From Folioceros fuciformis (taxonomy: Eukaryota), in contig JBNGIO010006281.1 of NCBI GenBank assembly GCA_049999805.1, positions 108,687 to 172,686 of the forward strand: a stretch of DNA of 64,000 nt. Reading direction: 5' to 3'. A model generated the notes under the pieces. It saw nothing but the letters and a program-made list of their open reading frames with translations, had not been told where the DNA came from and searched no databases. The stretch's first letter is position 1, and each line of letters starts with the position of its first letter. The translations under genes were made by a program, and so were the position numbers. Below are positions 1 through 64,000 of this stretch, in pieces.

Positions 1-500
1 GGAAGGAACGAAGGGAGGGAGGAAGGAAGGAAGGACGGAGAGAAAACGTTGCAAACGAATTGCCCGGCTGGGTGCCTGGCAAGTGAGAATGCGTGGCGCT
101 TCGCTTGCTTTCTGTTCCTTCCGAGCTCGAGCACACCCCTTGCAGTGGTGGCTGCAGCGGCAGCCTGGGCATAAAGGCGAGGGAGACGACAGAGGATCCG
201 GACTAGGACTGGGAGCAGAGAGGTGAGATGGTCACGTCTTAACTGCTGGCCATGGCCAATACCTCACAGGCCACGCGGTAAGGCTAGGACTAAAGCTCAT
301 GAGTACACTGGTGATGCGCATTTACTCGCGCGCCGCGGCCTAGGGCCTGGGACCTGGGACCTGGGACCGGAGCCTGGACCTGCGCCTGCACCTGGTCTTG
401 ACAGAAGGGGACAATCATTTCTCGCCCGCTCGCAGCACTGGTCCAACTACTCCAGCTGCTCCCGCGCGCGCTTGCTTCTCTGCCACTCTTTATATCGCCC
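1..500 (-). promoter_or_regulatory. Possible promoter and 5' UTR of a minus-strand gene lying left of the window
   Basis: Minus-strand TATAAA at ~489-494 and a minus-strand pyrimidine-rich tract at 1-45. Confidence 0.25.
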
Positions 501-1642
501 GGCAGGATCAGGCCCGGTCCTACATTATAATTTATCTTGTCCAGATGCGGAGGTGGAGCTCCAACCTTCCGACACCCAATTGCAAGGTCACAACCTCCAC
601 TTCCTCTCTACACACGGCTGCGATGGCTCGACCTCGCTGCCTGGATTCTCTCTCCATGCCCGTCATTACATTGCATGCGGCATGCGGCCCGGTGTGTATG
701 CCCAACCTTTGCGTGTCCAGTGGACATACGTGTATCCACAGACTGTAAAAACATATTCAGTCTCCCCTCCGAGCCCCACATCCGCACACAACATCCGTTT
801 GTCAGACTCCTACTCGGACTCCGGGTCCCTGAGGAAGCTCGGACATGATCCTGCGCATGCTTTCTATATGTGTTGCGGGCTACGCAAAACCCGCTCCTCT
901 GCTGCACAAACATCTCCAGTTCCAGCTCTACCTCCAGCTCCAGCTACCCCGCCGCCGTCCCCTGTCTTCCCTACGGACACACCAAGTCTCCAACGCTCCT
1001 TTTTGCGGGAACCGCCGACCCCGCTGACTGCCGCCAAAGGCATGTCACCCATTCAAAACGCCCGGGACCGGGCCCCGCCCAATACTAAATGTATGCCCGT
1101 ATTACGTGCAGTCCAATAACTTCTGTTCGTTCCTCTCCACATATTATACAAGACATAAATGATGGACCAGTTTTGATTCGCCGCTGTCCCGGAGGTATGG
1201 AACTCCTATCAAAGCTTCAATCATATTTTAATAATTGAAGTCACTAGTGTCTATCGCAAGCACCCAGAACTATCCATGGAAAACGGTTGCTCAAGCTGCC
1301 AATCGTCACTTCCCACGCATCATATGTTTGAATGAAAACATTCATATTTACGAACATGTTTGTTAATTGATGTCTTGAACACAATCTCATAAATGGAATC
1401 TAACAATCTTGGCACGTGTTCATTGACTCAAAATGTTTGAAGTGCCTCCTTTTATTGGTCCACCTCCATGATATATTGATATTTATGAGAAGAGAAAAAG
1501 AGATCATAGATTATAATATTTCATGTCAATTGCTTTAAAACATAAAACAAAATCTATGCAATCCAGATATGGTACAAAGTTGGAACCAAACTACACCAGT
1601 AGTACACCAACCACAACACAGTGAGTCATTAACACATTAGTC

Positions 1643-4600
1643 TTATTATTTTCTTTGATTGAAAAAGAGATAGAAAGTCCCGTCTACTCCAAAGATAGGA
1701 AGAACACCCTAAGTAGGGGCAAGGCCAAAAATCGTAATAGTCCCTTCGAACATCATTCTCAAAAACTACCTATTGCTCCAAAAATGTCATGATGTGGAAT
1801 AACAAAAGGCCTACTTACCACCAATGCCAAGGAAGCCACCTGACCTGCGCTTGTTGCTGTTCTAAAAACCGTGTAGGCTAATGCTCTTTGCAAAGCAATG
1901 GATATGCGTTGCCGAAAGAAGGCCGCCATAGAGGAAAGAGGAAGAACACAATTCCTATTACTTTGATAAACCTTTGCGCACTTCTTTATGAATCGTAGAA
2001 ACTCCTTGCCCATGGCCCCATGAGTCTTAAGAGCAAGGGGGATGAAAATATGCCTATCTTGCAAGGGGCAATACTTATGGACTTTAGAGCTTGCACAACC
2101 CTCCACCGCCCATCCTGGAGGGTTGATGACAACATGCTCACAAATCGATTTCCTAGTCAGATTCGTAACAACCATATCAATGATAAAAACATGTTTGCCG
2201 AGTGAAAACAACATTGGTTCTAAATGAAACCTTGTCGTGCAAAGTATATAGATGCTCCCTATGTGGAAGAAACCGACATTCTCTAACCATTGAGAACATG
2301 ACATTCCGAACTGCATTATGGGTGGTAATGAAATGCCCTCGGAATGGGATAATGTGCCAGATGGTACCCTGTGTCGACAATGACAACCCCACAACTATAT
2401 GTGGAGAGAGAAAAAGCCAAGGGGTGGGCTAAACCTAAGCGAAATCTCATCGAGGTGGCGAAAGCTGCTAGTGCGATTCGAAACGCCTGAAAACAAGGTT
2501 GAGCCAAAAGCTAAGAGCCCGCTCCTTTACCTGAACAAGAGGGAATACAAGCTTGAGAAGACTTAGGGATGACTAAGTCCAAAAGAAGGGCTCTTAGTGC
2601 TTGGCCACAATGCTTTTGCAAGAGGGAGACTTGAAGACCCCTCAGCCCTTTCCTAGAAAAGGATGCGAAAGGTGGTAGAGCCTCATGACCCTCCAAAGGT
2701 AAAGAAAGTCCTTCGCTTGTCCAAAAAATACCTGTAAAGCGAAAACGCTCTTCTCAATGCTTCAGATAAAACCTTCAAGAAGAGAGGAATCTTGCAGCAA
2801 AAAACGAGAGGCCGAAATTGGAGCTCAGCTACTAAGGAAGGCAGTTGGGGCAAAGGCCTCCATGGCCAAAAGACCAATCACCCCCAAAGGTGACTAGTAG
2901 GGAAGCCTGCTTTCGAGCCAAATCAATGACGGCACACTCGAAGGTGCCGTGACCTATGATGTCCCCAAGAGCCTTCATAACTTGATTATTAAACTTCCTA
3001 AGACTTGATATAAAAATTAGAGAAGGCGAAATAGATCTAGCAAGCTAACTTGGTCACTTCACAAAACAAGAAGAAAGAATATCAAATATAGTATGAGGAT
3101 CACCGATTAGAGAGAGGACCATGATGTGAGCCAAATCTTCATCCAACATTGCATCCACAAACCTATAAACAAAATCAAGAGGTCCTACAAGAACGCCCAA
3201 GACTCAAAGTTCCTGCAAGGCAACAATATCCCCCCCCCCCCCTTACATATTAAAGGTGGGGGGTGAGAATATCTAAAGAGGACCAAACCTTGCATTTAGA
3301 CAACTTACCCCCTTGCCTTATGTCCCTCACTGAATAAAAAACTAAGTCCCTCAATAGTCGGGCCATGTTAGTAGTAGAGCTTGGATGACGAGCTATAGGA
3401 GGAGCAAACAAAAAGGATGAGACGAGCTAATTGACCTCTTGTACTTTTGAGCTTCAAGAAGATGGCGACCATGGAGACGATGTTGAAAGCATTTTGGATA
3501 TCAACTTGCAAAGCCATTCAATAACGATGTAACTTGAGGGCCTCCTAGATGCCAAGGGCAATAGATGCACACTCACCTTAGGTAGCAATCTCAAGTTGGA
3601 GGAGTGCAAGATACGATTAGAAGTGCTGCTGAAGTTGAATTGCAATACTTCGGCAGATGAGGTGTAGAACCACCTCTCCCATAGCAATAGGATGCACTCA
3701 TGAGGTGGGTTTTTCCAACGCTAGGAGTCTATTAGTAGCCAAAACATGAGAGATTCAATTGGGAACTTTGCCCCTAGCTAGTGTAAAAAGCTTGAAACAC
3801 CCACTTGAAGGATCCTCAAGAGAAAAATAATCTTTAAAATGGTTATAAATTATGCCAGAAAAACCCCTTGAGGAAAGCTACAATGCAATACATAGTGCAT
3901 GACCAAAAAAAACCTTATCCCGACAAAAATGCTCCTCAACCATGTGGTCGAGAAGATGTTGCAGTACAATGTGATGAGGTTCTGGGTGAAGGGCGGAAAG
4001 TGCAGCAATGGTGTCCTTAATTGTAGATGTTGCTAGCTTTAGATGTAGTGCCCTAGTAGTCTGAGCATATTCACCATCCCTACCCAACATGAGACACCGC
4101 TTGAAACATGCTTTAAATGGATCATTGCAAACCTTGTCGACCTTAGTTGACACCAAATAAGACTTTGCTACTAGTAGATTTTCCTCTTGAAGCGCTTGCC
4201 AATCTCCAAACTGGAAACAACAAAGTTGAGAGGCCACCTGGGTGGTCATAGGGGTTAGGTCATAGAGAGGCCTCTCTATGACCTAAAGGACCTCCTCTAG
4301 AGCGCTGAAGGCACTATATAGGGAGGAAAAAGGAATAAAATCTAAGAGATAGATGTCGGAAGAGGTAAGGACGCAGAAAACGAGTATGGAAAAGAGCCAA
4401 CAAGTTATTTGATTGTCTTAGAACCTAGCCTCTAGGGGCAACTCTAGAGGATCTGTTGGAAGAGGATTGGCAGCTACTTCGGAAAAAGAAGCAAATTGCA
4501 CTTGTGCCACTTAAGTGGTCTTGTTGAAGTCCTTATGCTTATGACGAATATGGCATTTCATCGCCTTGACCTCGGAACAAAGTTGAGAGCACACTGGACA

Positions 4601-4670
4601 AAAGGGATTCCTTATAGGTAAAGGCTAGATGTCACACACTTAAATGATAGAGGTATGAAGAAAGTATCAT
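1643..4670 (-). mobile_element. Decayed non-LTR retrotransposon with restriction-like endonuclease (CRE-like clade), near full length, many stops and frameshifts
   Basis: Minus strand, in order: C2H2 finger CPVC-x12-H-x4-H (~4520-4600); pre-RT block GDWQAL...GEY...AL...LSALHP (ORF 3878-4249); RT motif PIAMGEV (~3660-3700); Cys/His knuckle remnant SCG...GYH (~2350-2400); REL domain IIDMVVT...KVHKY...FIPLALKTHG...FFRQRISIALQRA (ORF 1759-2394). Boundaries approximate. Confidence 0.8.
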
Positions 4671-4696
4671 AAAACGATATTGGGACATTGCAAAAC

Positions 4697-4746
<50 letters not shown>

Positions 4747-4773
4747 AATACTAATAATACTAATAATAATAAT
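4697..4773. repeat. (AAT)n/(AATACT) microsatellite
   Basis: Directly visible run of about 25 trinucleotide units with a few ACT variants. Confidence 0.97.
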
Positions 4774-4917
4774 CCGTGAGAAACCCCTAAAAAAGCCTTA
4801 TAACGTGGATCGATAGTTAATGAAGTTCCAGAAATGTAAAAAACCATAACATAGTTCATACTCCTCATTCTAATCCGTGACCCTATGATGCCCTTGGTAT
4901 GCTCCACTGTGCCATTC

Positions 4918-5285
4918 AACCCTCAACCCTTAAACCATTTTTCTCTACGATGCTAATAAACTCCTAAATTGATTCCAATAAACTCCTGAATCGATTTTGC
5001 TCCACAATGCTCATAAAAAGTCTAAAATCATTTTGTTCCACAATGCTCATAAAACCCTAAAACCATTTTGCTCCACCATGCCGCTAAACTCTAAACTCAT
5101 TGTGCTCCACGGTACCACCTAAACCCTAAACTCATTGTGCTTCACGGTGCCACTAAACCCTAAACTCATTCTGCTCCACCATGCTCCTAAACCCTAACCC
5201 CTAATCCCATTCTTCTTAGCTATGCCCCTAAATCCTAACCCTATTCACTTCCGCCATGCCCCTAAATCCTAAACCCATTCGTGCA
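4918..5285 (+). repeat. ~35-bp minisatellite built on the plant telomere motif
   Basis: About 10 degenerate copies of TAAACCCTAAACTCATTGTGCTCCACCATGCC-like units. Confidence 0.85.
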
Positions 5286-8200
5286 CAACATTCAACATGC
5301 CATTTACACATCATATTATTCTATATTGCCAACATAGTTTTTACTAATCAAGGACATCGTATTTCTATGATGATTACTTCACCACTCTCAAGCTTGCCCC
5401 TTGAAGAGGGCGGGAAAGGGATTTCCTCTTGCATGTCGTTTCAGATCATGGATTTGGTCCTCGTGAGAGGGAAATTTCTTAATAATTTTGGACTACAAGG
5501 GTCTATTTGATGCTATACTGAAGTATAAAATATCTTGAGGAATCGAAAAAAAAACAACTTCAAGTCTATAACTAAAAATTATTTGCCGAGGTCTGTCATG
5601 GCTCCTCTTTGTCTGCACGCAGCTAGCAGTGGACTAGGAACGGTGTAGAAGAAAATCTTTGGCCAGAGTCGTGACGCGCGTCCGTCCCGCTCAACATCTC
5701 TGTACAGTGCCAAGACAACTGCACTGTGGCAAGACAGCTGCACACAAAAAGGCCTGCCGTTTTGTAGAGGCTGTTTTTTGTCCAAACAAACAACCCCTGA
5801 GTCTCCAGCCATCAGAATCTGGCGCGTGGGCTTACACGTACGAGATTGAACGAATCGTAAATTTACACCTGCTTTGTACATATGTACAGATACACATGTT
5901 GACATACACACACCGGGGCCACCGCTGCGTTGAGCTCCAAGTACACGCGTCTCATACATTTTTTTAACCAGCCTCCCCTCCGGAACACTCGCCACCCGCA
6001 CCTGCCGCTGCTGCCATGCCATGCATTAAAATTGCTTAAAGCGTGTTTTTTTTCTCCAGGATATTATACTTATAAACTATGGTAATAAGGTATGTGAACC
6101 GGGTACGATTTTCAAACACCAAGTTGTCGCATAAAGCATCTTCTATTTTTTTTTCAGGAAAGCAGGACGGCTTCCCTGGATCCGGGCTTCATCCTGCTTC
6201 TTTTGTCGTGTATATGAGCTCATCTACCCGCGTCTGGTGCAGGGAAAGGAAGACAACGGGAGGGAACAGGAGGAGAGTACGGGAACCGCCCTGTTCAGCG
6301 CCCACTTTGCATACACACAGTGTCCGCCTTTGGCGAAGGAAGGGAGAAACCTCCCATCCAATCACAAGGGCAGTATGAATCACGGACCATGCACACGACG
6401 GGCCGGAGGCACAGTGCCTCCGACTCTGGCTCCTTCTGCCCCTTCCATTGTTTCTCGTGTTCGTGACATTGTGAATTAAACAGTGAGTGTATCCGTACTC
6501 CACAGCCAACAGAAGTGTTTGTTTTCGAGGTCTAATCAGTGAGTTGTGCCCCACAGGTTTGCTAGGTTAGGCAGGCGCACTAGCGCAGGCACGCTCACAG
6601 GCTCAGTTCCAAGGAACTCCAGGCTCATGAGTCATTTTGTGCGTCCATTATGATCATGGAGGCGGCACAAGGCCACAAGGCCAGCGGATCGATCGCCATG
6701 TGCGGAGGGGTCAGTTGAATACAGTGATTGGTTATATGCTTTCATGAGGCTAGGCTATTCGCGCGTGCTGCTCCAGGCCGCACATATGCACATGCTGTAC
6801 CGCAGTCTGTACTGCAAGAAAGTAGGCTAGGTTCTATGGACTTTGTGCACTTGGAGCATGCAGACGCTGGCTGGCGTCTCCCTCTCAATGCTCTCTGCAA
6901 GCCTCCAGCCTCCAACCTCCAGCCTGAGGCGTCCCAACAAGTTGTTCACAAGGCCACGTGAAGTGGCGGTCCAAAGTGTGCAGTGTGCCTGAGACACATA
7001 CTCGGCAGCCCTAGCCTTCCAACAAGGGACTCAAGCCCGGAACCCTCAATCAATGAGGGGTACCCGTACGCACAGAGCGTACTGCAGCCAGCCTTTGATT
7101 CCCTGCCTGGCAGACATGTGATTGCATCCCAAGAAAACAAAAATAAAAAATGCCACCGAAAGAGAAAAGAAACAAAACAGTGGAGAAGTTTACTGAAGTG
7201 ATACACTAAAGACGGGGCATCGATTATAGGCGGGCCCTTCATTGCCCGTCCAAACTTGCAAGGGTCGCCACTGTCCTGGAGACACTGCAGATAGCAAACA
7301 AGCGTATGAACTGTCACAATGAGCGATCCATGGGCGGCCGGGATCCACCGTGTTTGACTTGCCAGGCCTCAATTTACCAACTGGCAAGCTTCGTTGGGTG
7401 TTGTGCCATGTCCATTATGTACATGCCTGTACAGGAATCAATCTCATGTACATGCGGAACAGGTCTGGGCAGTCAACACGTTGAGGAGATCCCTGCAGAT
7501 GGATAATTACTGTACATACTTCATGCACCGGGCGTAAGCATCATATACTTATCATTGATGATGCCGCAACATATGTACATGTTATCCACATTGTTTTTGC
7601 AGTCCATGGCCGTAATCAGTGTGGACGGCCTTCAGGCTAGGTACATACATAATGTGTGCACTGTACAGTGATAGCCGTAATGGGAGGCTTGATTAAAGGT
7701 CCACTAGTAGCGTCCCTTAAACCTCAGATTACGACTGAGGACCTTGAGCTTGGACCTGGAGGCTAAGGGAAGCTGCTGCATAGAGCAGGCTGTCCATGTA
7801 TCTCGCATGCATTTGAGTCCCGTCCATGATTATTACCTGTACTAAGAATTAAATAACAAAGGCTGCAAAACTTCCTTTACAGACATATAGTACATATATT
7901 CAAGATGCATGAAATCCGGACGCGGACTCGGGGTTCCTGTCAACGTGTGTGACTAATGTGGAAAATTGGATTCCGCAGTCGCGTCCCAGAGTAGACTAGT
8001 ACTACTGCCTCTGATGTTGCAGCCTCTGGCTGCACATTGGTTATGCATACAAAGTATACAACACTGCGCAGATCAAATCCCAAGTTGACTGTCTGTCAGC
8101 ACGTGCGAGGCTGGTTGGCCAATCTTTGATCTTTTACTTCTGATAAAGGCCGACATGTGCGTCGGGGGTCGTGGGAAATTACTTAGAGGTAACTTGTCCG

Positions 8201-8816
8201 GCTTCTTATAATCTTGATGTCAAATTTGCGGGTGTCTGGAGACCTAATGAGGAGGCCCATGTTTCACAGGTGTGGTCACAGGACAGCTGGAAGGGATGGC
8301 CGCCAGCTCCAGAGATGACGTACATGGATATGGAGGGAGCTGGCCCAGAGCATCATGTGCCTGAGCTTGCAGGTTGCACGTACTGTACATGAGGATTCCC
8401 AATATCGGAGGCGTCCACGCTTGCGGTGAACTCTTCCTTCTCGGACCGGATATCCCTTAGTGGGGTTTGGGAATCGTCCGGCTGCCGGCCTGGGACAGTT
8501 AAACAAACTTAGCGCTCATCGAGCCTCCTCCTACTTAAGCATTGTGCTGTACGCACCTGCCTACTTTTGGCCACGGGAAAATTATTTTTCCTAGCATTCA
8601 TAAATTTGTGTCGTCCCTCGTGTCCCCGTCGGTAGTTTGACGTTTGAATCTGTTTCCATGGTTGGTATAAGGTGCCGTTGGCATTCCTGTGACGTCACGA
8701 GGTAATTGTGTGACAGAGTGCCTATGGGCCCAGTACTGGAGAAGCTTCCTTGGGATCCGTTCTCAGGTGCTTTCACGAAATTCATATCCTAAGATATGAA
8801 TTTTTGGCCCCCCCCC

Positions 8817-8916
8817 NNNNNNNNNNNNNNNNNNNNNNNNNNNNNNNNNNNNNNNNNNNNNNNNNNNNNNNNNNNNNNNNNNNNNNNNNNNNNNNNNNNN
8901 NNNNNNNNNNNNNNNN
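8817..8916. other. Assembly gap (100 N)
   Basis: N run. Other gaps at 34978-35077, 41590-41599, 44235-44353 and 60328-60427. Confidence 1.
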
Positions 8917-11186
8917 ACAGTGTCTTGAGAATAAATGTACACACTTTCACTCTGCTAGGCAGCATAAGGCTGAAACGGTTACTGTGTAGTGCCGCACTTG
9001 AAGCGTTACAATGGAGTTTATCTATACAACTCCAACGTTAACGCTCGGATTGATGGGTGCCGCTTAGGCTTGTGCTTTCGGGGGCCGGGCCCAGGCCCAG
9101 GTCCCGGCTCTCATCAAACTTCCCACATACGTACCGCACGCTGCCCGGCGAGGGAGATACTGCACCATGACCCCTGGCAGGGAAAGGGATAGGACAGGCT
9201 GCCCGTGTGGCGACAGACACACGCACGCGGGAGTCCGAGGCGCTACTTGCAATCGGACGTGAAGGCTGGGCAGCGTTTCCAGGAATGCTTTTTCCAGAGG
9301 TCTGAGAATCTGAGAAGATACCTCTGACAGACTGATTTCCTGCAGCGAAAAACGACAGCAGAAAGGGGTGCAGGTTGCACCCATGTTGGTACTCCGTGCA
9401 CAGTGCGCCAGCCAAAATAGTACCGTGCAGGGAAACCACAAATCTAGCTCGTTACGTACAGCCATTAATATTACGGTATCAGAGTCTGGATGGATGCATA
9501 TGGGATGGGTGGATGGCGCTGTGCTGGCGCTGCACCTCCGCAATCGCCACGTGAGCTGCCATCCAATTATACCCTCCCGTCAGGGTTGGCGCTCACCGTT
9601 GCTTTTAGGCTGCGCACCAGTCCGCAGCCCGAGCATTATGCAGCATTGCAGGCTAGGGGATCGGTGCCTGCCATGCAGCGTGCCGACGTCCCGGTACAAT
9701 ATTTGTCCTGGCTCCAGCTGCCCTCGTTTCTTATCACAGTCTCGCTCCTGTGCGCGAGTAATTGCCACGAGGACTGGTGACGGCTAGCCGAGGCTGAGCA
9801 ATGCATGCATCCATTGGCAAGCATGGGCGTGTACACTGGACATGTGTGGCAGCCAGTGTCGACATTAGCAGATCTGATTGTCAACACAAAGCTTGACTTG
9901 CAAACCTCCCCTCCCGACGTGGGCGGGTGGCAGTCCGCTAACCCGGTGAGTCTGAGTCTGACCTTTCCTCCTGCAAATCTCAATCCGGGGCAAATGTCAA
10001 AGCTATAAAATCGTGTCTGCACTACTAGTGCTTGTCTTCATCTGCCTAGAGCCGACATGTTGGTGACTCATGGACTCAAGGAGTCTGGTCTGCAGGCCTG
10101 GGGATCGCGCTGCGTGCATTGTCCACCCTAGCGGCTAACATGACTGCACTGATCTGGAAAGAACGCACACTGCACATATCGATGTCTCCTTCACCCCTTG
10201 CGCGTCCATGCGGCCGGAGTGTACCCTACACCGAAAATAGCAGTCCGTGAAATCTCGTTACAGAGGAAACGTGCATTGTTGAGTAGATTCCTAGAGAACC
10301 AGCTATCCGTGACTCACAGCGGCACAACGTGCAATGCTTGCTCGGCATTTCGTCCTCCCATCTCACTACAGATACACATGTACACCCCCATGCACGTAGG
10401 CGCATGTCGTTTCTCAATTTCAAACCATTACACTAAATAATGCATTAAACAATGGCATCGTACTTTCTCCTTTGTCCACGCAACGTTAGGGCCGTCCGCT
10501 GCCCAAAGTCCTACTCATGCACGCTACGGCCGTACCTCTGCCGACTGCTACACCAGGATGGACAAAACGAAAATGTAGTTCCCAACATGTGTACGCATCT
10601 TGTGAACAACCAACAGGTGGCTCATCTGCTTTCTACCACCTTATTTGCAGTTGCGATCTTGCAGCAGATCAAGCGACTGTACTCAGAACCCGCCTTGCTT
10701 TGTCAAGGTCCGATGAGTGCAAACAATAAATGCAAGCCCATGAACACGTTCTGAGATTCCTAACCATCTGTACTACGGCTTTCGTGTTGTTGGGGGGCGC
10801 AAGAACCTGCCAATTCAATGCGCCGCTGATCAGCCAGCAACTCACATCATCCCAATACTTCAAACTACGCACACACACATACCAGAAGAAGAAAACTGTC
10901 ACAGCGTTCTGTGCACAGTTGTTGCATTAAACCACAAGTAATCAACAACCCCCGCTCATCTGGTATGTGCTCATTTCTTGCCATCACCACGTCACATGTA
11001 CACATGTATTCCCTGACAGGAACAGAAAATAAAAGGTTTACGGTCAAATGCTTAACCAGGTCAACAGACTGGCATCCGCCAGGATCACTAGTGAGTACAA
11101 AAGGGGTCCCTTACCTACCATACAGTCAGGTGTCCGATTATTTGACACTAAAATCATGAACTCCTCCTCAAGAGCAATTGCTACTG

Positions 11187-13649
11187 CTAGTGTCTCAAGT
11201 CCCCGACCGGTTTTGTGCTTGAGAATAGTGGTTCCCTCCTAGCAGAATATGAACTTGCCTCAGTACCTGTTGTACGAAAGCTCAAAGATCCTGGGGTTCC
11301 ATAAGTGCCCTGACTTGGAGGTGCCATTCCCCTTACTGGAGAGGAGAAACGCCTACGTTCCAGAGCTTCTCTTGTATCTCCTGGTCCAGATCGTATATTC
11401 TCGTACTTCAGCATGCCAGGGATTGCAGGGGAGGCCCCGGTCCCAAACGCTGGATCCGCCTGGCTTTCTAGTCCAAAGTCCCTTTTCTTACTGAAGTACA
11501 GCCATCCTACAAACATCAACACGATGGAAAAGAATATAGGGCTACTCCACAGCTTTGCGTTGAAATCTGGGGGCCTTTGAACGGGCAGATTGGATATGTA
11601 AATGCCTACATATCCATCACCAAAACCAACCACCACCAACTTGTCACGATTGCCAGTAATCACAGGCCACTGAATTGGTTCAACCGGTGTGTTGACAAAC
11701 GAGAGGGATACCTCATCCATCGAGGAAGTAACAACAGGTCGTGTACCTCCTGCGCGAATGTTTGCATAACTGAAGCCAACTTGGGATGTTGTATTGTACA
11801 CATAAAGGTACTTGGGAGTGGCCACGAGCAGGTAACCTTTGATGGCATGAGGAACTAAGGGTCTCTCCACCTCCAAGGCCTTCTTCGTTCCCACCTGACA
11901 CTTGAAATGAAAAGTGTCCCCAGATAGCGCTACGTAGATAAGGTCACCGTCGACAGTGAAACCATAAGCTTTAGATCGTCCACCAGCATCGAACGTGTAA
12001 GCAACCACCTTAGAATCATTTAAGCCTTCACAAAAGCTCCTACGCACCGTCATATTCATAAGATCTAGGGATCCTGCACCCGTCTCTGTTAGAAAGAGAA
12101 GCCGCTGGGTATTTGGAGTCCGCAGGAACGCTAGCGGCCGACTGGGTGAGTGTGCCAATCCATGCAGTGACCCGTTCTCGCGAAACACCTGTAACTTTCC
12201 TCCTACGTCTGAGACCAGGAGGTAACGAATCTTGCCCACTCTATACATTTCAATGTTTGACACAGGCACACGATCCCCTGCAGCCCCGTGTTCTTTATCT
12301 GAGGCTGAGCCTTTCGTTCCACCTGCTGAATCTAAGCTTTCATCTTCATTAACAAGAGCCCTCTCACCATACATTGTAGCCAGAGAAGGTGACACCGGAA
12401 TACTTGGAGGTGGCACCAGCGAGTACATATCCTCCATCGACAGTGCATGCCATTCATCTCCGGATGAAGGTCCACGATACAGGGTTTCACATATACGGTG
12501 CATCAGCACAGCTCCATCAGAGTGACCTGTGATGAGAACTGTCTCGTTGGTGCGCAAAACATAAGAAAGCATGGAGGTAATTGGGGAAGTCGACAGAGTC
12601 TGATGATGCAGCAACAGATCTCCATAGGCCAGGAAAAGATAAACCTGGCCACTTTCATCACCCACAGCGACGTACCTACTGAATCCATCGTCTCCTTCGT
12701 GTGGGAGAACGTGCAAACAAGAGACATTGGAGTCCACCTTCACAGCAGACAGAAAGTGAAAGTGATCAGACCAGGCAGGCTTGTACCTTGCTATAGTCCT
12801 ACCACCAAATTTCTGGCGCAAGCTGTGGCTGTCAAGTGCTGCAGTATCATCCTGGTGCAGATGTTCAGTGCCACGTAGAGGTGTCTCGCCTTCGGGCCTG
12901 CCAGCAACCATCGATGGCGTTCTCCGCGGTGGCTCTGCTTCAACTGACTTCGGACTACGGCCACTTTCCGCTTCATGTAAATCGTGGAACTCTGCACGTC
13001 CTTCAACCCTCACTTTCTCTTGCGCTGTTAGGTTGATAACAGTGTCAGATAGCTTGCTAACAGCATCACCCATAGCAGCGACAAGGGATCTAAGTTGTGC
13101 AACCTGATCTTCCTGCCGCTGAGCCAACATCTCAAGCTTTAACAAGTGCTTCTCAGCACAGAGCTTTTGACGACCTACCTGACTGTCCTCCACATCTGCA
13201 AGCACAGTTTCTTCCCCAAGAACTGCCTCCATGCCCAGAGCTTCATGCTTCCCAACAGGTAAGACCTTGAATTCCAATTCGGGACACATTTCCACCCCCA
13301 CTCCTTCCAAATCTTCATCCAGCTGTCCTGTTGCCAGTAGCGGGTCTCTTCTTGCTGACTGCAAGCGCTCTAGTATCTCTGCCCCAAAAGCCTCATGCTT
13401 CCCAACAGGTAGGATTTTATATTCCTTCTCAGGGCACACATCCAGTCCCAATTCTTCCAAAGCTTCATCAAGCTCCGACGGTACCGGTAAAGGATCTCTT
13501 CTCACCAATTGAACACTGTGGCCTCCATCCGACGGCCGATCCACTCCCGATTGCATAACCTCTCCGCCCAGGACAGAACACGCAGGCGAGATCGATGCGA
13601 AAAAGATCATCCATGCTGCAATCAGCACGGTAAGCTGAAGACTTCTCAT
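11187..13649 (-). CDS. Uncharacterised type I membrane protein, At1g75140-like (signal peptide, coiled coil, beta-propeller-like lumenal domain, C-terminal TM); intronless, 820 aa
   Basis: ORF 11187-13796. ATG at 13649 begins a hydrophobic signal peptide (MRSLQLTVLIAAWMIFFAS). Family motif YKPAWSDHFHFLSAVKVDSNVSCLHVLP...YVAVGDESGQVYLF. TM LWSSPIFFSIVLMFVGWLYF followed by SKKR. Confidence 0.85.
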   Translation of the reverse strand: MRSLQLTVLIAAWMIFFASISPACSVLGGEVMQSGVDRPSDGGHSVQLVRRDPLPVPSELDEALEELGLDVCPEKEYKILPVGKHEAFGAEILERLQSARRDPLLATGQLDEDLEGVGVEMCPELEFKVLPVGKHEALGMEAVLGEETVLADVEDSQVGRQKLCAEKHLLKLEMLAQRQEDQVAQLRSLVAAMGDAVSKLSDTVINLTAQEKVRVEGRAEFHDLHEAESGRSPKSVEAEPPRRTPSMVAGRPEGETPLRGTEHLHQDDTAALDSHSLRQKFGGRTIARYKPAWSDHFHFLSAVKVDSNVSCLHVLPHEGDDGFSRYVAVGDESGQVYLFLAYGDLLLHHQTLSTSPITSMLSYVLRTNETVLITGHSDGAVLMHRICETLYRGPSSGDEWHALSMEDMYSLVPPPSIPVSPSLATMYGERALVNEDESLDSAGGTKGSASDKEHGAAGDRVPVSNIEMYRVGKIRYLLVSDVGGKLQVFRENGSLHGLAHSPSRPLAFLRTPNTQRLLFLTETGAGSLDLMNMTVRRSFCEGLNDSKVVAYTFDAGGRSKAYGFTVDGDLIYVALSGDTFHFKCQVGTKKALEVERPLVPHAIKGYLLVATPKYLYVYNTTSQVGFSYANIRAGGTRPVVTSSMDEVSLSFVNTPVEPIQWPVITGNRDKLVVVGFGDGYVGIYISNLPVQRPPDFNAKLWSSPIFFSIVLMFVGWLYFSKKRDFGLESQADPAFGTGASPAIPGMLKYENIRSGPGDTREALERRRFSSPVRGMAPPSQGTYGTPGSLSFRTTGTEASSYSARREPLFSSTKPVGDLRH

Positions 13650-14870
13650 AATGACTGACCCTGAGCCCCCGGAAGTGCAATCACTCTGCCGGGCTACCTG
13701 GCAAATTTGCAAGTTCAAAGCAACAGGACATTGCAGTTGGTACAAGCATACCCGGAAACAGCCAATCAGCAGATCTACTTCATCCCTCCTCTCCACGCAA
13801 GCACTTGCCAGCTCGTTGCCCTAACAGTCACAGGCTTGTCAAAAGCCTGTAAATTGTGCCGCATCCGCCTATCCGCCCATCCGTCTGTGCCCCCATACCG
13901 GCGGACGATGCCAAGAAGAGATGCATGTGCATCTGCATCTCCAGTTCCACCAGACGAAGTGATCACATATCCTCGCAGAAGGTTGTCCAAGCCTTCAGCC
14001 CGACGAATCCATGTCCCACTGCACGAAGGCAAGCGAGAGGAGTACCCAGGCAGTGGTAGAGTTCAGCGCAAACCCGTTTTCATCGACCTTGTACCTCGCA
14101 TCGAGCTGCAAATCCCCAGCCCAGGCACAGCTCCTGTCAGAAGGTTCGAAAACCTTCCTCCAGTACCACAACGCGAAGCAGTGCGGGCGGTGCTCATCAA
14201 ACACCGCCAAGCTGACAAGGTACATCCACAGGCATCCCCATCTCCGGATTCATCGATCCACCTTGCCCCAGCTCCTACCGAAAGTTGGTGGAGCGTCGAT
14301 GCCTACGGACCCCTCCACTGCGGCCGGAGCTTGGAGGTGGTGGAGGTGGCGGGCTGCGTGTGGCGTAGGGGTCGCGCCACTTGTCGACATACGTTATGGG
14401 AAAGGGACAGAAAGTAACTGCGTCAAAGTCATAGCAGAAATGCTTCCCCATCGGTAGAAAAGAATGGGGATGTTCCTAGAACGTCAATAGCATCTGGCAC
14501 TTGGCGCTGTCGATACGTATACATTAGGCAACCAGGCCTCACAAAACTCATGTTCCCAGCACCCAAGACGCCATGTTTGCTGCAGTTGACGTTCTGGTGT
14601 CGAGAAAGAAGAAACTCCTGACAACGAGCATCACATAGCCCCACAGGAAGTGATTTACCTCATCCCCAGAAGCAGGGACATATTCGGACAAGGATTTGAT
14701 ATTTGGGGTGGAACTATTCGAACGAAGAACAAGGACGTCGACGACACGCCGACACTGCTGCTGCAGCTTGAATGACAGGCAAGCCGGATTCACGATGGCT
14801 GGCACGCTGTACTCCTGCAGGACCTCATTGTATGTATGAGAACAGTAAAGTGCTTCATTGAGCTCAGCTC

Positions 14871-16274
14871 TCAGTTCCTTGTGACCCTGAGTGTGGATTT
14901 CCGATTGCTATTCGTTTTCACCCTGGTAACCTTGGGGGCACGGAGCTGTTCTGGAAGGAGGTTTCGCTGGGAGGATAGCTCGGCGATAAAGAGAACAGTG
15001 TGTGCCCATCCAGCATACTTGCCAAACCTTGTCACAAATGCCTGTGCAACATCATCATGCAATTTTGGTGTGAGCCGTTCCCCTGCAAGTTCTGGCACCA
15101 GGTAACGCACAGCAATCTGCGGATGACAAAACGTTCAGATGTTAGCTACACTCAGGAGGCAGTGGCAGGAAAGTGCTTTCCTTACTGTGACTCTCACCTG
15201 CCAAACATGGGTATCAACTGGAACTGCATGATGCTGGTCAAGAGAGAAGAGAGCAATGCAGGCCGCCACTTTGGGCCCAACACCAGGCAGAGTGCGTAGT
15301 CCTGTAACAGCCTCAGCGAGAGATGCCTTCCTTAGGGAGAGAAGCCAATCCCTGCCCGCATCCTTCTGAAGGAGTGCCTCTGCAGCTCCAACTATGAACT
15401 TTGCTCTGCAGCAATGAAAGTAAGGCAAGAATGTTTGAGGAAGGTGAAAAGTGAAACCGTAGGCGGCCATTTGTGGAGCACTGGGAAGAAGGTGGTGTCA
15501 CCTGTAGCCAAACCCAGCCTCACGCAGGGCAGTTTCCTTCACACTAGCCAGCTGCTCGAGGGTTGGAAATTGGTGGAACCGGAAGCCTCTAACTGTTCCC
15601 AGGTAAGTCCCCAAGCTGGCCAAATGATCCACCATGCCAGTGATCCTTTGCAGGTGATTGTTGGATGAACAGATGAACTGGAAGAGGCATTCCAAGGGAT
15701 CCTGCCTCAGCAGACGAGCACCTGACATGTATGGAGCAACTGCCGCAAATCTGTCATCCACTGCTTCAAAAGCGGTCCAGATATCCTTCAAAGACGTGTC
15801 CAGGTTGAGATAATCCTGAAGGACGGCTTCCACATCCTCCCCAGCCTCACTTGCAGGCACCAAGACATCAAGGCAAGACAGCTCCGTCTTTGCACGTGTG
15901 GCGCTGCAGCCAGAGGAAGGCTGTGCTGCAGCGGGTGGGTGCAGCAGAAACTCCACATCACGGTCAGTCTGGCGCAGGGAAACAAGGTGGGAGCCCACCA
16001 CACCTGTATACTCTGCATCACCCGTCTTCCTCCACCGGAATGTTTGGCCTGTGGGAAGGGTGAGCGCCAGACACAACTCATCAACAGTGACACCCAGACT
16101 TATCCAAGGCCCCAACCTCCCCCCACCACGGGGCTCCTGCTCTTGTTCTTGCTCTTGCTCAAGCCGCTGCTCAAGATCAAAGGTGAGAACTCTCCTTGTC
16201 CGCTCCCCGCGCACTCTCAACTCCTTGGCAACGATTCCGGCGCCCCCACCAGCAACCAATGGCCTCTTTCTCAT
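14871..16274 (-). CDS. OGG1: 8-oxoguanine DNA glycosylase/AP lyase; exons 16274-15502, 15405-15198, 15116-14871
   Basis: TLPTGQTFRW, RLLRQDPLECLFQFICSSNN, GFGYRAK, HhH-GPD LPGVGPKVAACIALFSLDQHHAVPVDTHVWQ, FGKYAGWAH. GT-AG introns keep the frame. The start ATG (MRKRPL) is inferred. Confidence 0.95.
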
Positions 16275-16726
16275 TCCCGCTGGCTCACTCTGCTGCCCAA
16301 CCCCAGAACCAGCACTAGTGCGCCTCAGTGCACGGTCCAAGGACGCTATCCTTCCATGGCTGCAGCATCTCGGCATGCTCCACATGCAGAGAATGAGCCG
16401 ACGATCCAACCAGCCAGAAAAGAAAATGGGATGCAAGCCCGCCTGACACCCAAATCCGGGCCAGCTAGAGCACTGTTGGAGAATTGTTTGCGCGTTTCTT
16501 GACGTGGAAGGATGCAAGGACATAGCAACTGCCGTGGCCTGTGCGGTGTACATGTACGTGTGGTTTACCAGTTTACCGTGAGGGTTGCGCGGTAAGCCCT
16601 GGGGGCTGCCGCCGCCGGGGCTTGGAGCGGAAGGCGGTAGGCAGGCGGTGGGGAGGAAGAAGAGCTGCCTTGCTTGCCTGCTTGTTGTGTCGCCCTGCCC
16701 TTCCCTCTGCCCGTTGCGAGCAGGCT

Positions 16727-17803
16727 ATGGCAAGTGGTGGGGATGGAGCAGGAGCCGAGGCAGCAGGGTGGCAGGAGAGCTTGATTCCCGGGCTGCCGGA
16801 AGAGGTTGCCTTCAAGTGCCTGACCCTCGTCCCGCGGCGGTGCCACCGGGTGATGCGCAGGGTGTGCAAACAGTGGTACAGGCTGCTGGACAACGACGAA
16901 TTCTTCGAGGCCCGGGCAAAGGCGAAGCTGGCTGAGCCGTGGATTCATGTCCTCACGCGCATCGAGGGGAGCCGGAACCCGTGGCGGGCCTTCGACCTGC
17001 AGTCCAGGAGGTGGATCAAGTTCCCGGACCTGTCAGCGTCCGTTTACGCGAAGCTGTCCCTGGTGGGGCTGCAGTGCCAGGTCGTGAAGGGGAAGCTGGT
17101 GCTGTGCGGGGGGAGATGGCAGGGCTCCATCATCAAGGACGTGCTGGTGTACGACCCCAGGACGGACAGATGGAAGGAGGGGGAGGGCATGCTTTCGCAC
17201 CGGGCGGATTTCGTGAGCGGAGTCATCGAAGACCAGCTATACGTCGCCGGGGGGAACAACGGGGTGCAGGGACGGACCAGGTCTGTAGAGCGCTACGACA
17301 TCGAGCAGAACCGCTGGTTTCCGGCGCCCAGCATGAACTACGACACTGCTTTCTGTCTGGGGGTCACCTTGGACGACAAGTTCTTCGTGCATGCCAAGGG
17401 CGGGCAGCCGGAGGAGACCCAGGTCTTCTGCCCCTTTCGGGGCCTCTGGAGCAGCTTCGAGGCCGAGATGCTCACCTCGCATCGGATCCATCCCTATGTT
17501 GTCAGCAATGGGCAGCTGTACAGGGCGGACATGCTGCCCACCAAGTTCGAGATCAAGGCATATGATGTGGGGAGCGATACCTGGATCAGCATGAAGCCCA
17601 CTCTCACCATCTTCCATCCCACCAAGTATGTGAAAGAGTTGGTGGACCTGGACCAGAAGCTGGGAATTGTCATGGATGACTTCAGTGTTGCCGTTGTGGA
17701 GATCGACCTTCCCAACCACAGCCTCAAGTACCAGTGGTTCTACTTGACTGCAGCAAATCCTTCCACCGACAGAATTGTCAGCTGCCATGTCCTGTATGCA
17801 TGA
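16727..17803 (+). CDS. F-box/kelch-repeat protein, intronless
   Basis: F-box LIPGLPEEVAFKCLTLVP...VCKQW; kelch repeats LVLCGG...YDPRTDRW and LYVAGG...VERYDIEQNRW. ATG at 16727 (MASGG). Confidence 0.93.
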   Translation: MASGGDGAGAEAAGWQESLIPGLPEEVAFKCLTLVPRRCHRVMRRVCKQWYRLLDNDEFFEARAKAKLAEPWIHVLTRIEGSRNPWRAFDLQSRRWIKFPDLSASVYAKLSLVGLQCQVVKGKLVLCGGRWQGSIIKDVLVYDPRTDRWKEGEGMLSHRADFVSGVIEDQLYVAGGNNGVQGRTRSVERYDIEQNRWFPAPSMNYDTAFCLGVTLDDKFFVHAKGGQPEETQVFCPFRGLWSSFEAEMLTSHRIHPYVVSNGQLYRADMLPTKFEIKAYDVGSDTWISMKPTLTIFHPTKYVKELVDLDQKLGIVMDDFSVAVVEIDLPNHSLKYQWFYLTAANPSTDRIVSCHVLYA

Positions 17804-18092
17804 ATGATGGATGGAAGTATGGATGGATGACAAATGGATGTTGAAGCTCAACACTAATATTAAGAATGAAGCTAGAGCTAGGAATGGCTTGCTTGTGTGG
17901 GTAGGGTATTGTGCTGGTACTGTACTGACTCAATGCTAGCCTTCTTGGTGGGTTCGCTCCACAAGATTAAAAAGCGTGTTCAACTGCATATTAGTGTACA
18001 AGTTGGCAGAGGGTGGATTAGTAAGTATGTTGTACAGGGCCAGTGCTGATGGATGGATCTACCGTTTGCCAATGGTAGATGCACCATCAGGG

Positions 18093-21000
18093 TCATGGCC
18101 GATTGTGCCGGAAGAGGATGAAGGCCACAAAGGCTAAGGAAGCGAAGATGAGGCTCATGCCTCCTAGGGCTACAAAGTCGAAACCGATGCGGGAGTAGTC
18201 TAAGGAACGGAGCTCCCTTATTCTGTCCCACACGAACTCACCGTCCAAGTCTGCAAACCGCTGGCAAGGGCAGGCCGGGCAAGGGCTGTGAGGAGGAGTA
18301 GGGCATGCCGTGCATGACGGCTGCTTGGTGTCGCAGAAGAAGCTGATGGATGTCAGGGTGTTGGTGACGTACTGGTAAGGGTTCGCCCAGAAGAGCCAAG
18401 TGTAGGAATTCGGTACCAGCAGCTTGGGGACCACCACGCCTGATGCTGTTATCCACAGTGACGAGATTATGGACACCGCGAATGCTGCAAGAATCGGCAC
18501 CGGCGTCGCTATGGTGAGCAGCATGCCGAAGTAGGTGACAGCCAGAGTGAACATGAAGAGACCCAGCCAGTACTGCAGTAAGTTGGCCAGAGAGTCTGTT
18601 GCGATGCCAGCCATTCCGTTGCCGATAGCCACGAACACGAGCGTGGCTATCAGAAGATAGGGGATTTCAGCCACCGCCCAGGATATCGGGTAGAAAATGG
18701 CTGCGTACATTCTGGCCCTCCTCTCCCTGAAGTACGCAAGCCGGTCCGTGCCGATCTGGGGGATGATATTGTTGGCGGTTACCACTCCGATGAGCATGAT
18801 CTGGATATACACAAACAGGGAGCTGGATGTAACAGCGAAGCTGTCCTTCTTGCCGATCTGGAAGTAAAGAGAACCCAGCAGCAGACCGATGGATATGGAA
18901 GCCGTGAGTCGGCCGAAGGTGTACTGGACATTCCTCCACAGAAACTTCTGTGTCCGTAGAAACACCATAGCCGCCTGCTTCCAGTACGAGGCTGCGTATG
19001 CGGTATCCACATCCTTGATGACATGCCTTCTGCTTTTCCTGCGCAGTTTGCCCAGCTCCTTGCTGTTCTCCTCCCCCAACTTGCTCTCTCGGTACACTCT
19101 TGCGAAGTCGTGGACTGGTGCCCTTCTCCTGATTCCAGCTCCCAGGATATCAAGCACGTAGGTGATCGCATTCTGGGAGCTGTGGTACTCAGGTACCTTA
19201 GGGATGGATGTGAAGTACCTCAGGAGCTCGGTGCAGTTCCAGCCCACAGGCCCGAAGTAGGCCTGCTCTCCGCCGGGTCCGAGGATGAGCACGCTGCTGA
19301 AGGCACTGAGCATTCTGGCACTGGGGTGCTGGATGGTGCTGATCACTGTCCTCCCCGTGGAAGCAATTATCTGCATGGCTTGCAGGATGTTTCGGGCACC
19401 GATGCTGTCCATACCAGAGGTGGGTTCGTCCAGGAACAAGACGCTTGGGTTCGCCGCCAGCTCTACTGCAATGGTGATCTTTTTGGCTATCTCGTAAGTC
19501 CTCCCCGTGGCATCTCTCAGAGAACCTACCAGATGCTCACTCACAGGATGGAGATCCAGTAGCTCCAGGATCAGCTGCACATGCTGCTCAAGATAGCCCG
19601 AATAGACGCTGTTTCCCAGCCGCAGAATGGCGCTGAAGCGCAGCGATTCTTTCACTGTCAGGAAGGGTTGATGGGCATCCAACTTCTCAGCGAAGCCCGA
19701 GATGCGTGAGAACGTGGCAACACTTGGCTTGTACCCGTTCACCAAAATCTCTCCCAATTTCTCGCCGTAGGATGCCCTGTTTGCTAGACACTTGAGGAGG
19801 CTGGTTTTACCGGATTTGGTGCCCCCCAATAGTGCTAGCATCGCTCCTGATTTGCAGTACCCCGAGACTTTGTTCAGTATCACTTGGCTCTGCCCCTTGG
19901 CATCCTTGCAGGTGAATGTGAGGTCGTGGAAGGAGATTGCCACGGGCGTGACTGGGATGTGGTGGTTAGGCCACCCTTTCATCCCCTCTTGATCACTGGC
20001 GCATGCCTCTTCGTCATAGGCTTCTCTCTGTTGTTTACTGAGAAAGTACGACCCCACATGACTGTCACCCCCAGAAGTCGAGGAGGATGGAGATTCGTCC
20101 AGCTGCAAGACCATTGGAGTGGCCTTCTCTTGTGGAAGGGAGTTGTTGAGCTCTGTGTACCTTAGTTTGCTCAAGGCCCGGTGTGCAAGGATTAATATGA
20201 GAACTGTCCACCCCAGAATCACGCCGAAGGAGACCAGTATCCAACCGCTCCCTGTCTTCAGCTGGTAATATTTGAGATACGCGTCCCCAGTCTGCATGTC
20301 GGGATTTACCTTGCAGAATGGCAAGTCCAGATGGAGGTGACAAGAATCCTCGTAAGCACTACCTCCGATTTGGGTGATGCAAAAGGCCATGTTTGCCCAA
20401 TGAATTGGATTGGCGTAGTACATCCACTTCCACCACATGGGAATGTTGTTGGGATAGATGAGGAAGCCGGAAAAAAGGAGGAATATGGAAACGAGTAATC
20501 CTGTGAGAGGTGACCCACTGAAGGTGTTAAGGATTTCAACTGAATACCAACACGCTCGAAGGGGCTCGCATTTTGCTTAGAATTGCTTATTTGCGACCGA
20601 CCAGGATACTGGTTCGAGGCTTACCACCCAATGCACTTGCAGCTTCCAGTATTGGTGAGATGGCGCTCAGTAGGAAGAAGAGACATGATCCAAAGAACGC
20701 TATAGAGCACAGAAGTCCCCAATACACGAAGAAGTGCAGTCCACCGTCCTTGGTGGAAAGGCCTGCTCCAAAATAAACGCAAACACAATAGAGAGATCCC
20801 TGCCAGTCCAAGTCCAGTACAGCAATTTGTTAGAGGTTGTCTTGAACGGCGCTATCTTAGTCGAGGATGACTTATCAGGACCCACCTCAACTATGGACTG
20901 TGGCAAGGAAATGGCACTATGAGCGATAACGTAGGACGAAGCTCTGAAGAAGCGCTGGTCCCATTGCTTGTAGAATATAGGACGTTGCATCATGTAAACA

Positions 21001-24000
21001 GGTGCTTGTACTGAGTTGATGAGCATAATGCCCATTGTGGACACAAAGCCGAGCCCGCGGATAGCATTCATTTCCAGGATTCCGGGTTTGCCTCCCAGCC
21101 CCTTGAAGATGGTTCCAGCAACCAAACTGAGGATCAACACCTGCAGGTGAGGCAAGAAAGCGCATTTTTGAAGACGCGGTTGTGGGGCGAGCAGATGGAT
21201 GGCACGACCGTTATCTCGTTCCCCAAGGAAAGGGAGGGAGGCTGGTGCGTGATGCTACCTGCAACAGTCGGAGTTGAATAAGGATGGTGAGTCTTTTGGT
21301 AAGTTTGAGCTGGCGTTTGATTAGCGTCAGTGTGGATGGCCACCATCGTTGGACGTGCTCTTTAGAGAATTGGCCGTCCACCATCTCTTCCGCGTCCTCT
21401 GCATTCGACTGAAAGAAACGGGGGCACAGAATTTCATCATCGCTTGTCACGAGCATTCCTAGTCCTCCACTTCATCGGGCAGCACGATTAGCATTGGGCT
21501 GGAACCAGACCTGGGTTTCAAGTGTGCGTTGCAGTTGCAGACGAACATGACCTCGTGCATTGGAGAGAAGAGTGGACACCCTGGCGGCTTGGTTGGTCTG
21601 GTGGTCCTGTGACCCAAGAGCGAGGTACTCCATTCCGCCAGCTGGGCATGAGATGGCGGTCACCACATCCCCAACCTGAATGTTCCCTGTACTCTCGATC
21701 CCTCTGCTGTAGTCCACGTTACCGGACAGCTTGGCCACCACCACCTCTGTGCGGGACGAGAAAACAAGGCGATGGGGATGAGTCGGCAAGCAGACAGGCA
21801 GGCAGGCACATGAGCGATGGCAACCATACAATCGTCACCAAGGACAACATGATCACTGGATGGCCACGGCCACACTTGGGGATGCTAAACATACCGGGGC
21901 CGAAGAACAGTTTGGACGTGGAGCCATCGTCAAGGTGCTCGGCCCTCTCCGCCTTGCGCACAGAGAGACCCAAGTTTGGCTCGCTCTCCACCCAGAAGGT
22001 GTGCAACACCTCGTCGCTCGTCACGATCCGCATCACATCCCGACGGAGATCGGAGTCTCTGTAAGCCTTGACCAGGTCCTGGAGGTTGGGAACGGGCAGA
22101 CCGTCCTCCACGTACTGAGACCCCTCGCCCGCTGCGATCTCCTGAAGAAACTCCCCGGAATCCACGTGCGCGGGCTTCACAAAGCTGCAAGAGGCAACAA
22201 ACCCGATCACTCAGAGCCTGCTGTTGCTGTACAAGAAGTGGCGTGGCAAGTCACCCAGTAGCATGTCGCAATCTTGCAGTGTGCTCACCCGAGCTCCTCG
22301 AAGTAATGCAGCGCGTCCTGGCGGGGGCCCTGGTACAGGATCCTGCCCTCCCCGAGCAGGATGACTCGATCGAATAGGTGGAACACCTCCTGCGACGGCT
22401 GGACCAGCGACATGACCGCGGAGCACTGCTGGAACCTGCTGATGGCCCTCAGCGTGGACACCAGGTCGTAGGTGGCCAGCGACTCCTGCCCCGAGCACGG
22501 CTGGTCGTACAGCATCACGGCGTACGTCCCCATGGCGATCTCCGCCGTGGTGAGGCGGTTCCTGTCGTTGTCCGTGATCCCAGCCCCCGGGTTGCCCACA
22601 ATCTCGTTCTCGATGGCCTTGAGCCCCAACACATGCAGAATGTACTCCAGATACGGGTCCTGCCCCTCCACCAGCGCGTGAGCGAAGAACTTGCGCAGCT
22701 GCGGGGAGAAGTTCTTGGGCCGCAGGCCCTGGGTGCACTCCCCCGCGAATTCCAGCGTCTCTCGCACCGTCAGGCCCGCCAAATGCCTGCATCCATATCG
22801 TCCACCAGGGCCACTAGTCAGTGGCATTGGAATTGTTGCAAGTCTGCAGAGCGTTGCATCCGGCACACGGAAGATCGAGAGCGTCACTTGTTTAGCTGGC
22901 CGTTGATGTAGGCGATGAGGCGAGTGAGCACAACCTCGGACGCGTCCCGGTCGTTGTACTTCACCCAGCCCTCCAGCTTCACCGTCTTGCTGGTTTCCGC
23001 TCTCCCAGCAAGGACCTGCCAGACACGGCGTGGAACAACACCACAACGATCCCTTTCATCATCAACCACTGCGACAAGCACGCATGATATCGGCGAGCTC
23101 CAGGTGGCCAGCTGGCTCCATACGCGCACCTTGAGGAGGGACGTCTTGCCGCTCCCGGGAGGGCCCAGCAGGAGCGTCATGGAGCCGGGCATGATGTAGC
23201 CGTGGACGTCGTGGAGGATCTCGTAGGTGACAGCGGCCTTGGATCGGGCGCGGAGGAAGGGGTTGAGGAGGAGGCCGGCGGTGATGTTGTACACCTTGTT
23301 GCCGAAGGTCTGGAAGGCCTGCTCCGGCGGCAGCAGCTGCGCAGTGTAGCTGATGCCCCCGAAGCGCACCACCTGGCGGGGGACGGGCGGGGTGAGCCTG
23401 GCCACGTCCCGGAGGTAATTCACGATGCCGTCCTTCATGATGAACTCCATGCCCAGCAGCATCGGCTCCGCCATGATCATCAGGCTTCTGCCCTTGCTGT
23501 CCAGCTGGTCCCGGTCCCCGCCTCCCCCGCCATGGGGGTGCAAGCGCTGGAACGCCATCTCCGCGTCCGCCAGCATTCCTTTCTGCTTCAGCAGCCGGTA
23601 CATTTGCAGCGCCACGTCCTGCACATTCTCCGTCGCCGCATTCGCCAGCTTCCGCGCCACGTCCGGGGTCTGGGAGCCCTGCAGACCGGGCAGCCTTGCC
23701 CGGGTCATGGGCGTCTCGCTTCCCCGCACCGGCACCACGAACACCTGCAGACCAGCAGCAGCTCAAGGCAAGGATTACGAGGCGCCTCACTCTCACATTA
23801 TCAACAATGCGGGAACGTCTCAACAAAGAAAGACGCAGCAACCGAGCCCGCACCTGGTCCTGGTGCGGAGTCTGGGTGGAGGGGAACTCCAATCCGTCGA
23901 ACCCCTCGGATCTGGGAGAGGGCTGGAAGCTGAAGCCGAAGGCGACGTTGTCCACCGACGCAGGGTCGAAGGTGTCCGTGCTCATATTGTTGTAGAAGCT

Positions 24001-24162
24001 GTACCCGTTGCCGCTGGCGCTGACGCTGAAGCTGGGTACATCGACCCCGTCACCGTCTTCCAGCACCACGGCGTGCTCGCCCTGCCACCAGATAGGCTTC
24101 GCCGCCGGCTTGGACCGGAAATGGAGCGGCGAGCGCATCCACCTGCCCCGCGGACTGGCCAT
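18093..24162 (-). CDS. ABCG: Full-size ABCG (PDR-type, NBD-TMD-NBD-TMD) protein with a PDZ-like insert; exons 24162-23854, 23744-23130, 23015-22888, 22786-22289, 22184-21895, 21746-21511, 21408-21259, 21140-20886, 20799-20625, 20500-18093
   Basis: Walker A1 MTLLLGPPGSGKTSLL, LTVRETLEFA, YQGPRQ...YFEELGF, TMD1 QRPIFYKQ, NBD2 ITIAVELAANPSVLFLDEPTSG, TMD2 RLAYFRER. All introns are GT-AG and frame-consistent by manual splicing. Start codon uncertain. Confidence 0.92.
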
Positions 24163-24687
24163 GGCCGAGACCGAGGAATTGGAGACGACTCGAAGCGGCT
24201 TTGCCACGGCGTGAGTCCTGTTTCCGGATCCGACTCCGCTCCTTCCTACCTGCTCCTAGCCTACATGCATGGTTCTTGACCAGTTAAAATAGCTGTTCTG
24301 ATGCAACTCCGGGACCGGGAGCTGGACTAGAGCATTTGCCATGGACGTTGGATCCTGGCTGCCAAGCCTATGTACTGGACGGTCCAGGATCCCAGTAGAA
24401 GAGGGGCAGGGTGGAACCGAATCCGGGCGAACGTGGGGTGTCGGATCTCGACCGGCGGAGTGTGGTGGTGCCACTGGGGAATCGAAAAGCGCAAGGCCGG
24501 CTGCTCCACGCGGCGGCAGCCGGCTCCATGGCAGCTTGCCGCCAAGTGGCGCCTTGGTGAATTCCGGGTAGTAGGGGAGAGGAACGGCCGATGCAACTGC
24601 ACAGTCCAAGGAAGACGGGGGCGGGCGTACTGTGTAGGTTAGAGGGGGAAGGCAGCAGCAGCCGACCCGACCCGACCCGACAGGACG

Positions 24688-27049
24688 ATGGGGAGCCTTG
24701 CCTTTGCTCCTGGGGCACCATCAACCGGGGCGGGCCGATTCCGATTCCGATTTCGATTCCTGCCCTCTCGGCCCCGCCCCTGTCGTACCTGGCGGCTGTG
24801 CCGTGTCGGTGCCACCCCGGCGCGAGCTGCCACGTCGGCGGAGCCATTGATGCGTCTCCTGCGGCACAATCACAATGCGGTCGCCTCTGGTGGATGCTCT
24901 CCGGAGGACGCCCTGCGGCGGGGCCGCTGGGTGAAGCTCATTTGTGGGGCGAGCCTTGAGGTAGGAAGGAGGGTAGACTGCTTTTCCTTTCCTGACCTTT
25001 GCATTGGGGGGTTGGGCATTGAGAGTTCGGTTGGTGGAGCAGGATGTGGCACAAGTGCGGAATCTGGCTCTGGTTTACACGCTTGCCGGAGGTCAGTATT
25101 CCGTGTTAGGAGCAAGAGTGGTGAAAAAGGGCGGGGGATGGCTGATGATGGGGTGGTGTGGTGTGGTTGGCAGTGGACTGCATCGACTGTGCTGCCGACC
25201 CTGCTGTGGTGAATGCGGTGGTGGAGGGTGTGGAGGTGGCAACCCATTTGGCATCTGCTTGTGCTGCTCTGGACTGGCTCAAGCCATGGCTCATGGTGAG
25301 CATCAATGATGACCGAGATCCCCATTTTCGAAAAGCCGGTGAGTCCGTCTTGCATTATGCCTCATCCCAACCATGTCCACGGCATGTGCTCAATCACAGC
25401 TTTTCATGCGGGTGATGTAGAATTCGATGCCGACCGATGCCCTGTCGACTGCCCCCGCCCTTGCGAGCGGGTGTGTCCTGCTTCCGCTATAACCTTCGGC
25501 CACCAGAGGGTTCGTGCTCCTGCTCCTGCCTCTTTTCTCAATTCATTGTTCCTCTTGCACATTACCCAACACGACCCTTGGGATTGCGTCGGCACACAGG
25601 AAGGTGTTATCACCGAAAGATGCTATGGGTGCGGAAGGTGCCTGCCAGTTTGCCCCTTTTCCATGATCCGTAAGTTTGTCCATGCCCCATGTCAGCCCTC
25701 GAGTAGATCGTGGCCACAGTCCACTACAAGGAGGATAACCCTCAAGCCCTGTATCCCCAGGAGCAAATACCTACATCAGGGGATTGGACACGGTCCTTGA
25801 GCTTCTTAGCAGCAAACATGTCGACGCTGTCGAGATTCACACAGGAGAAGGGTAGCTTTTCGTTCCCTTAGTTGCTTTGCCTTCCAGGATGTTCCCTCCA
25901 CCACCTCTCCTGCCCAGCCCACCATATCCGTTTGTATCTGTTGTGCAGCCACTTGGAAGCTTTTGCAAAGCTGTGGACGAGTTTGGCAGGGGCTGTGCAA
26001 CAACTGAAGCTCGTGGCTGTTAGTTCTCGTTCTGTTCTTCCTTTGTCGCTCGGCTATACACCCTTCTCGTTTTCAGACCAGAACAAATGAAATGAATGTT
26101 TGCCATTGTTTTGCTTGCAGGTGAGTGTACCTGACCTACGCGAATCCATGATTCCGAGCTTGGCAGCTATGTACATGATCATGCAACCCTCTTTGAGAAG
26201 CTTGAATTTGTGGCAGGTCCCAGTTCCCTTCATTTGGGCATACAGTATCCAACGGCCTCGCATTGCTTTCCTTTGCTTTGCCTTGCTGCCTCTTGCACTA
26301 ATCACTTCACCGTGTCTTGTCTCACTGCAGCTGGATGGACGGCCTATGAGCGGAGACATAGGTGCAGGTGCCACACGGGCTGCAGTGGCACTTGCTGCTC
26401 GTGTGGCTTCCTCGTTAGATCGGCCTCCCGGTAACACCTTTCTCACTTGCGTTTGACAGGGAATGAACTGTTTGCTACTATTCTGCTGACGGGACCTCGC
26501 TTCGTTCTCTGTCCAGGCTTTCTTCAGCTCGCTGGTGGAACCAATGCTTACACACTGGAAGCCTTGAGGAAGGCTGGTTTCTACACGGATAGTAAGCCAC
26601 ACTGACTGCCCGTGCACAAGTGATTTTTTCGGCAAACAAAGGTCACGCTTCAGAACCACTTATTTCGAAACTAACGCACACAGCCTGTTGCTGCTGCAGT
26701 CACAGCTGCGTTCGAAAGGGAAGTAGGCATAGCTGGTGTAGCTTATGGCGGGTATGCCCGAAAGGTACAGTCTCTTTTCCAGTCAAGCTGTGCTCCTTTG
26801 TCCCGTGCCTGCTGGGTACCATGGACCTCATGCACTCCTGGTAATACTGCTCTGTAGATAGTGAGTAAATACCTTGCCGAGATAGAGAGAGGTGTGCAAA
26901 GCGAGCAAGACACAAAGAAGCCCATGCCTCGACTCCGGTTGGAATGTCATCCAACCCTTCTCTTCGAAGCCGTGAAGCAAGCCAGTGCCCTCGTGCAACC
27001 TAGCAAATCCGGAACATGGACTACAGTCCGAGAGACAGATATAGCTTAA
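24688..27049 (+). CDS. ldpA: LdpA-like 4Fe-4S ferredoxin-domain protein, probably plastid-targeted, multi-exon
   Basis: WVKLICGAS, VYTLAG-DCIDCAADPAVV, PWLMVSINDDRDPHFRKA, CPVDCPRPCERVCPA, CYGCGRCLPVCP, QLDGRPMSGDIG, QLAGGTN, GVAYGGYA. The Arg/Ser/Ala-rich N-terminus resembles a transit peptide. Confidence 0.88.
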
Positions 27050-27112
27050 GGATATTCTACAGTGGACAGGTGTCGCCGGCTAAAACTGGAGGCATCCTCC
27101 GATTGCGCACTG

Positions 27113-28782
27113 TCAAACCATGGTTTTTGGGCCGCCAATCTCCTTTCTTGAATGCTTGAATTCGTTCGGCAGCTCGTGCTCCACGAGCTCTTTCGCCCCT
27201 TCAACTAAACTCCTTACGACAGCTGCGGCGGACTCGATGCTCTTGATTCGCCCAACACCAGTTCCAGCGTACATACACATGCTCATGATATCACCCTTGG
27301 CCATCACATTGGGAACCTTCCCCGAAAACCGTGGAACGGACTCATCCTGCTTGAGAAGTGTGAGCCATTAGCAAACGGTGTCGGGATCGTGGTGCTTGCC
27401 CGCGTGGGTACACATGACATACATCCACGGTGCATAGTGAATGATCATTTTGAGCATGATGGAAGAGGATGACGAACGAAGTAGCACACGAGCACTTGCG
27501 GCTTTGTTACCTTCTCGTATACTGTCGTTGAGCCTACAATGGGCTGATTCAGCTCAGTCGTCTGGTCAGTGACCTTGTGCTTCCATTCTTCGAAGAAAGC
27601 TGTTCGCAAAACTCGCTGAGGAGCCCCAGGCCATCGTGCTCGGCCGTAAATATTCGTATATTCTGTGCTTGAATCAGCAGCGTCAACGAGCGCTCTTTTG
27701 TACACAGGATGCGCATAAGCCTCGAACGTGGCCACAAACCTGTCCCGTGCAGAGCGGCACAAGGTCATACCCACTTCCAGTAGCCTCAGAATACACATCG
27801 GCATCAACAGCAAAGGTTGGATACAAGACTCACCGGGTTCCAAGACACACACCCTGGGCACCAAGAGCCACAGCAGCAACATATCCCCGAGCGTCCACGA
27901 TGCCCCCAGCAGCCACCACCGGAATGCCAAACGATTTCACAGCATCCACAACACTGGGGAGGAGCTCAAACATGGAAACCTGGCACGCATCAGACAGTCC
28001 TTGTCACAGCCTTGTACATTACTGCAAACAAGACTCACTGTCAAGCTACCTTCCCGCAGACATGTCCTCCAGCTTCAAGGCTTTGCGCAATGATGGCATC
28101 AACACCTGCTTCAGCCGCTCTTATGGCCTCTTCCACTGAGCCAACCTGCATGAGAGAACACAGCAAAATGCTCACGCCAAGTAGCTCTCCTCTGCACATA
28201 AACTTCGAGCATCACTACCATGTTTCCAAACACGTGTTCTCTTTACGAGCACGTCATCAATGTATACCTGATGAACTACTTTCACACCTGCCCGATGAGC
28301 TTTCTCGACAAGTGGCTTTGGAAATTCACCCCAGGAGATGTGCAACACGGCAACCTCCTCGTGCAATGCAGCCTTCAGATTCCGCTCATGAGGAAACGCC
28401 AGAATGATGCCGATTCCGAAAGGCTTATCGGTTTGCCTCCTGGTTTTGCGAATAAGGTCCTGAACCAGCTCTGGATTGTCCTAAATTCCGTTCAACCACG
28501 AGAAGACTAGACGTCAGAAAAATCTGAACAAAGCTCCCAATTCTAACATCTGCGAGCTCGACTTCCATCTTTCCCATCCATATTTCCCCCGATGCGCTGG
28601 AATGCTCGTTTCCAGCTGAAATCCCCATTCCTCAGACCACATGAACAGGAATTCAAGTAGACCTGATCTGGAGCTCGCAGAAAGCCTATACCACCGGCGC
28701 TGGAGACGGCAGCCACCAGCGTTGGCCCGCTGATATCAGGCCCCATAGGAGCCGACATGATTGGATACTGAGCTCCAAACAT
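27113..28782 (-). CDS. Nitronate monooxygenase (2-nitropropane dioxygenase) family flavoprotein, multi-exon
   Basis: MFGAQYPIMSAPMGPDISGPTLVAAVSSAGGIG, AGVDAIIAQSLEAGGH, PVVAAGGIVD, ARWPGAPQRVLRT, MCMYAGTGVG. Confidence 0.9.
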
Positions 28783-29186
28783 TTTCCGGCTCAGGCGCAC
28801 TGCTCGGGGAAGGAAATCAGCACGTTCCTCGACAAATCGCTTCTTCCCGAGCGGGAGCACTCTTCCCTCCGGCCGCCTGCTCTGCTCCGCTCTGCACAAC
28901 GGCAGCTCCTGAACCGAATACCGGAGTGTGGGCCGCAGCAAAGCAGTGACACTTGGCGCCTTCAAATTCGCTGTATGAAAAGGGGCGCACTGGCTCCTCG
29001 TTCCGGGATTAGGGCTTTACAGGGATCGTTGAGAGCCTGAGCAGATATCAACTGCTTGTCGCTGAATTCGGTAGAAATTGGAAGACTTCCCAAGGTGGTT
29101 CATCGTATGTATTTTGAATTGCCAAGGGATACATATATATTTGAGCTAGTGAATCAGAGGGTGTGTCCACGACGTGTTTTGTCATC

Positions 29187-32100
29187 ATGCTTGCCGCCTT
29201 GTCTTGGATTCCCAAGGGGGCTGCCAAGAGCGTGCCAGTGGAGGCGGAGCCTAACGCTGAGGAACTGCAGGCCATTCTGCAGGCCGAAGGCCAGGAGAAC
29301 ATTGATGCTAGGTGCAACTCTGACAAGAAAGCCTTCGATTTTAGTAGTTTTGACGGTTCGGGGGATGTGACTGTGGAGTCTGCGTGAATGCAGTGCTGAC
29401 ATAGACGAGGACGAGAATTTTGAGGATGCAGATGAAGAGGAACGCGCTGAGAGCAGTAAACGTAATGACAGTGTAAGAAGGGCTGTACAAGCTGCTAGGG
29501 CTCTGGGAACCAGTTTTGGCAAGAATGGATTGGATGAGCTCTCGGAAGGGCTTGCTGAGCTGGATATGGATCATTACGATGATGAAGATGGAGGTGGGCA
29601 GGCGTTGTTCTTGCGGCAACAGAGCTTTTTTGTGAACCTTGTGAACTGCAGCGCACTTTCTGATCTCACGGATTTTACCGATTGTTAAGTGGAGTGATCC
29701 GTGGCGTGGGTGCCGGGCATGATGCAGCAATTGACCTGTTCGGCAATGGAGGGCTTGGATCGACTTTTTATGCAAGCAACAAAGATGACCCTTATTTGCT
29801 CGACAAAGATGTATTGCCCTCATTTTCTTACCACCTCAGTAGTGATTTTGTTTTTCTGGCATCTTTCAGCCGTTTCCAGCTGGCTGTTGTCTCTCTGGAT
29901 CGTAGGATGATGACGACGATGAGATAGAGGACTTGACATTGAAGCCAACTGATCTCCTTATTGTTACTGCACGGAATGAAGATGATGTCAGTTTGATAGA
30001 GGTATTGCTGTGTGCCTACAATTTCCGATGAAGCTTGGCTTTTTGGGCATTTTTTTCACCATGGTTTTGATTGGGCTTAGGATATGGGCAGGTTTGGGTA
30101 TATGAGGCAGGAACAGATAATGATCCAGAGACCAACTTGTATGTCCATCATGACATCATGTTACCCGCTTTCCCCCTCTCCCTTGCATGGATGAACTTTA
30201 ATGTCGCCAATGGTGATGAAGGTAGGTTGGGTCGGGCATCTAGAATCATCTTACTGTGATCACCGAGTTTACAGCTGCCAATTGTCCTCATGGCTAATGT
30301 GATCTTGTTCCAGGGAACTTTGTTGCTGTTGGAACAATGCTGCCCCAGATCGAAATTTGGGATCTAGACGTGGTACGTTCCATAAACTGGTGCCTGGTTG
30401 TGTCTTTTGAGTAAGATAAGCTGGGGCTTTATTATCTTCTAGCACCTATCAGCGGCTTCGCTCTTGGGCTCCTGTCCCTCGTATCTAGACATGAAGATTT
30501 GTCACTTTATACAGCTTGACGAGGTGGAACCCGCGGCTGTGTTGGGTGGTCAAGTTGACGCCAAGTCGAAAAAAAAGAAAAAGAAGAAAAAGGTAATGCT
30601 TTTTCGTTATTGAGCTCCTCGGATTTCACCTGAGTGCTGCCATCTCTCAATGAGGAATGTCTGTTGTTGCAGGAGATGAAGCTCAAGGAAGGCAGCCATA
30701 CAGATGCAGTTCTTGGGCTGTCATGGAATCCGGAGTATCGGTAGGTATCCTGACTAGCTTCGGGGTACACCTGTGGGATTGCGTTCAGTCATATTCATAG
30801 TAATTTGTGCTCCTGTTTTTTGGATTGAACAATCATAGCTGTTTTATTGCACTTGTTGCTGAAAAAGTGGCTTTCTTCAGAAATGTTCTAGCAAGTGCGA
30901 GTGCAGATACATCCGTTAAGATTTGGGACATAGCCGTCCAGAAGTGTGCACATACGCTGCAAATTCATAATGACAAGGTGTGCATTATCATCGGTTTCCA
31001 CATGCCAAGTAGAAACAAAGAAGTTTTGCTAGCTTCTTCATTTGGTGTATGTTGGGTCACCTTTGCTCTGTCTGTGGTTTACACGTCTGTGCTTGCGTTT
31101 TCAGGTTCAGGCTGTTGCTTGGAATCAGAACGACAAAATGATTCTTCTCAGTGGTTCCTTCGATCACACAGTGGCTGTGGTATGCTCAGCAGTAAACTGT
31201 TGAAAGTGTTGAGCAAGACGTGCGTCAGTTTACTGTTCTGAGTTGTTGTTTTGCCACCCGACAATGTAGTAACTCTTGTAAAATTTTGCCCCAACAGGCA
31301 GATATGAGGACCCCTTCTCTTGGAGCTCCGAGGTGGAGTGTCTCTGCTGATGTGGAGAGCGTCGCTTGGAATCCCCACTCCTCCTATCAATTTCTGGTAG
31401 TTATTCCTTTTACCATGTCTGGCAGAAGTAGGAAGGTTTGTATGGTCACCCGTTCTTAACCTTGCTTAGTTTGTCATTCTGGGTGCAGGTCAGCCTAGAT
31501 AACGGCCTGGTCACTTGTCATGATAGTCGTAAGGGGGCACTGTCATCCCAGGCTCCTGCAACCGATTCTGTCTATACAATTCATGCACATGATAAAGCTG
31601 TGTGCAGCATCTCTTACAATCTCTCAGTCAAGAATGTAACCTCTGGACCTTATGCTTTCCAAGATGCGTGACTAGTTCAATGTTTTCAGCTGTTTCCAAG
31701 ATAACTAATAGTTTTTCTGATTGCAGCTACTTGCTACTGCGTCTTCTGACAAAACGGTGAGAGCTGTGACTCGTCTTTCCCTTTAGTGTATCTTTGCAAT
31801 TTGGTGTCCTAAAAGAGTAGTGACAAGGCAATGTCCTTGGTTAAGCAAGGGAGAAGCGATGGTTGTTTGGAAACATATAGTCGTTTGACTTAGGTCCTAT
31901 GTGCAGGTTAAGCTGTGGGATACCACCGGGAACCAACCATCTTGCATCGTTACGACAAATCCGAAAGTGGTACGCCCGAGTAGGTGATTAGGTCGTATTG
32001 AATGAGAGTCTCGTCTCAGGAGTAAAATTCTAAATCTGGTGACGGTGTGTTGTCCAGGGAGCCATTTTCACATCGGCTTTTTGCCAGAGTTCTCCATTTC

Positions 32101-32282
32101 TACTAGCACTCGGAGGCTCCAAGGGTACTTTGCAGGTAAGCGACAGTCTTGAGGATGTGCTTCCGTGGACGATGGGAGAGTCCCGCTGAATCCTGTTGTT
32201 CGTCATCTGTGTGCAGATATGGGATACGTTGGAAAATTCAGAAGTGCGCCAAAGGTTTGGCAAAGCTGCTCATTCGCAGTAA
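29187..32282 (+). CDS. PWP1: Periodic tryptophan protein 1 (WD40, ribosome biogenesis), many small exons
   Basis: MLAALSWIPKG, ELDMDHYDDED, NLYVHHDIMLPAFPL, VAVGTM-PQIEIWDLDV, HTDAVLGLSWN, LASASADTSVKIWD; last exon IWDTLENSEVRQRFG...TAA at 32280-32282. Confidence 0.93.
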
Positions 32283-33375
32283 AGACGTTTGAGTTACCGC
32301 ACAAGACAGGTGTTCACACACATATGTACTTTGGAAACTGTAACCGGACGACAACTGTAAACTTGTTGCCATTTTGGTTCTCTTTACGTCGCGATCTGGA
32401 GCCAGGTTGGTGGCCTCTCCACTGAAAATAGTGCGGTGGAGGGCATATCCGATCCATGTCCTGCTATGATGGTAGGCACTTCCGCAGGCACTTGAAGGCC
32501 GAATGAGCACATACAGCTGAGCCGCCGATGGTACAGTGTGCAGCCATCGGAACTGTTTGCCAGTGTGGGTGCAACGAAAATAGCAACGTATGCATATAGT
32601 GGCCACGGTGCACCTGTTTTCCCCGTTCACAAGAACGTACCATGACAGTCGGTTGCAGTGTCATGTCAATGTCACTCCTGTTCAGCCGTTCACGAGCTTT
32701 ATCGTCTAACTCTAGCTGATGCTATTACTCATGTCCAATCACGGTGTTGTTTATGATCACCTTGACATAAGCGGGTCGCTTTACAACAATACCGAAGACC
32801 GACGTCAGGAATGGACCATCCGAGGCGTGGACACAGAGACATTTGGTAGCAGGCAGCCACTCGCACAAGCAGTCAGAGCGAAACATTGGAGGCACGAAGT
32901 TCACCAACTGCTTTTTTTTTCTTTTTAATTCCTGACAGGGAGAATACAGACAGAACAGGAAGGGAAAGCCACCCATGTTACAGCCAAGGGGAAAGCCCAG
33001 CGCGCATAACGATGACAGAATAGAAATGAAAGAGGACAAGATTCGTAGATCCATAAAAATTAGCTCAAGAAGAGCGAATACCTAGCCTGCTACCAATGCT
33101 AGAAGTCTACGACGAAACATCCCAGGACACACCCTCGCCATGAGCGTTATTGCAAAGCGTGAAGAAGATCGTTCCACAACAGGAAATGCGTGGCATGCGC
33201 CTCCTGCGTCACAGCACAAGGTGACAAACAGTTTGTTAGGACGGCGCGCCTGGGGACAAAAATTCAGTTTGCTCGACCAGTCGACAGCGAGATGAAGAAC
33301 CGGAAGCGCTTGAGCTTTGGAAAAAATTGATGGTGCACCTCATGTGTGTATAGTACATGATACGTTGGTCCATGA

Positions 33376-34236
33376 CTACGCTCCCTGCTTCACAGTTTCA
33401 GCAGCAGCCTGCACCTTCTCTACTGCCGCAGCCTGAGTCGCTTCCACAGTCGCCTTAGCGTCGTCCAGTCCTCGCGAAAGCTGGTCTTGCAAGGAGCCCG
33501 TACTGGCTGAGCTCGTCGCCTCCACCTTGGAACCGCAGATAGAAGTGCACCATGTAACAACCGACAGCGGGAACTTGACGGATTCTTCGTCGCTGGCCAC
33601 CTGGATGACGGCATCAACAGTTAGCTCGCCCAGTTCGACAGAGGACAGGGATATGCAAAGGCAGATCGGAGCTTCCTCCAGACGGCAAGTTTGAACAGTG
33701 TGCCATCAGATTCGACTGCCACTAAGCCGGAAAAATCTACTGCAACGCCACCCACTCCACGACTCCGACCCGGAGCAAAGTGAAGTCAAATGCGAAGAAA
33801 AAATGAATGAAACGGCAGCAGCGCGTAGACCGCCGCTCCGCAGCTGTAGTTGTTTTTTTTCCTGATTTTCACTCACCGTGGCACTCTCGACTCCAGAATT
33901 GGACGGGATAGCGATCGCCTTGGAAAGAGTGTCTCTCAAGCCGGTGGAGGTAGAGGTCGAAGAGGACGAAGAGGTTGAGGTGGAGGAGCTGACCGACGCC
34001 TGCGCAGTCTCCGCGTACTGCTGCACCTTGTTCACAACCTTGGAAACGTAGTCCTTGGCAGAATCCGCAGTTTTAGATGCGGAATCCTTGATCTGATCCG
34101 CGTACCTCTGCACTCTAGACTTGGCCTCCGCCGTGGCCTCCTTCGCCTTGGCAGTTGCATCCTCGGCGGACGCGAGGAGCTGCTCCTTCTGAGCCTGCAG
34201 ATCCTGCGCCGGCGCGGTAGCGGTGTCGGACGCCAT
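33376..34236 (-). CDS. Small Ala/Lys/Glu/Ser-rich hydrophilic protein, LEA group 3-like; exons 34236-33877 and 33600-33376 (~194 aa)
   Basis: ATG in GCCATGG context; amphipathic AKAKEATAEAK/TADSAKD repeats; donor GTGAGT at 33876; CTAAC branch point then CAG acceptor at 33601; phase-0 join to ORF 33376-33600. Confidence 0.65.
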
Positions 34237-36080
34237 GGCCGTGTCGCTAACTGCGCGTGCGCGCCTCGGCCAGGATCTGCCCGCGTTGCTCCGGCAGGGA
34301 GCAGAGGTGCAGAGGCAGAATGAGAGAGGGCAGGGAGTCTGGGAGCCGGGCCTGCGTGCGGTGGCGTAGAGGCCGGGTTAAGGTGTGCAAGAGGAGCGTG
34401 CGCAGCTCCACTCACCTCACTTGCGGCCGTAGCCAACCGTGCGACTCCTTGCCTCTCTCACAACACCCGCTTTATGGCGTCCCGTGGCCGGGGGAGCAGC
34501 CGCAGCCGGAGCTGGAGCCGGACCGGCAGCCGCAGCCCCAGCCGCAACCGCTGCAAGCGCACCGGCTGTAACCGGCTGTCGCCGGTGTCCGTGCCGGTAA
34601 CACAACGAAAAGGCGGCAGCCTGGCCTGCCCCTGTCTCTCCCGTTACAACATGACCTGGGAAAACTCGCCTGAGAAACACGGCATCGCCAGCTGGACGGC
34701 TTGAGCGATTCTCCATTCTCCCTTTTTCCCAGCTTCATAGTCCGCGCTCCCAGTACATTACAGACTGTGTGTAGTCTAGTGGGCAGTTGGCACCTTCCCG
34801 GAACCGAACTTCCGCTTTGTCGGCAGCCATGGGATGGGAAAGCCGTTGCTTCCCATACAAACAGCTTGCAGCCCCCTCGTTCCCCGTCCACACCGTGTCG
34901 CCTAACCCGAATCTCCTCGCCAACTCGTTCATTGGCAGGCCCAGCTTTCAGGATCAGGTACGCGATCACACTACATANNNNNNNNNNNNNNNNNNNNNNN
35001 NNNNNNNNNNNNNNNNNNNNNNNNNNNNNNNNNNNNNNNNNNNNNNNNNNNNNNNNNNNNNNNNNNNNNNNNNNNNNACTCTGTATCCTCTAGTGGCCCT
35101 GCTGGTATATGTGCAACGCGGTACGTACTGGTTTCTCAGATTCCTTCATTCTTCTAACACATACGTGTACTCTGCTGATCCAGATGAGAATAATAGTAAC
35201 GATAATGATAATCTATAGGCAGCAACCACCAACCTCTGTCATCCGTCGACCTGGATTTTGAAAGGCCTGCAAGTGTCCTGCGCTTCAGGAGTCTAACATT
35301 TGTAACGAGCGTTTGAGCATCTGCCACGACTTTGTCATCAGCTTTTGGAATCAGCCAACTTCTCTGCTTTCGTTCGTATCGCATCCGCATGAATCTCAAT
35401 AAACACGTTGGAGAGAAACATTGAACCCCAAAATGTTAGACTCAAGAACCGACGACGGAATTTGGTCGGCAACCTACTCCTCCGCGTCTACAAGCCCGGA
35501 CGCCGGAATGACCCTAAACAAGTGACACCTCAAACAGACTCGGCTTCTCCAAGGATCCTAACAGACTTGTTACTAGTTTTTGGTCTCGGGACAAGTTCAG
35601 GGTGGCAAGGCATGTCCGCGGACCCTACAAGACTCTCAGAGACTCCCCTGCGGAGACAAGGCCATCCTGTCTGGGGGCTCCGTACCCGTACTAGGGATCG
35701 AGCCGGTCTGTTCGACACAAACTAATACTTTCAGAACACGCTGCAAACACGAGCTGAAGTTGGACGGGGTGAAATACAAAAAGATTTCTAGAAACAACAA
35801 AAGCCGGCAAACTTACTTTGCTTCCCGGGGCTTGTACAAGTGAATTGCTACATCTACCTCACTCGCGTGTCCTCGAAAAGTGTTGGACTCCCAACTTGAA
35901 GTCATGGACTGTCCACGACCAAGAATGATAACCCGCGACGCATGGAATACTCTGCATACATCCTCAACACAACCACCCGATACTCAACAGGGGCAAAGCT
36001 TTATGAGCCCTGCAAAATTAACCCATTGCGAGCAGTGGCTGCAGCACTTCATCACCGAGCTGACAAGGCTACATTTCCTT

Positions 36081-37997
36081 TCAATCCTCGTCACCGAAGT
36101 CTACGTCATCGTCGTCATCTTCCAGCTGATCCGCAAGGTCAAGGTCATCATCCTGCTTCAGTGCCTCCGAAAGAGCTTGCTCCCCAGCCTGCTCCTCTTC
36201 CAGAAGCGAGCTGCGCAAATGCTGTTCCGCTCGCACCTCCCACGCAGGCCTAAATCGCCTCTCGTTTTCTATGTCTTTCTGGATAGCTTTGCGAATAGGG
36301 TTCAAAATAAAGAAAAACTGCAAGCACCAAGACTGACACATTAGCTCCAGTGACTGATACAAAAACGAACCGTTCAGCCCGAGCAGACGGCATTATCTGC
36401 TGCTGCACAAAATTACCTGGGCAGCAAGAATTAGAGGGATCCAAATCTTTCCCCTTTGATTTGCGTTGGGGCCCTCTATCAGCTTCTTGTCTATAAGCAA
36501 AGACGGAGTATCGTTGGACACAATGTCCACGATTTGCTCCACAAGCCGAGGAAGCCAGACCGTATCATCTGGCAGGACCTGCATCATTGTTGCAACGTTC
36601 CAATTTTAGACATTCGCCCACAGCACAATACAAGATACAAGCACAACACAATGAGAAGTCGTACCTTCTCTCCCTCTGCATTCGTTGAGCATCGATTACT
36701 GTTCTCCACTAAAACTGTAGGTACCTGACAACAGATCAGGAAACATGAGGGGCACATCACACTCTGCAACACACACACACACCCCCCTAACAGACCGATG
36801 GTCAAGCACAAGTTTGCAAGCTCAAAAGATCTCACCTCATGCTCATGTTTCTTGAACCCAGCCTCTTGCCGGATGGCTGCCTCCAAAGCAGAAGACCTCT
36901 TTGACACATACTCTTTGTAGCTCACTCCATCTGGAGGAGAAAATTGCGCATGGGTAAGAACTATCGCAGCCAACCGCCAAATCTGAGGCCCGAACGCGCG
37001 GGCAATGGCCCTTATCACTTGTCTATCCAGGCTGTCAACCCGGTATCCATCAAGCCGATCAACAAAAAGCAGCACATCGATGGTCTTATCCACTAGAAAC
37101 CTGCACTCCCAAGAAAAAGCAAACCAATGTCAAACCCACATACACGAATGACTACGAAACAAGAAAAATTAGGAGTGAAGGAATTTTCAGTAGAGCTAAA
37201 CGACTGGCACACCAATGACCCCTCTGATACCAATAACAATGCTGATCCTCTCGAAACCTGCCACCAAGACCCTTGTGTGCAGGTGACTGAATGCCCACAG
37301 CTAGGGATACTACACACCCTAATACCATTCCTGCAAGTACGCAAGGCTAGGCTACACCCCACAGTCCCTCACACCTGGACCTGTCACGAGTGGTGAAGAA
37401 AGTCGTACTTTCTAATGACATCCACGGCTTGATCATTCACGCAACCACCTTCAACCAGACCGGGGGTATCAATGATGTTCAGGGTGAATCCTGCCCTTGA
37501 CCGAGAACACATAATGGGCCTCAGAGTCTCTGCCTGGAAAATCACAGCCGGCATATGCAGACGCGGTCACGTGTCAAGAACTTCCACAAATCCCAACCCA
37601 TTCCATTCACCAAACGAAGCCGAAGGCACTAGGGCATCACCTGAAACGCACTGGCCACAGTAACTCTCTCCCCAACCATGGAGTTAACAGTCGAGCTTTT
37701 GCCAACTCCGCCCTTTCCCAGGACGAGAATGGTGAGAGTATTCACATTCTGCAAAATTCCCACTCTGCCGTGCTCAAATTCACAAACTGCGCAAAAACAC
37801 TCCCTGCCGTGCCAACGCAGTTTACACAAATCCTCCTACGGACACATGAGCACATGGAAGTAGAGATTTCCAGATCCTCATCCCCAATCTCCCCGCACCT
37901 CTTGCCGGAGCTTGCCGAGCAGACCATGCAGCGCCGTCTGTGTGGCCACAGGGAACTGCTGCAGCCCGGTCCACTCCCTCACCGCAGGCCCCGCCAT
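36081..37997 (-). CDS. TOC34: Translocase of chloroplast 34 GTPase, copy A (7 exons)
   Basis: REWTGLQQFP, LTILVLGKGGVGKSSTVNS, LNIIDTPGLVEGG, IDVLLFVDRLDGYRVD, LTHAQFSPPDG, LVENS-RC, KKLIEGPNANQRGK then TM. Confidence 0.96.
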
Positions 37998-38931
37998 CGT
38001 GAGGGGGCCCGATGTCGTGCAGTCGCTCTACACTACACCTCCCCTGAAGATTCGTCTCTGTTGAGCCCACTCTTTTGTCTTCAGCGGCAGGCGGGAGCGC
38101 GCCAGAGACGCATCCCTTTCGACTAAGGAATTCTCACGTGTTGCTGCTACTAACCCAAGCCCATGGATAAGGGATCTGTAGGTCCTTGTCAGTTCAGCCT
38201 GCCCACAGATCTCAAAATTAAAGCGCTTATATTAAGGGGAGAGTTTGGTGAACCATTTCAAAACAAGTAGAAGAATTTCATAGAAGTTCGTACGTAGGTC
38301 GTATCTCCTCCTTCAGAATTTTATAGACGAGATGAAGGAGAAGACCGGAGTCCCATATCCGGAATTTTCTTACTAGCGTGTCATCCTCAGTCATCGGGTT
38401 GCGGGAGAGGAATGCACGTTGGCCAACATCAGCAAATGCACCCATGCAGGTCGTCCATCTCTTCATTCCCTACAGCCATTGCGGCTTGCAAGTCAAGAAT
38501 TCCTTGGTTCCCTTTCTATTCTAACGAGTCCGATGGGAACCACATGTGAGGCATATTGGGTTTACCGAGTTATAATTATGCCTTTCCATGTAGTTATGGT
38601 AGTTATGTATTTCGGCTAGTACAGTTATAACTCTTGTCTTATTTATACACTATATTTTTTCACTTATTATAATACACAAAGTACTCTCTCTAATTTTGTT
38701 TTTCCTCATGCTGGCCTCATGCTTCTTTGCCATAACCTATAATCCAATTGTGTTGTCCGCTTGATGATGCTACAACTCAAATCTTTATGCTATCATAGCT
38801 CGGATTAACCCTTGAATGTTGATCACATGAATACTTACTAGAGCGTTGAGTGGCCTTAATCATCACATCTCAATGAGAGGCAAAATGTCCACCAGAAGAG
38901 GAGTAACAGCGCCAAGACGTGTCCTCAAGCT

Positions 38932-39008
38932 AAGCTAGCATGTCGTGGTCCTTCCTAAAGCTAGCATGTTATGGTCCTTCCTAAAGCTAGCATGTCGTGG
39001 TCCTTCCT
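38932..39008 (+). repeat. 26-bp tandem repeat x3
   Basis: AAGCTAGCATGTCGTGGTCCTTCCTA repeated three times. Confidence 0.9.
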
Positions 39009-39993
39009 TGTGCCCTGATTGCGGTTCTAATGAACGATTTGAGCACCCTACACCACCCCCTCGCAAAATTGAGAAAGACATCACTCTTCACCACAATAAC
39101 TTTCTCTCCTTGGTGCTCTCTCTAGGGCAGCCAACACATTTCTCAAGGCTCGGAAGGCTATGGATCTTGAGGCCAATGAACTCAACAAGGGCAAACCAAT
39201 TGTTCATCGCCAACTTGCACAGATCTAGCAACGCATGAAGGCCCTCGCATCTGTAATCAAGCAATTGTTGGGCAGTTTGATGATTCTTGCTTACATCTAC
39301 AGCAATTTTGATGAGGAACAACACTTCAATCATGCTTCTAGCAATGGGACTCATTCTCTATAAGTATCTACAACTCTTGGGTATATGTAAGATGCTTTAG
39401 ATGCCTCTTTGTGAACATTGGAAGCATTACTTGATAGCATCACTTATAAAAAGCTTCTAAACATAAAGGCTCCTAAAATTATATTTGTAGAGGTATGTTT
39501 TATTGTTTATAATACTCAATTATTAAATCTAATCTTTGTAATTTTTGTCTTTCTTAAGGTGAATTCAATCAGTCGTATGAACGAAGTTGTGGACAAGCGG
39601 GTATGGTATCCCTTCCAAACCTTGTTAACATTTAGCGTGGTCACATCAATCCCACAGTTGTTGTTGTTATAACTAAAGTCTTCCCTAGAATTGCTCCCCC
39701 AAGAATTGTGGATAGCTACCCCAAATATGTCTATCGTCCATCCACAATAGTCAACACTCCCAATTACAAACTTACCAATCCAACGAGACATCTAGACAAT
39801 AGGAGGGCATGGATCCTCATGCAGATGGACCTCAATACTCCCCCCACCAACTTCTACCTCCCTACACCCAATACCCTTGTGTCAACAAGACTCTCTACAA
39901 CACCTTCCTCAACCCAACAATCCAACTTTTCGTCTCCCTATGTCCGACACTCTTAACTAAACTTCGTGAAAACCCTTGCAATCGACAACGCAA

Positions 39994-40076
39994 AAAACAC
40001 TTACATCTCGACCTTCCACCAAGATGTCAACATAGAAAACACTCACGTCTTGACCTTCCACCAAGATGTCAACACA
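39994..40076 (+). repeat. ~42-bp tandem duplication x2
   Basis: AAAACACT...GACCTTCCACCAAGATGTCAACA occurs twice. Confidence 0.85.
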
Positions 40077-40228
40077 AAGTACTACTTTTTGGTTAACTAC
40101 TCAGCATAGAAAGCTTATAATCCAAAAGAACGCCCCCTATGCTCGAGTCCTTCATTTTACACATATAGGGTCGTGGACGGCTTCCTACCTACTACTAGTT
40201 ATCGCAACCTTTAACTACGTACCCCTAC

Positions 40229-43200
40229 GTGAAAGGACACACCCCCTCGTAACCATCCTTTATAAGCCCACCTGTAAACCAAACAAATTGTTTGTTAATA
40301 AAGCATCTGCTTGATGCAAGACGCTTCCGCATATGGATCTCTAACTTGGTATCAAAGCCATGTGATATTTCAATGGCTTTGTTGCTAATTTTCTTCCCTA
40401 ATCAACTTAGGAAGATAAGCTAGCAACCTCATACCTAATTTTAGTTGATGAAAATGCATTTTGATATGCATTTCCGATAGCAGACTATCATCTGTATCAT
40501 AGGCAACATCCACTAGTTTTACAGTCATGTAGAAACTCATGTTGCCCATCATACCATTGCTAAGTGAAAATAATTAGCTTAAAACTTTCTAAGTAAAGTA
40601 ATTATCATAGCTACTTTATTGATTATTTTCATTAGTTCAATTTCCATCAAACCAAACCAATTTTTCTAAATTGATTGGTTATGGAATCTAGCCACCCTTC
40701 TAGTTCCTGTGATTCTATAAGGCCTAGTCATTGGGCCTTTTATAGGTTAATTTTGCTTAAGAATAGCATCATTTTTGCTTACATTCTTCTAAGCAATCTG
40801 CCTACTTTTGCTTTTAGCTTTTTAATCTTCAAGCACAAGAACTAAGAGTCGCAAACAACGACGCAACCATGCTGAGGCAAGGAGGAAGCACATTTAGGCA
40901 GCCCGTTCACGTTCGTCAAATCGCAATTCTGCTTGAGGTTTTGGATTATCATCGGCGCCCAAGTGTCTACATCATCTTGGATCTTCCTTAGCTGATGTGC
41001 TTACGATTCTGCTGCAAGAGCGTGATTGGAGACCTGCATACTCTGGTTCACCTGATCTGAGACTTGTCAACCAATGACCACAACCATCGGCGTCTCCCTC
41101 TTCTACTCTCCATCTGTCACAAAAAATGCAGCCATTCTGGTGGATTCTGCAACGAGAAACTGGCAGATTTCCCGGTACACAATTCTGCATTGCATGCAGG
41201 ATTTTCAGAGGTAGGGGGATAATCAGGTGGCGCGAGTTCGGTAGGAGGGACGCCATCCCAGGGCACCCAGATCCCACTAGGCGTGCCCGAGATCCGTCGA
41301 GCGGCGCACGCGCAACGACCCGACGACCATATCCCAGCGGGCGGGCCCGCTCGCGCCCCTTCCTCCCACGGCGCGCGCGTGGAATCCAGCTGGGCGCGCG
41401 CGCTGGTTAATGAAGCAGCCTGGGCACCGTTTCGGCCCAGGCCAACTTCAAATATTTTAAGTTGGCCCCGGGGTATGAAACGCCGGGGCCCAGGTATGAA
41501 ACGGTGCCGCCTAAAATAATTAATTTAGGGGCACCCGTTGGGCATAACGGTGTGCCGTTAGACTCAATGGGTGCACTTTTTCCCTCACCNNNNNNNNNNC
41601 TCACTCGCCGGACATACCCATTTGCTCGACAAAGGATCCCCGAGGCTCTCCCCAAGCTCAATTTGTCGACCACGTTGCAGGTTCAAGCACTTTGCTTTAT
41701 GAAGTAACACCTTGCAAGCTAATCTCGTGTGCTGAGCCACTGCCACCAGTCCCACAATTCGTTGCTTCTGGTGGTGATCCGAGCTTTCCCCCACGACGGA
41801 GACTACTTGCTATGAGCTATGTGCCACCACCACAAGTCTCTGTACAAGCTGATGCTCTTCCAGATTTGACATTTGAGATCAAGCAGGAGGAACTCACTCC
41901 TGTCTTCGCGAATCTGGAGACAGCCTACAAGGAGTACAAACTTGGTGAGGCACAAGCAAGAGCTACAGCACAGGAGCAACGTACCCAACATTATCAAGCT
42001 CTCTGGCATTCAATCACACAACTCAACACCAATTTGGTTTCTGTTGCTGAAACGATGGCTACTCCTCCACCTACACCACCAACACCGACACCTTCTCCTC
42101 CTGCTCCAATCATTAATGTTATGAATGTGAGTACGGATTTTAAGGAGAAAGACCGTTTTGACGGCACCAAGTTTGAAATTTGGTCTAAGCGGATGAAGAC
42201 TGCTCTCAATACTCGAGATCTTCTTGCCATCGTTGATGGCTCACTCCCGAAACCACCTGGACCTTCACCTGCTCTCGACTCATGGACAAGGCAAGACAGA
42301 TAGGCTATGCACATGCTTAGTTTTGGCCTGGACGAAATCACTCTCCATCACACCGATGGTGCCCTCACCTCAGCAGAAGCTTGGAGGCAGATCATAGATA
42401 TTTACCAATCCACCAACAGTTCGAAGCTTCGGTGCAACTGCTAGCTAGCCTCCCAGCCAGCTTTCAATCTTTTGTTTCTTCACAAAATGGCACTGTACGT
42501 GAAGCTCATCAAGCTGTGTGTGCTAATAAGACACCTTCAATTTCTATCTCCGAGATAGCTGGTGCTCTTTTACAAGAAGAGGCTTCTAGGTTCAATGCTG
42601 GCACCTCGAAACATGGTGGTGATAGGGTGATGTTTGTCACCAAAGGTAGACAACAATTCAACAAGTGTAGGAACCCAAATGCCAGTCGCCGGCCCTCCAC
42701 TCCTGGTACCACCTCCTCTAGGCCTTCTCCATCCAATTCTTCCTCAACTCCTAGACGTAAGGGGACATGTAATTGGTGCAAAGCCCAAGGACACTGGGAG
42801 CAGGAATGCCGTAAGAAGAAGGCTGGTGAGCCCAAGCGGGACACCAAAACCGCTAACACAGTGGTTGTTACTAAAGCAAGGCATAATTCCCAGACCGACA
42901 TTGCTTTAATTGTTTGTTTGGTTGCATCTGAGTATAAATCGTCTTGCACGTCGGGCTACTCAGCCCTTGGAGCTTGTCCACATTGATCTTTGTGGGCCAC
43001 TCCCTGTTCCTTCACTTGGTGGGGCTAATCATTTTATGACTGTTGTGGATGACTTCAGTCGTTATACTTTTGCTTACCCGCTTCGTTTGAAGAGTGACTC
43101 CTTCGGTGTATTTTCTCCCTTTGTTACTATGGCCGAGCTGCAAACTGGTTGCAAGCTGCGGTGCATTAGATCTGACAATGCTGGGGAACTTAACAATCAC

Positions 43201-46200
43201 CAGTTCAAGGACTTTTGTCAAGAGAGGGGGATCCTTCGTCAATTTACAGTTCCCTATACCTCTCAGCAAACTGGAGTTGCGAAAAAAGCCAATGGTGATC
43301 TTTTGGTCATGGCGCGAGCTATGCTCGCTCAATCCCAATTGCCTAAGTCCTTCTGGGCCGAAGCTGTCAACACTGCTGCTTATATCAGAAACAGGGTGCT
43401 TTCCAAGTCCGTTACCAGCCGGACTCCTTATGAGTGTTGGCATGGGAGTAAGTCCCTTATCTCTCATCTTCGTATCTTTGGATGCCCAGCCTATGCCCAT
43501 ATCCCTTCTCAGCTTCGAGACAAGCTCTCAGCTCGTGCTCGTAAGTTGGTATTTGTGGGCTATGGCGAGGATCGCAAGGCATACAAGCTGGTGGACTTGA
43601 ATACCCACACTCCGACATATGCATGCACTATCACCTTTGATGAGTCACGGCTAGCACATCTTGGACTTGCTTCTTTGGCTCTTGGTCCTGCCCCCGATGG
43701 TGCTTCTACCTCCGGCTCTCGTAGCCCTAGCTGGCCTGGTGACATTTACTTTGAGTTACATATTCAACCCTTCACTTTTCCTGACTCAGGTGTTCCTGTT
43801 TTTGGTTCCGTTCCTACTCCGCCTTTGGCTTCTTCACCTCAAGCCGGTCCTATTCCCATACTTCCTGCTCGAGAGGGGGAAGATGAACAAGCCATTGGGT
43901 TGCCCATGGATGAACCATTGGAAAATGAGGATGACTCCTTTGGTGTTCTTGAGACTCAAGCATCAAAGACATCGGTATCTCCACATTCCCCACCAAGCCC
44001 TGACCCTGTTCCTGAGCGTAGGTATCCCTTGCGTCAGCGACAACCACGTCACCTATGGAATGAAATACCCTTTGACTTGGAGTTCAATCAACCCGGCTAT
44101 ACAACCACTTCTAAAGGCCACTTTGATGTTTTTAGTGTTGCTCTTTCAGAGGGAGATCCTCTCACTTTGCAAGAGGCATATTCACGACCTGATGCAGCTA
44201 AGTGGAAGTTTGCCGTTGATGATGAATATAATTCNNNNNNNNNNNNNNNNNNNNNNNNNNNNNNNNNNNNNNNNNNNNNNNNNNNNNNNNNNNNNNNNNN
44301 NNNNNNNNNNNNNNNNNNNNNNNNNNNNNNNNNNNNNNNNNNNNNNNNNNNNNACACATGGACTCTGGTCAATCTGCCCAAGGGCAAGACAACTGTTAAA
44401 TGCAAGTGGGTTCTCAAAACTAAGTTCCAGGAGGTTGAGCCATGTATCCGCCACAAGGCAAGATTGGTGGCTAAGGGGTATAGTCAGAAAGAGGGAGTGG
44501 ATTACCAAGGCGACAAAGTTTACTCACCCGTCATTAAAGCTGCTTCCGTAAGAATGCTTCTAGCTTTATGTGCTGAGCTTAACTTGGAAATTTATCAGCT
44601 TGACGTCTGTACGGCCTTTCTATATGGTCACCTTAAAGAGGAGATCTACATGGATCAACCAAAGGATTATGAAGATAAGAAATTCCCTCACAAGGTGTGT
44701 AAACTACTCCGCTCAATATATGGACTTAAGCAAAGCCACGCTTATGGTACGAGAGAATGGATTCTTATCTCAAGAAGTTGGGGTTCGTCCAAAGTGAAGC
44801 AGATACTAACATCTATGTACTTCGTCAGGATAGCTCACTTGCACTTGTTGCCCTATATGTCAATGACTTAGTTATTCAAGGCAATACTGTTGAATTGGTC
44901 AACAAGATAAAAGCTGAAGAAGCAAAGAATTCGAGATGAAGGATCTCGGCAAAGTTAAATATATTCTTGGAATGCATGTACATAGAGATAGCACTGGAGC
45001 TATTTATCTTCATCAAGGACGATATGTAGCTGGTATGCTAAAACGTTTCAACTTGGAGAACGCACGAGTGGCAGCCACACTAGGTGCCGTTGGTGTTAAG
45101 CTCTCATCTGCTTCCTGCCCTCAAGCAGAAGAGGACAAGAAGGAGATGGAGACTGTGCCCTACCGCATGGGAGTTGGCACTCTCATGTTCTTGAGTAATC
45201 AGACAAGACCAGACATCTCAAACACCGTGAATGTTGTTGCTCAGTTCTTAGAGAATCCAGGGAGGGATCACTGGGTTGCTCTCAAACACATCATGCGGTA
45301 CCTCAAGGGTACTCAAAATTATGGCCTATGCTACAAACCTAGCGGAAAGAAGCGCCTCCTGCTTACATATTATGTGAATGCAGATTGGGCTTCGGATGCT
45401 GACACCCGGAAAAGTATCTCAGCATATTGCTTTCTTGCTGGCTCCACTATTGTTAATTGGTCTTGTAGAAAACAAGCAGCCATATCACTTTCATCAACAG
45501 AATCGGAGTACAAGGCTCTCACTGAAGCCACCAAAGAGGCTGAATGGGAAAGGAAGCTATGTAAGTATCTGGGTATGATGCAGGAAGGGCCAACAATACT
45601 TAATTGTGATAATATGTCAGCAATTGCTTTCGTTGCTAACCCCGTGTTCCATGCACGCACAAAACACATAGAGATTCAACATCACTATATTCGTGATGCT
45701 GCAGAAAGGGGAATAGTAAAGGTATAGTATGTACCAACAGATGACAACACAGCAGATGTGCTGACCAAATCCTTGCCCAAGTTTAAACACTGCTTCCACA
45801 AAAAAGAGCTTGGATTAGTAGATTGTAGTAGCTTTATGACGCTAGACAAGTCACTCATATGGTGAGGCTTATCATCTTTTGTTCCATCACTTGAAGTTGA
45901 CAGTTGTTGCAGACAGCTTGCTTCTGCCCCGGCCACAACCGGTGTACTACTCCGTGAGCCGCTGGAGAGCCAGCCTCAACGCGAGGGAGTACGACCGCGA
46001 GTTGAGATAGGCGAGTGGAAGACTGTAGCACATTGCAAGACTCTGACAACGAGTGGTCTCCTTTAGTTTTACGGAGATGTCAAATAACTCAACATGTCTG
46101 AGAGGGAGAGTTAGAAATGGTGCAGACTGCGTTGGTTAAGGTCGACTAGACCAGACCCAATGTGGATTAGTCAAACTAGACTTAGCTAGTTGGTAGTTAG

Positions 46201-46333
46201 TTAACTAGCAGCCTAGTGAAAGGACACACCCCCTCGTAACCATCCTTTATAAGCCCACCTATGAACCAAACATATAATTTGTTAATAAAGCATCTGCTTG
46301 ATGCAAGACACTTCCGCATATGCATCTCTAACT
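40229..46333 (+). mobile_element. Ty1/Copia LTR retrotransposon, defective; partial 5' LTR 40229-40346, PBS 40347-40359, gag-pol ~41812-45866, PPT ~46098-46108, 3' LTR ~46109-46333
   Basis: Shared LTR segment 40229-40346 matches 46216-46333. PBS TGGTATCAAAGCC (tRNA-iMet type). Gag FDGTKFEIWSKRM and CNWCKAQGHWEQEC; integrase LVHIDLCGP/VDDFSRY/IRSDNAGE; RT HKARLVAKGYSQ, QLDV-TAFLYG; RNase H ADWA...STESEY...RTKHIEI. INT-RT order. Stops and frameshifts present. Confidence 0.95.
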
Positions 46334-46339
46334 AGCATC

Positions 46340-48030
46340 CCCTCACCACTACTTGCTTGATCATTCCTTATATCTCTAGGGAAGGGGTTCACGTTGTTCT
46401 TCAACTTGAGAAACTCCTCCTATTGCTTCCGTGCTCGACAGGCAAATTGTTTACATCTTCTTGCAGCTTCAGAATATAGACGACTTGTTGATCATCATAC
46501 AATATGTTGCTATAGACTTCCTTGCATCGAGGATCGTTTGCCCAGTCTGCGTCTAACTAAGATGTTAACTTGAGTTTGCTTGTGGGGTCACCTTTGTATG
46601 CGAGTCCTAGAGATTTGGTCCCCTTCAAGTAATGAAGCACTTCCTTGATGCAAGTCCAATGAGCAAGTCCAATGAGCTCATCCAGGATTTTACAGGTATC
46701 TAGAGGCAATGTTCACAACTTGAGCTATGTCGTGTCTTGTCCATATTGAAAGATAAAAAAGGCTGTCGACTGCTTCATTATAAGGTACTTGCTGCATCTT
46801 CTTAACTTCTTTAGGTGATGTTGGGCAATCTTTTGCAGAAACTTTCTCTCTTGTGGCGATAGGAGTGGACACACGTTTTGCGTCCTTCAAATTAGATCTC
46901 TCTAAGAGTTGATCCACATAGTGCTCCTGATGTATGAAGTATGAGTGATCTGCAAGGTTATGCTCAAACTGCACACCTAGGGCAAAACGGAGGGGTCCCA
47001 TGTCCACTTCTTCGTATTCTTTCAAAAGCTAGTGCTTTGCATGCTGAATGGAGAATATATCATTACCGAAAATGAAGTTGTTATCGACATACAAGATGAC
47101 GATGATGAACATAGTTTTATTCTTGAGAATGTACATACTTGTACCTGAGGTGAGTGAAGTGAAACCACGCCTCTTGAGACTAAGGTCGACCGTCTCATTC
47201 TAGACTTGTGCTAATTGTTTTAAACCATACAGGGAGCTTGCACACCTTCCTGGGATCTTTCACGAATCCTGGTGGTTGCGACATGTATATGTCTTCATGA
47301 AGAGTGTCGTAGAGGAATGTTGTCTTGACGTCAATTTGATGTATCTGCTGGCGATGTTGTGTTGCGAATGCTAATAGAATTCTTATGGAGGTTGATTTTA
47401 CCACTGGGCTGAAAAGCTGATTCTCCTCATAGTCGAAGCTGGGCACCTAGGTGAAGCCTCGGGCAACTAGTCGGGCCTTGAACCATGCTATGCTTCCATC
47501 AGGGTTGAGTTTCTTTCTGAATGTCCACTTGCATGAGATCGGCTTCCTCCCAGCGGGTTGGTGAGCCAGCTTCCATGTCTTGTTGGATATGAGTGAGTCA
47601 TACTCAGAATGGACAGCTATTGTCCATTCTGGAGTGTCGAGGGCTTCATCTATTCATAGGGGAACGCCTTGCATCTCCATAGCTGATAGTGCCAGGTGGA
47701 GGGCATGCTCAAGCTAATCTATATGAGGTTGAGCATTGGCAGGTACCTTTGGAGGAGCTGGTGCTTGGCGAGCAAAAGACTCTTGTGGGACATGAGGTGG
47801 GTGTCCCTACTCATGGCTCGGTGGCCAGGGACGTGTGAAGCGCCTCAATGTAGGGGGTGCCTCATGAATTGCTGCAGGTACCTCTAGAGGAGGTGGTGTT
47901 GGGTTTACTTCATGAGGGATGATGTCTAGAGGTTCTGGATAGAGTACTTGAGGAGGAATGAGCTGCACTGGTTGTTGAGGAGGTACTGGCTGTTGAGGAA
48001 CAAGTGCTGGTTATTGCTAAATTTCATCTG
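46340..48030 (-). mobile_element. Second Copia-family fragment (RT and part of RNase H), degenerate
   Basis: Minus strand: CKWTFRKK...FKARLVARGFT, FSPVVKSTSIRILLA...HQIDVKTTFL, DMGPLRFALG, VPYNEAV. Confidence 0.88.
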
Positions 48031-48059
48031 GAACTTGGAAAAAATCTGATACTTGGTTG

Positions 48060-49050
48060 TCAATGTCTTGCATGAAGAATCCGATTGTGAGTCATGGCAA
48101 TCACTTATTGATTATCACATAGCACATTGGTTGGTTTTGACAGATCCTTGTTGATATCTAGTAGGAATTGCGTGATTTACAATATTTCCTTTGATACTAG
48201 TGATGTGGCAGCATACTCCGCTTCCGTGCTCGACAGGCAAATTGTTTGCATCGTCTTACAACTCTAGAATACGGATGACTAGTTGATCATCATGCAATAT
48301 GCTGCTGTGGACTTCCTTGCATCGGGATCTCCTGCCCAATTTGCGTCCAAGTAAGATGTTAACTTGAGTTTGCTTGTGGGGTCACCTTTATATGCGAGTC
48401 CTAGAGACTTGGTCCCCTTTAAGTAACAAAGCACTCGCTTCACGCAAGTCCAATGGGCTCGTCCGGGATTTTACAAGTACTTGGAGACAATGTTCACAGC
48501 TTTAGCTATGTCATCTCTACACTTTCTGCATATTGCTGATCTTTGAGGCGTCACGTTGCTTGCTGGTGCGAAAGTCGCCAGAGTGCGTTGCCGAGGCATC
48601 GTGCAGTCCTTACGATCATTGACTCCCATTGAGGTTGGTTCGTCCGAGCTCCATCTCGCGAGATTAATGCAGACCACTCGTGCGGAGCCAAGGCACTGCT
48701 GAAGAACGGGGAAGGGTGTCGCTCTGATACCATAAAGCGGAGCGCAACGCAAAGGAAACAAGTGCTTTGTTGGTGAACAAGATGAGCTTAAGTACGCAGT
48801 TAAGTGCCCTAAACCCTAAACCCGTGTAGTTGCAAGTGTGTGAATTGTTTTGCTACATATCTATTTGCTACTATTAACTACCTAGGGTATGAGCCCAATC
48901 TAATCAAACACTGAGCCGTGCTCTAACTGATCCATGAGTGCCCAGCGCCACTCTGCTCCAACATCTATATCCTACTTGCCTAGTGATATTCCTACTATAG
49001 AGGGTAAGGGAACTACTCACTAGCCTTTTTTCCTATATCCTACTTACCTA
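48060..49050 (-). mobile_element. Internally deleted LTR-element remnant: probable LTR, PBS and a Copia RNase H fragment
   Basis: Perfect minus-strand PBS TGGTATCAGAGCG at 48720-48732. 48219-48510 is a diverged direct copy of the RT/RNase H segment 46424-46720. Right boundary uncertain. Confidence 0.7.
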
Positions 49051-49633
49051 GTCGGAGCCTATTCTAGATGTTGAGTGTCCTCATCCGTTTTTCTTTTCCT
49101 TTGTAGTTCTTTTCACCTTCAACTTACTTACCTTCTTTTGAATCTTTTTTTTGTGGTCGGAGTCTTCTCTCTCATACTCTCAACAGTAGCTCGATGAGCC
49201 AACATAATGTCAAGTCAATTTTTAAAGTGCCTAAACACCATATGTGAATGCCATACTAATTCCTATTAAGTTCTTATGTTTGCATTCAGTATGCATACAA
49301 ACCTAGCCTTAAAGGGACTTAGTATGTGTGTTTAGTAAACTTGGTAGCCATGACTAATGTGCAACCATGGTGATTGCCCAAGCTACAAACATTTTGCTTA
49401 CTTATAGCACGCAATAGTTTGCCCTCCACCGTGAGTGCGCAAGGCGCACATGTCTTGACTAAAGATCAGCTTGGCACTATGTTGAGCTTTTTACACCTTT
49501 CAAGCACGACGATGAGGCTAATCAGCTTTTGCTCTGGCTGACCACTTCGTAGTCATTGGAAACAAAGGACAAACAGAGGAGGAGAACATAGAGTTAGAGG
49601 ATGGAACTCAATCCCTTTCTCTAAGAAATTATT

Positions 49634-49838
49634 CAGGTTGTTGAGTCCATAACAATCCCAAAAGTGGAAGAACGTTAATATATGTGCTATCATTCTTAAT
49701 GCCTTTTAGCCTTGGCTTAGTGAAGAAACTAGATGCAGGTTGTTGAGTCCATAACAATCCCAAAAGTGGGAGAACGTTAATATATGTGCTATCATTCTTA
49801 ATGCATTTTAGCCTTGGCCTAGTGAAGAAACTAGATGC
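49634..49838 (+). repeat. 102-bp near-perfect tandem duplication
   Basis: CAGGTTGTTGAGTCCATAAC...GAAGAAACTAGATG occurs twice with few mismatches. Confidence 0.93.
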
Positions 49839-50467
49839 TTATATATAGTGTTGCTCAACTGTTATACTGCTTTGCCTCATTTTATATCTTATGGAATACA
49901 TATAAACCCATAAAGTATAAAATCTTTCAATTCGCTTACAGAAAATCGTACGCGAACCAAGAAAACTATGAAGATATGCTACGTCCTCGAAGGTCAAGCC
50001 CCAGACGGAGCTCTGCTCCTTCTGCTTTTTTGTTTGGTCTTTTGATGATGCTGGATCGAAGGTAAATGTTGGGAAAAGCCTATGTCAGAAGGGCTTGATG
50101 GTGCGCACTTCAACGCCATTGCTCACTTCAACTCCATTCCCTTCCCAACGCCAGCCCTAACCCTAAACGCCATGAAATGTTCATCTCTGCAAAAATGTTT
50201 TATGACAAGTGAGGATGGAGTTCACGTGAGAACGATCCTTCTGGCCGATATCGTCCAACGACTGTTTAGGAGAGTTTGCAGCGGTAAAACCCTTGAACAC
50301 AGCCCTTGAAAAAGTACCGACACAAAAGTTGTATCCCATACTCGTGACGGATTCATACTTCGCCAGAAAATGGACGTAGAGCAGCTGCATGTGATCTCCC
50401 TTGTGATGAGTAGGTGCGTGATACCGGGCTTGTGAAGACCAGCTGCACTAGATCGGGCTCCCTCGCG

Positions 50468-52414
50468 ATGGCGGGGCCGGCGGTGAAGGAGTGGACCAGG
50501 CTGCAGCAGTTCCCCGTCGCTACTCAGACGGCGCTGGATGGTCTGCTCGCCAAGCTACGGCAACAGGTGCGGGGAGAACGATGAATGCCTGAAAATCTGT
50601 CCTTCATGTCCTCAAGTGTCCATAGAAAGATTCATGTATCCTGCATTGTCACGGCGGGTAGCTGCTGTGCGCAGTTTGTGAATTTGAGCACGGGAGAATG
50701 GGACTTTTGCAGGATGTGGATGCTCTCACTATTCTCGTACTGGGAAAGGGCGGAGTTGGCAAGAGCTCGACTGTTAACTCCATGATCGGGGAGAGAGTTA
50801 CCGTGGCCAGTGCGTTTCAGGTGAGGCCCTTGTGCCTGCGACGCTGGTTGGTAAATGGAATGGGCAGGGATTGGCGGAAGTTCCTGACACGTGACCTTCT
50901 CTGCGTATGCTTGCTGTGATAATCCAGGCAGAGACTCTGAGGCCGATTATGTGTTCTCGGTCAAGGGCAGGATTCACCTTGAACATCATTGATACTCCTG
51001 GTCTGGTTGAAGGTGGTTGCGTGAATGATCAAGCCATGGATGTCATTAGGAAGTACGACTTTCTTCACCACTCGTGACAGGTCCAGGTGTGAGGGACTTT
51101 TGGGTGTACCCTAGCCATGCATACTTATGGTCTCAGGCTGTCTAGTATCCCTAGCTGTGGGCATCTGGTAACCTCCAATCTAGGGTCTTCAAGGGCACAT
51201 TCTGAGAGGACCAGCACTAGTTATAGTATCAAAGGAGTCAATTGTTTTTCAGGCGGTTGTATCTACCGAAAAGACCTTAACTCTTAGACATTTTTTTCCT
51301 AGTTACTCCTGTGTGTGAGTATGCCATGGGTTTGCTTTGTCTAGTATTTCCTACGCTGTTACATGTATCTTGCCCTTTGAATGCAGGTTTCTCGTGGACA
51401 AGACCATCGATGTGCTGCTTTTTGTTGATCGGCTTGATGGATACCGGGTCGATAGCCTGGACAGACAAGTGATAAGGGCCATTGCCCGCGCGTTCGGGCC
51501 TCAGATTTGGCGATTGGCTGCGATAGTTCTTACCCATGCCCAATTTTCTCCTCCAGATGGAGTGAGCTACAAAGAGTATGTGACAAAGAGGTCTTCTGCT
51601 TTGGAGGCAGCCATCCGGCAAGAGGCTGGGTTCAAGAAGCATGAGCCTGAGGTGAGATTTTTTGAGCTTGCAACCTTATGCTTGACCATCGGTCTGTTAG
51701 AGGGGTGTGTGTGTGGGTTGCAGAGTGTGGTGTGCCCCTTATGTTTCCTGATCTGTTGTCAGGTACCCACAGTTTTAGTGGAGAACAGTAATCGATGTTC
51801 AACGAATGCAGAGGGAGAGAAGGTACGACTTTTCCTTGTATTGTACTTGTATCCTGTAGTGTGATGTGGGCGAATGTCTAAAGTTGGAACGTTGTAACTA
51901 ATGATACAGGTCCTTCCAGATGATACGGTCTGGCTTCCTCGGCTTGTGGAGCAAATCGTGGACATTGTGTCCAACGATACACCATCCTTGCTTATAAACA
52001 AGAAGCTGATAGAGGGCCCCAACGCAAATCAAAGGGGAAAGATTTGGATCCCTCTAATTCTTGCTGCCCAGGTAATTTTGTGCAGCAGCAGTAGTTGGTT
52101 TCATCTGCTGTTGAACTGAAAGTTTTCTAGTTGCTTGGCAATAAGTGGAGCTCATGTGTCGATCGTGATGTTTGCAGTTTTTCTTTATTTTAAACCCTAT
52201 TCGTAAAGCTATCCAGAAAGACAGAGAAAATGAGAGGCGATTTAGGCCTGTCTGGGAGGTGCGCGCGGAACAGCATATGCGCAGCTCGCTTCTGGAAGAG
52301 GAGCAGGCTGGGGAGCAAGCTCTTTCGGATGCACTCAAGCAGGATGATGATCTTGACCTTGCCGACCAGCTAGAAGACGATGACGACGACGTTGACTTTG
52401 GTGACGAGGACTGA
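50468..52414 (+). CDS. TOC34: Translocase of chloroplast 34 GTPase, copy B (7 exons)
   Basis: Same exon structure and motifs as copy A; frame intact by manual splicing; introns alignable to copy A. Confidence 0.95.
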
Positions 52415-52867
52415 AAGGAAATGTCGCCCGTTCACGAAGCGCTGTAGCAACTGCTTGCTGAGCAGTGACGTAATTTTGCAGGGAAGGAAAGCTTGGGCAC
52501 TGTTGAGTGTCGGGGGGCAGTAGCGACGATGTAAGTTAGTTTCTTCTTTGTGTCGCGGGGTATAATTCTTCGTCGCGGACTGTCCTTGACTTCAGATTGG
52601 AGTAGAACACTTTTTGAGGACCACCGATTGTGTTATATTGTGTAGCCCCAGTCCAGGTGTACAAACGTTTCCGGCAACAGTCTGTGTTTAGGCAGCCAAG
52701 TCAATCTTTCCCAGTTCAACTGGAAGTCATGTTTGCCGCAGCCTAAACCCTAAACGAGTTTCAGATCATGTCAGTTTTATCCAAAAAGCGGCTCCATTCC
52801 GAAAGTCTGGAGGCCGGTCAAGCGGGCCTTGGTTCCACTGACACACTCCCACACCAAACGAGGGTAC

Positions 52868-53693
52868 TTTTTTTTTGTCAATTGACTTTTAGTATTGGAA
52901 GGAAAATATTTTAACTTTATCATAATAAAAAAGAGTAAAACTTTTATCAATAAAAGAAGAAAAGGAAATGGATCTATCCTCAATAGAAAGGGGGACAAAA
53001 GAGGTATTTTTTAAAATCGAAAAAGAGATAGAAAGTCCCATCTACTCCAAAGATTGGAGGAACAACCTTACGGCCAAAGGTAAAAAGAGGTACTCTCCCT
53101 TGCAAATATCATTTTCAAAAATTACCTACTGCTTCCAAAATCTCATGATGTGGAATAACAAAAGGCCTACCTACCATCAGTGCTCAAGAAGCCGCTTGAC
53201 CTGCGCTTGTTGCTGTTCTAAAAACTGCATTGGCCAATGCTCGTTGCAAAGCAAAAGATACACGTTGTCGAAAGAAGGCCAATGAAGGACAATTAATGAA
53301 GGGCACTGAATCTAGTCCACTAGTTCCATGATCACTTTTGATTGCAAATATGAAAGCACCTAACATTGTTGGAGCTTAAAACATTTTCTTCTTGGTGCTC
53401 ATTGATGTCCTATACTCCACATTAGCTAACGCTTTATGCAGAGTGATGAATATCTTTTGCCTCAAGAAAGCAACTATATAAGAACGGGGAAGATTAGACT
53501 CTCTTGTTGCTGTTATAGGCTTTGGCATTTGCCTTGACTAATTTTTTCGCTAAGAATATGCCTTAACTAATTCCTTCGATGGCTAGGGGGATGCCTTCAA
53601 TGGCTAGGGGGATGAATGTATGGTTGTCTTGTATAGGAAAGTATTTTTGCACCTTGACCATTACTCAATCTTTTGCTGCCCATCTTGGAGGGT
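52868..53693 (-). mobile_element. 5'-truncated copy of the same CRE-like non-LTR family
   Basis: 53020-53280 matches 1660-1925 (FFRQRVSFALQRALANAVFRTATSAGQ); 53600-53693 matches 2030-2125; T-run at ~52868-52876 is a possible poly(A) tail. Confidence 0.8.
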
Positions 53694-54268
53694 GCAATGC
53701 GCCCAGACATCATTGGCTTGGTCTGTCATATGTGATGGCCTGGCATGTCAGATGTTTCTCCTGTTTCTTCTCCAAAAACCGGAGATGGAGAAGAAATAGG
53801 AGAAACATCTAAAAGGCCAGGCCTCAGGAGCGCGACACCTGAGTCGCGCATTCCTCGGTAAACAAGGACTCGCTCCCGCGCAGCCAAGGCGCTCAGGACG
53901 GAGCGCTCTCGCCGGGCTGCAAATCAAGCACGCCTCCATGCCCGAAGGGTGCGTGCTGAAGAGGAGGCTCGGGGGTGCGCCATCTTCGTGCGAGTCGGGT
54001 GCCTATTTTTTGGTGGCCGATAAAGATGGGTGTGCCCTATGTGGAGGTCCGGCCGACCTAATGGCCACACCTACCCATGGCTGTCCACCAATCGGTGGAC
54101 AGGGGCGATATTTTCTATCCACAAATGCTAAGTTGTTTCAGTGTATCAAGATCTCCGCAGGTTGGCAATCCATTGATGACCAAGTTAGAGCCATCGTGGA
54201 TATGTACAAAATTCTTTCTGCCTACGTTCACGACAATCAATTTCATGCCCTTTCGCAACTTGAAAGGC

Positions 54269-54500
54269 AGTGTGTCAGTGGAACCAAGGCCCACTTGACC
54301 GGCCTCCAGACTTTTCAAATGGAGTCGGTTTTTTGGATCAAAACTGACATGAGCTGAAACTCGCGGCAAACGTTACTGGGAACGGTCTGCATTTAGGCAA
54401 CCAAGTTAATCTTTCCCAGTTCAACTGGACTGGGGCTACACAATATAACATACTCGGTGGTCCTCAAAAAGTGTTCTAAACTAAACCCTAAACCCTAAAC
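54269..54500 (-). repeat. Inverted duplicate of 52603-52847, capped by telomeric repeats
   Basis: Reverse-complement matches visible, followed by CTAAACCCTAAACCCTAAAC at 54481-54500. Confidence 0.88.
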
Positions 54501-55365
54501 CGTGCACAAGTGCACTCCATAAAATAGATAGTATATAATTTAAGTGCAAATGGGTTAAAAAATCTAAAACAATAGTAAAAAAATTCAAAAAAAATCCCTT
54601 GTTTTAGTCACCGGCGCACAGTTGGGCACGCTATGGCTTGACGGTTTTATAGGTTTTTTTCCCATTTTTATTATTTATTATTTATTTGTTATGTATAAAA
54701 AGTTCATTTTGATCGTTTTTAACCCTTTCTTGCATAGGGTTGTAGTGAGACTTTACTAGTACTCATCTTTCTTTTGATGATCTAAACCTTGAGTAAGTAG
54801 TGATGATTTTAAGCATGTTTTGCATCTTTGGATGTTTAAAGGCCTTTTACAATAAACGCTATTTGAAAAAATTCTTCAACAAGGCCTTGCCAGCAAACGA
54901 ACCTGAAGAGCTAAATCCGATAGCAACCTAACCAGAGACAACCCTACATTATTGTCTCTAGGACTGAAATGCCAGAATCTACATGATTTGAAGGATAAGA
55001 GTTTTTGCTAGATAGGTTGCATGCCTGTAAGTAGGAGGGTGCACACTTGTGTGTGTCTTGGTATGGTAGTTTGTTAGTGAAACAGATGATTTGGAAATCA
55101 TGTTTGAAGTGGACCTTATATCGATGTCAAGTACAAATGTGTAAATTTATTTGCATAGTAATAGCCATTGGCCTTCTTAAACCCTCGACCTACAGTAGAG
55201 TAGAGAGCATTTTTGGAGCGTGGTGTGATGCCATATGACTAGAGCAAAAGGCAAAAGAAGGATTTGAGGACATACCCGACTTATTTGAGATAATGTTAAT
55301 GGTAAGTAAGAGTTATACTAACTTCAAATGGGCATTTCTTTTGCTTGGTCACATTGGACATGTTG

Positions 55366-55495
55366 GATTGATGTGAGTAAACGTGGTTTGATTGATATAA
55401 GTGCAAGTGGTTCAATTGATGTAAGTGAACGTGGTTTTATTAATGTAAGTAAAAGTGGTTTGATTGACTTAAGTGAATGTGGTCCTATTGATGTA
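55366..55495 (+). repeat. 24-bp minisatellite x~5
   Basis: Variants of GATTGATGTAAGTGAACGTGGTTT in tandem. Confidence 0.88.
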
Positions 55496-55507
55496 CTCCA
55501 ACGATGG

Positions 55508-56045
55508 TACTACATGTTGGAGTAAATAGGTAAAGAGTTTTTTCCAAACAAAGTGCAAGGATGTGAATGACTATGGAACTATATGTTGAAGTAAATGGGT
55601 AATTAAAAGAAGTTTTTCCAAGAAAAATGCAAGCTTGCATTTTACATGGTCATGAAGTTGCATGATCATTGACATCCTTAAGTAACAACTTTACTTAATT
55701 CCGATTAGTATGTGAATGCATATGGCTGTAGCACGATGGGCATGCACTATATGTTGGATAGGTGGGGATTAAGCTAGTGGAGAAAAGTGAAAGCATGTGA
55801 ATGACAAACCATGAAACTACATGTTGGAGTAAATAGGTAAAGAAGTTTTTCCGAGCAAAGTGCAAGGATGTGAATGACCATGGAACTATATGTTGAAGTA
55901 AATGGGTAATTAAAAGAGGTTTCTTCAAGAAAAGTGCAAGGGTGTGAATGACCATGGAACTACATGTTAGAGTAAATGTATAAAGAGGTTTCTTGAAGAA
56001 AAGTGTACGGATGTGAATGACTCCTTATAGAACTACATGTTGCAC
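55508..56045 (+). repeat. ~70-bp satellite-like units (two blocks, alternating A/B variants)
   Basis: ACTACATGTTGGAGTAAATAGGTAAAG...AAAGTGCAAGGATGTGAATGACCATGGA recurs at ~55508, 55578, 55816, 55885, 55959 and partially at 56032. Confidence 0.85.
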
Positions 56046-57077
56046 TTAATGAGTAAAGAGGTTGCTTTGGCTACTATTAGACGCACACACTTAGTTTATG
56101 ACAAGTGAGAGCTTGTTGCATAGGGAATGTAAAGGAGATGGGTCTCCTATTTGTTGAGAATTATTAGGTGTAACTTGGAGCATTGTAGGAATTCAAGAAG
56201 CTATGGTGAATCTCCTTCCAAACATCTTTCTTCACTTTGAAGTAAATCATATGGGAGCAATCAACATTTCTCAACTTGAAGCTAGCACTATGCTTTTGGT
56301 TATCATACTAATGGTGCTATAAATTAAATGAAGTAGTAAAACTATCTCATTCTCTGACTCAAACTAAAAGTATTACATGCTAAGCTGCCCTTTTAAGAAT
56401 CTCGATATGATACTATTCGGAAGACTTTCAAGGAGCCATATGCATAGATCAACTTAACCATTGTCATATACAAGCATAACTATCTATAATCTTAATTATA
56501 AAAATATAAATAATTATTTTTAATGAGTTATTATTTTTTGATACCTACTTAATGCATTGCTCTATGGTTCATTGTTTCTAGAACTAGGTTAGTATAGTTA
56601 GATTAAAAAGTTGGCTTCTATAACCAATTGCATGTACATAGTACCATACAAAGTGTAGTTGACAATCAAAAAAAAATATAGAGCCATGAATACTGACCAG
56701 CTCGCTTAAGGTTACAAAGGCTTGTGGGAGCCAATTAAGCTAAAGTTCTTTCCATGATATCTACTTCTCATCAAATGGTAAGTGAGTTCATGGCCTCAAC
56801 AAAGGGATTCATTATCTAAACTTAGTTTTGCAAAAATACATAGTGTTCTGATGAGTTGATAATATTGGTGTGCTTTCAATTTTTTATTTTTGCTTTTGAC
56901 AAATTTGCTTGACAATACATCTGCATCCACAAGAATGTTAAGGACTAGATATTTTATGAAGTGAAATTCCATAGGAGTGTGTTTGATTAGCCATGCACTT
57001 TAGAGTGTTCAAGCAAAGGAGAACAAACACTTAGCCTTTTGTGAGCTAAAGGACAATTATTTAGTATTTTGTCAGCA

Positions 57078-58445
57078 ATGGGGTTAAAACATCTACCACC
57101 ACCATTTCCTGCATCAAGACGTACTCCATCTTTAGACTCATCGCCATCCTTCCATAGTTGTTCATCAACTATTTCACCTAGCAATACCCCAGGACCTTCC
57201 ATATCAGGATCCACCCGATACATGAACTTTCCACAGTATTATATTAATAGCCCAACACGAAGTTCTGTATTCTCATCTCATGAATACGATGATTGCAAAG
57301 TGCCAGTTTCTGATAAAATCACACCTTGCTCGACTGCACCCTCATCTCCAGTTGCAGGGAGAACAAGCCTTTCTAGAGGATCATCCCCTCACAATGTTGC
57401 AGGTGAACCTTCATTGATGTGCTTGGTAACAATTATGAATTCCAGAATAGCTTAGACTTGCCTTGATTGTTGTTCAACTAATGTTCTAGTGTCTTTTGTT
57501 CAGGCTATCCTCATAAGACAAGTGGGAAAGTTCAAGGTGCTCGTCCAAATGGGCCTCGTGTTTCAAGAAGCTTTCGACCAAGCTATAAATGGGAAACTTT
57601 GCATGAAAACTCTACATTGGAAGTTAAATCAATCAGAACAGAGGATGAACATGAAGGTCAAGGGGAGCTTTCAAAAGCACTAGTATACTGGTCTTGGATT
57701 ATTGGCTCTTCAATTATCTCCCTCACTATTTTTACATGCATCATTTTATGGATAGTTTGTAGACCTCATGCTCCTCGACTCTCCTTAAAAGTAAGCACAT
57801 CTCCACTTACATAAGATTAGCTAAAATGCTTGTTTAGCTTAAGAATGAATAGATCCTTTTAGTAAACTTACTTACTGTTGTTCAGGAGTTTGAAATAAGT
57901 AAGCTTGAGGAGCGTCAATCTTTTGATGAAGGAGGAGTTCCCACAACACTTGTAAACTTAGATGCAAAGGCTATTTTCAATATTTACAATCCTTCAAAGT
58001 ATTTTGAAATATATTTTGGTATTAGTCCAGTTATTCTTTCATATTCAAAAGTACCCATAGGCAATGGACAGGTACACATCAATTTTAGTCTTAAAATAAG
58101 AAATAATACATGTGTAAAATATGTATTCATGAAGTCAACATCTCTTTCATGTGATCTTTTTGACAGATTTATGCTTACAAAGAAAGCAAACAAAATGGAA
58201 GAAATATCAAGCTATCTATTGGAAGTGAAAATACTCCCATATATGGAGCTGCACCTGGGTTTGATTATCTTAGAGCTAATAATTCATACATTCCTTTATA
58301 TCTCTCTACTTCTTTAAATAGCCATGCTGACATTATTTGGCATTTGATGAAAGCTCACTTTAACAATAAGTATGATTGTGAGATTATGGTTCACGCTCAC
58401 AATTTAAAATTCTTAAGAAGCTCATGCACTATAAGAAATAATTAA
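57078..58445 (+). CDS. LEA_2 (NHL/At1g45688-like) single-pass membrane protein; exons ~57078-57402, 57504-57790, 57886-58071, 58167-58445
   Basis: Ser/Pro-rich N-terminus with YYINSP..SHE; TM WIIGSSIISLTIFTCIILWIVCRP; D-GGVPT, YNPSKYF, PIYGA and terminal C...C. GT-AG introns keep the frame. Confidence 0.85.
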
Positions 58446-59226
58446 AAATATATTAAATAAAATACTTATAAATAAAACATGTTATAATTTATAAATAGGA
58501 TGAAAAAAAATCTTTATAATATAAAGAACTTAACGTGCTCCTTGGTGCTATATGGAGAGTAGTATGCTAACATTTTTTTAGCAGTTCAAATATTCTCACA
58601 AAGACTCATAAAATATTTAATAGACATTTTAGTCAACAAAGGTTAACATATTTGGTAGGTAGTGAGAGTAGACTTGGACTGTACCATTGCTTTGTTTAAG
58701 ATCAAGTTTACATACAAGGTTCTCATGATCTCCACTTATATAAAAGTTAAACTTATTCTTTACATTGATGGTATATTTAAATGAATTAAATATGCACAAT
58801 TGATTGGATAATGTCCTTCTTAGGTACCCCTTGCAACATGAATTGAAAAGCCTCTAGTTCAAACTACTTATTAAGTTTACATAGAGTGGTGCATACTAAG
58901 TTTACCTACTTTCCTTAACAAATCTTAGCTCATTTGTATGAAGCACGAAAAGAGAAAAGCATGTTTGGATTGGTCTCTTGTTTAGCCACCAAGCTAAAAC
59001 ACAACACATCTGTGGTGTATTATAGAGGACAAGAGGGGGCTACCCTAATTTGTTTGAAATAATAACCACAATGTTATCTATGGTGAATAGGACAAACTAG
59101 CAGCACTGCAAAACACAATCCCACTGACAAACATGCAGCCCATATCTAGCCTCATCCAAAAAAAATCTTACTACAACTTCTTTCTCACATAATGTGATTT
59201 CACAATAGTTGCTCTTAAGCCTGTGA

Positions 59227-59252
59227 AAACCCTAAACCCTAAACCCTAAAAC
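59227..59252 (+). repeat. Interstitial telomeric repeat (AAACCCT)3
   Basis: AAACCCTAAACCCTAAACCCTAAAACC. Confidence 0.85.
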
Positions 59253-60204
59253 CAACATTGTTTACCCACCACCCGTCATTGAACATCATAAAATCATAAA
59301 CATGAGGCAAAGAGATTGTGTTTTCTTTGTCATGCCATACCTCAGGGCTTTATTTGTCCCCTTTTTTAATGATTTTTCCAAAGGTGTCTACCTCCATAAG
59401 CTTTTAAGATTCTTGGAGTCCGCCCCTTTAGACATAGCATCAAACATGAAAAAGTAGTAAAACCTACTAAACAAAATCCTAAAATCTTTCTGAGTTAAGC
59501 TTCAAATTCATTTGTATTGCACACTTTCGAATGCCAACAATGTTCTTAACACTATCATCCAACACACTTACATTTCAAGCATGCTACCTCTTCTTCTGCT
59601 TCGATTAGCCATCACCTTGTCAGTTGGAGCACCCTATTATATTTTGAGTGACCATGCAAGTTTAGGGGATAGCATCTAATAGCCTAGGATAAGCTTGCGG
59701 TCTCTGCTTTTGGGATTAGGTTTAGCTCTTGGGGACTCATTTAAGTTTGTAGCACCCATTTTGGAAGACCCCTTACGTACCGGGTACTTTATGCTTTAAT
59801 GTAGATAAGAAATGCACCAAATGCATACAAGAACTCAAGAATCATTACATAAAAACGCTGAATCCAAATCTTACATTGCTGTCAATAATAGCAAAACTCA
59901 TTCCCCGGCAGCAACAAAAAAACAAGCGGGAGGGTCTTAGGATAGAAAATGAGGTGGCTTGCACTTGCCTATTTCAAACCCCCTCTATTACTATCATAGT
60001 AATAGATTTGCCCATCTGGGTTGTCTATGATTCTTCTAGATCCTTAGTAACTTACTCCAGGCTTGCCTTCATACAATTGATCCTTGCTTTCAGAGTGTTG
60101 ATTGCTGCTACCAAAGCCTATGCAGCTGTCTACACAACACCTAGTAACAATAACAGACCGTGAACCATGTCCTTCATCCTATTCGCATTGTCACTCCAAC
60201 ACTA

Positions 60205-60327
60205 GAGCCTCCTCTAGCACCAAGGTCTCCACTAAGGCAATTGTGTGGGGTCTAGGAACTTTTATGAGCCTCCTCTAGCACCAAGGTCTCCACTAAGGCA
60301 ATTGTGTGGGGTCTAGGAACTTTTATG
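60205..60327 (+). repeat. 61-bp exact tandem duplication abutting an assembly gap
   Basis: GAGCCTCCTCTAGCACC...GGAACTTTTAT twice, then Ns; may be a collapsed array or an artefact. Confidence 0.8.
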
Positions 60328-61764
60328 NNNNNNNNNNNNNNNNNNNNNNNNNNNNNNNNNNNNNNNNNNNNNNNNNNNNNNNNNNNNNNNNNNNNNNNNN
60401 NNNNNNNNNNNNNNNNNNNNNNNNNNNATCTTATTGTGCCCCCTAGCTCCCTTGCCTAGCCCTCACCCTCCTAGCCTCCATGCTAAGATCGTAGGCCCTC
60501 TAGATGTGTAACCCTTCCACCTACCTCGCAATGCCTGCCCTATAGTAACCCAGCTGCTTGCACTAGTAGCCCCATGCAACCCTTCCAACCCTCACCCGCA
60601 AAGTATAGGCCTAGTAGCCCTTACACCTTCTACAACACTCACACTCTTGCCGCTACCTTGGGCTTGTAGCTCTTGCAGTGGGCGTAGCTTGTGCTATTTT
60701 AGCAGCTCATTGCTTATTGCTCTGTGTTCATAAATCATCTTATCCGCAGCTACCTCAACTAGCAACTGTTGTAGTGTGCACCTCCCTCAACCTATAGGCC
60801 TTATAGCTCTCGTAGGGCGTTGCGCGCAGCCTATCCTATTCCTGCAACCTGACCTTGCAACTCTTATATTGTGCAACCAACCTCGCAACACTTATATTGT
60901 GCAACCCAACCTCGCAACTCCTATAGCTTGTAGCTTTTTCATTAATACCACCAAAGTGTCTGATGTGGTGCATTTGGTTAGTCTTTGACCTAAAAGCCAA
61001 AAATCACATAGGCTTGGTCCAAGCCCAAACTACAGAGGTACCTATCACTTGCGTCCATAGTGCTTCACTCAATCTTGGAGGTAGAGGCCAAGCCCCCAAG
61101 CCAGGCTATGGGGCTCATTGCTGCCTTAGTGTTGGGCCCCTTTTGACTCCATGGTGAAGTGGCCTGTATGGGTAGGACTTATGTTGAACATCAACAAAAA
61201 GGATCAAATCTAGAATATTCATAAAGATAAGAAGGAAGCCCCTTTGGTATGCCATACCAGCTCCTTTTACGTTTCACCGTTTACTATCCATCAAGTTGTT
61301 TCATACAAGAGTCTCTAGTTCACCCTTTTTCACCTCGGCATCTATTCTCATTGCTCTCATTGTGATCTGATGTCGCTTGCACCCATGAGCCGACCGGAGC
61401 TTCTGTAGATCACGGCCTTCGAATGTATCTACACTGATCCTGGGCATAACATTTTTTCCGAGAAAACCTGAAAGGAACGCGGTGCACCGCATCGGTCGAC
61501 AGCTCCTCTAGGCCTTTCTAATTTCCCTTATGATTCTTATAGGAAAGGTACACTCTGGTCACGCCCCATTGAGCGCATGCAGAAGGAATTGAGAGAAAAA
61601 GGGAACGACAAAATTGAATTTTTTGAGGAAAGAACGAGACGCGACTGGAGCCATGGTCCGTCTTCGCCATCTCCGGACTCCTACGCGGTCAGTCTTGAGC
61701 GGCTTGTGCGCATGACCATGCCAGGAAGCGTGGCATGACGGAGGCCAGTAAGGGCTGTCGACCA

Positions 61765-61833
61765 AGGGTTTAAGCATGAAGACTAGGGTTTAATCATGAA
61801 GACTAGGGTTTAAGCATCGAGACTAGGGTTTAA
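61765..61833. promoter_or_regulatory. 20-bp tandem array of four telo-boxes upstream of the SHH gene
   Basis: AGGGTTTAA at 61765, 61785, 61805 and 61825, about 130-200 bp before the ATG at 61965. Confidence 0.6.
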
Positions 61834-61964
61834 GACATATCTATAACCTCGAACGCTCGCTAGGTGGAGTTTCGAAACCTTCTCGGGTTGCAGTAGCCCT
61901 GCGTCGTGCGGGATTTGTGTGAAGCAGGCTACAGGCGCGCGCCGGATTGCAAACTTGTGCAAGG

Positions 61965-63550
61965 ATGGGGAGACCTCCAGGTGGTCCTGTTTTCAGGTTC
62001 ACGCAGAGAGAGGTAATTCCCTGGCATGTTGCATGTGTGAGATTTGTCCGGAAAGAAGCCTCGAAGAACGTCTTCTTTGTGTTGTTTGCGGCAGATTGAT
62101 GAGATGAAAAAGGCCCTGGTTGAATCTGGTGGCGCTACGCCCTCAACGGACGTTATAGCAAGCCTCCAACAGTCCTTCAAGTATGCCCTTATAATGCAGC
62201 ACGTTGTAAGCTTTGGGCGGAGTTTTCTCTCATCTTAGAGTTAGCTCAGTTGGCTCTCACGTTAGATTAAGCTCACATTTGGCATTTCTCAGTTTTTCCG
62301 ATGAGCGATTGGGGCATAAGGAGATCACGCACAAGCAGGTAACTTCTGTGTAGCACGAAAGGATGGGCTTCTGATCCTTTTTCCCGGGTGAATTCTTTTT
62401 GTGGACAAGTATGTTCTCAGCTAAAATCTCACTTTTCCTGTAGGTGTGGAATTGGTTTCAAAACAGAAGGCAGCAACAGAAAAACAAAATCTCAAAGATG
62501 TCCGAGAAATTGGGTCATGAACACACTCCTTCTCCAGGTCCTGGGAGACCACCAAAGAACCCTCATACCATCCCTGCAGGTAACTTCTTTTGTCATCCGG
62601 GCATATTTGACCTGGTTACGAAACGTTTGCTCATTGCATTTTTCGCTTACCAAGCACTGGCCATTCTATGGGGCTTCAGTGAGAAAGCCAGATGGACAAC
62701 CTATGGAGTTTGAAGCTAAATCTATCAGAGATGGTGCATGGTATGCTCACTTGGGGGGGAGCCGACTTTTGTGTTTCTGACGCTGAACAGTTCTTAATGT
62801 TGCCCATTCGTCTCACCAAGCTTGTTACTGAATCCAGGTATGACGTTTCGGAGTTCATCTCGCACAAGCTTTTAGAAACTGGTGAGCCGGTATGTTGGCG
62901 GCAATCCACTTGAATGAATCAGTTGGATCGAAGGTACAAGTTAAGCCAGAAAGCTTTGAGAAACTCCTTATCTCTGTCATCTGCAGGAGGTGAGAGTCAG
63001 GTACTCTGGATTTGAGGCCGAAGAAGATGAATGGGTTGATTTGAAAACATCGGTACGGCAGCGATCCCTACCTTGCGAAGCCACTGAGTGTGTAGCTGTC
63101 CTTCAAAACGACCTAGTCCTTTGTTTTCAGGTACGGGCTACCATGATGTTCACACAGGGAATCAGAGACAGTGAAAGGAGGCTGCAGGTGAAATCGTTCT
63201 CATCTGAACGTGCACATACCACTTTAAAATGTAGCAGGAGGGTCTAGACCAGGCTATGTACTTCGACGCTGATGTTTTGGAAGTCTCGAGAAGGAGGCAC
63301 GATGCTCGTGGCTGTCGGTGCAGGTTCTGGGTGCGTTATCGGCACGATCAGTCGGAGGTATGGAAATGTTGGATGCATCTGTCGAGATACTCTTGACAGA
63401 GTTGTATGATTTCGAGCTCATGGCCCTCCTCGCTGTTGACAGGAGATCGTCCCTCTGCGAAAGGTGTGCAGAAGACCGGAAACAGAACACAGGTTAAGTC
63501 AAGTGACGAGGAAAATTGTTCTACCTGATGGATCAGTCGCAGACAATTAA
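61965..63550 (+). CDS. SHH: SAWADEE homeodomain homolog (SHH1/SHH2 family, RdDM-associated chromatin reader), multi-exon
   Basis: [43 protein letters not shown]...[40 protein letters not shown]. The 3' end assumes no further intron. Confidence 0.93.
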
Positions 63551-63682
63551 TCGAGCCTTTCCCAGAGGGCCAATTAAACGCCAGAGTCTTGTTATAGCGT
63601 CAGCTCAAGTCTGGTTTCAGGACTCCGACATTCATACTTAATATTTGTTTAATTGTTTAGTCTTCCTATGTAGATGTACAAG

Positions 63683-64000
63683 TCATGATGCGGCCGAACC
63701 CTTTTCTCTTGAGATGACGCGGTCCATATTCACCACTCGCGTCTGCACCATGTGGAGCGTGTCGCTGAGTGACAGGATTCTCTTCCGGATGCTGCTTAGC
63801 CTACTGGTAGGCTGTGGTAGCAAAGGCATGGGCGTCATTTCCAACAGCTTGTCCAATTCTTTTCACAGAAACGCGTTACTATTAGTAACGTCATGAAAAA
63901 GTGAGGGTCATGAAAAAGGGAGGGAGTGTAAGGGCTGAAACGCGCAGCTTAGATCAGCAGCAAGCTGCCCTTACCACCGGTGAGCCGGTCGATGCTCGCA
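63683..64000 (-). CDS. SNAPIN: SNAPIN (BLOC-1/BORC subunit) homolog, last two exons; gene continues beyond the window
   Basis: Spliced translation ASIDRLTG|ELDKLLEMTPMPLLPQPTSRLSSIRKRILSLSDTLHMVQTRVVNMDRVI...*, with a GTAAG donor at ~63974. It resembles the plant SNAPIN C-terminus as recalled; not in the ORF track. Confidence 0.8.

Follow-up and report, generated by a model that had tools for sequence, protein, structure and literature searches.

In the 64,000-nucleotide stretch of Folioceros fuciformis DNA analysed here (the window), we find an expressed gene for a full-size ABCG that belongs to an old clade of land-plant proteins. We read its product as functional, the composite ATP sites of the clade as both remodelled and then held by selection, and ATP as setting the conformation of the protein. 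This reading comes mainly from sequence comparison, and we consider its chances of being right or wrong to be about equal. The ten quoted motifs are all present on the minus strand within 19280-23180, and both composite sites are off consensus as the preliminary description had claimed, with Gln446 in site 1 and T-D-N, a Q-loop Lys and a shifted His in site 2; its interpretation of them is supported in part.

Gene structure, transcription and domain order

The intact frame over 10 exons described earlier was recovered as a coding sequence of 5064 nt, which encodes 1687 aa and has a single stop at its end (Table 1). Since spliced contigs from public runs match 8 of its 9 introns, the gene is spliced and transcribed. 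Contig X1 has 0 mismatches to the gene and skips six introns precisely at their GT-AG borders, contigs X2-X4 (90-95% alike) skip two additional ones, and at intron 1, among the matches listed, contig pieces end at 23741/23747, adjoining the predicted acceptor at 23744. Exons 4-10 (exon 4 in part) lie under spliced contigs with 0 mismatches and the same splicing is found in relatives; the 5' third is covered only by short contigs of low depth.

The full-size PDR-type architecture (NBD-TMD-NBD-TMD) was established by alignment to Pdr5 and Cdr1, and the motif equivalences were set by ungapped alignments to the solved Pdr5, Cdr1 and ABCG25 chains. The best PDB sequence matches are Pdr5/Cdr1 (7p03, 9s2c, 9iuk), with E values of 1e-53 for NBD2 and 1e-21 to 1e-19 for the NBD1 part. 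Pfam reports ABC_tran (E 1.7e-11) and ABC2_membrane (1.1e-29) on the exon 10 ORF and ABC2_membrane also in exons 8 and 9, while ABC_tran stays below threshold in the Walker A region of exon 2 (21.1 bits against a cutoff of 25); the two-fold ABC_tran/ABC2_membrane pattern is common to 8/8 relatives scanned. For the ORF of exon 10, no plant PDR-associated domain (PF08370, found after TMD1) was reported at E <= 0.01; the Cryptomeria ortholog (25.3 bits) and the Calypogeia ortholog (27.9 bits) have it just over the cutoff of 24.9, and the other six proteins scanned lack it.

Table 1. Positions in the window of the ABCG coding region and of its motifs
Feature	Position	Strand	Remarks
Full-size ABCG coding region	24162..18093	minus	10 exons; GT-AG junction scoring
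Exons 1-5	24162-23854, 23744-23130, 23015-22888, 22786-22289, 22184-21895	minus	
Exons 6-10	21746-21511, 21408-21259, 21140-20886, 20799-20625, 20500-18093	minus	stop 18095-18093
NBD1 Walker A GPPGSGKT	23165-23142	minus	canonical; site 1
NBD1 Q-loop AYINGQLNKH	22783..22913	minus	interrupted by intron 3; one-residue insertion vs canonical PDRs
NBD1 signature GITDNDRNRLTTAE	22581-22540	minus	part of site 2; T-D-N where canonical SGG
NBD1 Walker B + D-loop VMLYDQPCSGQES (VMLYDQPCSG from 22518)	22480..22518	minus	catalytic Glu replaced by Gln446, CAG at 22503-22501
NBD1 switch region MSLVQPS	22393..22413	minus	without His, like PDR-type proteins generally
Candidate PDZ-like insert, NBD1-TMD1 linker, aa 578-687	21526..22003	minus	divided by intron 5
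NBD2 Walker A GGTKSGKT	19826-19803	minus	fits GxxxxGK[ST]; Lys at position 4 vs ABC-type GxxGxGK[ST]
NBD2 Q-loop GFAEKLDAH	19697-19671	minus	Gln replaced by Lys1158; ungapped vs GYCQQQDLH of Pdr5
NBD2 signature region TGRTYEIAKKITIAVEL	19508-19458	minus	part of site 1
NBD2 Walker B + D-loop VLFLDEPTSGMDS (VLFLDEPTSG from 19442)	19404..19442	minus	canonical Asp-Glu
NBD2 H-loop ISTIQHPS	19343-19320	minus	His one residue past canonical position; ungapped vs CTIHQPS of Pdr5 and Cdr1

The two composite ATP sites across the clade

The members of its clade are 46-56% identical to the window protein. The 31 closest full-length relatives, at 46-53% identity, are from a liverwort, a lycophyte, a fern, a gymnosperm and 27 angiosperms, and the clade as a whole spans liverwort, lycophytes, fern, gymnosperms and many angiosperms. 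In a tree built with FastTree only, without bootstraps, the window's clade (34 rows) has a support of 100 and a topology that tracks plant phylogeny, with the window protein and the liverwort row paired at support 97. We refer to it as the 'YDQP' clade, a convenience name coined in this analysis; its four defining marks (YDQP in the NBD1 Walker B, an acidic substitution of the first Gly of the signature, TG[KR]T[FY]EIAKK in NBD2, and an H-loop His one residue past the canonical position, His+1) are all found in the window protein.

Site 1 is formed by the Walker A and B of NBD1 together with the signature of NBD2. The NBD1 P-loop Lys is present in 33/34 clade rows (the remaining row is gapped) and the NBD1 Q-loop Gln in 27/34. 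Walker B reads Asp-Gln in 34/34 clade rows, with Glu in 5/5 rows of the sister clade A, and the YDQP of the window pairs residue for residue with the LDQP of ABCG25 chain 8i3a. In the NBD2 signature, the clade-specific [KR]-T-[FY]-E-I is found in 26+4, 28, 25+7, 30 and 30 of the 34 rows, position by position. A degenerate site 1 is known in PDR-type proteins (Stockner 2020, Harris 2021) and, by the account of Stockner 2020, is their hallmark, involving the NBD1 Walker B, the H-loop and the NBD2 signature; the window protein shows it in Gln446, the His-less NBD1 switch and the NBD2 signature RTYEI. As a correction, the missing His of the NBD1 'H-loop' (SLVQP) is normal for the PDR type (Leu in 7/7 canonical PDRs and 5/5 clade A rows). 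The preliminary description overstated how unusual the NBD1 changes are in themselves: the NBD1 Walker B Glu is absent in 53/170 other full-length ABCGs, 8 of which combine Asp-Gln with a canonical SGG signature. Because a non-Glu Walker B in NBD1 is so common elsewhere, site 2 is the unusual part.

Site 2 comprises the Walker A, Walker B, Q-loop and H-loop of NBD2 with the signature of NBD1, and is catalytic in other PDR-type proteins; in Pdr5, the catalytic NBS2 is described as built from NBD2 and the NBD1 C-loop (Harris 2021). The NBD1 signature aligns gap-free to VSGGERKR of Cdr1 and Pdr5, and its first Gly is replaced by Asp/Glu in 34/34 clade rows, against Gly in 4/4 clade A and 7/7 PDR rows. 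The NBD2 Walker A had been presented as odd, which is true of its position 4 (Lys/Arg in 28/34 clade rows, Gly in 5/5 clade A and 7/7 PDR rows), but the general pattern is satisfied; it is the least conserved motif of the clade (0.63 vs an NBD2 mean of 0.73), the P-loop Lys being present in 26/34 clade rows and Gly6 gone in 28/28 angiosperm rows. At the Q-loop position, Lys/Arg stands in 27/34 rows and Gln in just 3/34. As a further correction, the NBD2 Walker B of the window protein (LDE) is canonical; its Asp is kept in 5/6 non-flowering rows and replaced by Glu in 28/28 angiosperm rows, and Glu occupies the catalytic position in 27/34 clade rows. The H-loop His stands at +1 in 31/34 rows, and 1/34 has it in the canonical place. 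An NBD2-only scan of 27 further clade members gave the canonical Q-loop Gln in 0/26 aligned rows and the H-loop His in 0/27. The comparison with orthologs that had been proposed earlier thus returned non-canonical motifs in 34/34 aligned and in the 27 NBD2-scanned members.

The window protein deviates at 3 of 8 site-2 positions (TDN in the signature, Lys in the Q-loop and Gln where the H-loop His belongs), the clade range being 3-8, and so lacks the canonical catalytic site 2 of PDR-type proteins. It stands at the mild end of the clade, its NBD2 retaining GxxxxGKT and Asp-Glu, and residual site-2 hydrolysis may occur because NBD2 still has the P-loop Lys, Asp-Glu in its Walker B and a His displaced by one residue. 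The conservation of these residues in the clade (His+1, P-loop Lys and Glu) suggests that site 2 handles a phosphate-like ligand and is not dead. Among the 170 other full-length ABCGs, 156 have 0 deviations at the 8 positions and only 5 have at least 3, sister clade B providing 4 of the 5. Since the replacements recur in 34/34 clade members and are absent from those 156, their recurrence, as judged from the alignments, exceeds chance.

NBD1 is better conserved than NBD2 in 7/7 clade pairs, an asymmetry opposite to that of clade A (3/3 pairs) and the PDRs (4/4 pairs), where NBD2 is the better conserved domain. The conservation of the transmembrane domains is 0.75 each in the clade, and NBD1 is 64-76% identical to that of orthologs. 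The test for purifying selection advocated in the preliminary description gave a dN/dS of ~0.12 against the close relatives X2-X4, a value that covers the final 187 codons (C-terminal) only and uses just the 38 coding differences listed.

Sister clades, the linker insert and known systems

Clade A (Chlorokybus, Closterium, Spirogloea, Calypogeia and Riccia copies) and clade B (Spirogloea_b, P0012, P0014 and Ceratopteris) join the window's clade at support 100 (FastTree); all three have the PDZ-like insert, are extended at the N terminus and carry a last loop rich in Cys. Unlike the window protein, clade A has DEISTGLD, VSGGERHR and CTIHQPS in all motif-aligned rows (5/5, or 4/4 with one gapped). 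In clade B the NBD1 signature, Q-loop and H-loop are already degenerate, and in this comparison of sister clades the Asp-Gln NBD1 Walker B occurs beyond the window's clade in only one of the 4 clade B rows. Equated by taxon list, the sister clades together are probably the 'V1-Type' ABCGs, described by Cho et al. 2020 as an early-diverged full-size group of charophytes, mosses, Selaginella and Amborella.

In the alignment of clades A, B and C, the linker insert is present in all three, including 5/5 clade A rows and both clade B rows shown, whereas the canonical PDRs P0252 and P0212 lack it. When the insert of the Selaginella copy was modelled (mean pLDDT 63.8, pTM 0.58), all the PDB matches listed by Foldseek were PDZ domains (best E 3.1e-3, TM 0.40-0.53), so that the insert may be called PDZ-like at the moderate confidence of this model. 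Pfam gave no PDZ family for the ORFs of exons 5 and 6 in the window (E <= 0.01), nor for 8 full-length relatives (E <= 1). As clade A has the insert together with fully canonical motifs, the insert is older than the ATP-site change; the tie that the preliminary description drew between the insert and the altered ATP sites is weak.

Engineered Walker B Glu-to-Gln ABCGs (ABCG25 8i3a; ABCG2 6hbu and 6hco), which we take to be E-to-Q trapping mutants, resemble the window protein in this change, and ABCG25 chain 8i3a, which has the DQP, scores slightly above the other ABCG25 sequence, 8i38 (6.6e-18 vs 1.7e-17). These engineered proteins are homodimers with both sites altered alike, whereas the change in the window protein is natural, asymmetric and fixed in 34/34 rows. 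Canonical plant PDRs (e.g. rows P0252, P0212, P0216 and P0227) have the superfamily and domain order of the window protein, an NBD1 switch without His and an NBD2 signature already off LSGGQ (LSTEQ); they differ in being just 28-30% identical to it across NBD2-TMD2, in having SGG, Asp-Glu, Gln and His at every checked site-2 position (7/7 rows) and in the absence of the insert of 110-150 aa. The fungal Pdr5/Cdr1 share the reverse NBD-TMD-NBD-TMD topology and an NBD1-TMD1 linker touching site 1. As presented by Harris 2021, Pdr5 also has a non-catalytic site 1, in which Asn334 takes the place of the Walker B Glu of NBD1, but a canonical site 2 (VSGGE, Lys911, Gln951, Glu1036, His1068) where the window protein has TDND, a Q-loop Lys and a shifted His. 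The NBD1 P-loop Lys, intact in the window protein, is given as Cys in Pdr5 (Stockner 2020), and Pdr5, judged from alignments alone, has no PDZ-like insert. In the ABCC proteins CFTR and SUR, an ATP-gated channel and a channel regulator, nucleotide occupancy is described as gating or regulating and not as powering bulk transport; like the window protein they have one non-catalytic site, but their subfamily and fold are different ones and one of their sites retains the catalytic consensus. The analogy is one of mechanism only.

Possible use of ATP by the protein

In the reading that we prefer, site 1, with its perfect P-loop and invariant Asp-Gln Walker B, would carry the very change that experimenters make to halt hydrolysis and trap ATP; replacement of the Walker B Glu by Gln is described as blocking hydrolysis and locking the ATP-bound state (Stockner 2020, Harris 2021). 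From this motif chemistry, site 1 most likely binds ATP tightly without hydrolysing it. Site 2 would be impaired or repurposed by the change of SGG to T-D-N, of Gln to Lys and by the shift of the H-loop His by one residue. ATP binding, with hydrolysis slow at best, would then set the conformation of the conserved membrane domain. The conservation of the transmembrane domains is what a working transporter would be expected to show and counts against this reading, as do the residues kept in NBD2, which may sustain hydrolysis at site 2, and an H-loop mutant of Pdr5 that reportedly retains ATPase activity. Our literature search found no biochemical study of any clade member.

We regard as possible, though less probable, that the protein is an ordinary ATP-driven exporter with the usual non-catalytic site 1, whose site 2 would hydrolyse via Lys1117, Asp1243, Glu1244 and His1277 while tolerating the divergent NBD1 signature and Q-loop. 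The match of the NBD2 Walker A to GxxxxGKT, the LDE of its Walker B, the maintenance of His+1 in nearly all rows, the level of TMD conservation and the normality of a degenerate site 1 in PDRs are in agreement with such an exporter, but the signature that would have to close over the site-2 ATP bears Asp423 and Asp425 in place of Gly and Gln/Glu, Lys occupies the Gln position of the Q-loop, and position 4 of the P-loop is Lys, not Gly. Sister lineages retain the gene although their P-loop has lost both Lys and Gly6 and their Walker B its Asp, which is difficult to square with site 2 as the engine, and NBD2 evolves faster than NBD1 in all the clade pairs, the opposite of what is seen in the 7 canonical pairs. 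It is very improbable that the odd motifs come from a decaying or mis-modelled copy, through relaxed selection, sequencing error or wrong splicing. The sparse coverage of the 5' third leaves some room for this explanation, which is otherwise without direct support; the open frame across all 5064 nt, the mismatch-free spliced contigs over exons 4-10 and the like splicing of relatives, the identical motif states in 34/34 orthologs across land plants, the low dN/dS on the differences listed and the NBD1 identity to orthologs all speak against it. These comparisons argue that the odd ATP-site motifs are not decay.

With both ATP sites remodelled and held by selection, the protein would most likely work as a switch, a channel, a receptor or a very slow transporter that is gated or stabilised by ATP, not as a fast pump. 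From its motif chemistry, the label 'pseudo-ATPase' may suit the ABCG of the window, which may use ATP as a switch and not as fuel.

ABCG gene model and its surroundings

A single full-size ABCG gene was found on the minus strand of the region, in ten exons whose coordinates are collected in the table below. The joined exons make 5064 nt and encode 1687 aa, the sole stop being terminal, and Pfam matches to ABC_tran and ABC2_membrane follow the order NBD-TMD-NBD-TMD. Contigs from four public sequencing runs, here coded X1 to X4, match the gene. The X1 contig (7750 nt, 0 mismatches to the window) leaves about 22431-23063 of the gene without cover and jumps six predicted introns exactly, their borders reading CT..AC, that is, GT..AG on the minus strand. 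The X2-X4 contigs, from relatives 90-95% alike, are spliced in the same way and add two further introns, so that 8/9 introns are confirmed by spliced contigs; at intron 1, contig pieces end at 23741 and 23747, adjoining the predicted acceptor 23744. The labelling of X1-X4 as RNA is a guess, and the evidence for transcription is the spliced joints themselves. The gene model is real and, because the X1 contig is spliced, the gene is transcribed.

Coordinates of the ABCG gene and of neighbouring features in the window
Feature	Positions	Strand	Basis
ABCG exon 1	24162-23854	-	ORFs and scored GT-AG junctions
ABCG exon 2	23744-23130	-	ORFs and scored GT-AG junctions
ABCG exon 3	23015-22888	-	ORFs and scored GT-AG junctions
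ABCG exon 4	22786-22289	-	ORFs and scored GT-AG junctions
ABCG exon 5	22184-21895	-	ORFs and scored GT-AG junctions
ABCG exon 6	21746-21511	-	ORFs and scored GT-AG junctions
ABCG exon 7	21408-21259	-	ORFs and scored GT-AG junctions
ABCG exon 8	21140-20886	-	ORFs and scored GT-AG junctions
ABCG exon 9	20799-20625	-	ORFs and scored GT-AG junctions
ABCG exon 10	20500-18093	-	ORFs (stop to stop) and scored GT-AG junctions
ABCG introns confirmed by X1	20499/20624, 20798/20885, 21138/21257, 21408/21511, 21746/21895, 22184/22289	-	spliced contig
ABCG introns added by X2-X4	22785/22887, 23013/23128	-	spliced contigs
Cysteine-rich stretch, last extracellular loop	about 18200-18330	-	
F-box/Kelch ORF, intronless, 425 aa	16526-17803	+	Pfam Kelch_1 5.4e-23, F-box 1.9e-6
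ORF with 8-oxoguanine DNA glycosylase N-terminal domain	15498-16724	-	OGG_N, 3e-26
877-aa ORF, not an ABC protein	11187-13820	-	
Ty1/copia-type retrotransposon ORFs	41548-45727	+	RVT_2, 2.2e-37

The F-box/Kelch ORF converges on the 3' end of the ABCG gene, and the X1 contig extends about 4 kb beyond window position 18000, across this neighbour. The 877-aa ORF was considered as a tandem ABCG paralogue and rejected; its one weak match is to the second propeller of RSE1/DDB1/CPSF1 (a beta-propeller, 1.6e-4, below the cutoff). The retrotransposon ORFs carry gag, integrase core, SH3-like and reverse transcriptase matches, the reverse transcriptase being divided between two ORFs. The G+C content ranges from 0.34 to 0.63 across the window (1..64000, 2-kb windows) and the 5' exons of the ABCG gene lie in its richest part (22001-24000, 0.625).

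Both ATP sites across the clade

In full-size ABCG proteins, site 1 combines the Walker A and B motifs of NBD1 with the signature of NBD2, and site 2 the Walker A and B motifs, Q-loop and H-loop of NBD2 with the signature of NBD1. Asymmetric ABC proteins are understood to retain one consensus catalytic site. All ten motifs quoted in the preliminary description were recovered in place, and their equivalences were fixed by ungapped alignments to solved chains: the NBD1 signature GITDNDRNR aligns to VSGGERKR of Cdr1 and Pdr5, YDQP of the NBD1 Walker B to WDNA of Pdr5 and LDQP of the ABCG25 chain 8i3a, the NBD2 Q-loop GFAEKLDAH to GYCQQQDLH of Pdr5, and the H-loop STIQHPS to CTIHQPS of Pdr5 and Cdr1. 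At site 1 the P-loop is perfect (GPPGSGKT), the Walker B reads Asp-Gln, the switch His is absent and the signature is RTYEI. At site 2, position 4 of the P-loop GGTKSGKT is Lys instead of the Gly of ABC proteins, the Walker B is Asp-Glu, the Q-loop carries Lys, the His is displaced by one, and T-D-N-D replaces S-G-G-Q/E in the signature. The motif alignments thus agree with the earlier view that both composite sites are off consensus. According to the available text of Harris 2021, the catalytic site of Pdr5 is NBS2 (NBD2 with the NBD1 C-loop), its degenerate one being NBS1 (NBD1 with the NBD2 C-loop); Pdr5 made symmetric was no longer active.

When 1.84 billion representative proteins were searched, relatives 41-57% identical to the window protein formed a distinct top group, followed by ordinary PDR-type proteins at 27-30%. 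Outside the flowering plants, the clade includes the liverwort Calypogeia, the lycophytes Selaginella and Diphasiastrum, the fern Adiantum and the gymnosperms Cryptomeria and Taxus; several dozen angiosperm members include Magnolia, Camellia, Hevea, Manihot, Eucalyptus, Coffea, Setaria and Eragrostis. The clade matches contained no Arabidopsis row, canonical PDRs of Brassica napus and Oryza being returned instead. Fifty-one rows were aligned: the window protein, 33 clade members (the 31 closest full-length relatives and two paralogues, P0006 of Selaginella and P0196 of Eragrostis), 10 relatives at greater distance and 7 canonical plant PDRs. In a FastTree tree computed without bootstraps and rooted on the PDRs, the 34 rows of the window clade (clade C) are recovered with a support of 100 and an internal order that is that of plant phylogeny; the window protein pairs with the liverwort row (support 97) and P0006 lies on a long branch. 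Clade B, a small group made up of a second Spirogloea copy, Ceratopteris and two rows without a name, is sister to the window clade; next out is clade A, with Chlorokybus, Closterium, Spirogloea and the second copies found in Calypogeia and Riccia.

The non-canonical states are shared throughout clade C. The NBD1 Walker B Gln and an Asp or Glu at the first Gly of the NBD1 signature occur in 34/34 rows, and the signature Ser/Thr and the NBD1 P-loop Lys in 33/34 each (one gap for the latter). The second signature Gly is retained in 2/34 rows, the Gln/Glu position being Asp or Glu in 32/34. The NBD2 Q-loop has Gln in 3/34 rows and Lys or Arg in 27/34; the H-loop His stands at its canonical place in 1/34 and at +1 in 31/34; Lys or Arg occupies P-loop position 4 of NBD2 in 28/34, and 26/34 keep the P-loop Lys. 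Among 27 further, mostly partial members scanned for NBD2, the Q-loop Gln was found in 0/26 aligned there and the canonical His in 0/27. Clade A is canonical at all positions counted above (5/5 rows, or 4/4 with one row gapped), as are the 7 PDRs except for a NBD1 Walker B Asp for Glu in 2/7, and in clade B the NBD1 signature, Q-loop and H-loop are already degenerate. The comparison with orthologs, on which the preliminary description had made its proposal depend, indicates that the degenerate sites are a character of the clade, not decay. The six non-flowering rows keep Gly6 of the NBD2 P-loop (6/6) and mostly its Walker B Asp (5/6), and in the angiosperm rows Gly6 is lost and the Asp replaced by Glu, both in 28/28; this second erosion step of NBD2 seems to have taken place on the stem lineage of the angiosperms. 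The P-loop Lys of NBD2 is also gone in grasses (GGANGSVAT), and Diphasiastrum has lost this Lys and the Walker B Glu of NBD2. Covariation between signature acid and Q-loop base across clade B, judged by eye, is untidy and cannot be separated from phylogeny, and it is given no weight as evidence.

To what extent such changes are rare was seen in a BLAST alignment of all retrieved full-length proteins to the window NBDs, in which 208 of 254 were kept, rows of <1200 aa or unaligned at any site being dropped. Eight site-2 positions were scored: of the 170 rows outside the clade pattern, 156 deviate at none, 8 at one, 1 at two and 5 at three or more, 4 of these 5 belonging to clade B. Rows with the pattern number 38, among them Ceratopteris (placed in clade B by the tree), and deviate at 3 to 8 positions, the window protein standing at the low end with 3. 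The NBD1 Walker B Glu is absent in 53/170 of the rows outside the pattern, 8 of which have Asp-Gln with a normal SGG signature, and a degenerate site 1 is well known in PDRs in the available text of Stockner 2020. The altered NBD1 represents one form of the degenerate PDR site 1, and since so many others lack this Glu while 156/170 are free of site-2 deviations, the rare feature is the remodelled site 2.

Constraint on the remodelled protein and its insert

Within the clade, conservation (mean top-residue fraction over 33 rows, P0006 omitted) is 1.00 for YDQ, 0.91 for the NBD2 signature region and 0.82 for the NBD1 signature, and TMD1 and TMD2 score 0.75 each; the substituted positions show conservation rather than drift. 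At 0.63, the NBD2 P-loop falls below the mean of its domain (0.73) and is the least conserved motif. In 7/7 clade pairs conservation is higher in NBD1 than in NBD2, whereas NBD2 is the more conserved in 3/3 clade A pairs and 4/4 PDR pairs, so the usual NBD asymmetry is reversed in the window clade. The purifying selection for which the preliminary description had suggested a check is indicated over the last 187 codons, a stretch that lies outside both NBDs: among the 40 of 421 differences listed between the window and X2-X4, 38 are coding and all fall there, X2 having 27 synonymous and 11 non-synonymous changes and the dN/dS being 0.12-0.13 for X2, X3 and X4.

Clades A, B and C carry an insert of 110-150 aa between NBD1 and TMD1 that the canonical PDRs lack. 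Pfam gave no PDZ match for it in the window exon ORFs or in the full-length relatives scanned. In a Foldseek search with a model of the Selaginella insert (13-row alignment, mean pLDDT 63.8), every match listed was a PDZ domain (best E 3.1e-3), a lead that the insert may be PDZ-like. The insert had been thought to fit a sensor role of the degenerate sites; since clade A has it together with fully canonical ATP sites, it offers no argument for that role. A cysteine-rich stretch (FFCDT..C..C..C.C.C.R) in the last extracellular loop recurs in the fetched relatives P0001-P0014, from clades A, B and C.

Possible working modes and their meaning

Replacement of the Walker B Glu by Gln is a standard means of stopping hydrolysis and locking ATP in place, in the available text of Harris 2021 and Stockner 2020, and the same DQP is found by alignment in solved ABCG chains. 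Because its P-loop is intact and its Walker B Gln would stop hydrolysis, site 1 should bind and hold ATP. At site 2, the glycine-rich signature that clamps the gamma-phosphate is gone, with carboxylates in its place, and the Q-loop Gln is lost; in angiosperms, P-loop and Walker B residues are lost as well while the gene persists. Given the site 1 Gln, these site 2 changes and the angiosperm losses with the gene kept, we favour a protein in which ATP binding would set the conformation and turnover would be slight or absent, a reading to which we give an even chance; hydrolysis has plausibly been lost. The chief competing reading is a pump still hydrolysing ATP at its non-consensus site 2. The window protein is its strongest case, since NBD2 there keeps Lys1117, Asp1243, Glu1244 and a nearby His; with the signature and Q-loop changes weighed against these residues, we consider such a pump a tentative possibility.

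A bolder reading, which we think improbable, is that site 2 would no longer be an ATP site, its signature carboxylates pairing with the new Lys/Arg of the NBD2 P-loop and Q-loop and closing it nucleotide-free. The signature would then act as a built-in phosphate mimic latching NBD1 onto NBD2 without nucleotide, a single non-hydrolysing ATP at site 1 would be the only ligand-controlled hinge, and land plants would have conserved, in this protein, a natural ATP sensor or gated conduit working with one nucleotide.

In the available text of Cho et al. 2020, early-diverged full-size ABCGs called 'V1-Type' are described from charophytes, mosses, Selaginella and Amborella and stated not to occur in other angiosperms, and the words Walker, degenerate and PDZ are absent. 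This type probably corresponds to clades A, B and C together. Contrary to the stated absence, our searches place clade C among magnoliids, monocots and many eudicots. In a 2026 survey of plant ABC genes, Walker motifs are treated, in the available text, in general terms only. Literature outside subscription journals yielded no description of these sites, of a PDZ-bearing ABCG or of the named Selaginella accessions; the lack of an Arabidopsis row may explain why no study of the clade was found.

A conserved clade with a natural Walker B Glu-to-Gln change at one site and the other site remodelled would challenge the picture of one retained consensus site. As a natural experiment, it would bear on whether the membrane domain of an ABCG can function through ATP binding alone, and it could hint at a class of plant ABC sensors, channels or regulators that has gone unrecognised. 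Ranging from liverworts to flowering plants, among them cassava, tea, coffee, rubber, eucalypts and millets, the clade lends itself to direct testing, both biochemically and by gene knockout in model bryophytes.
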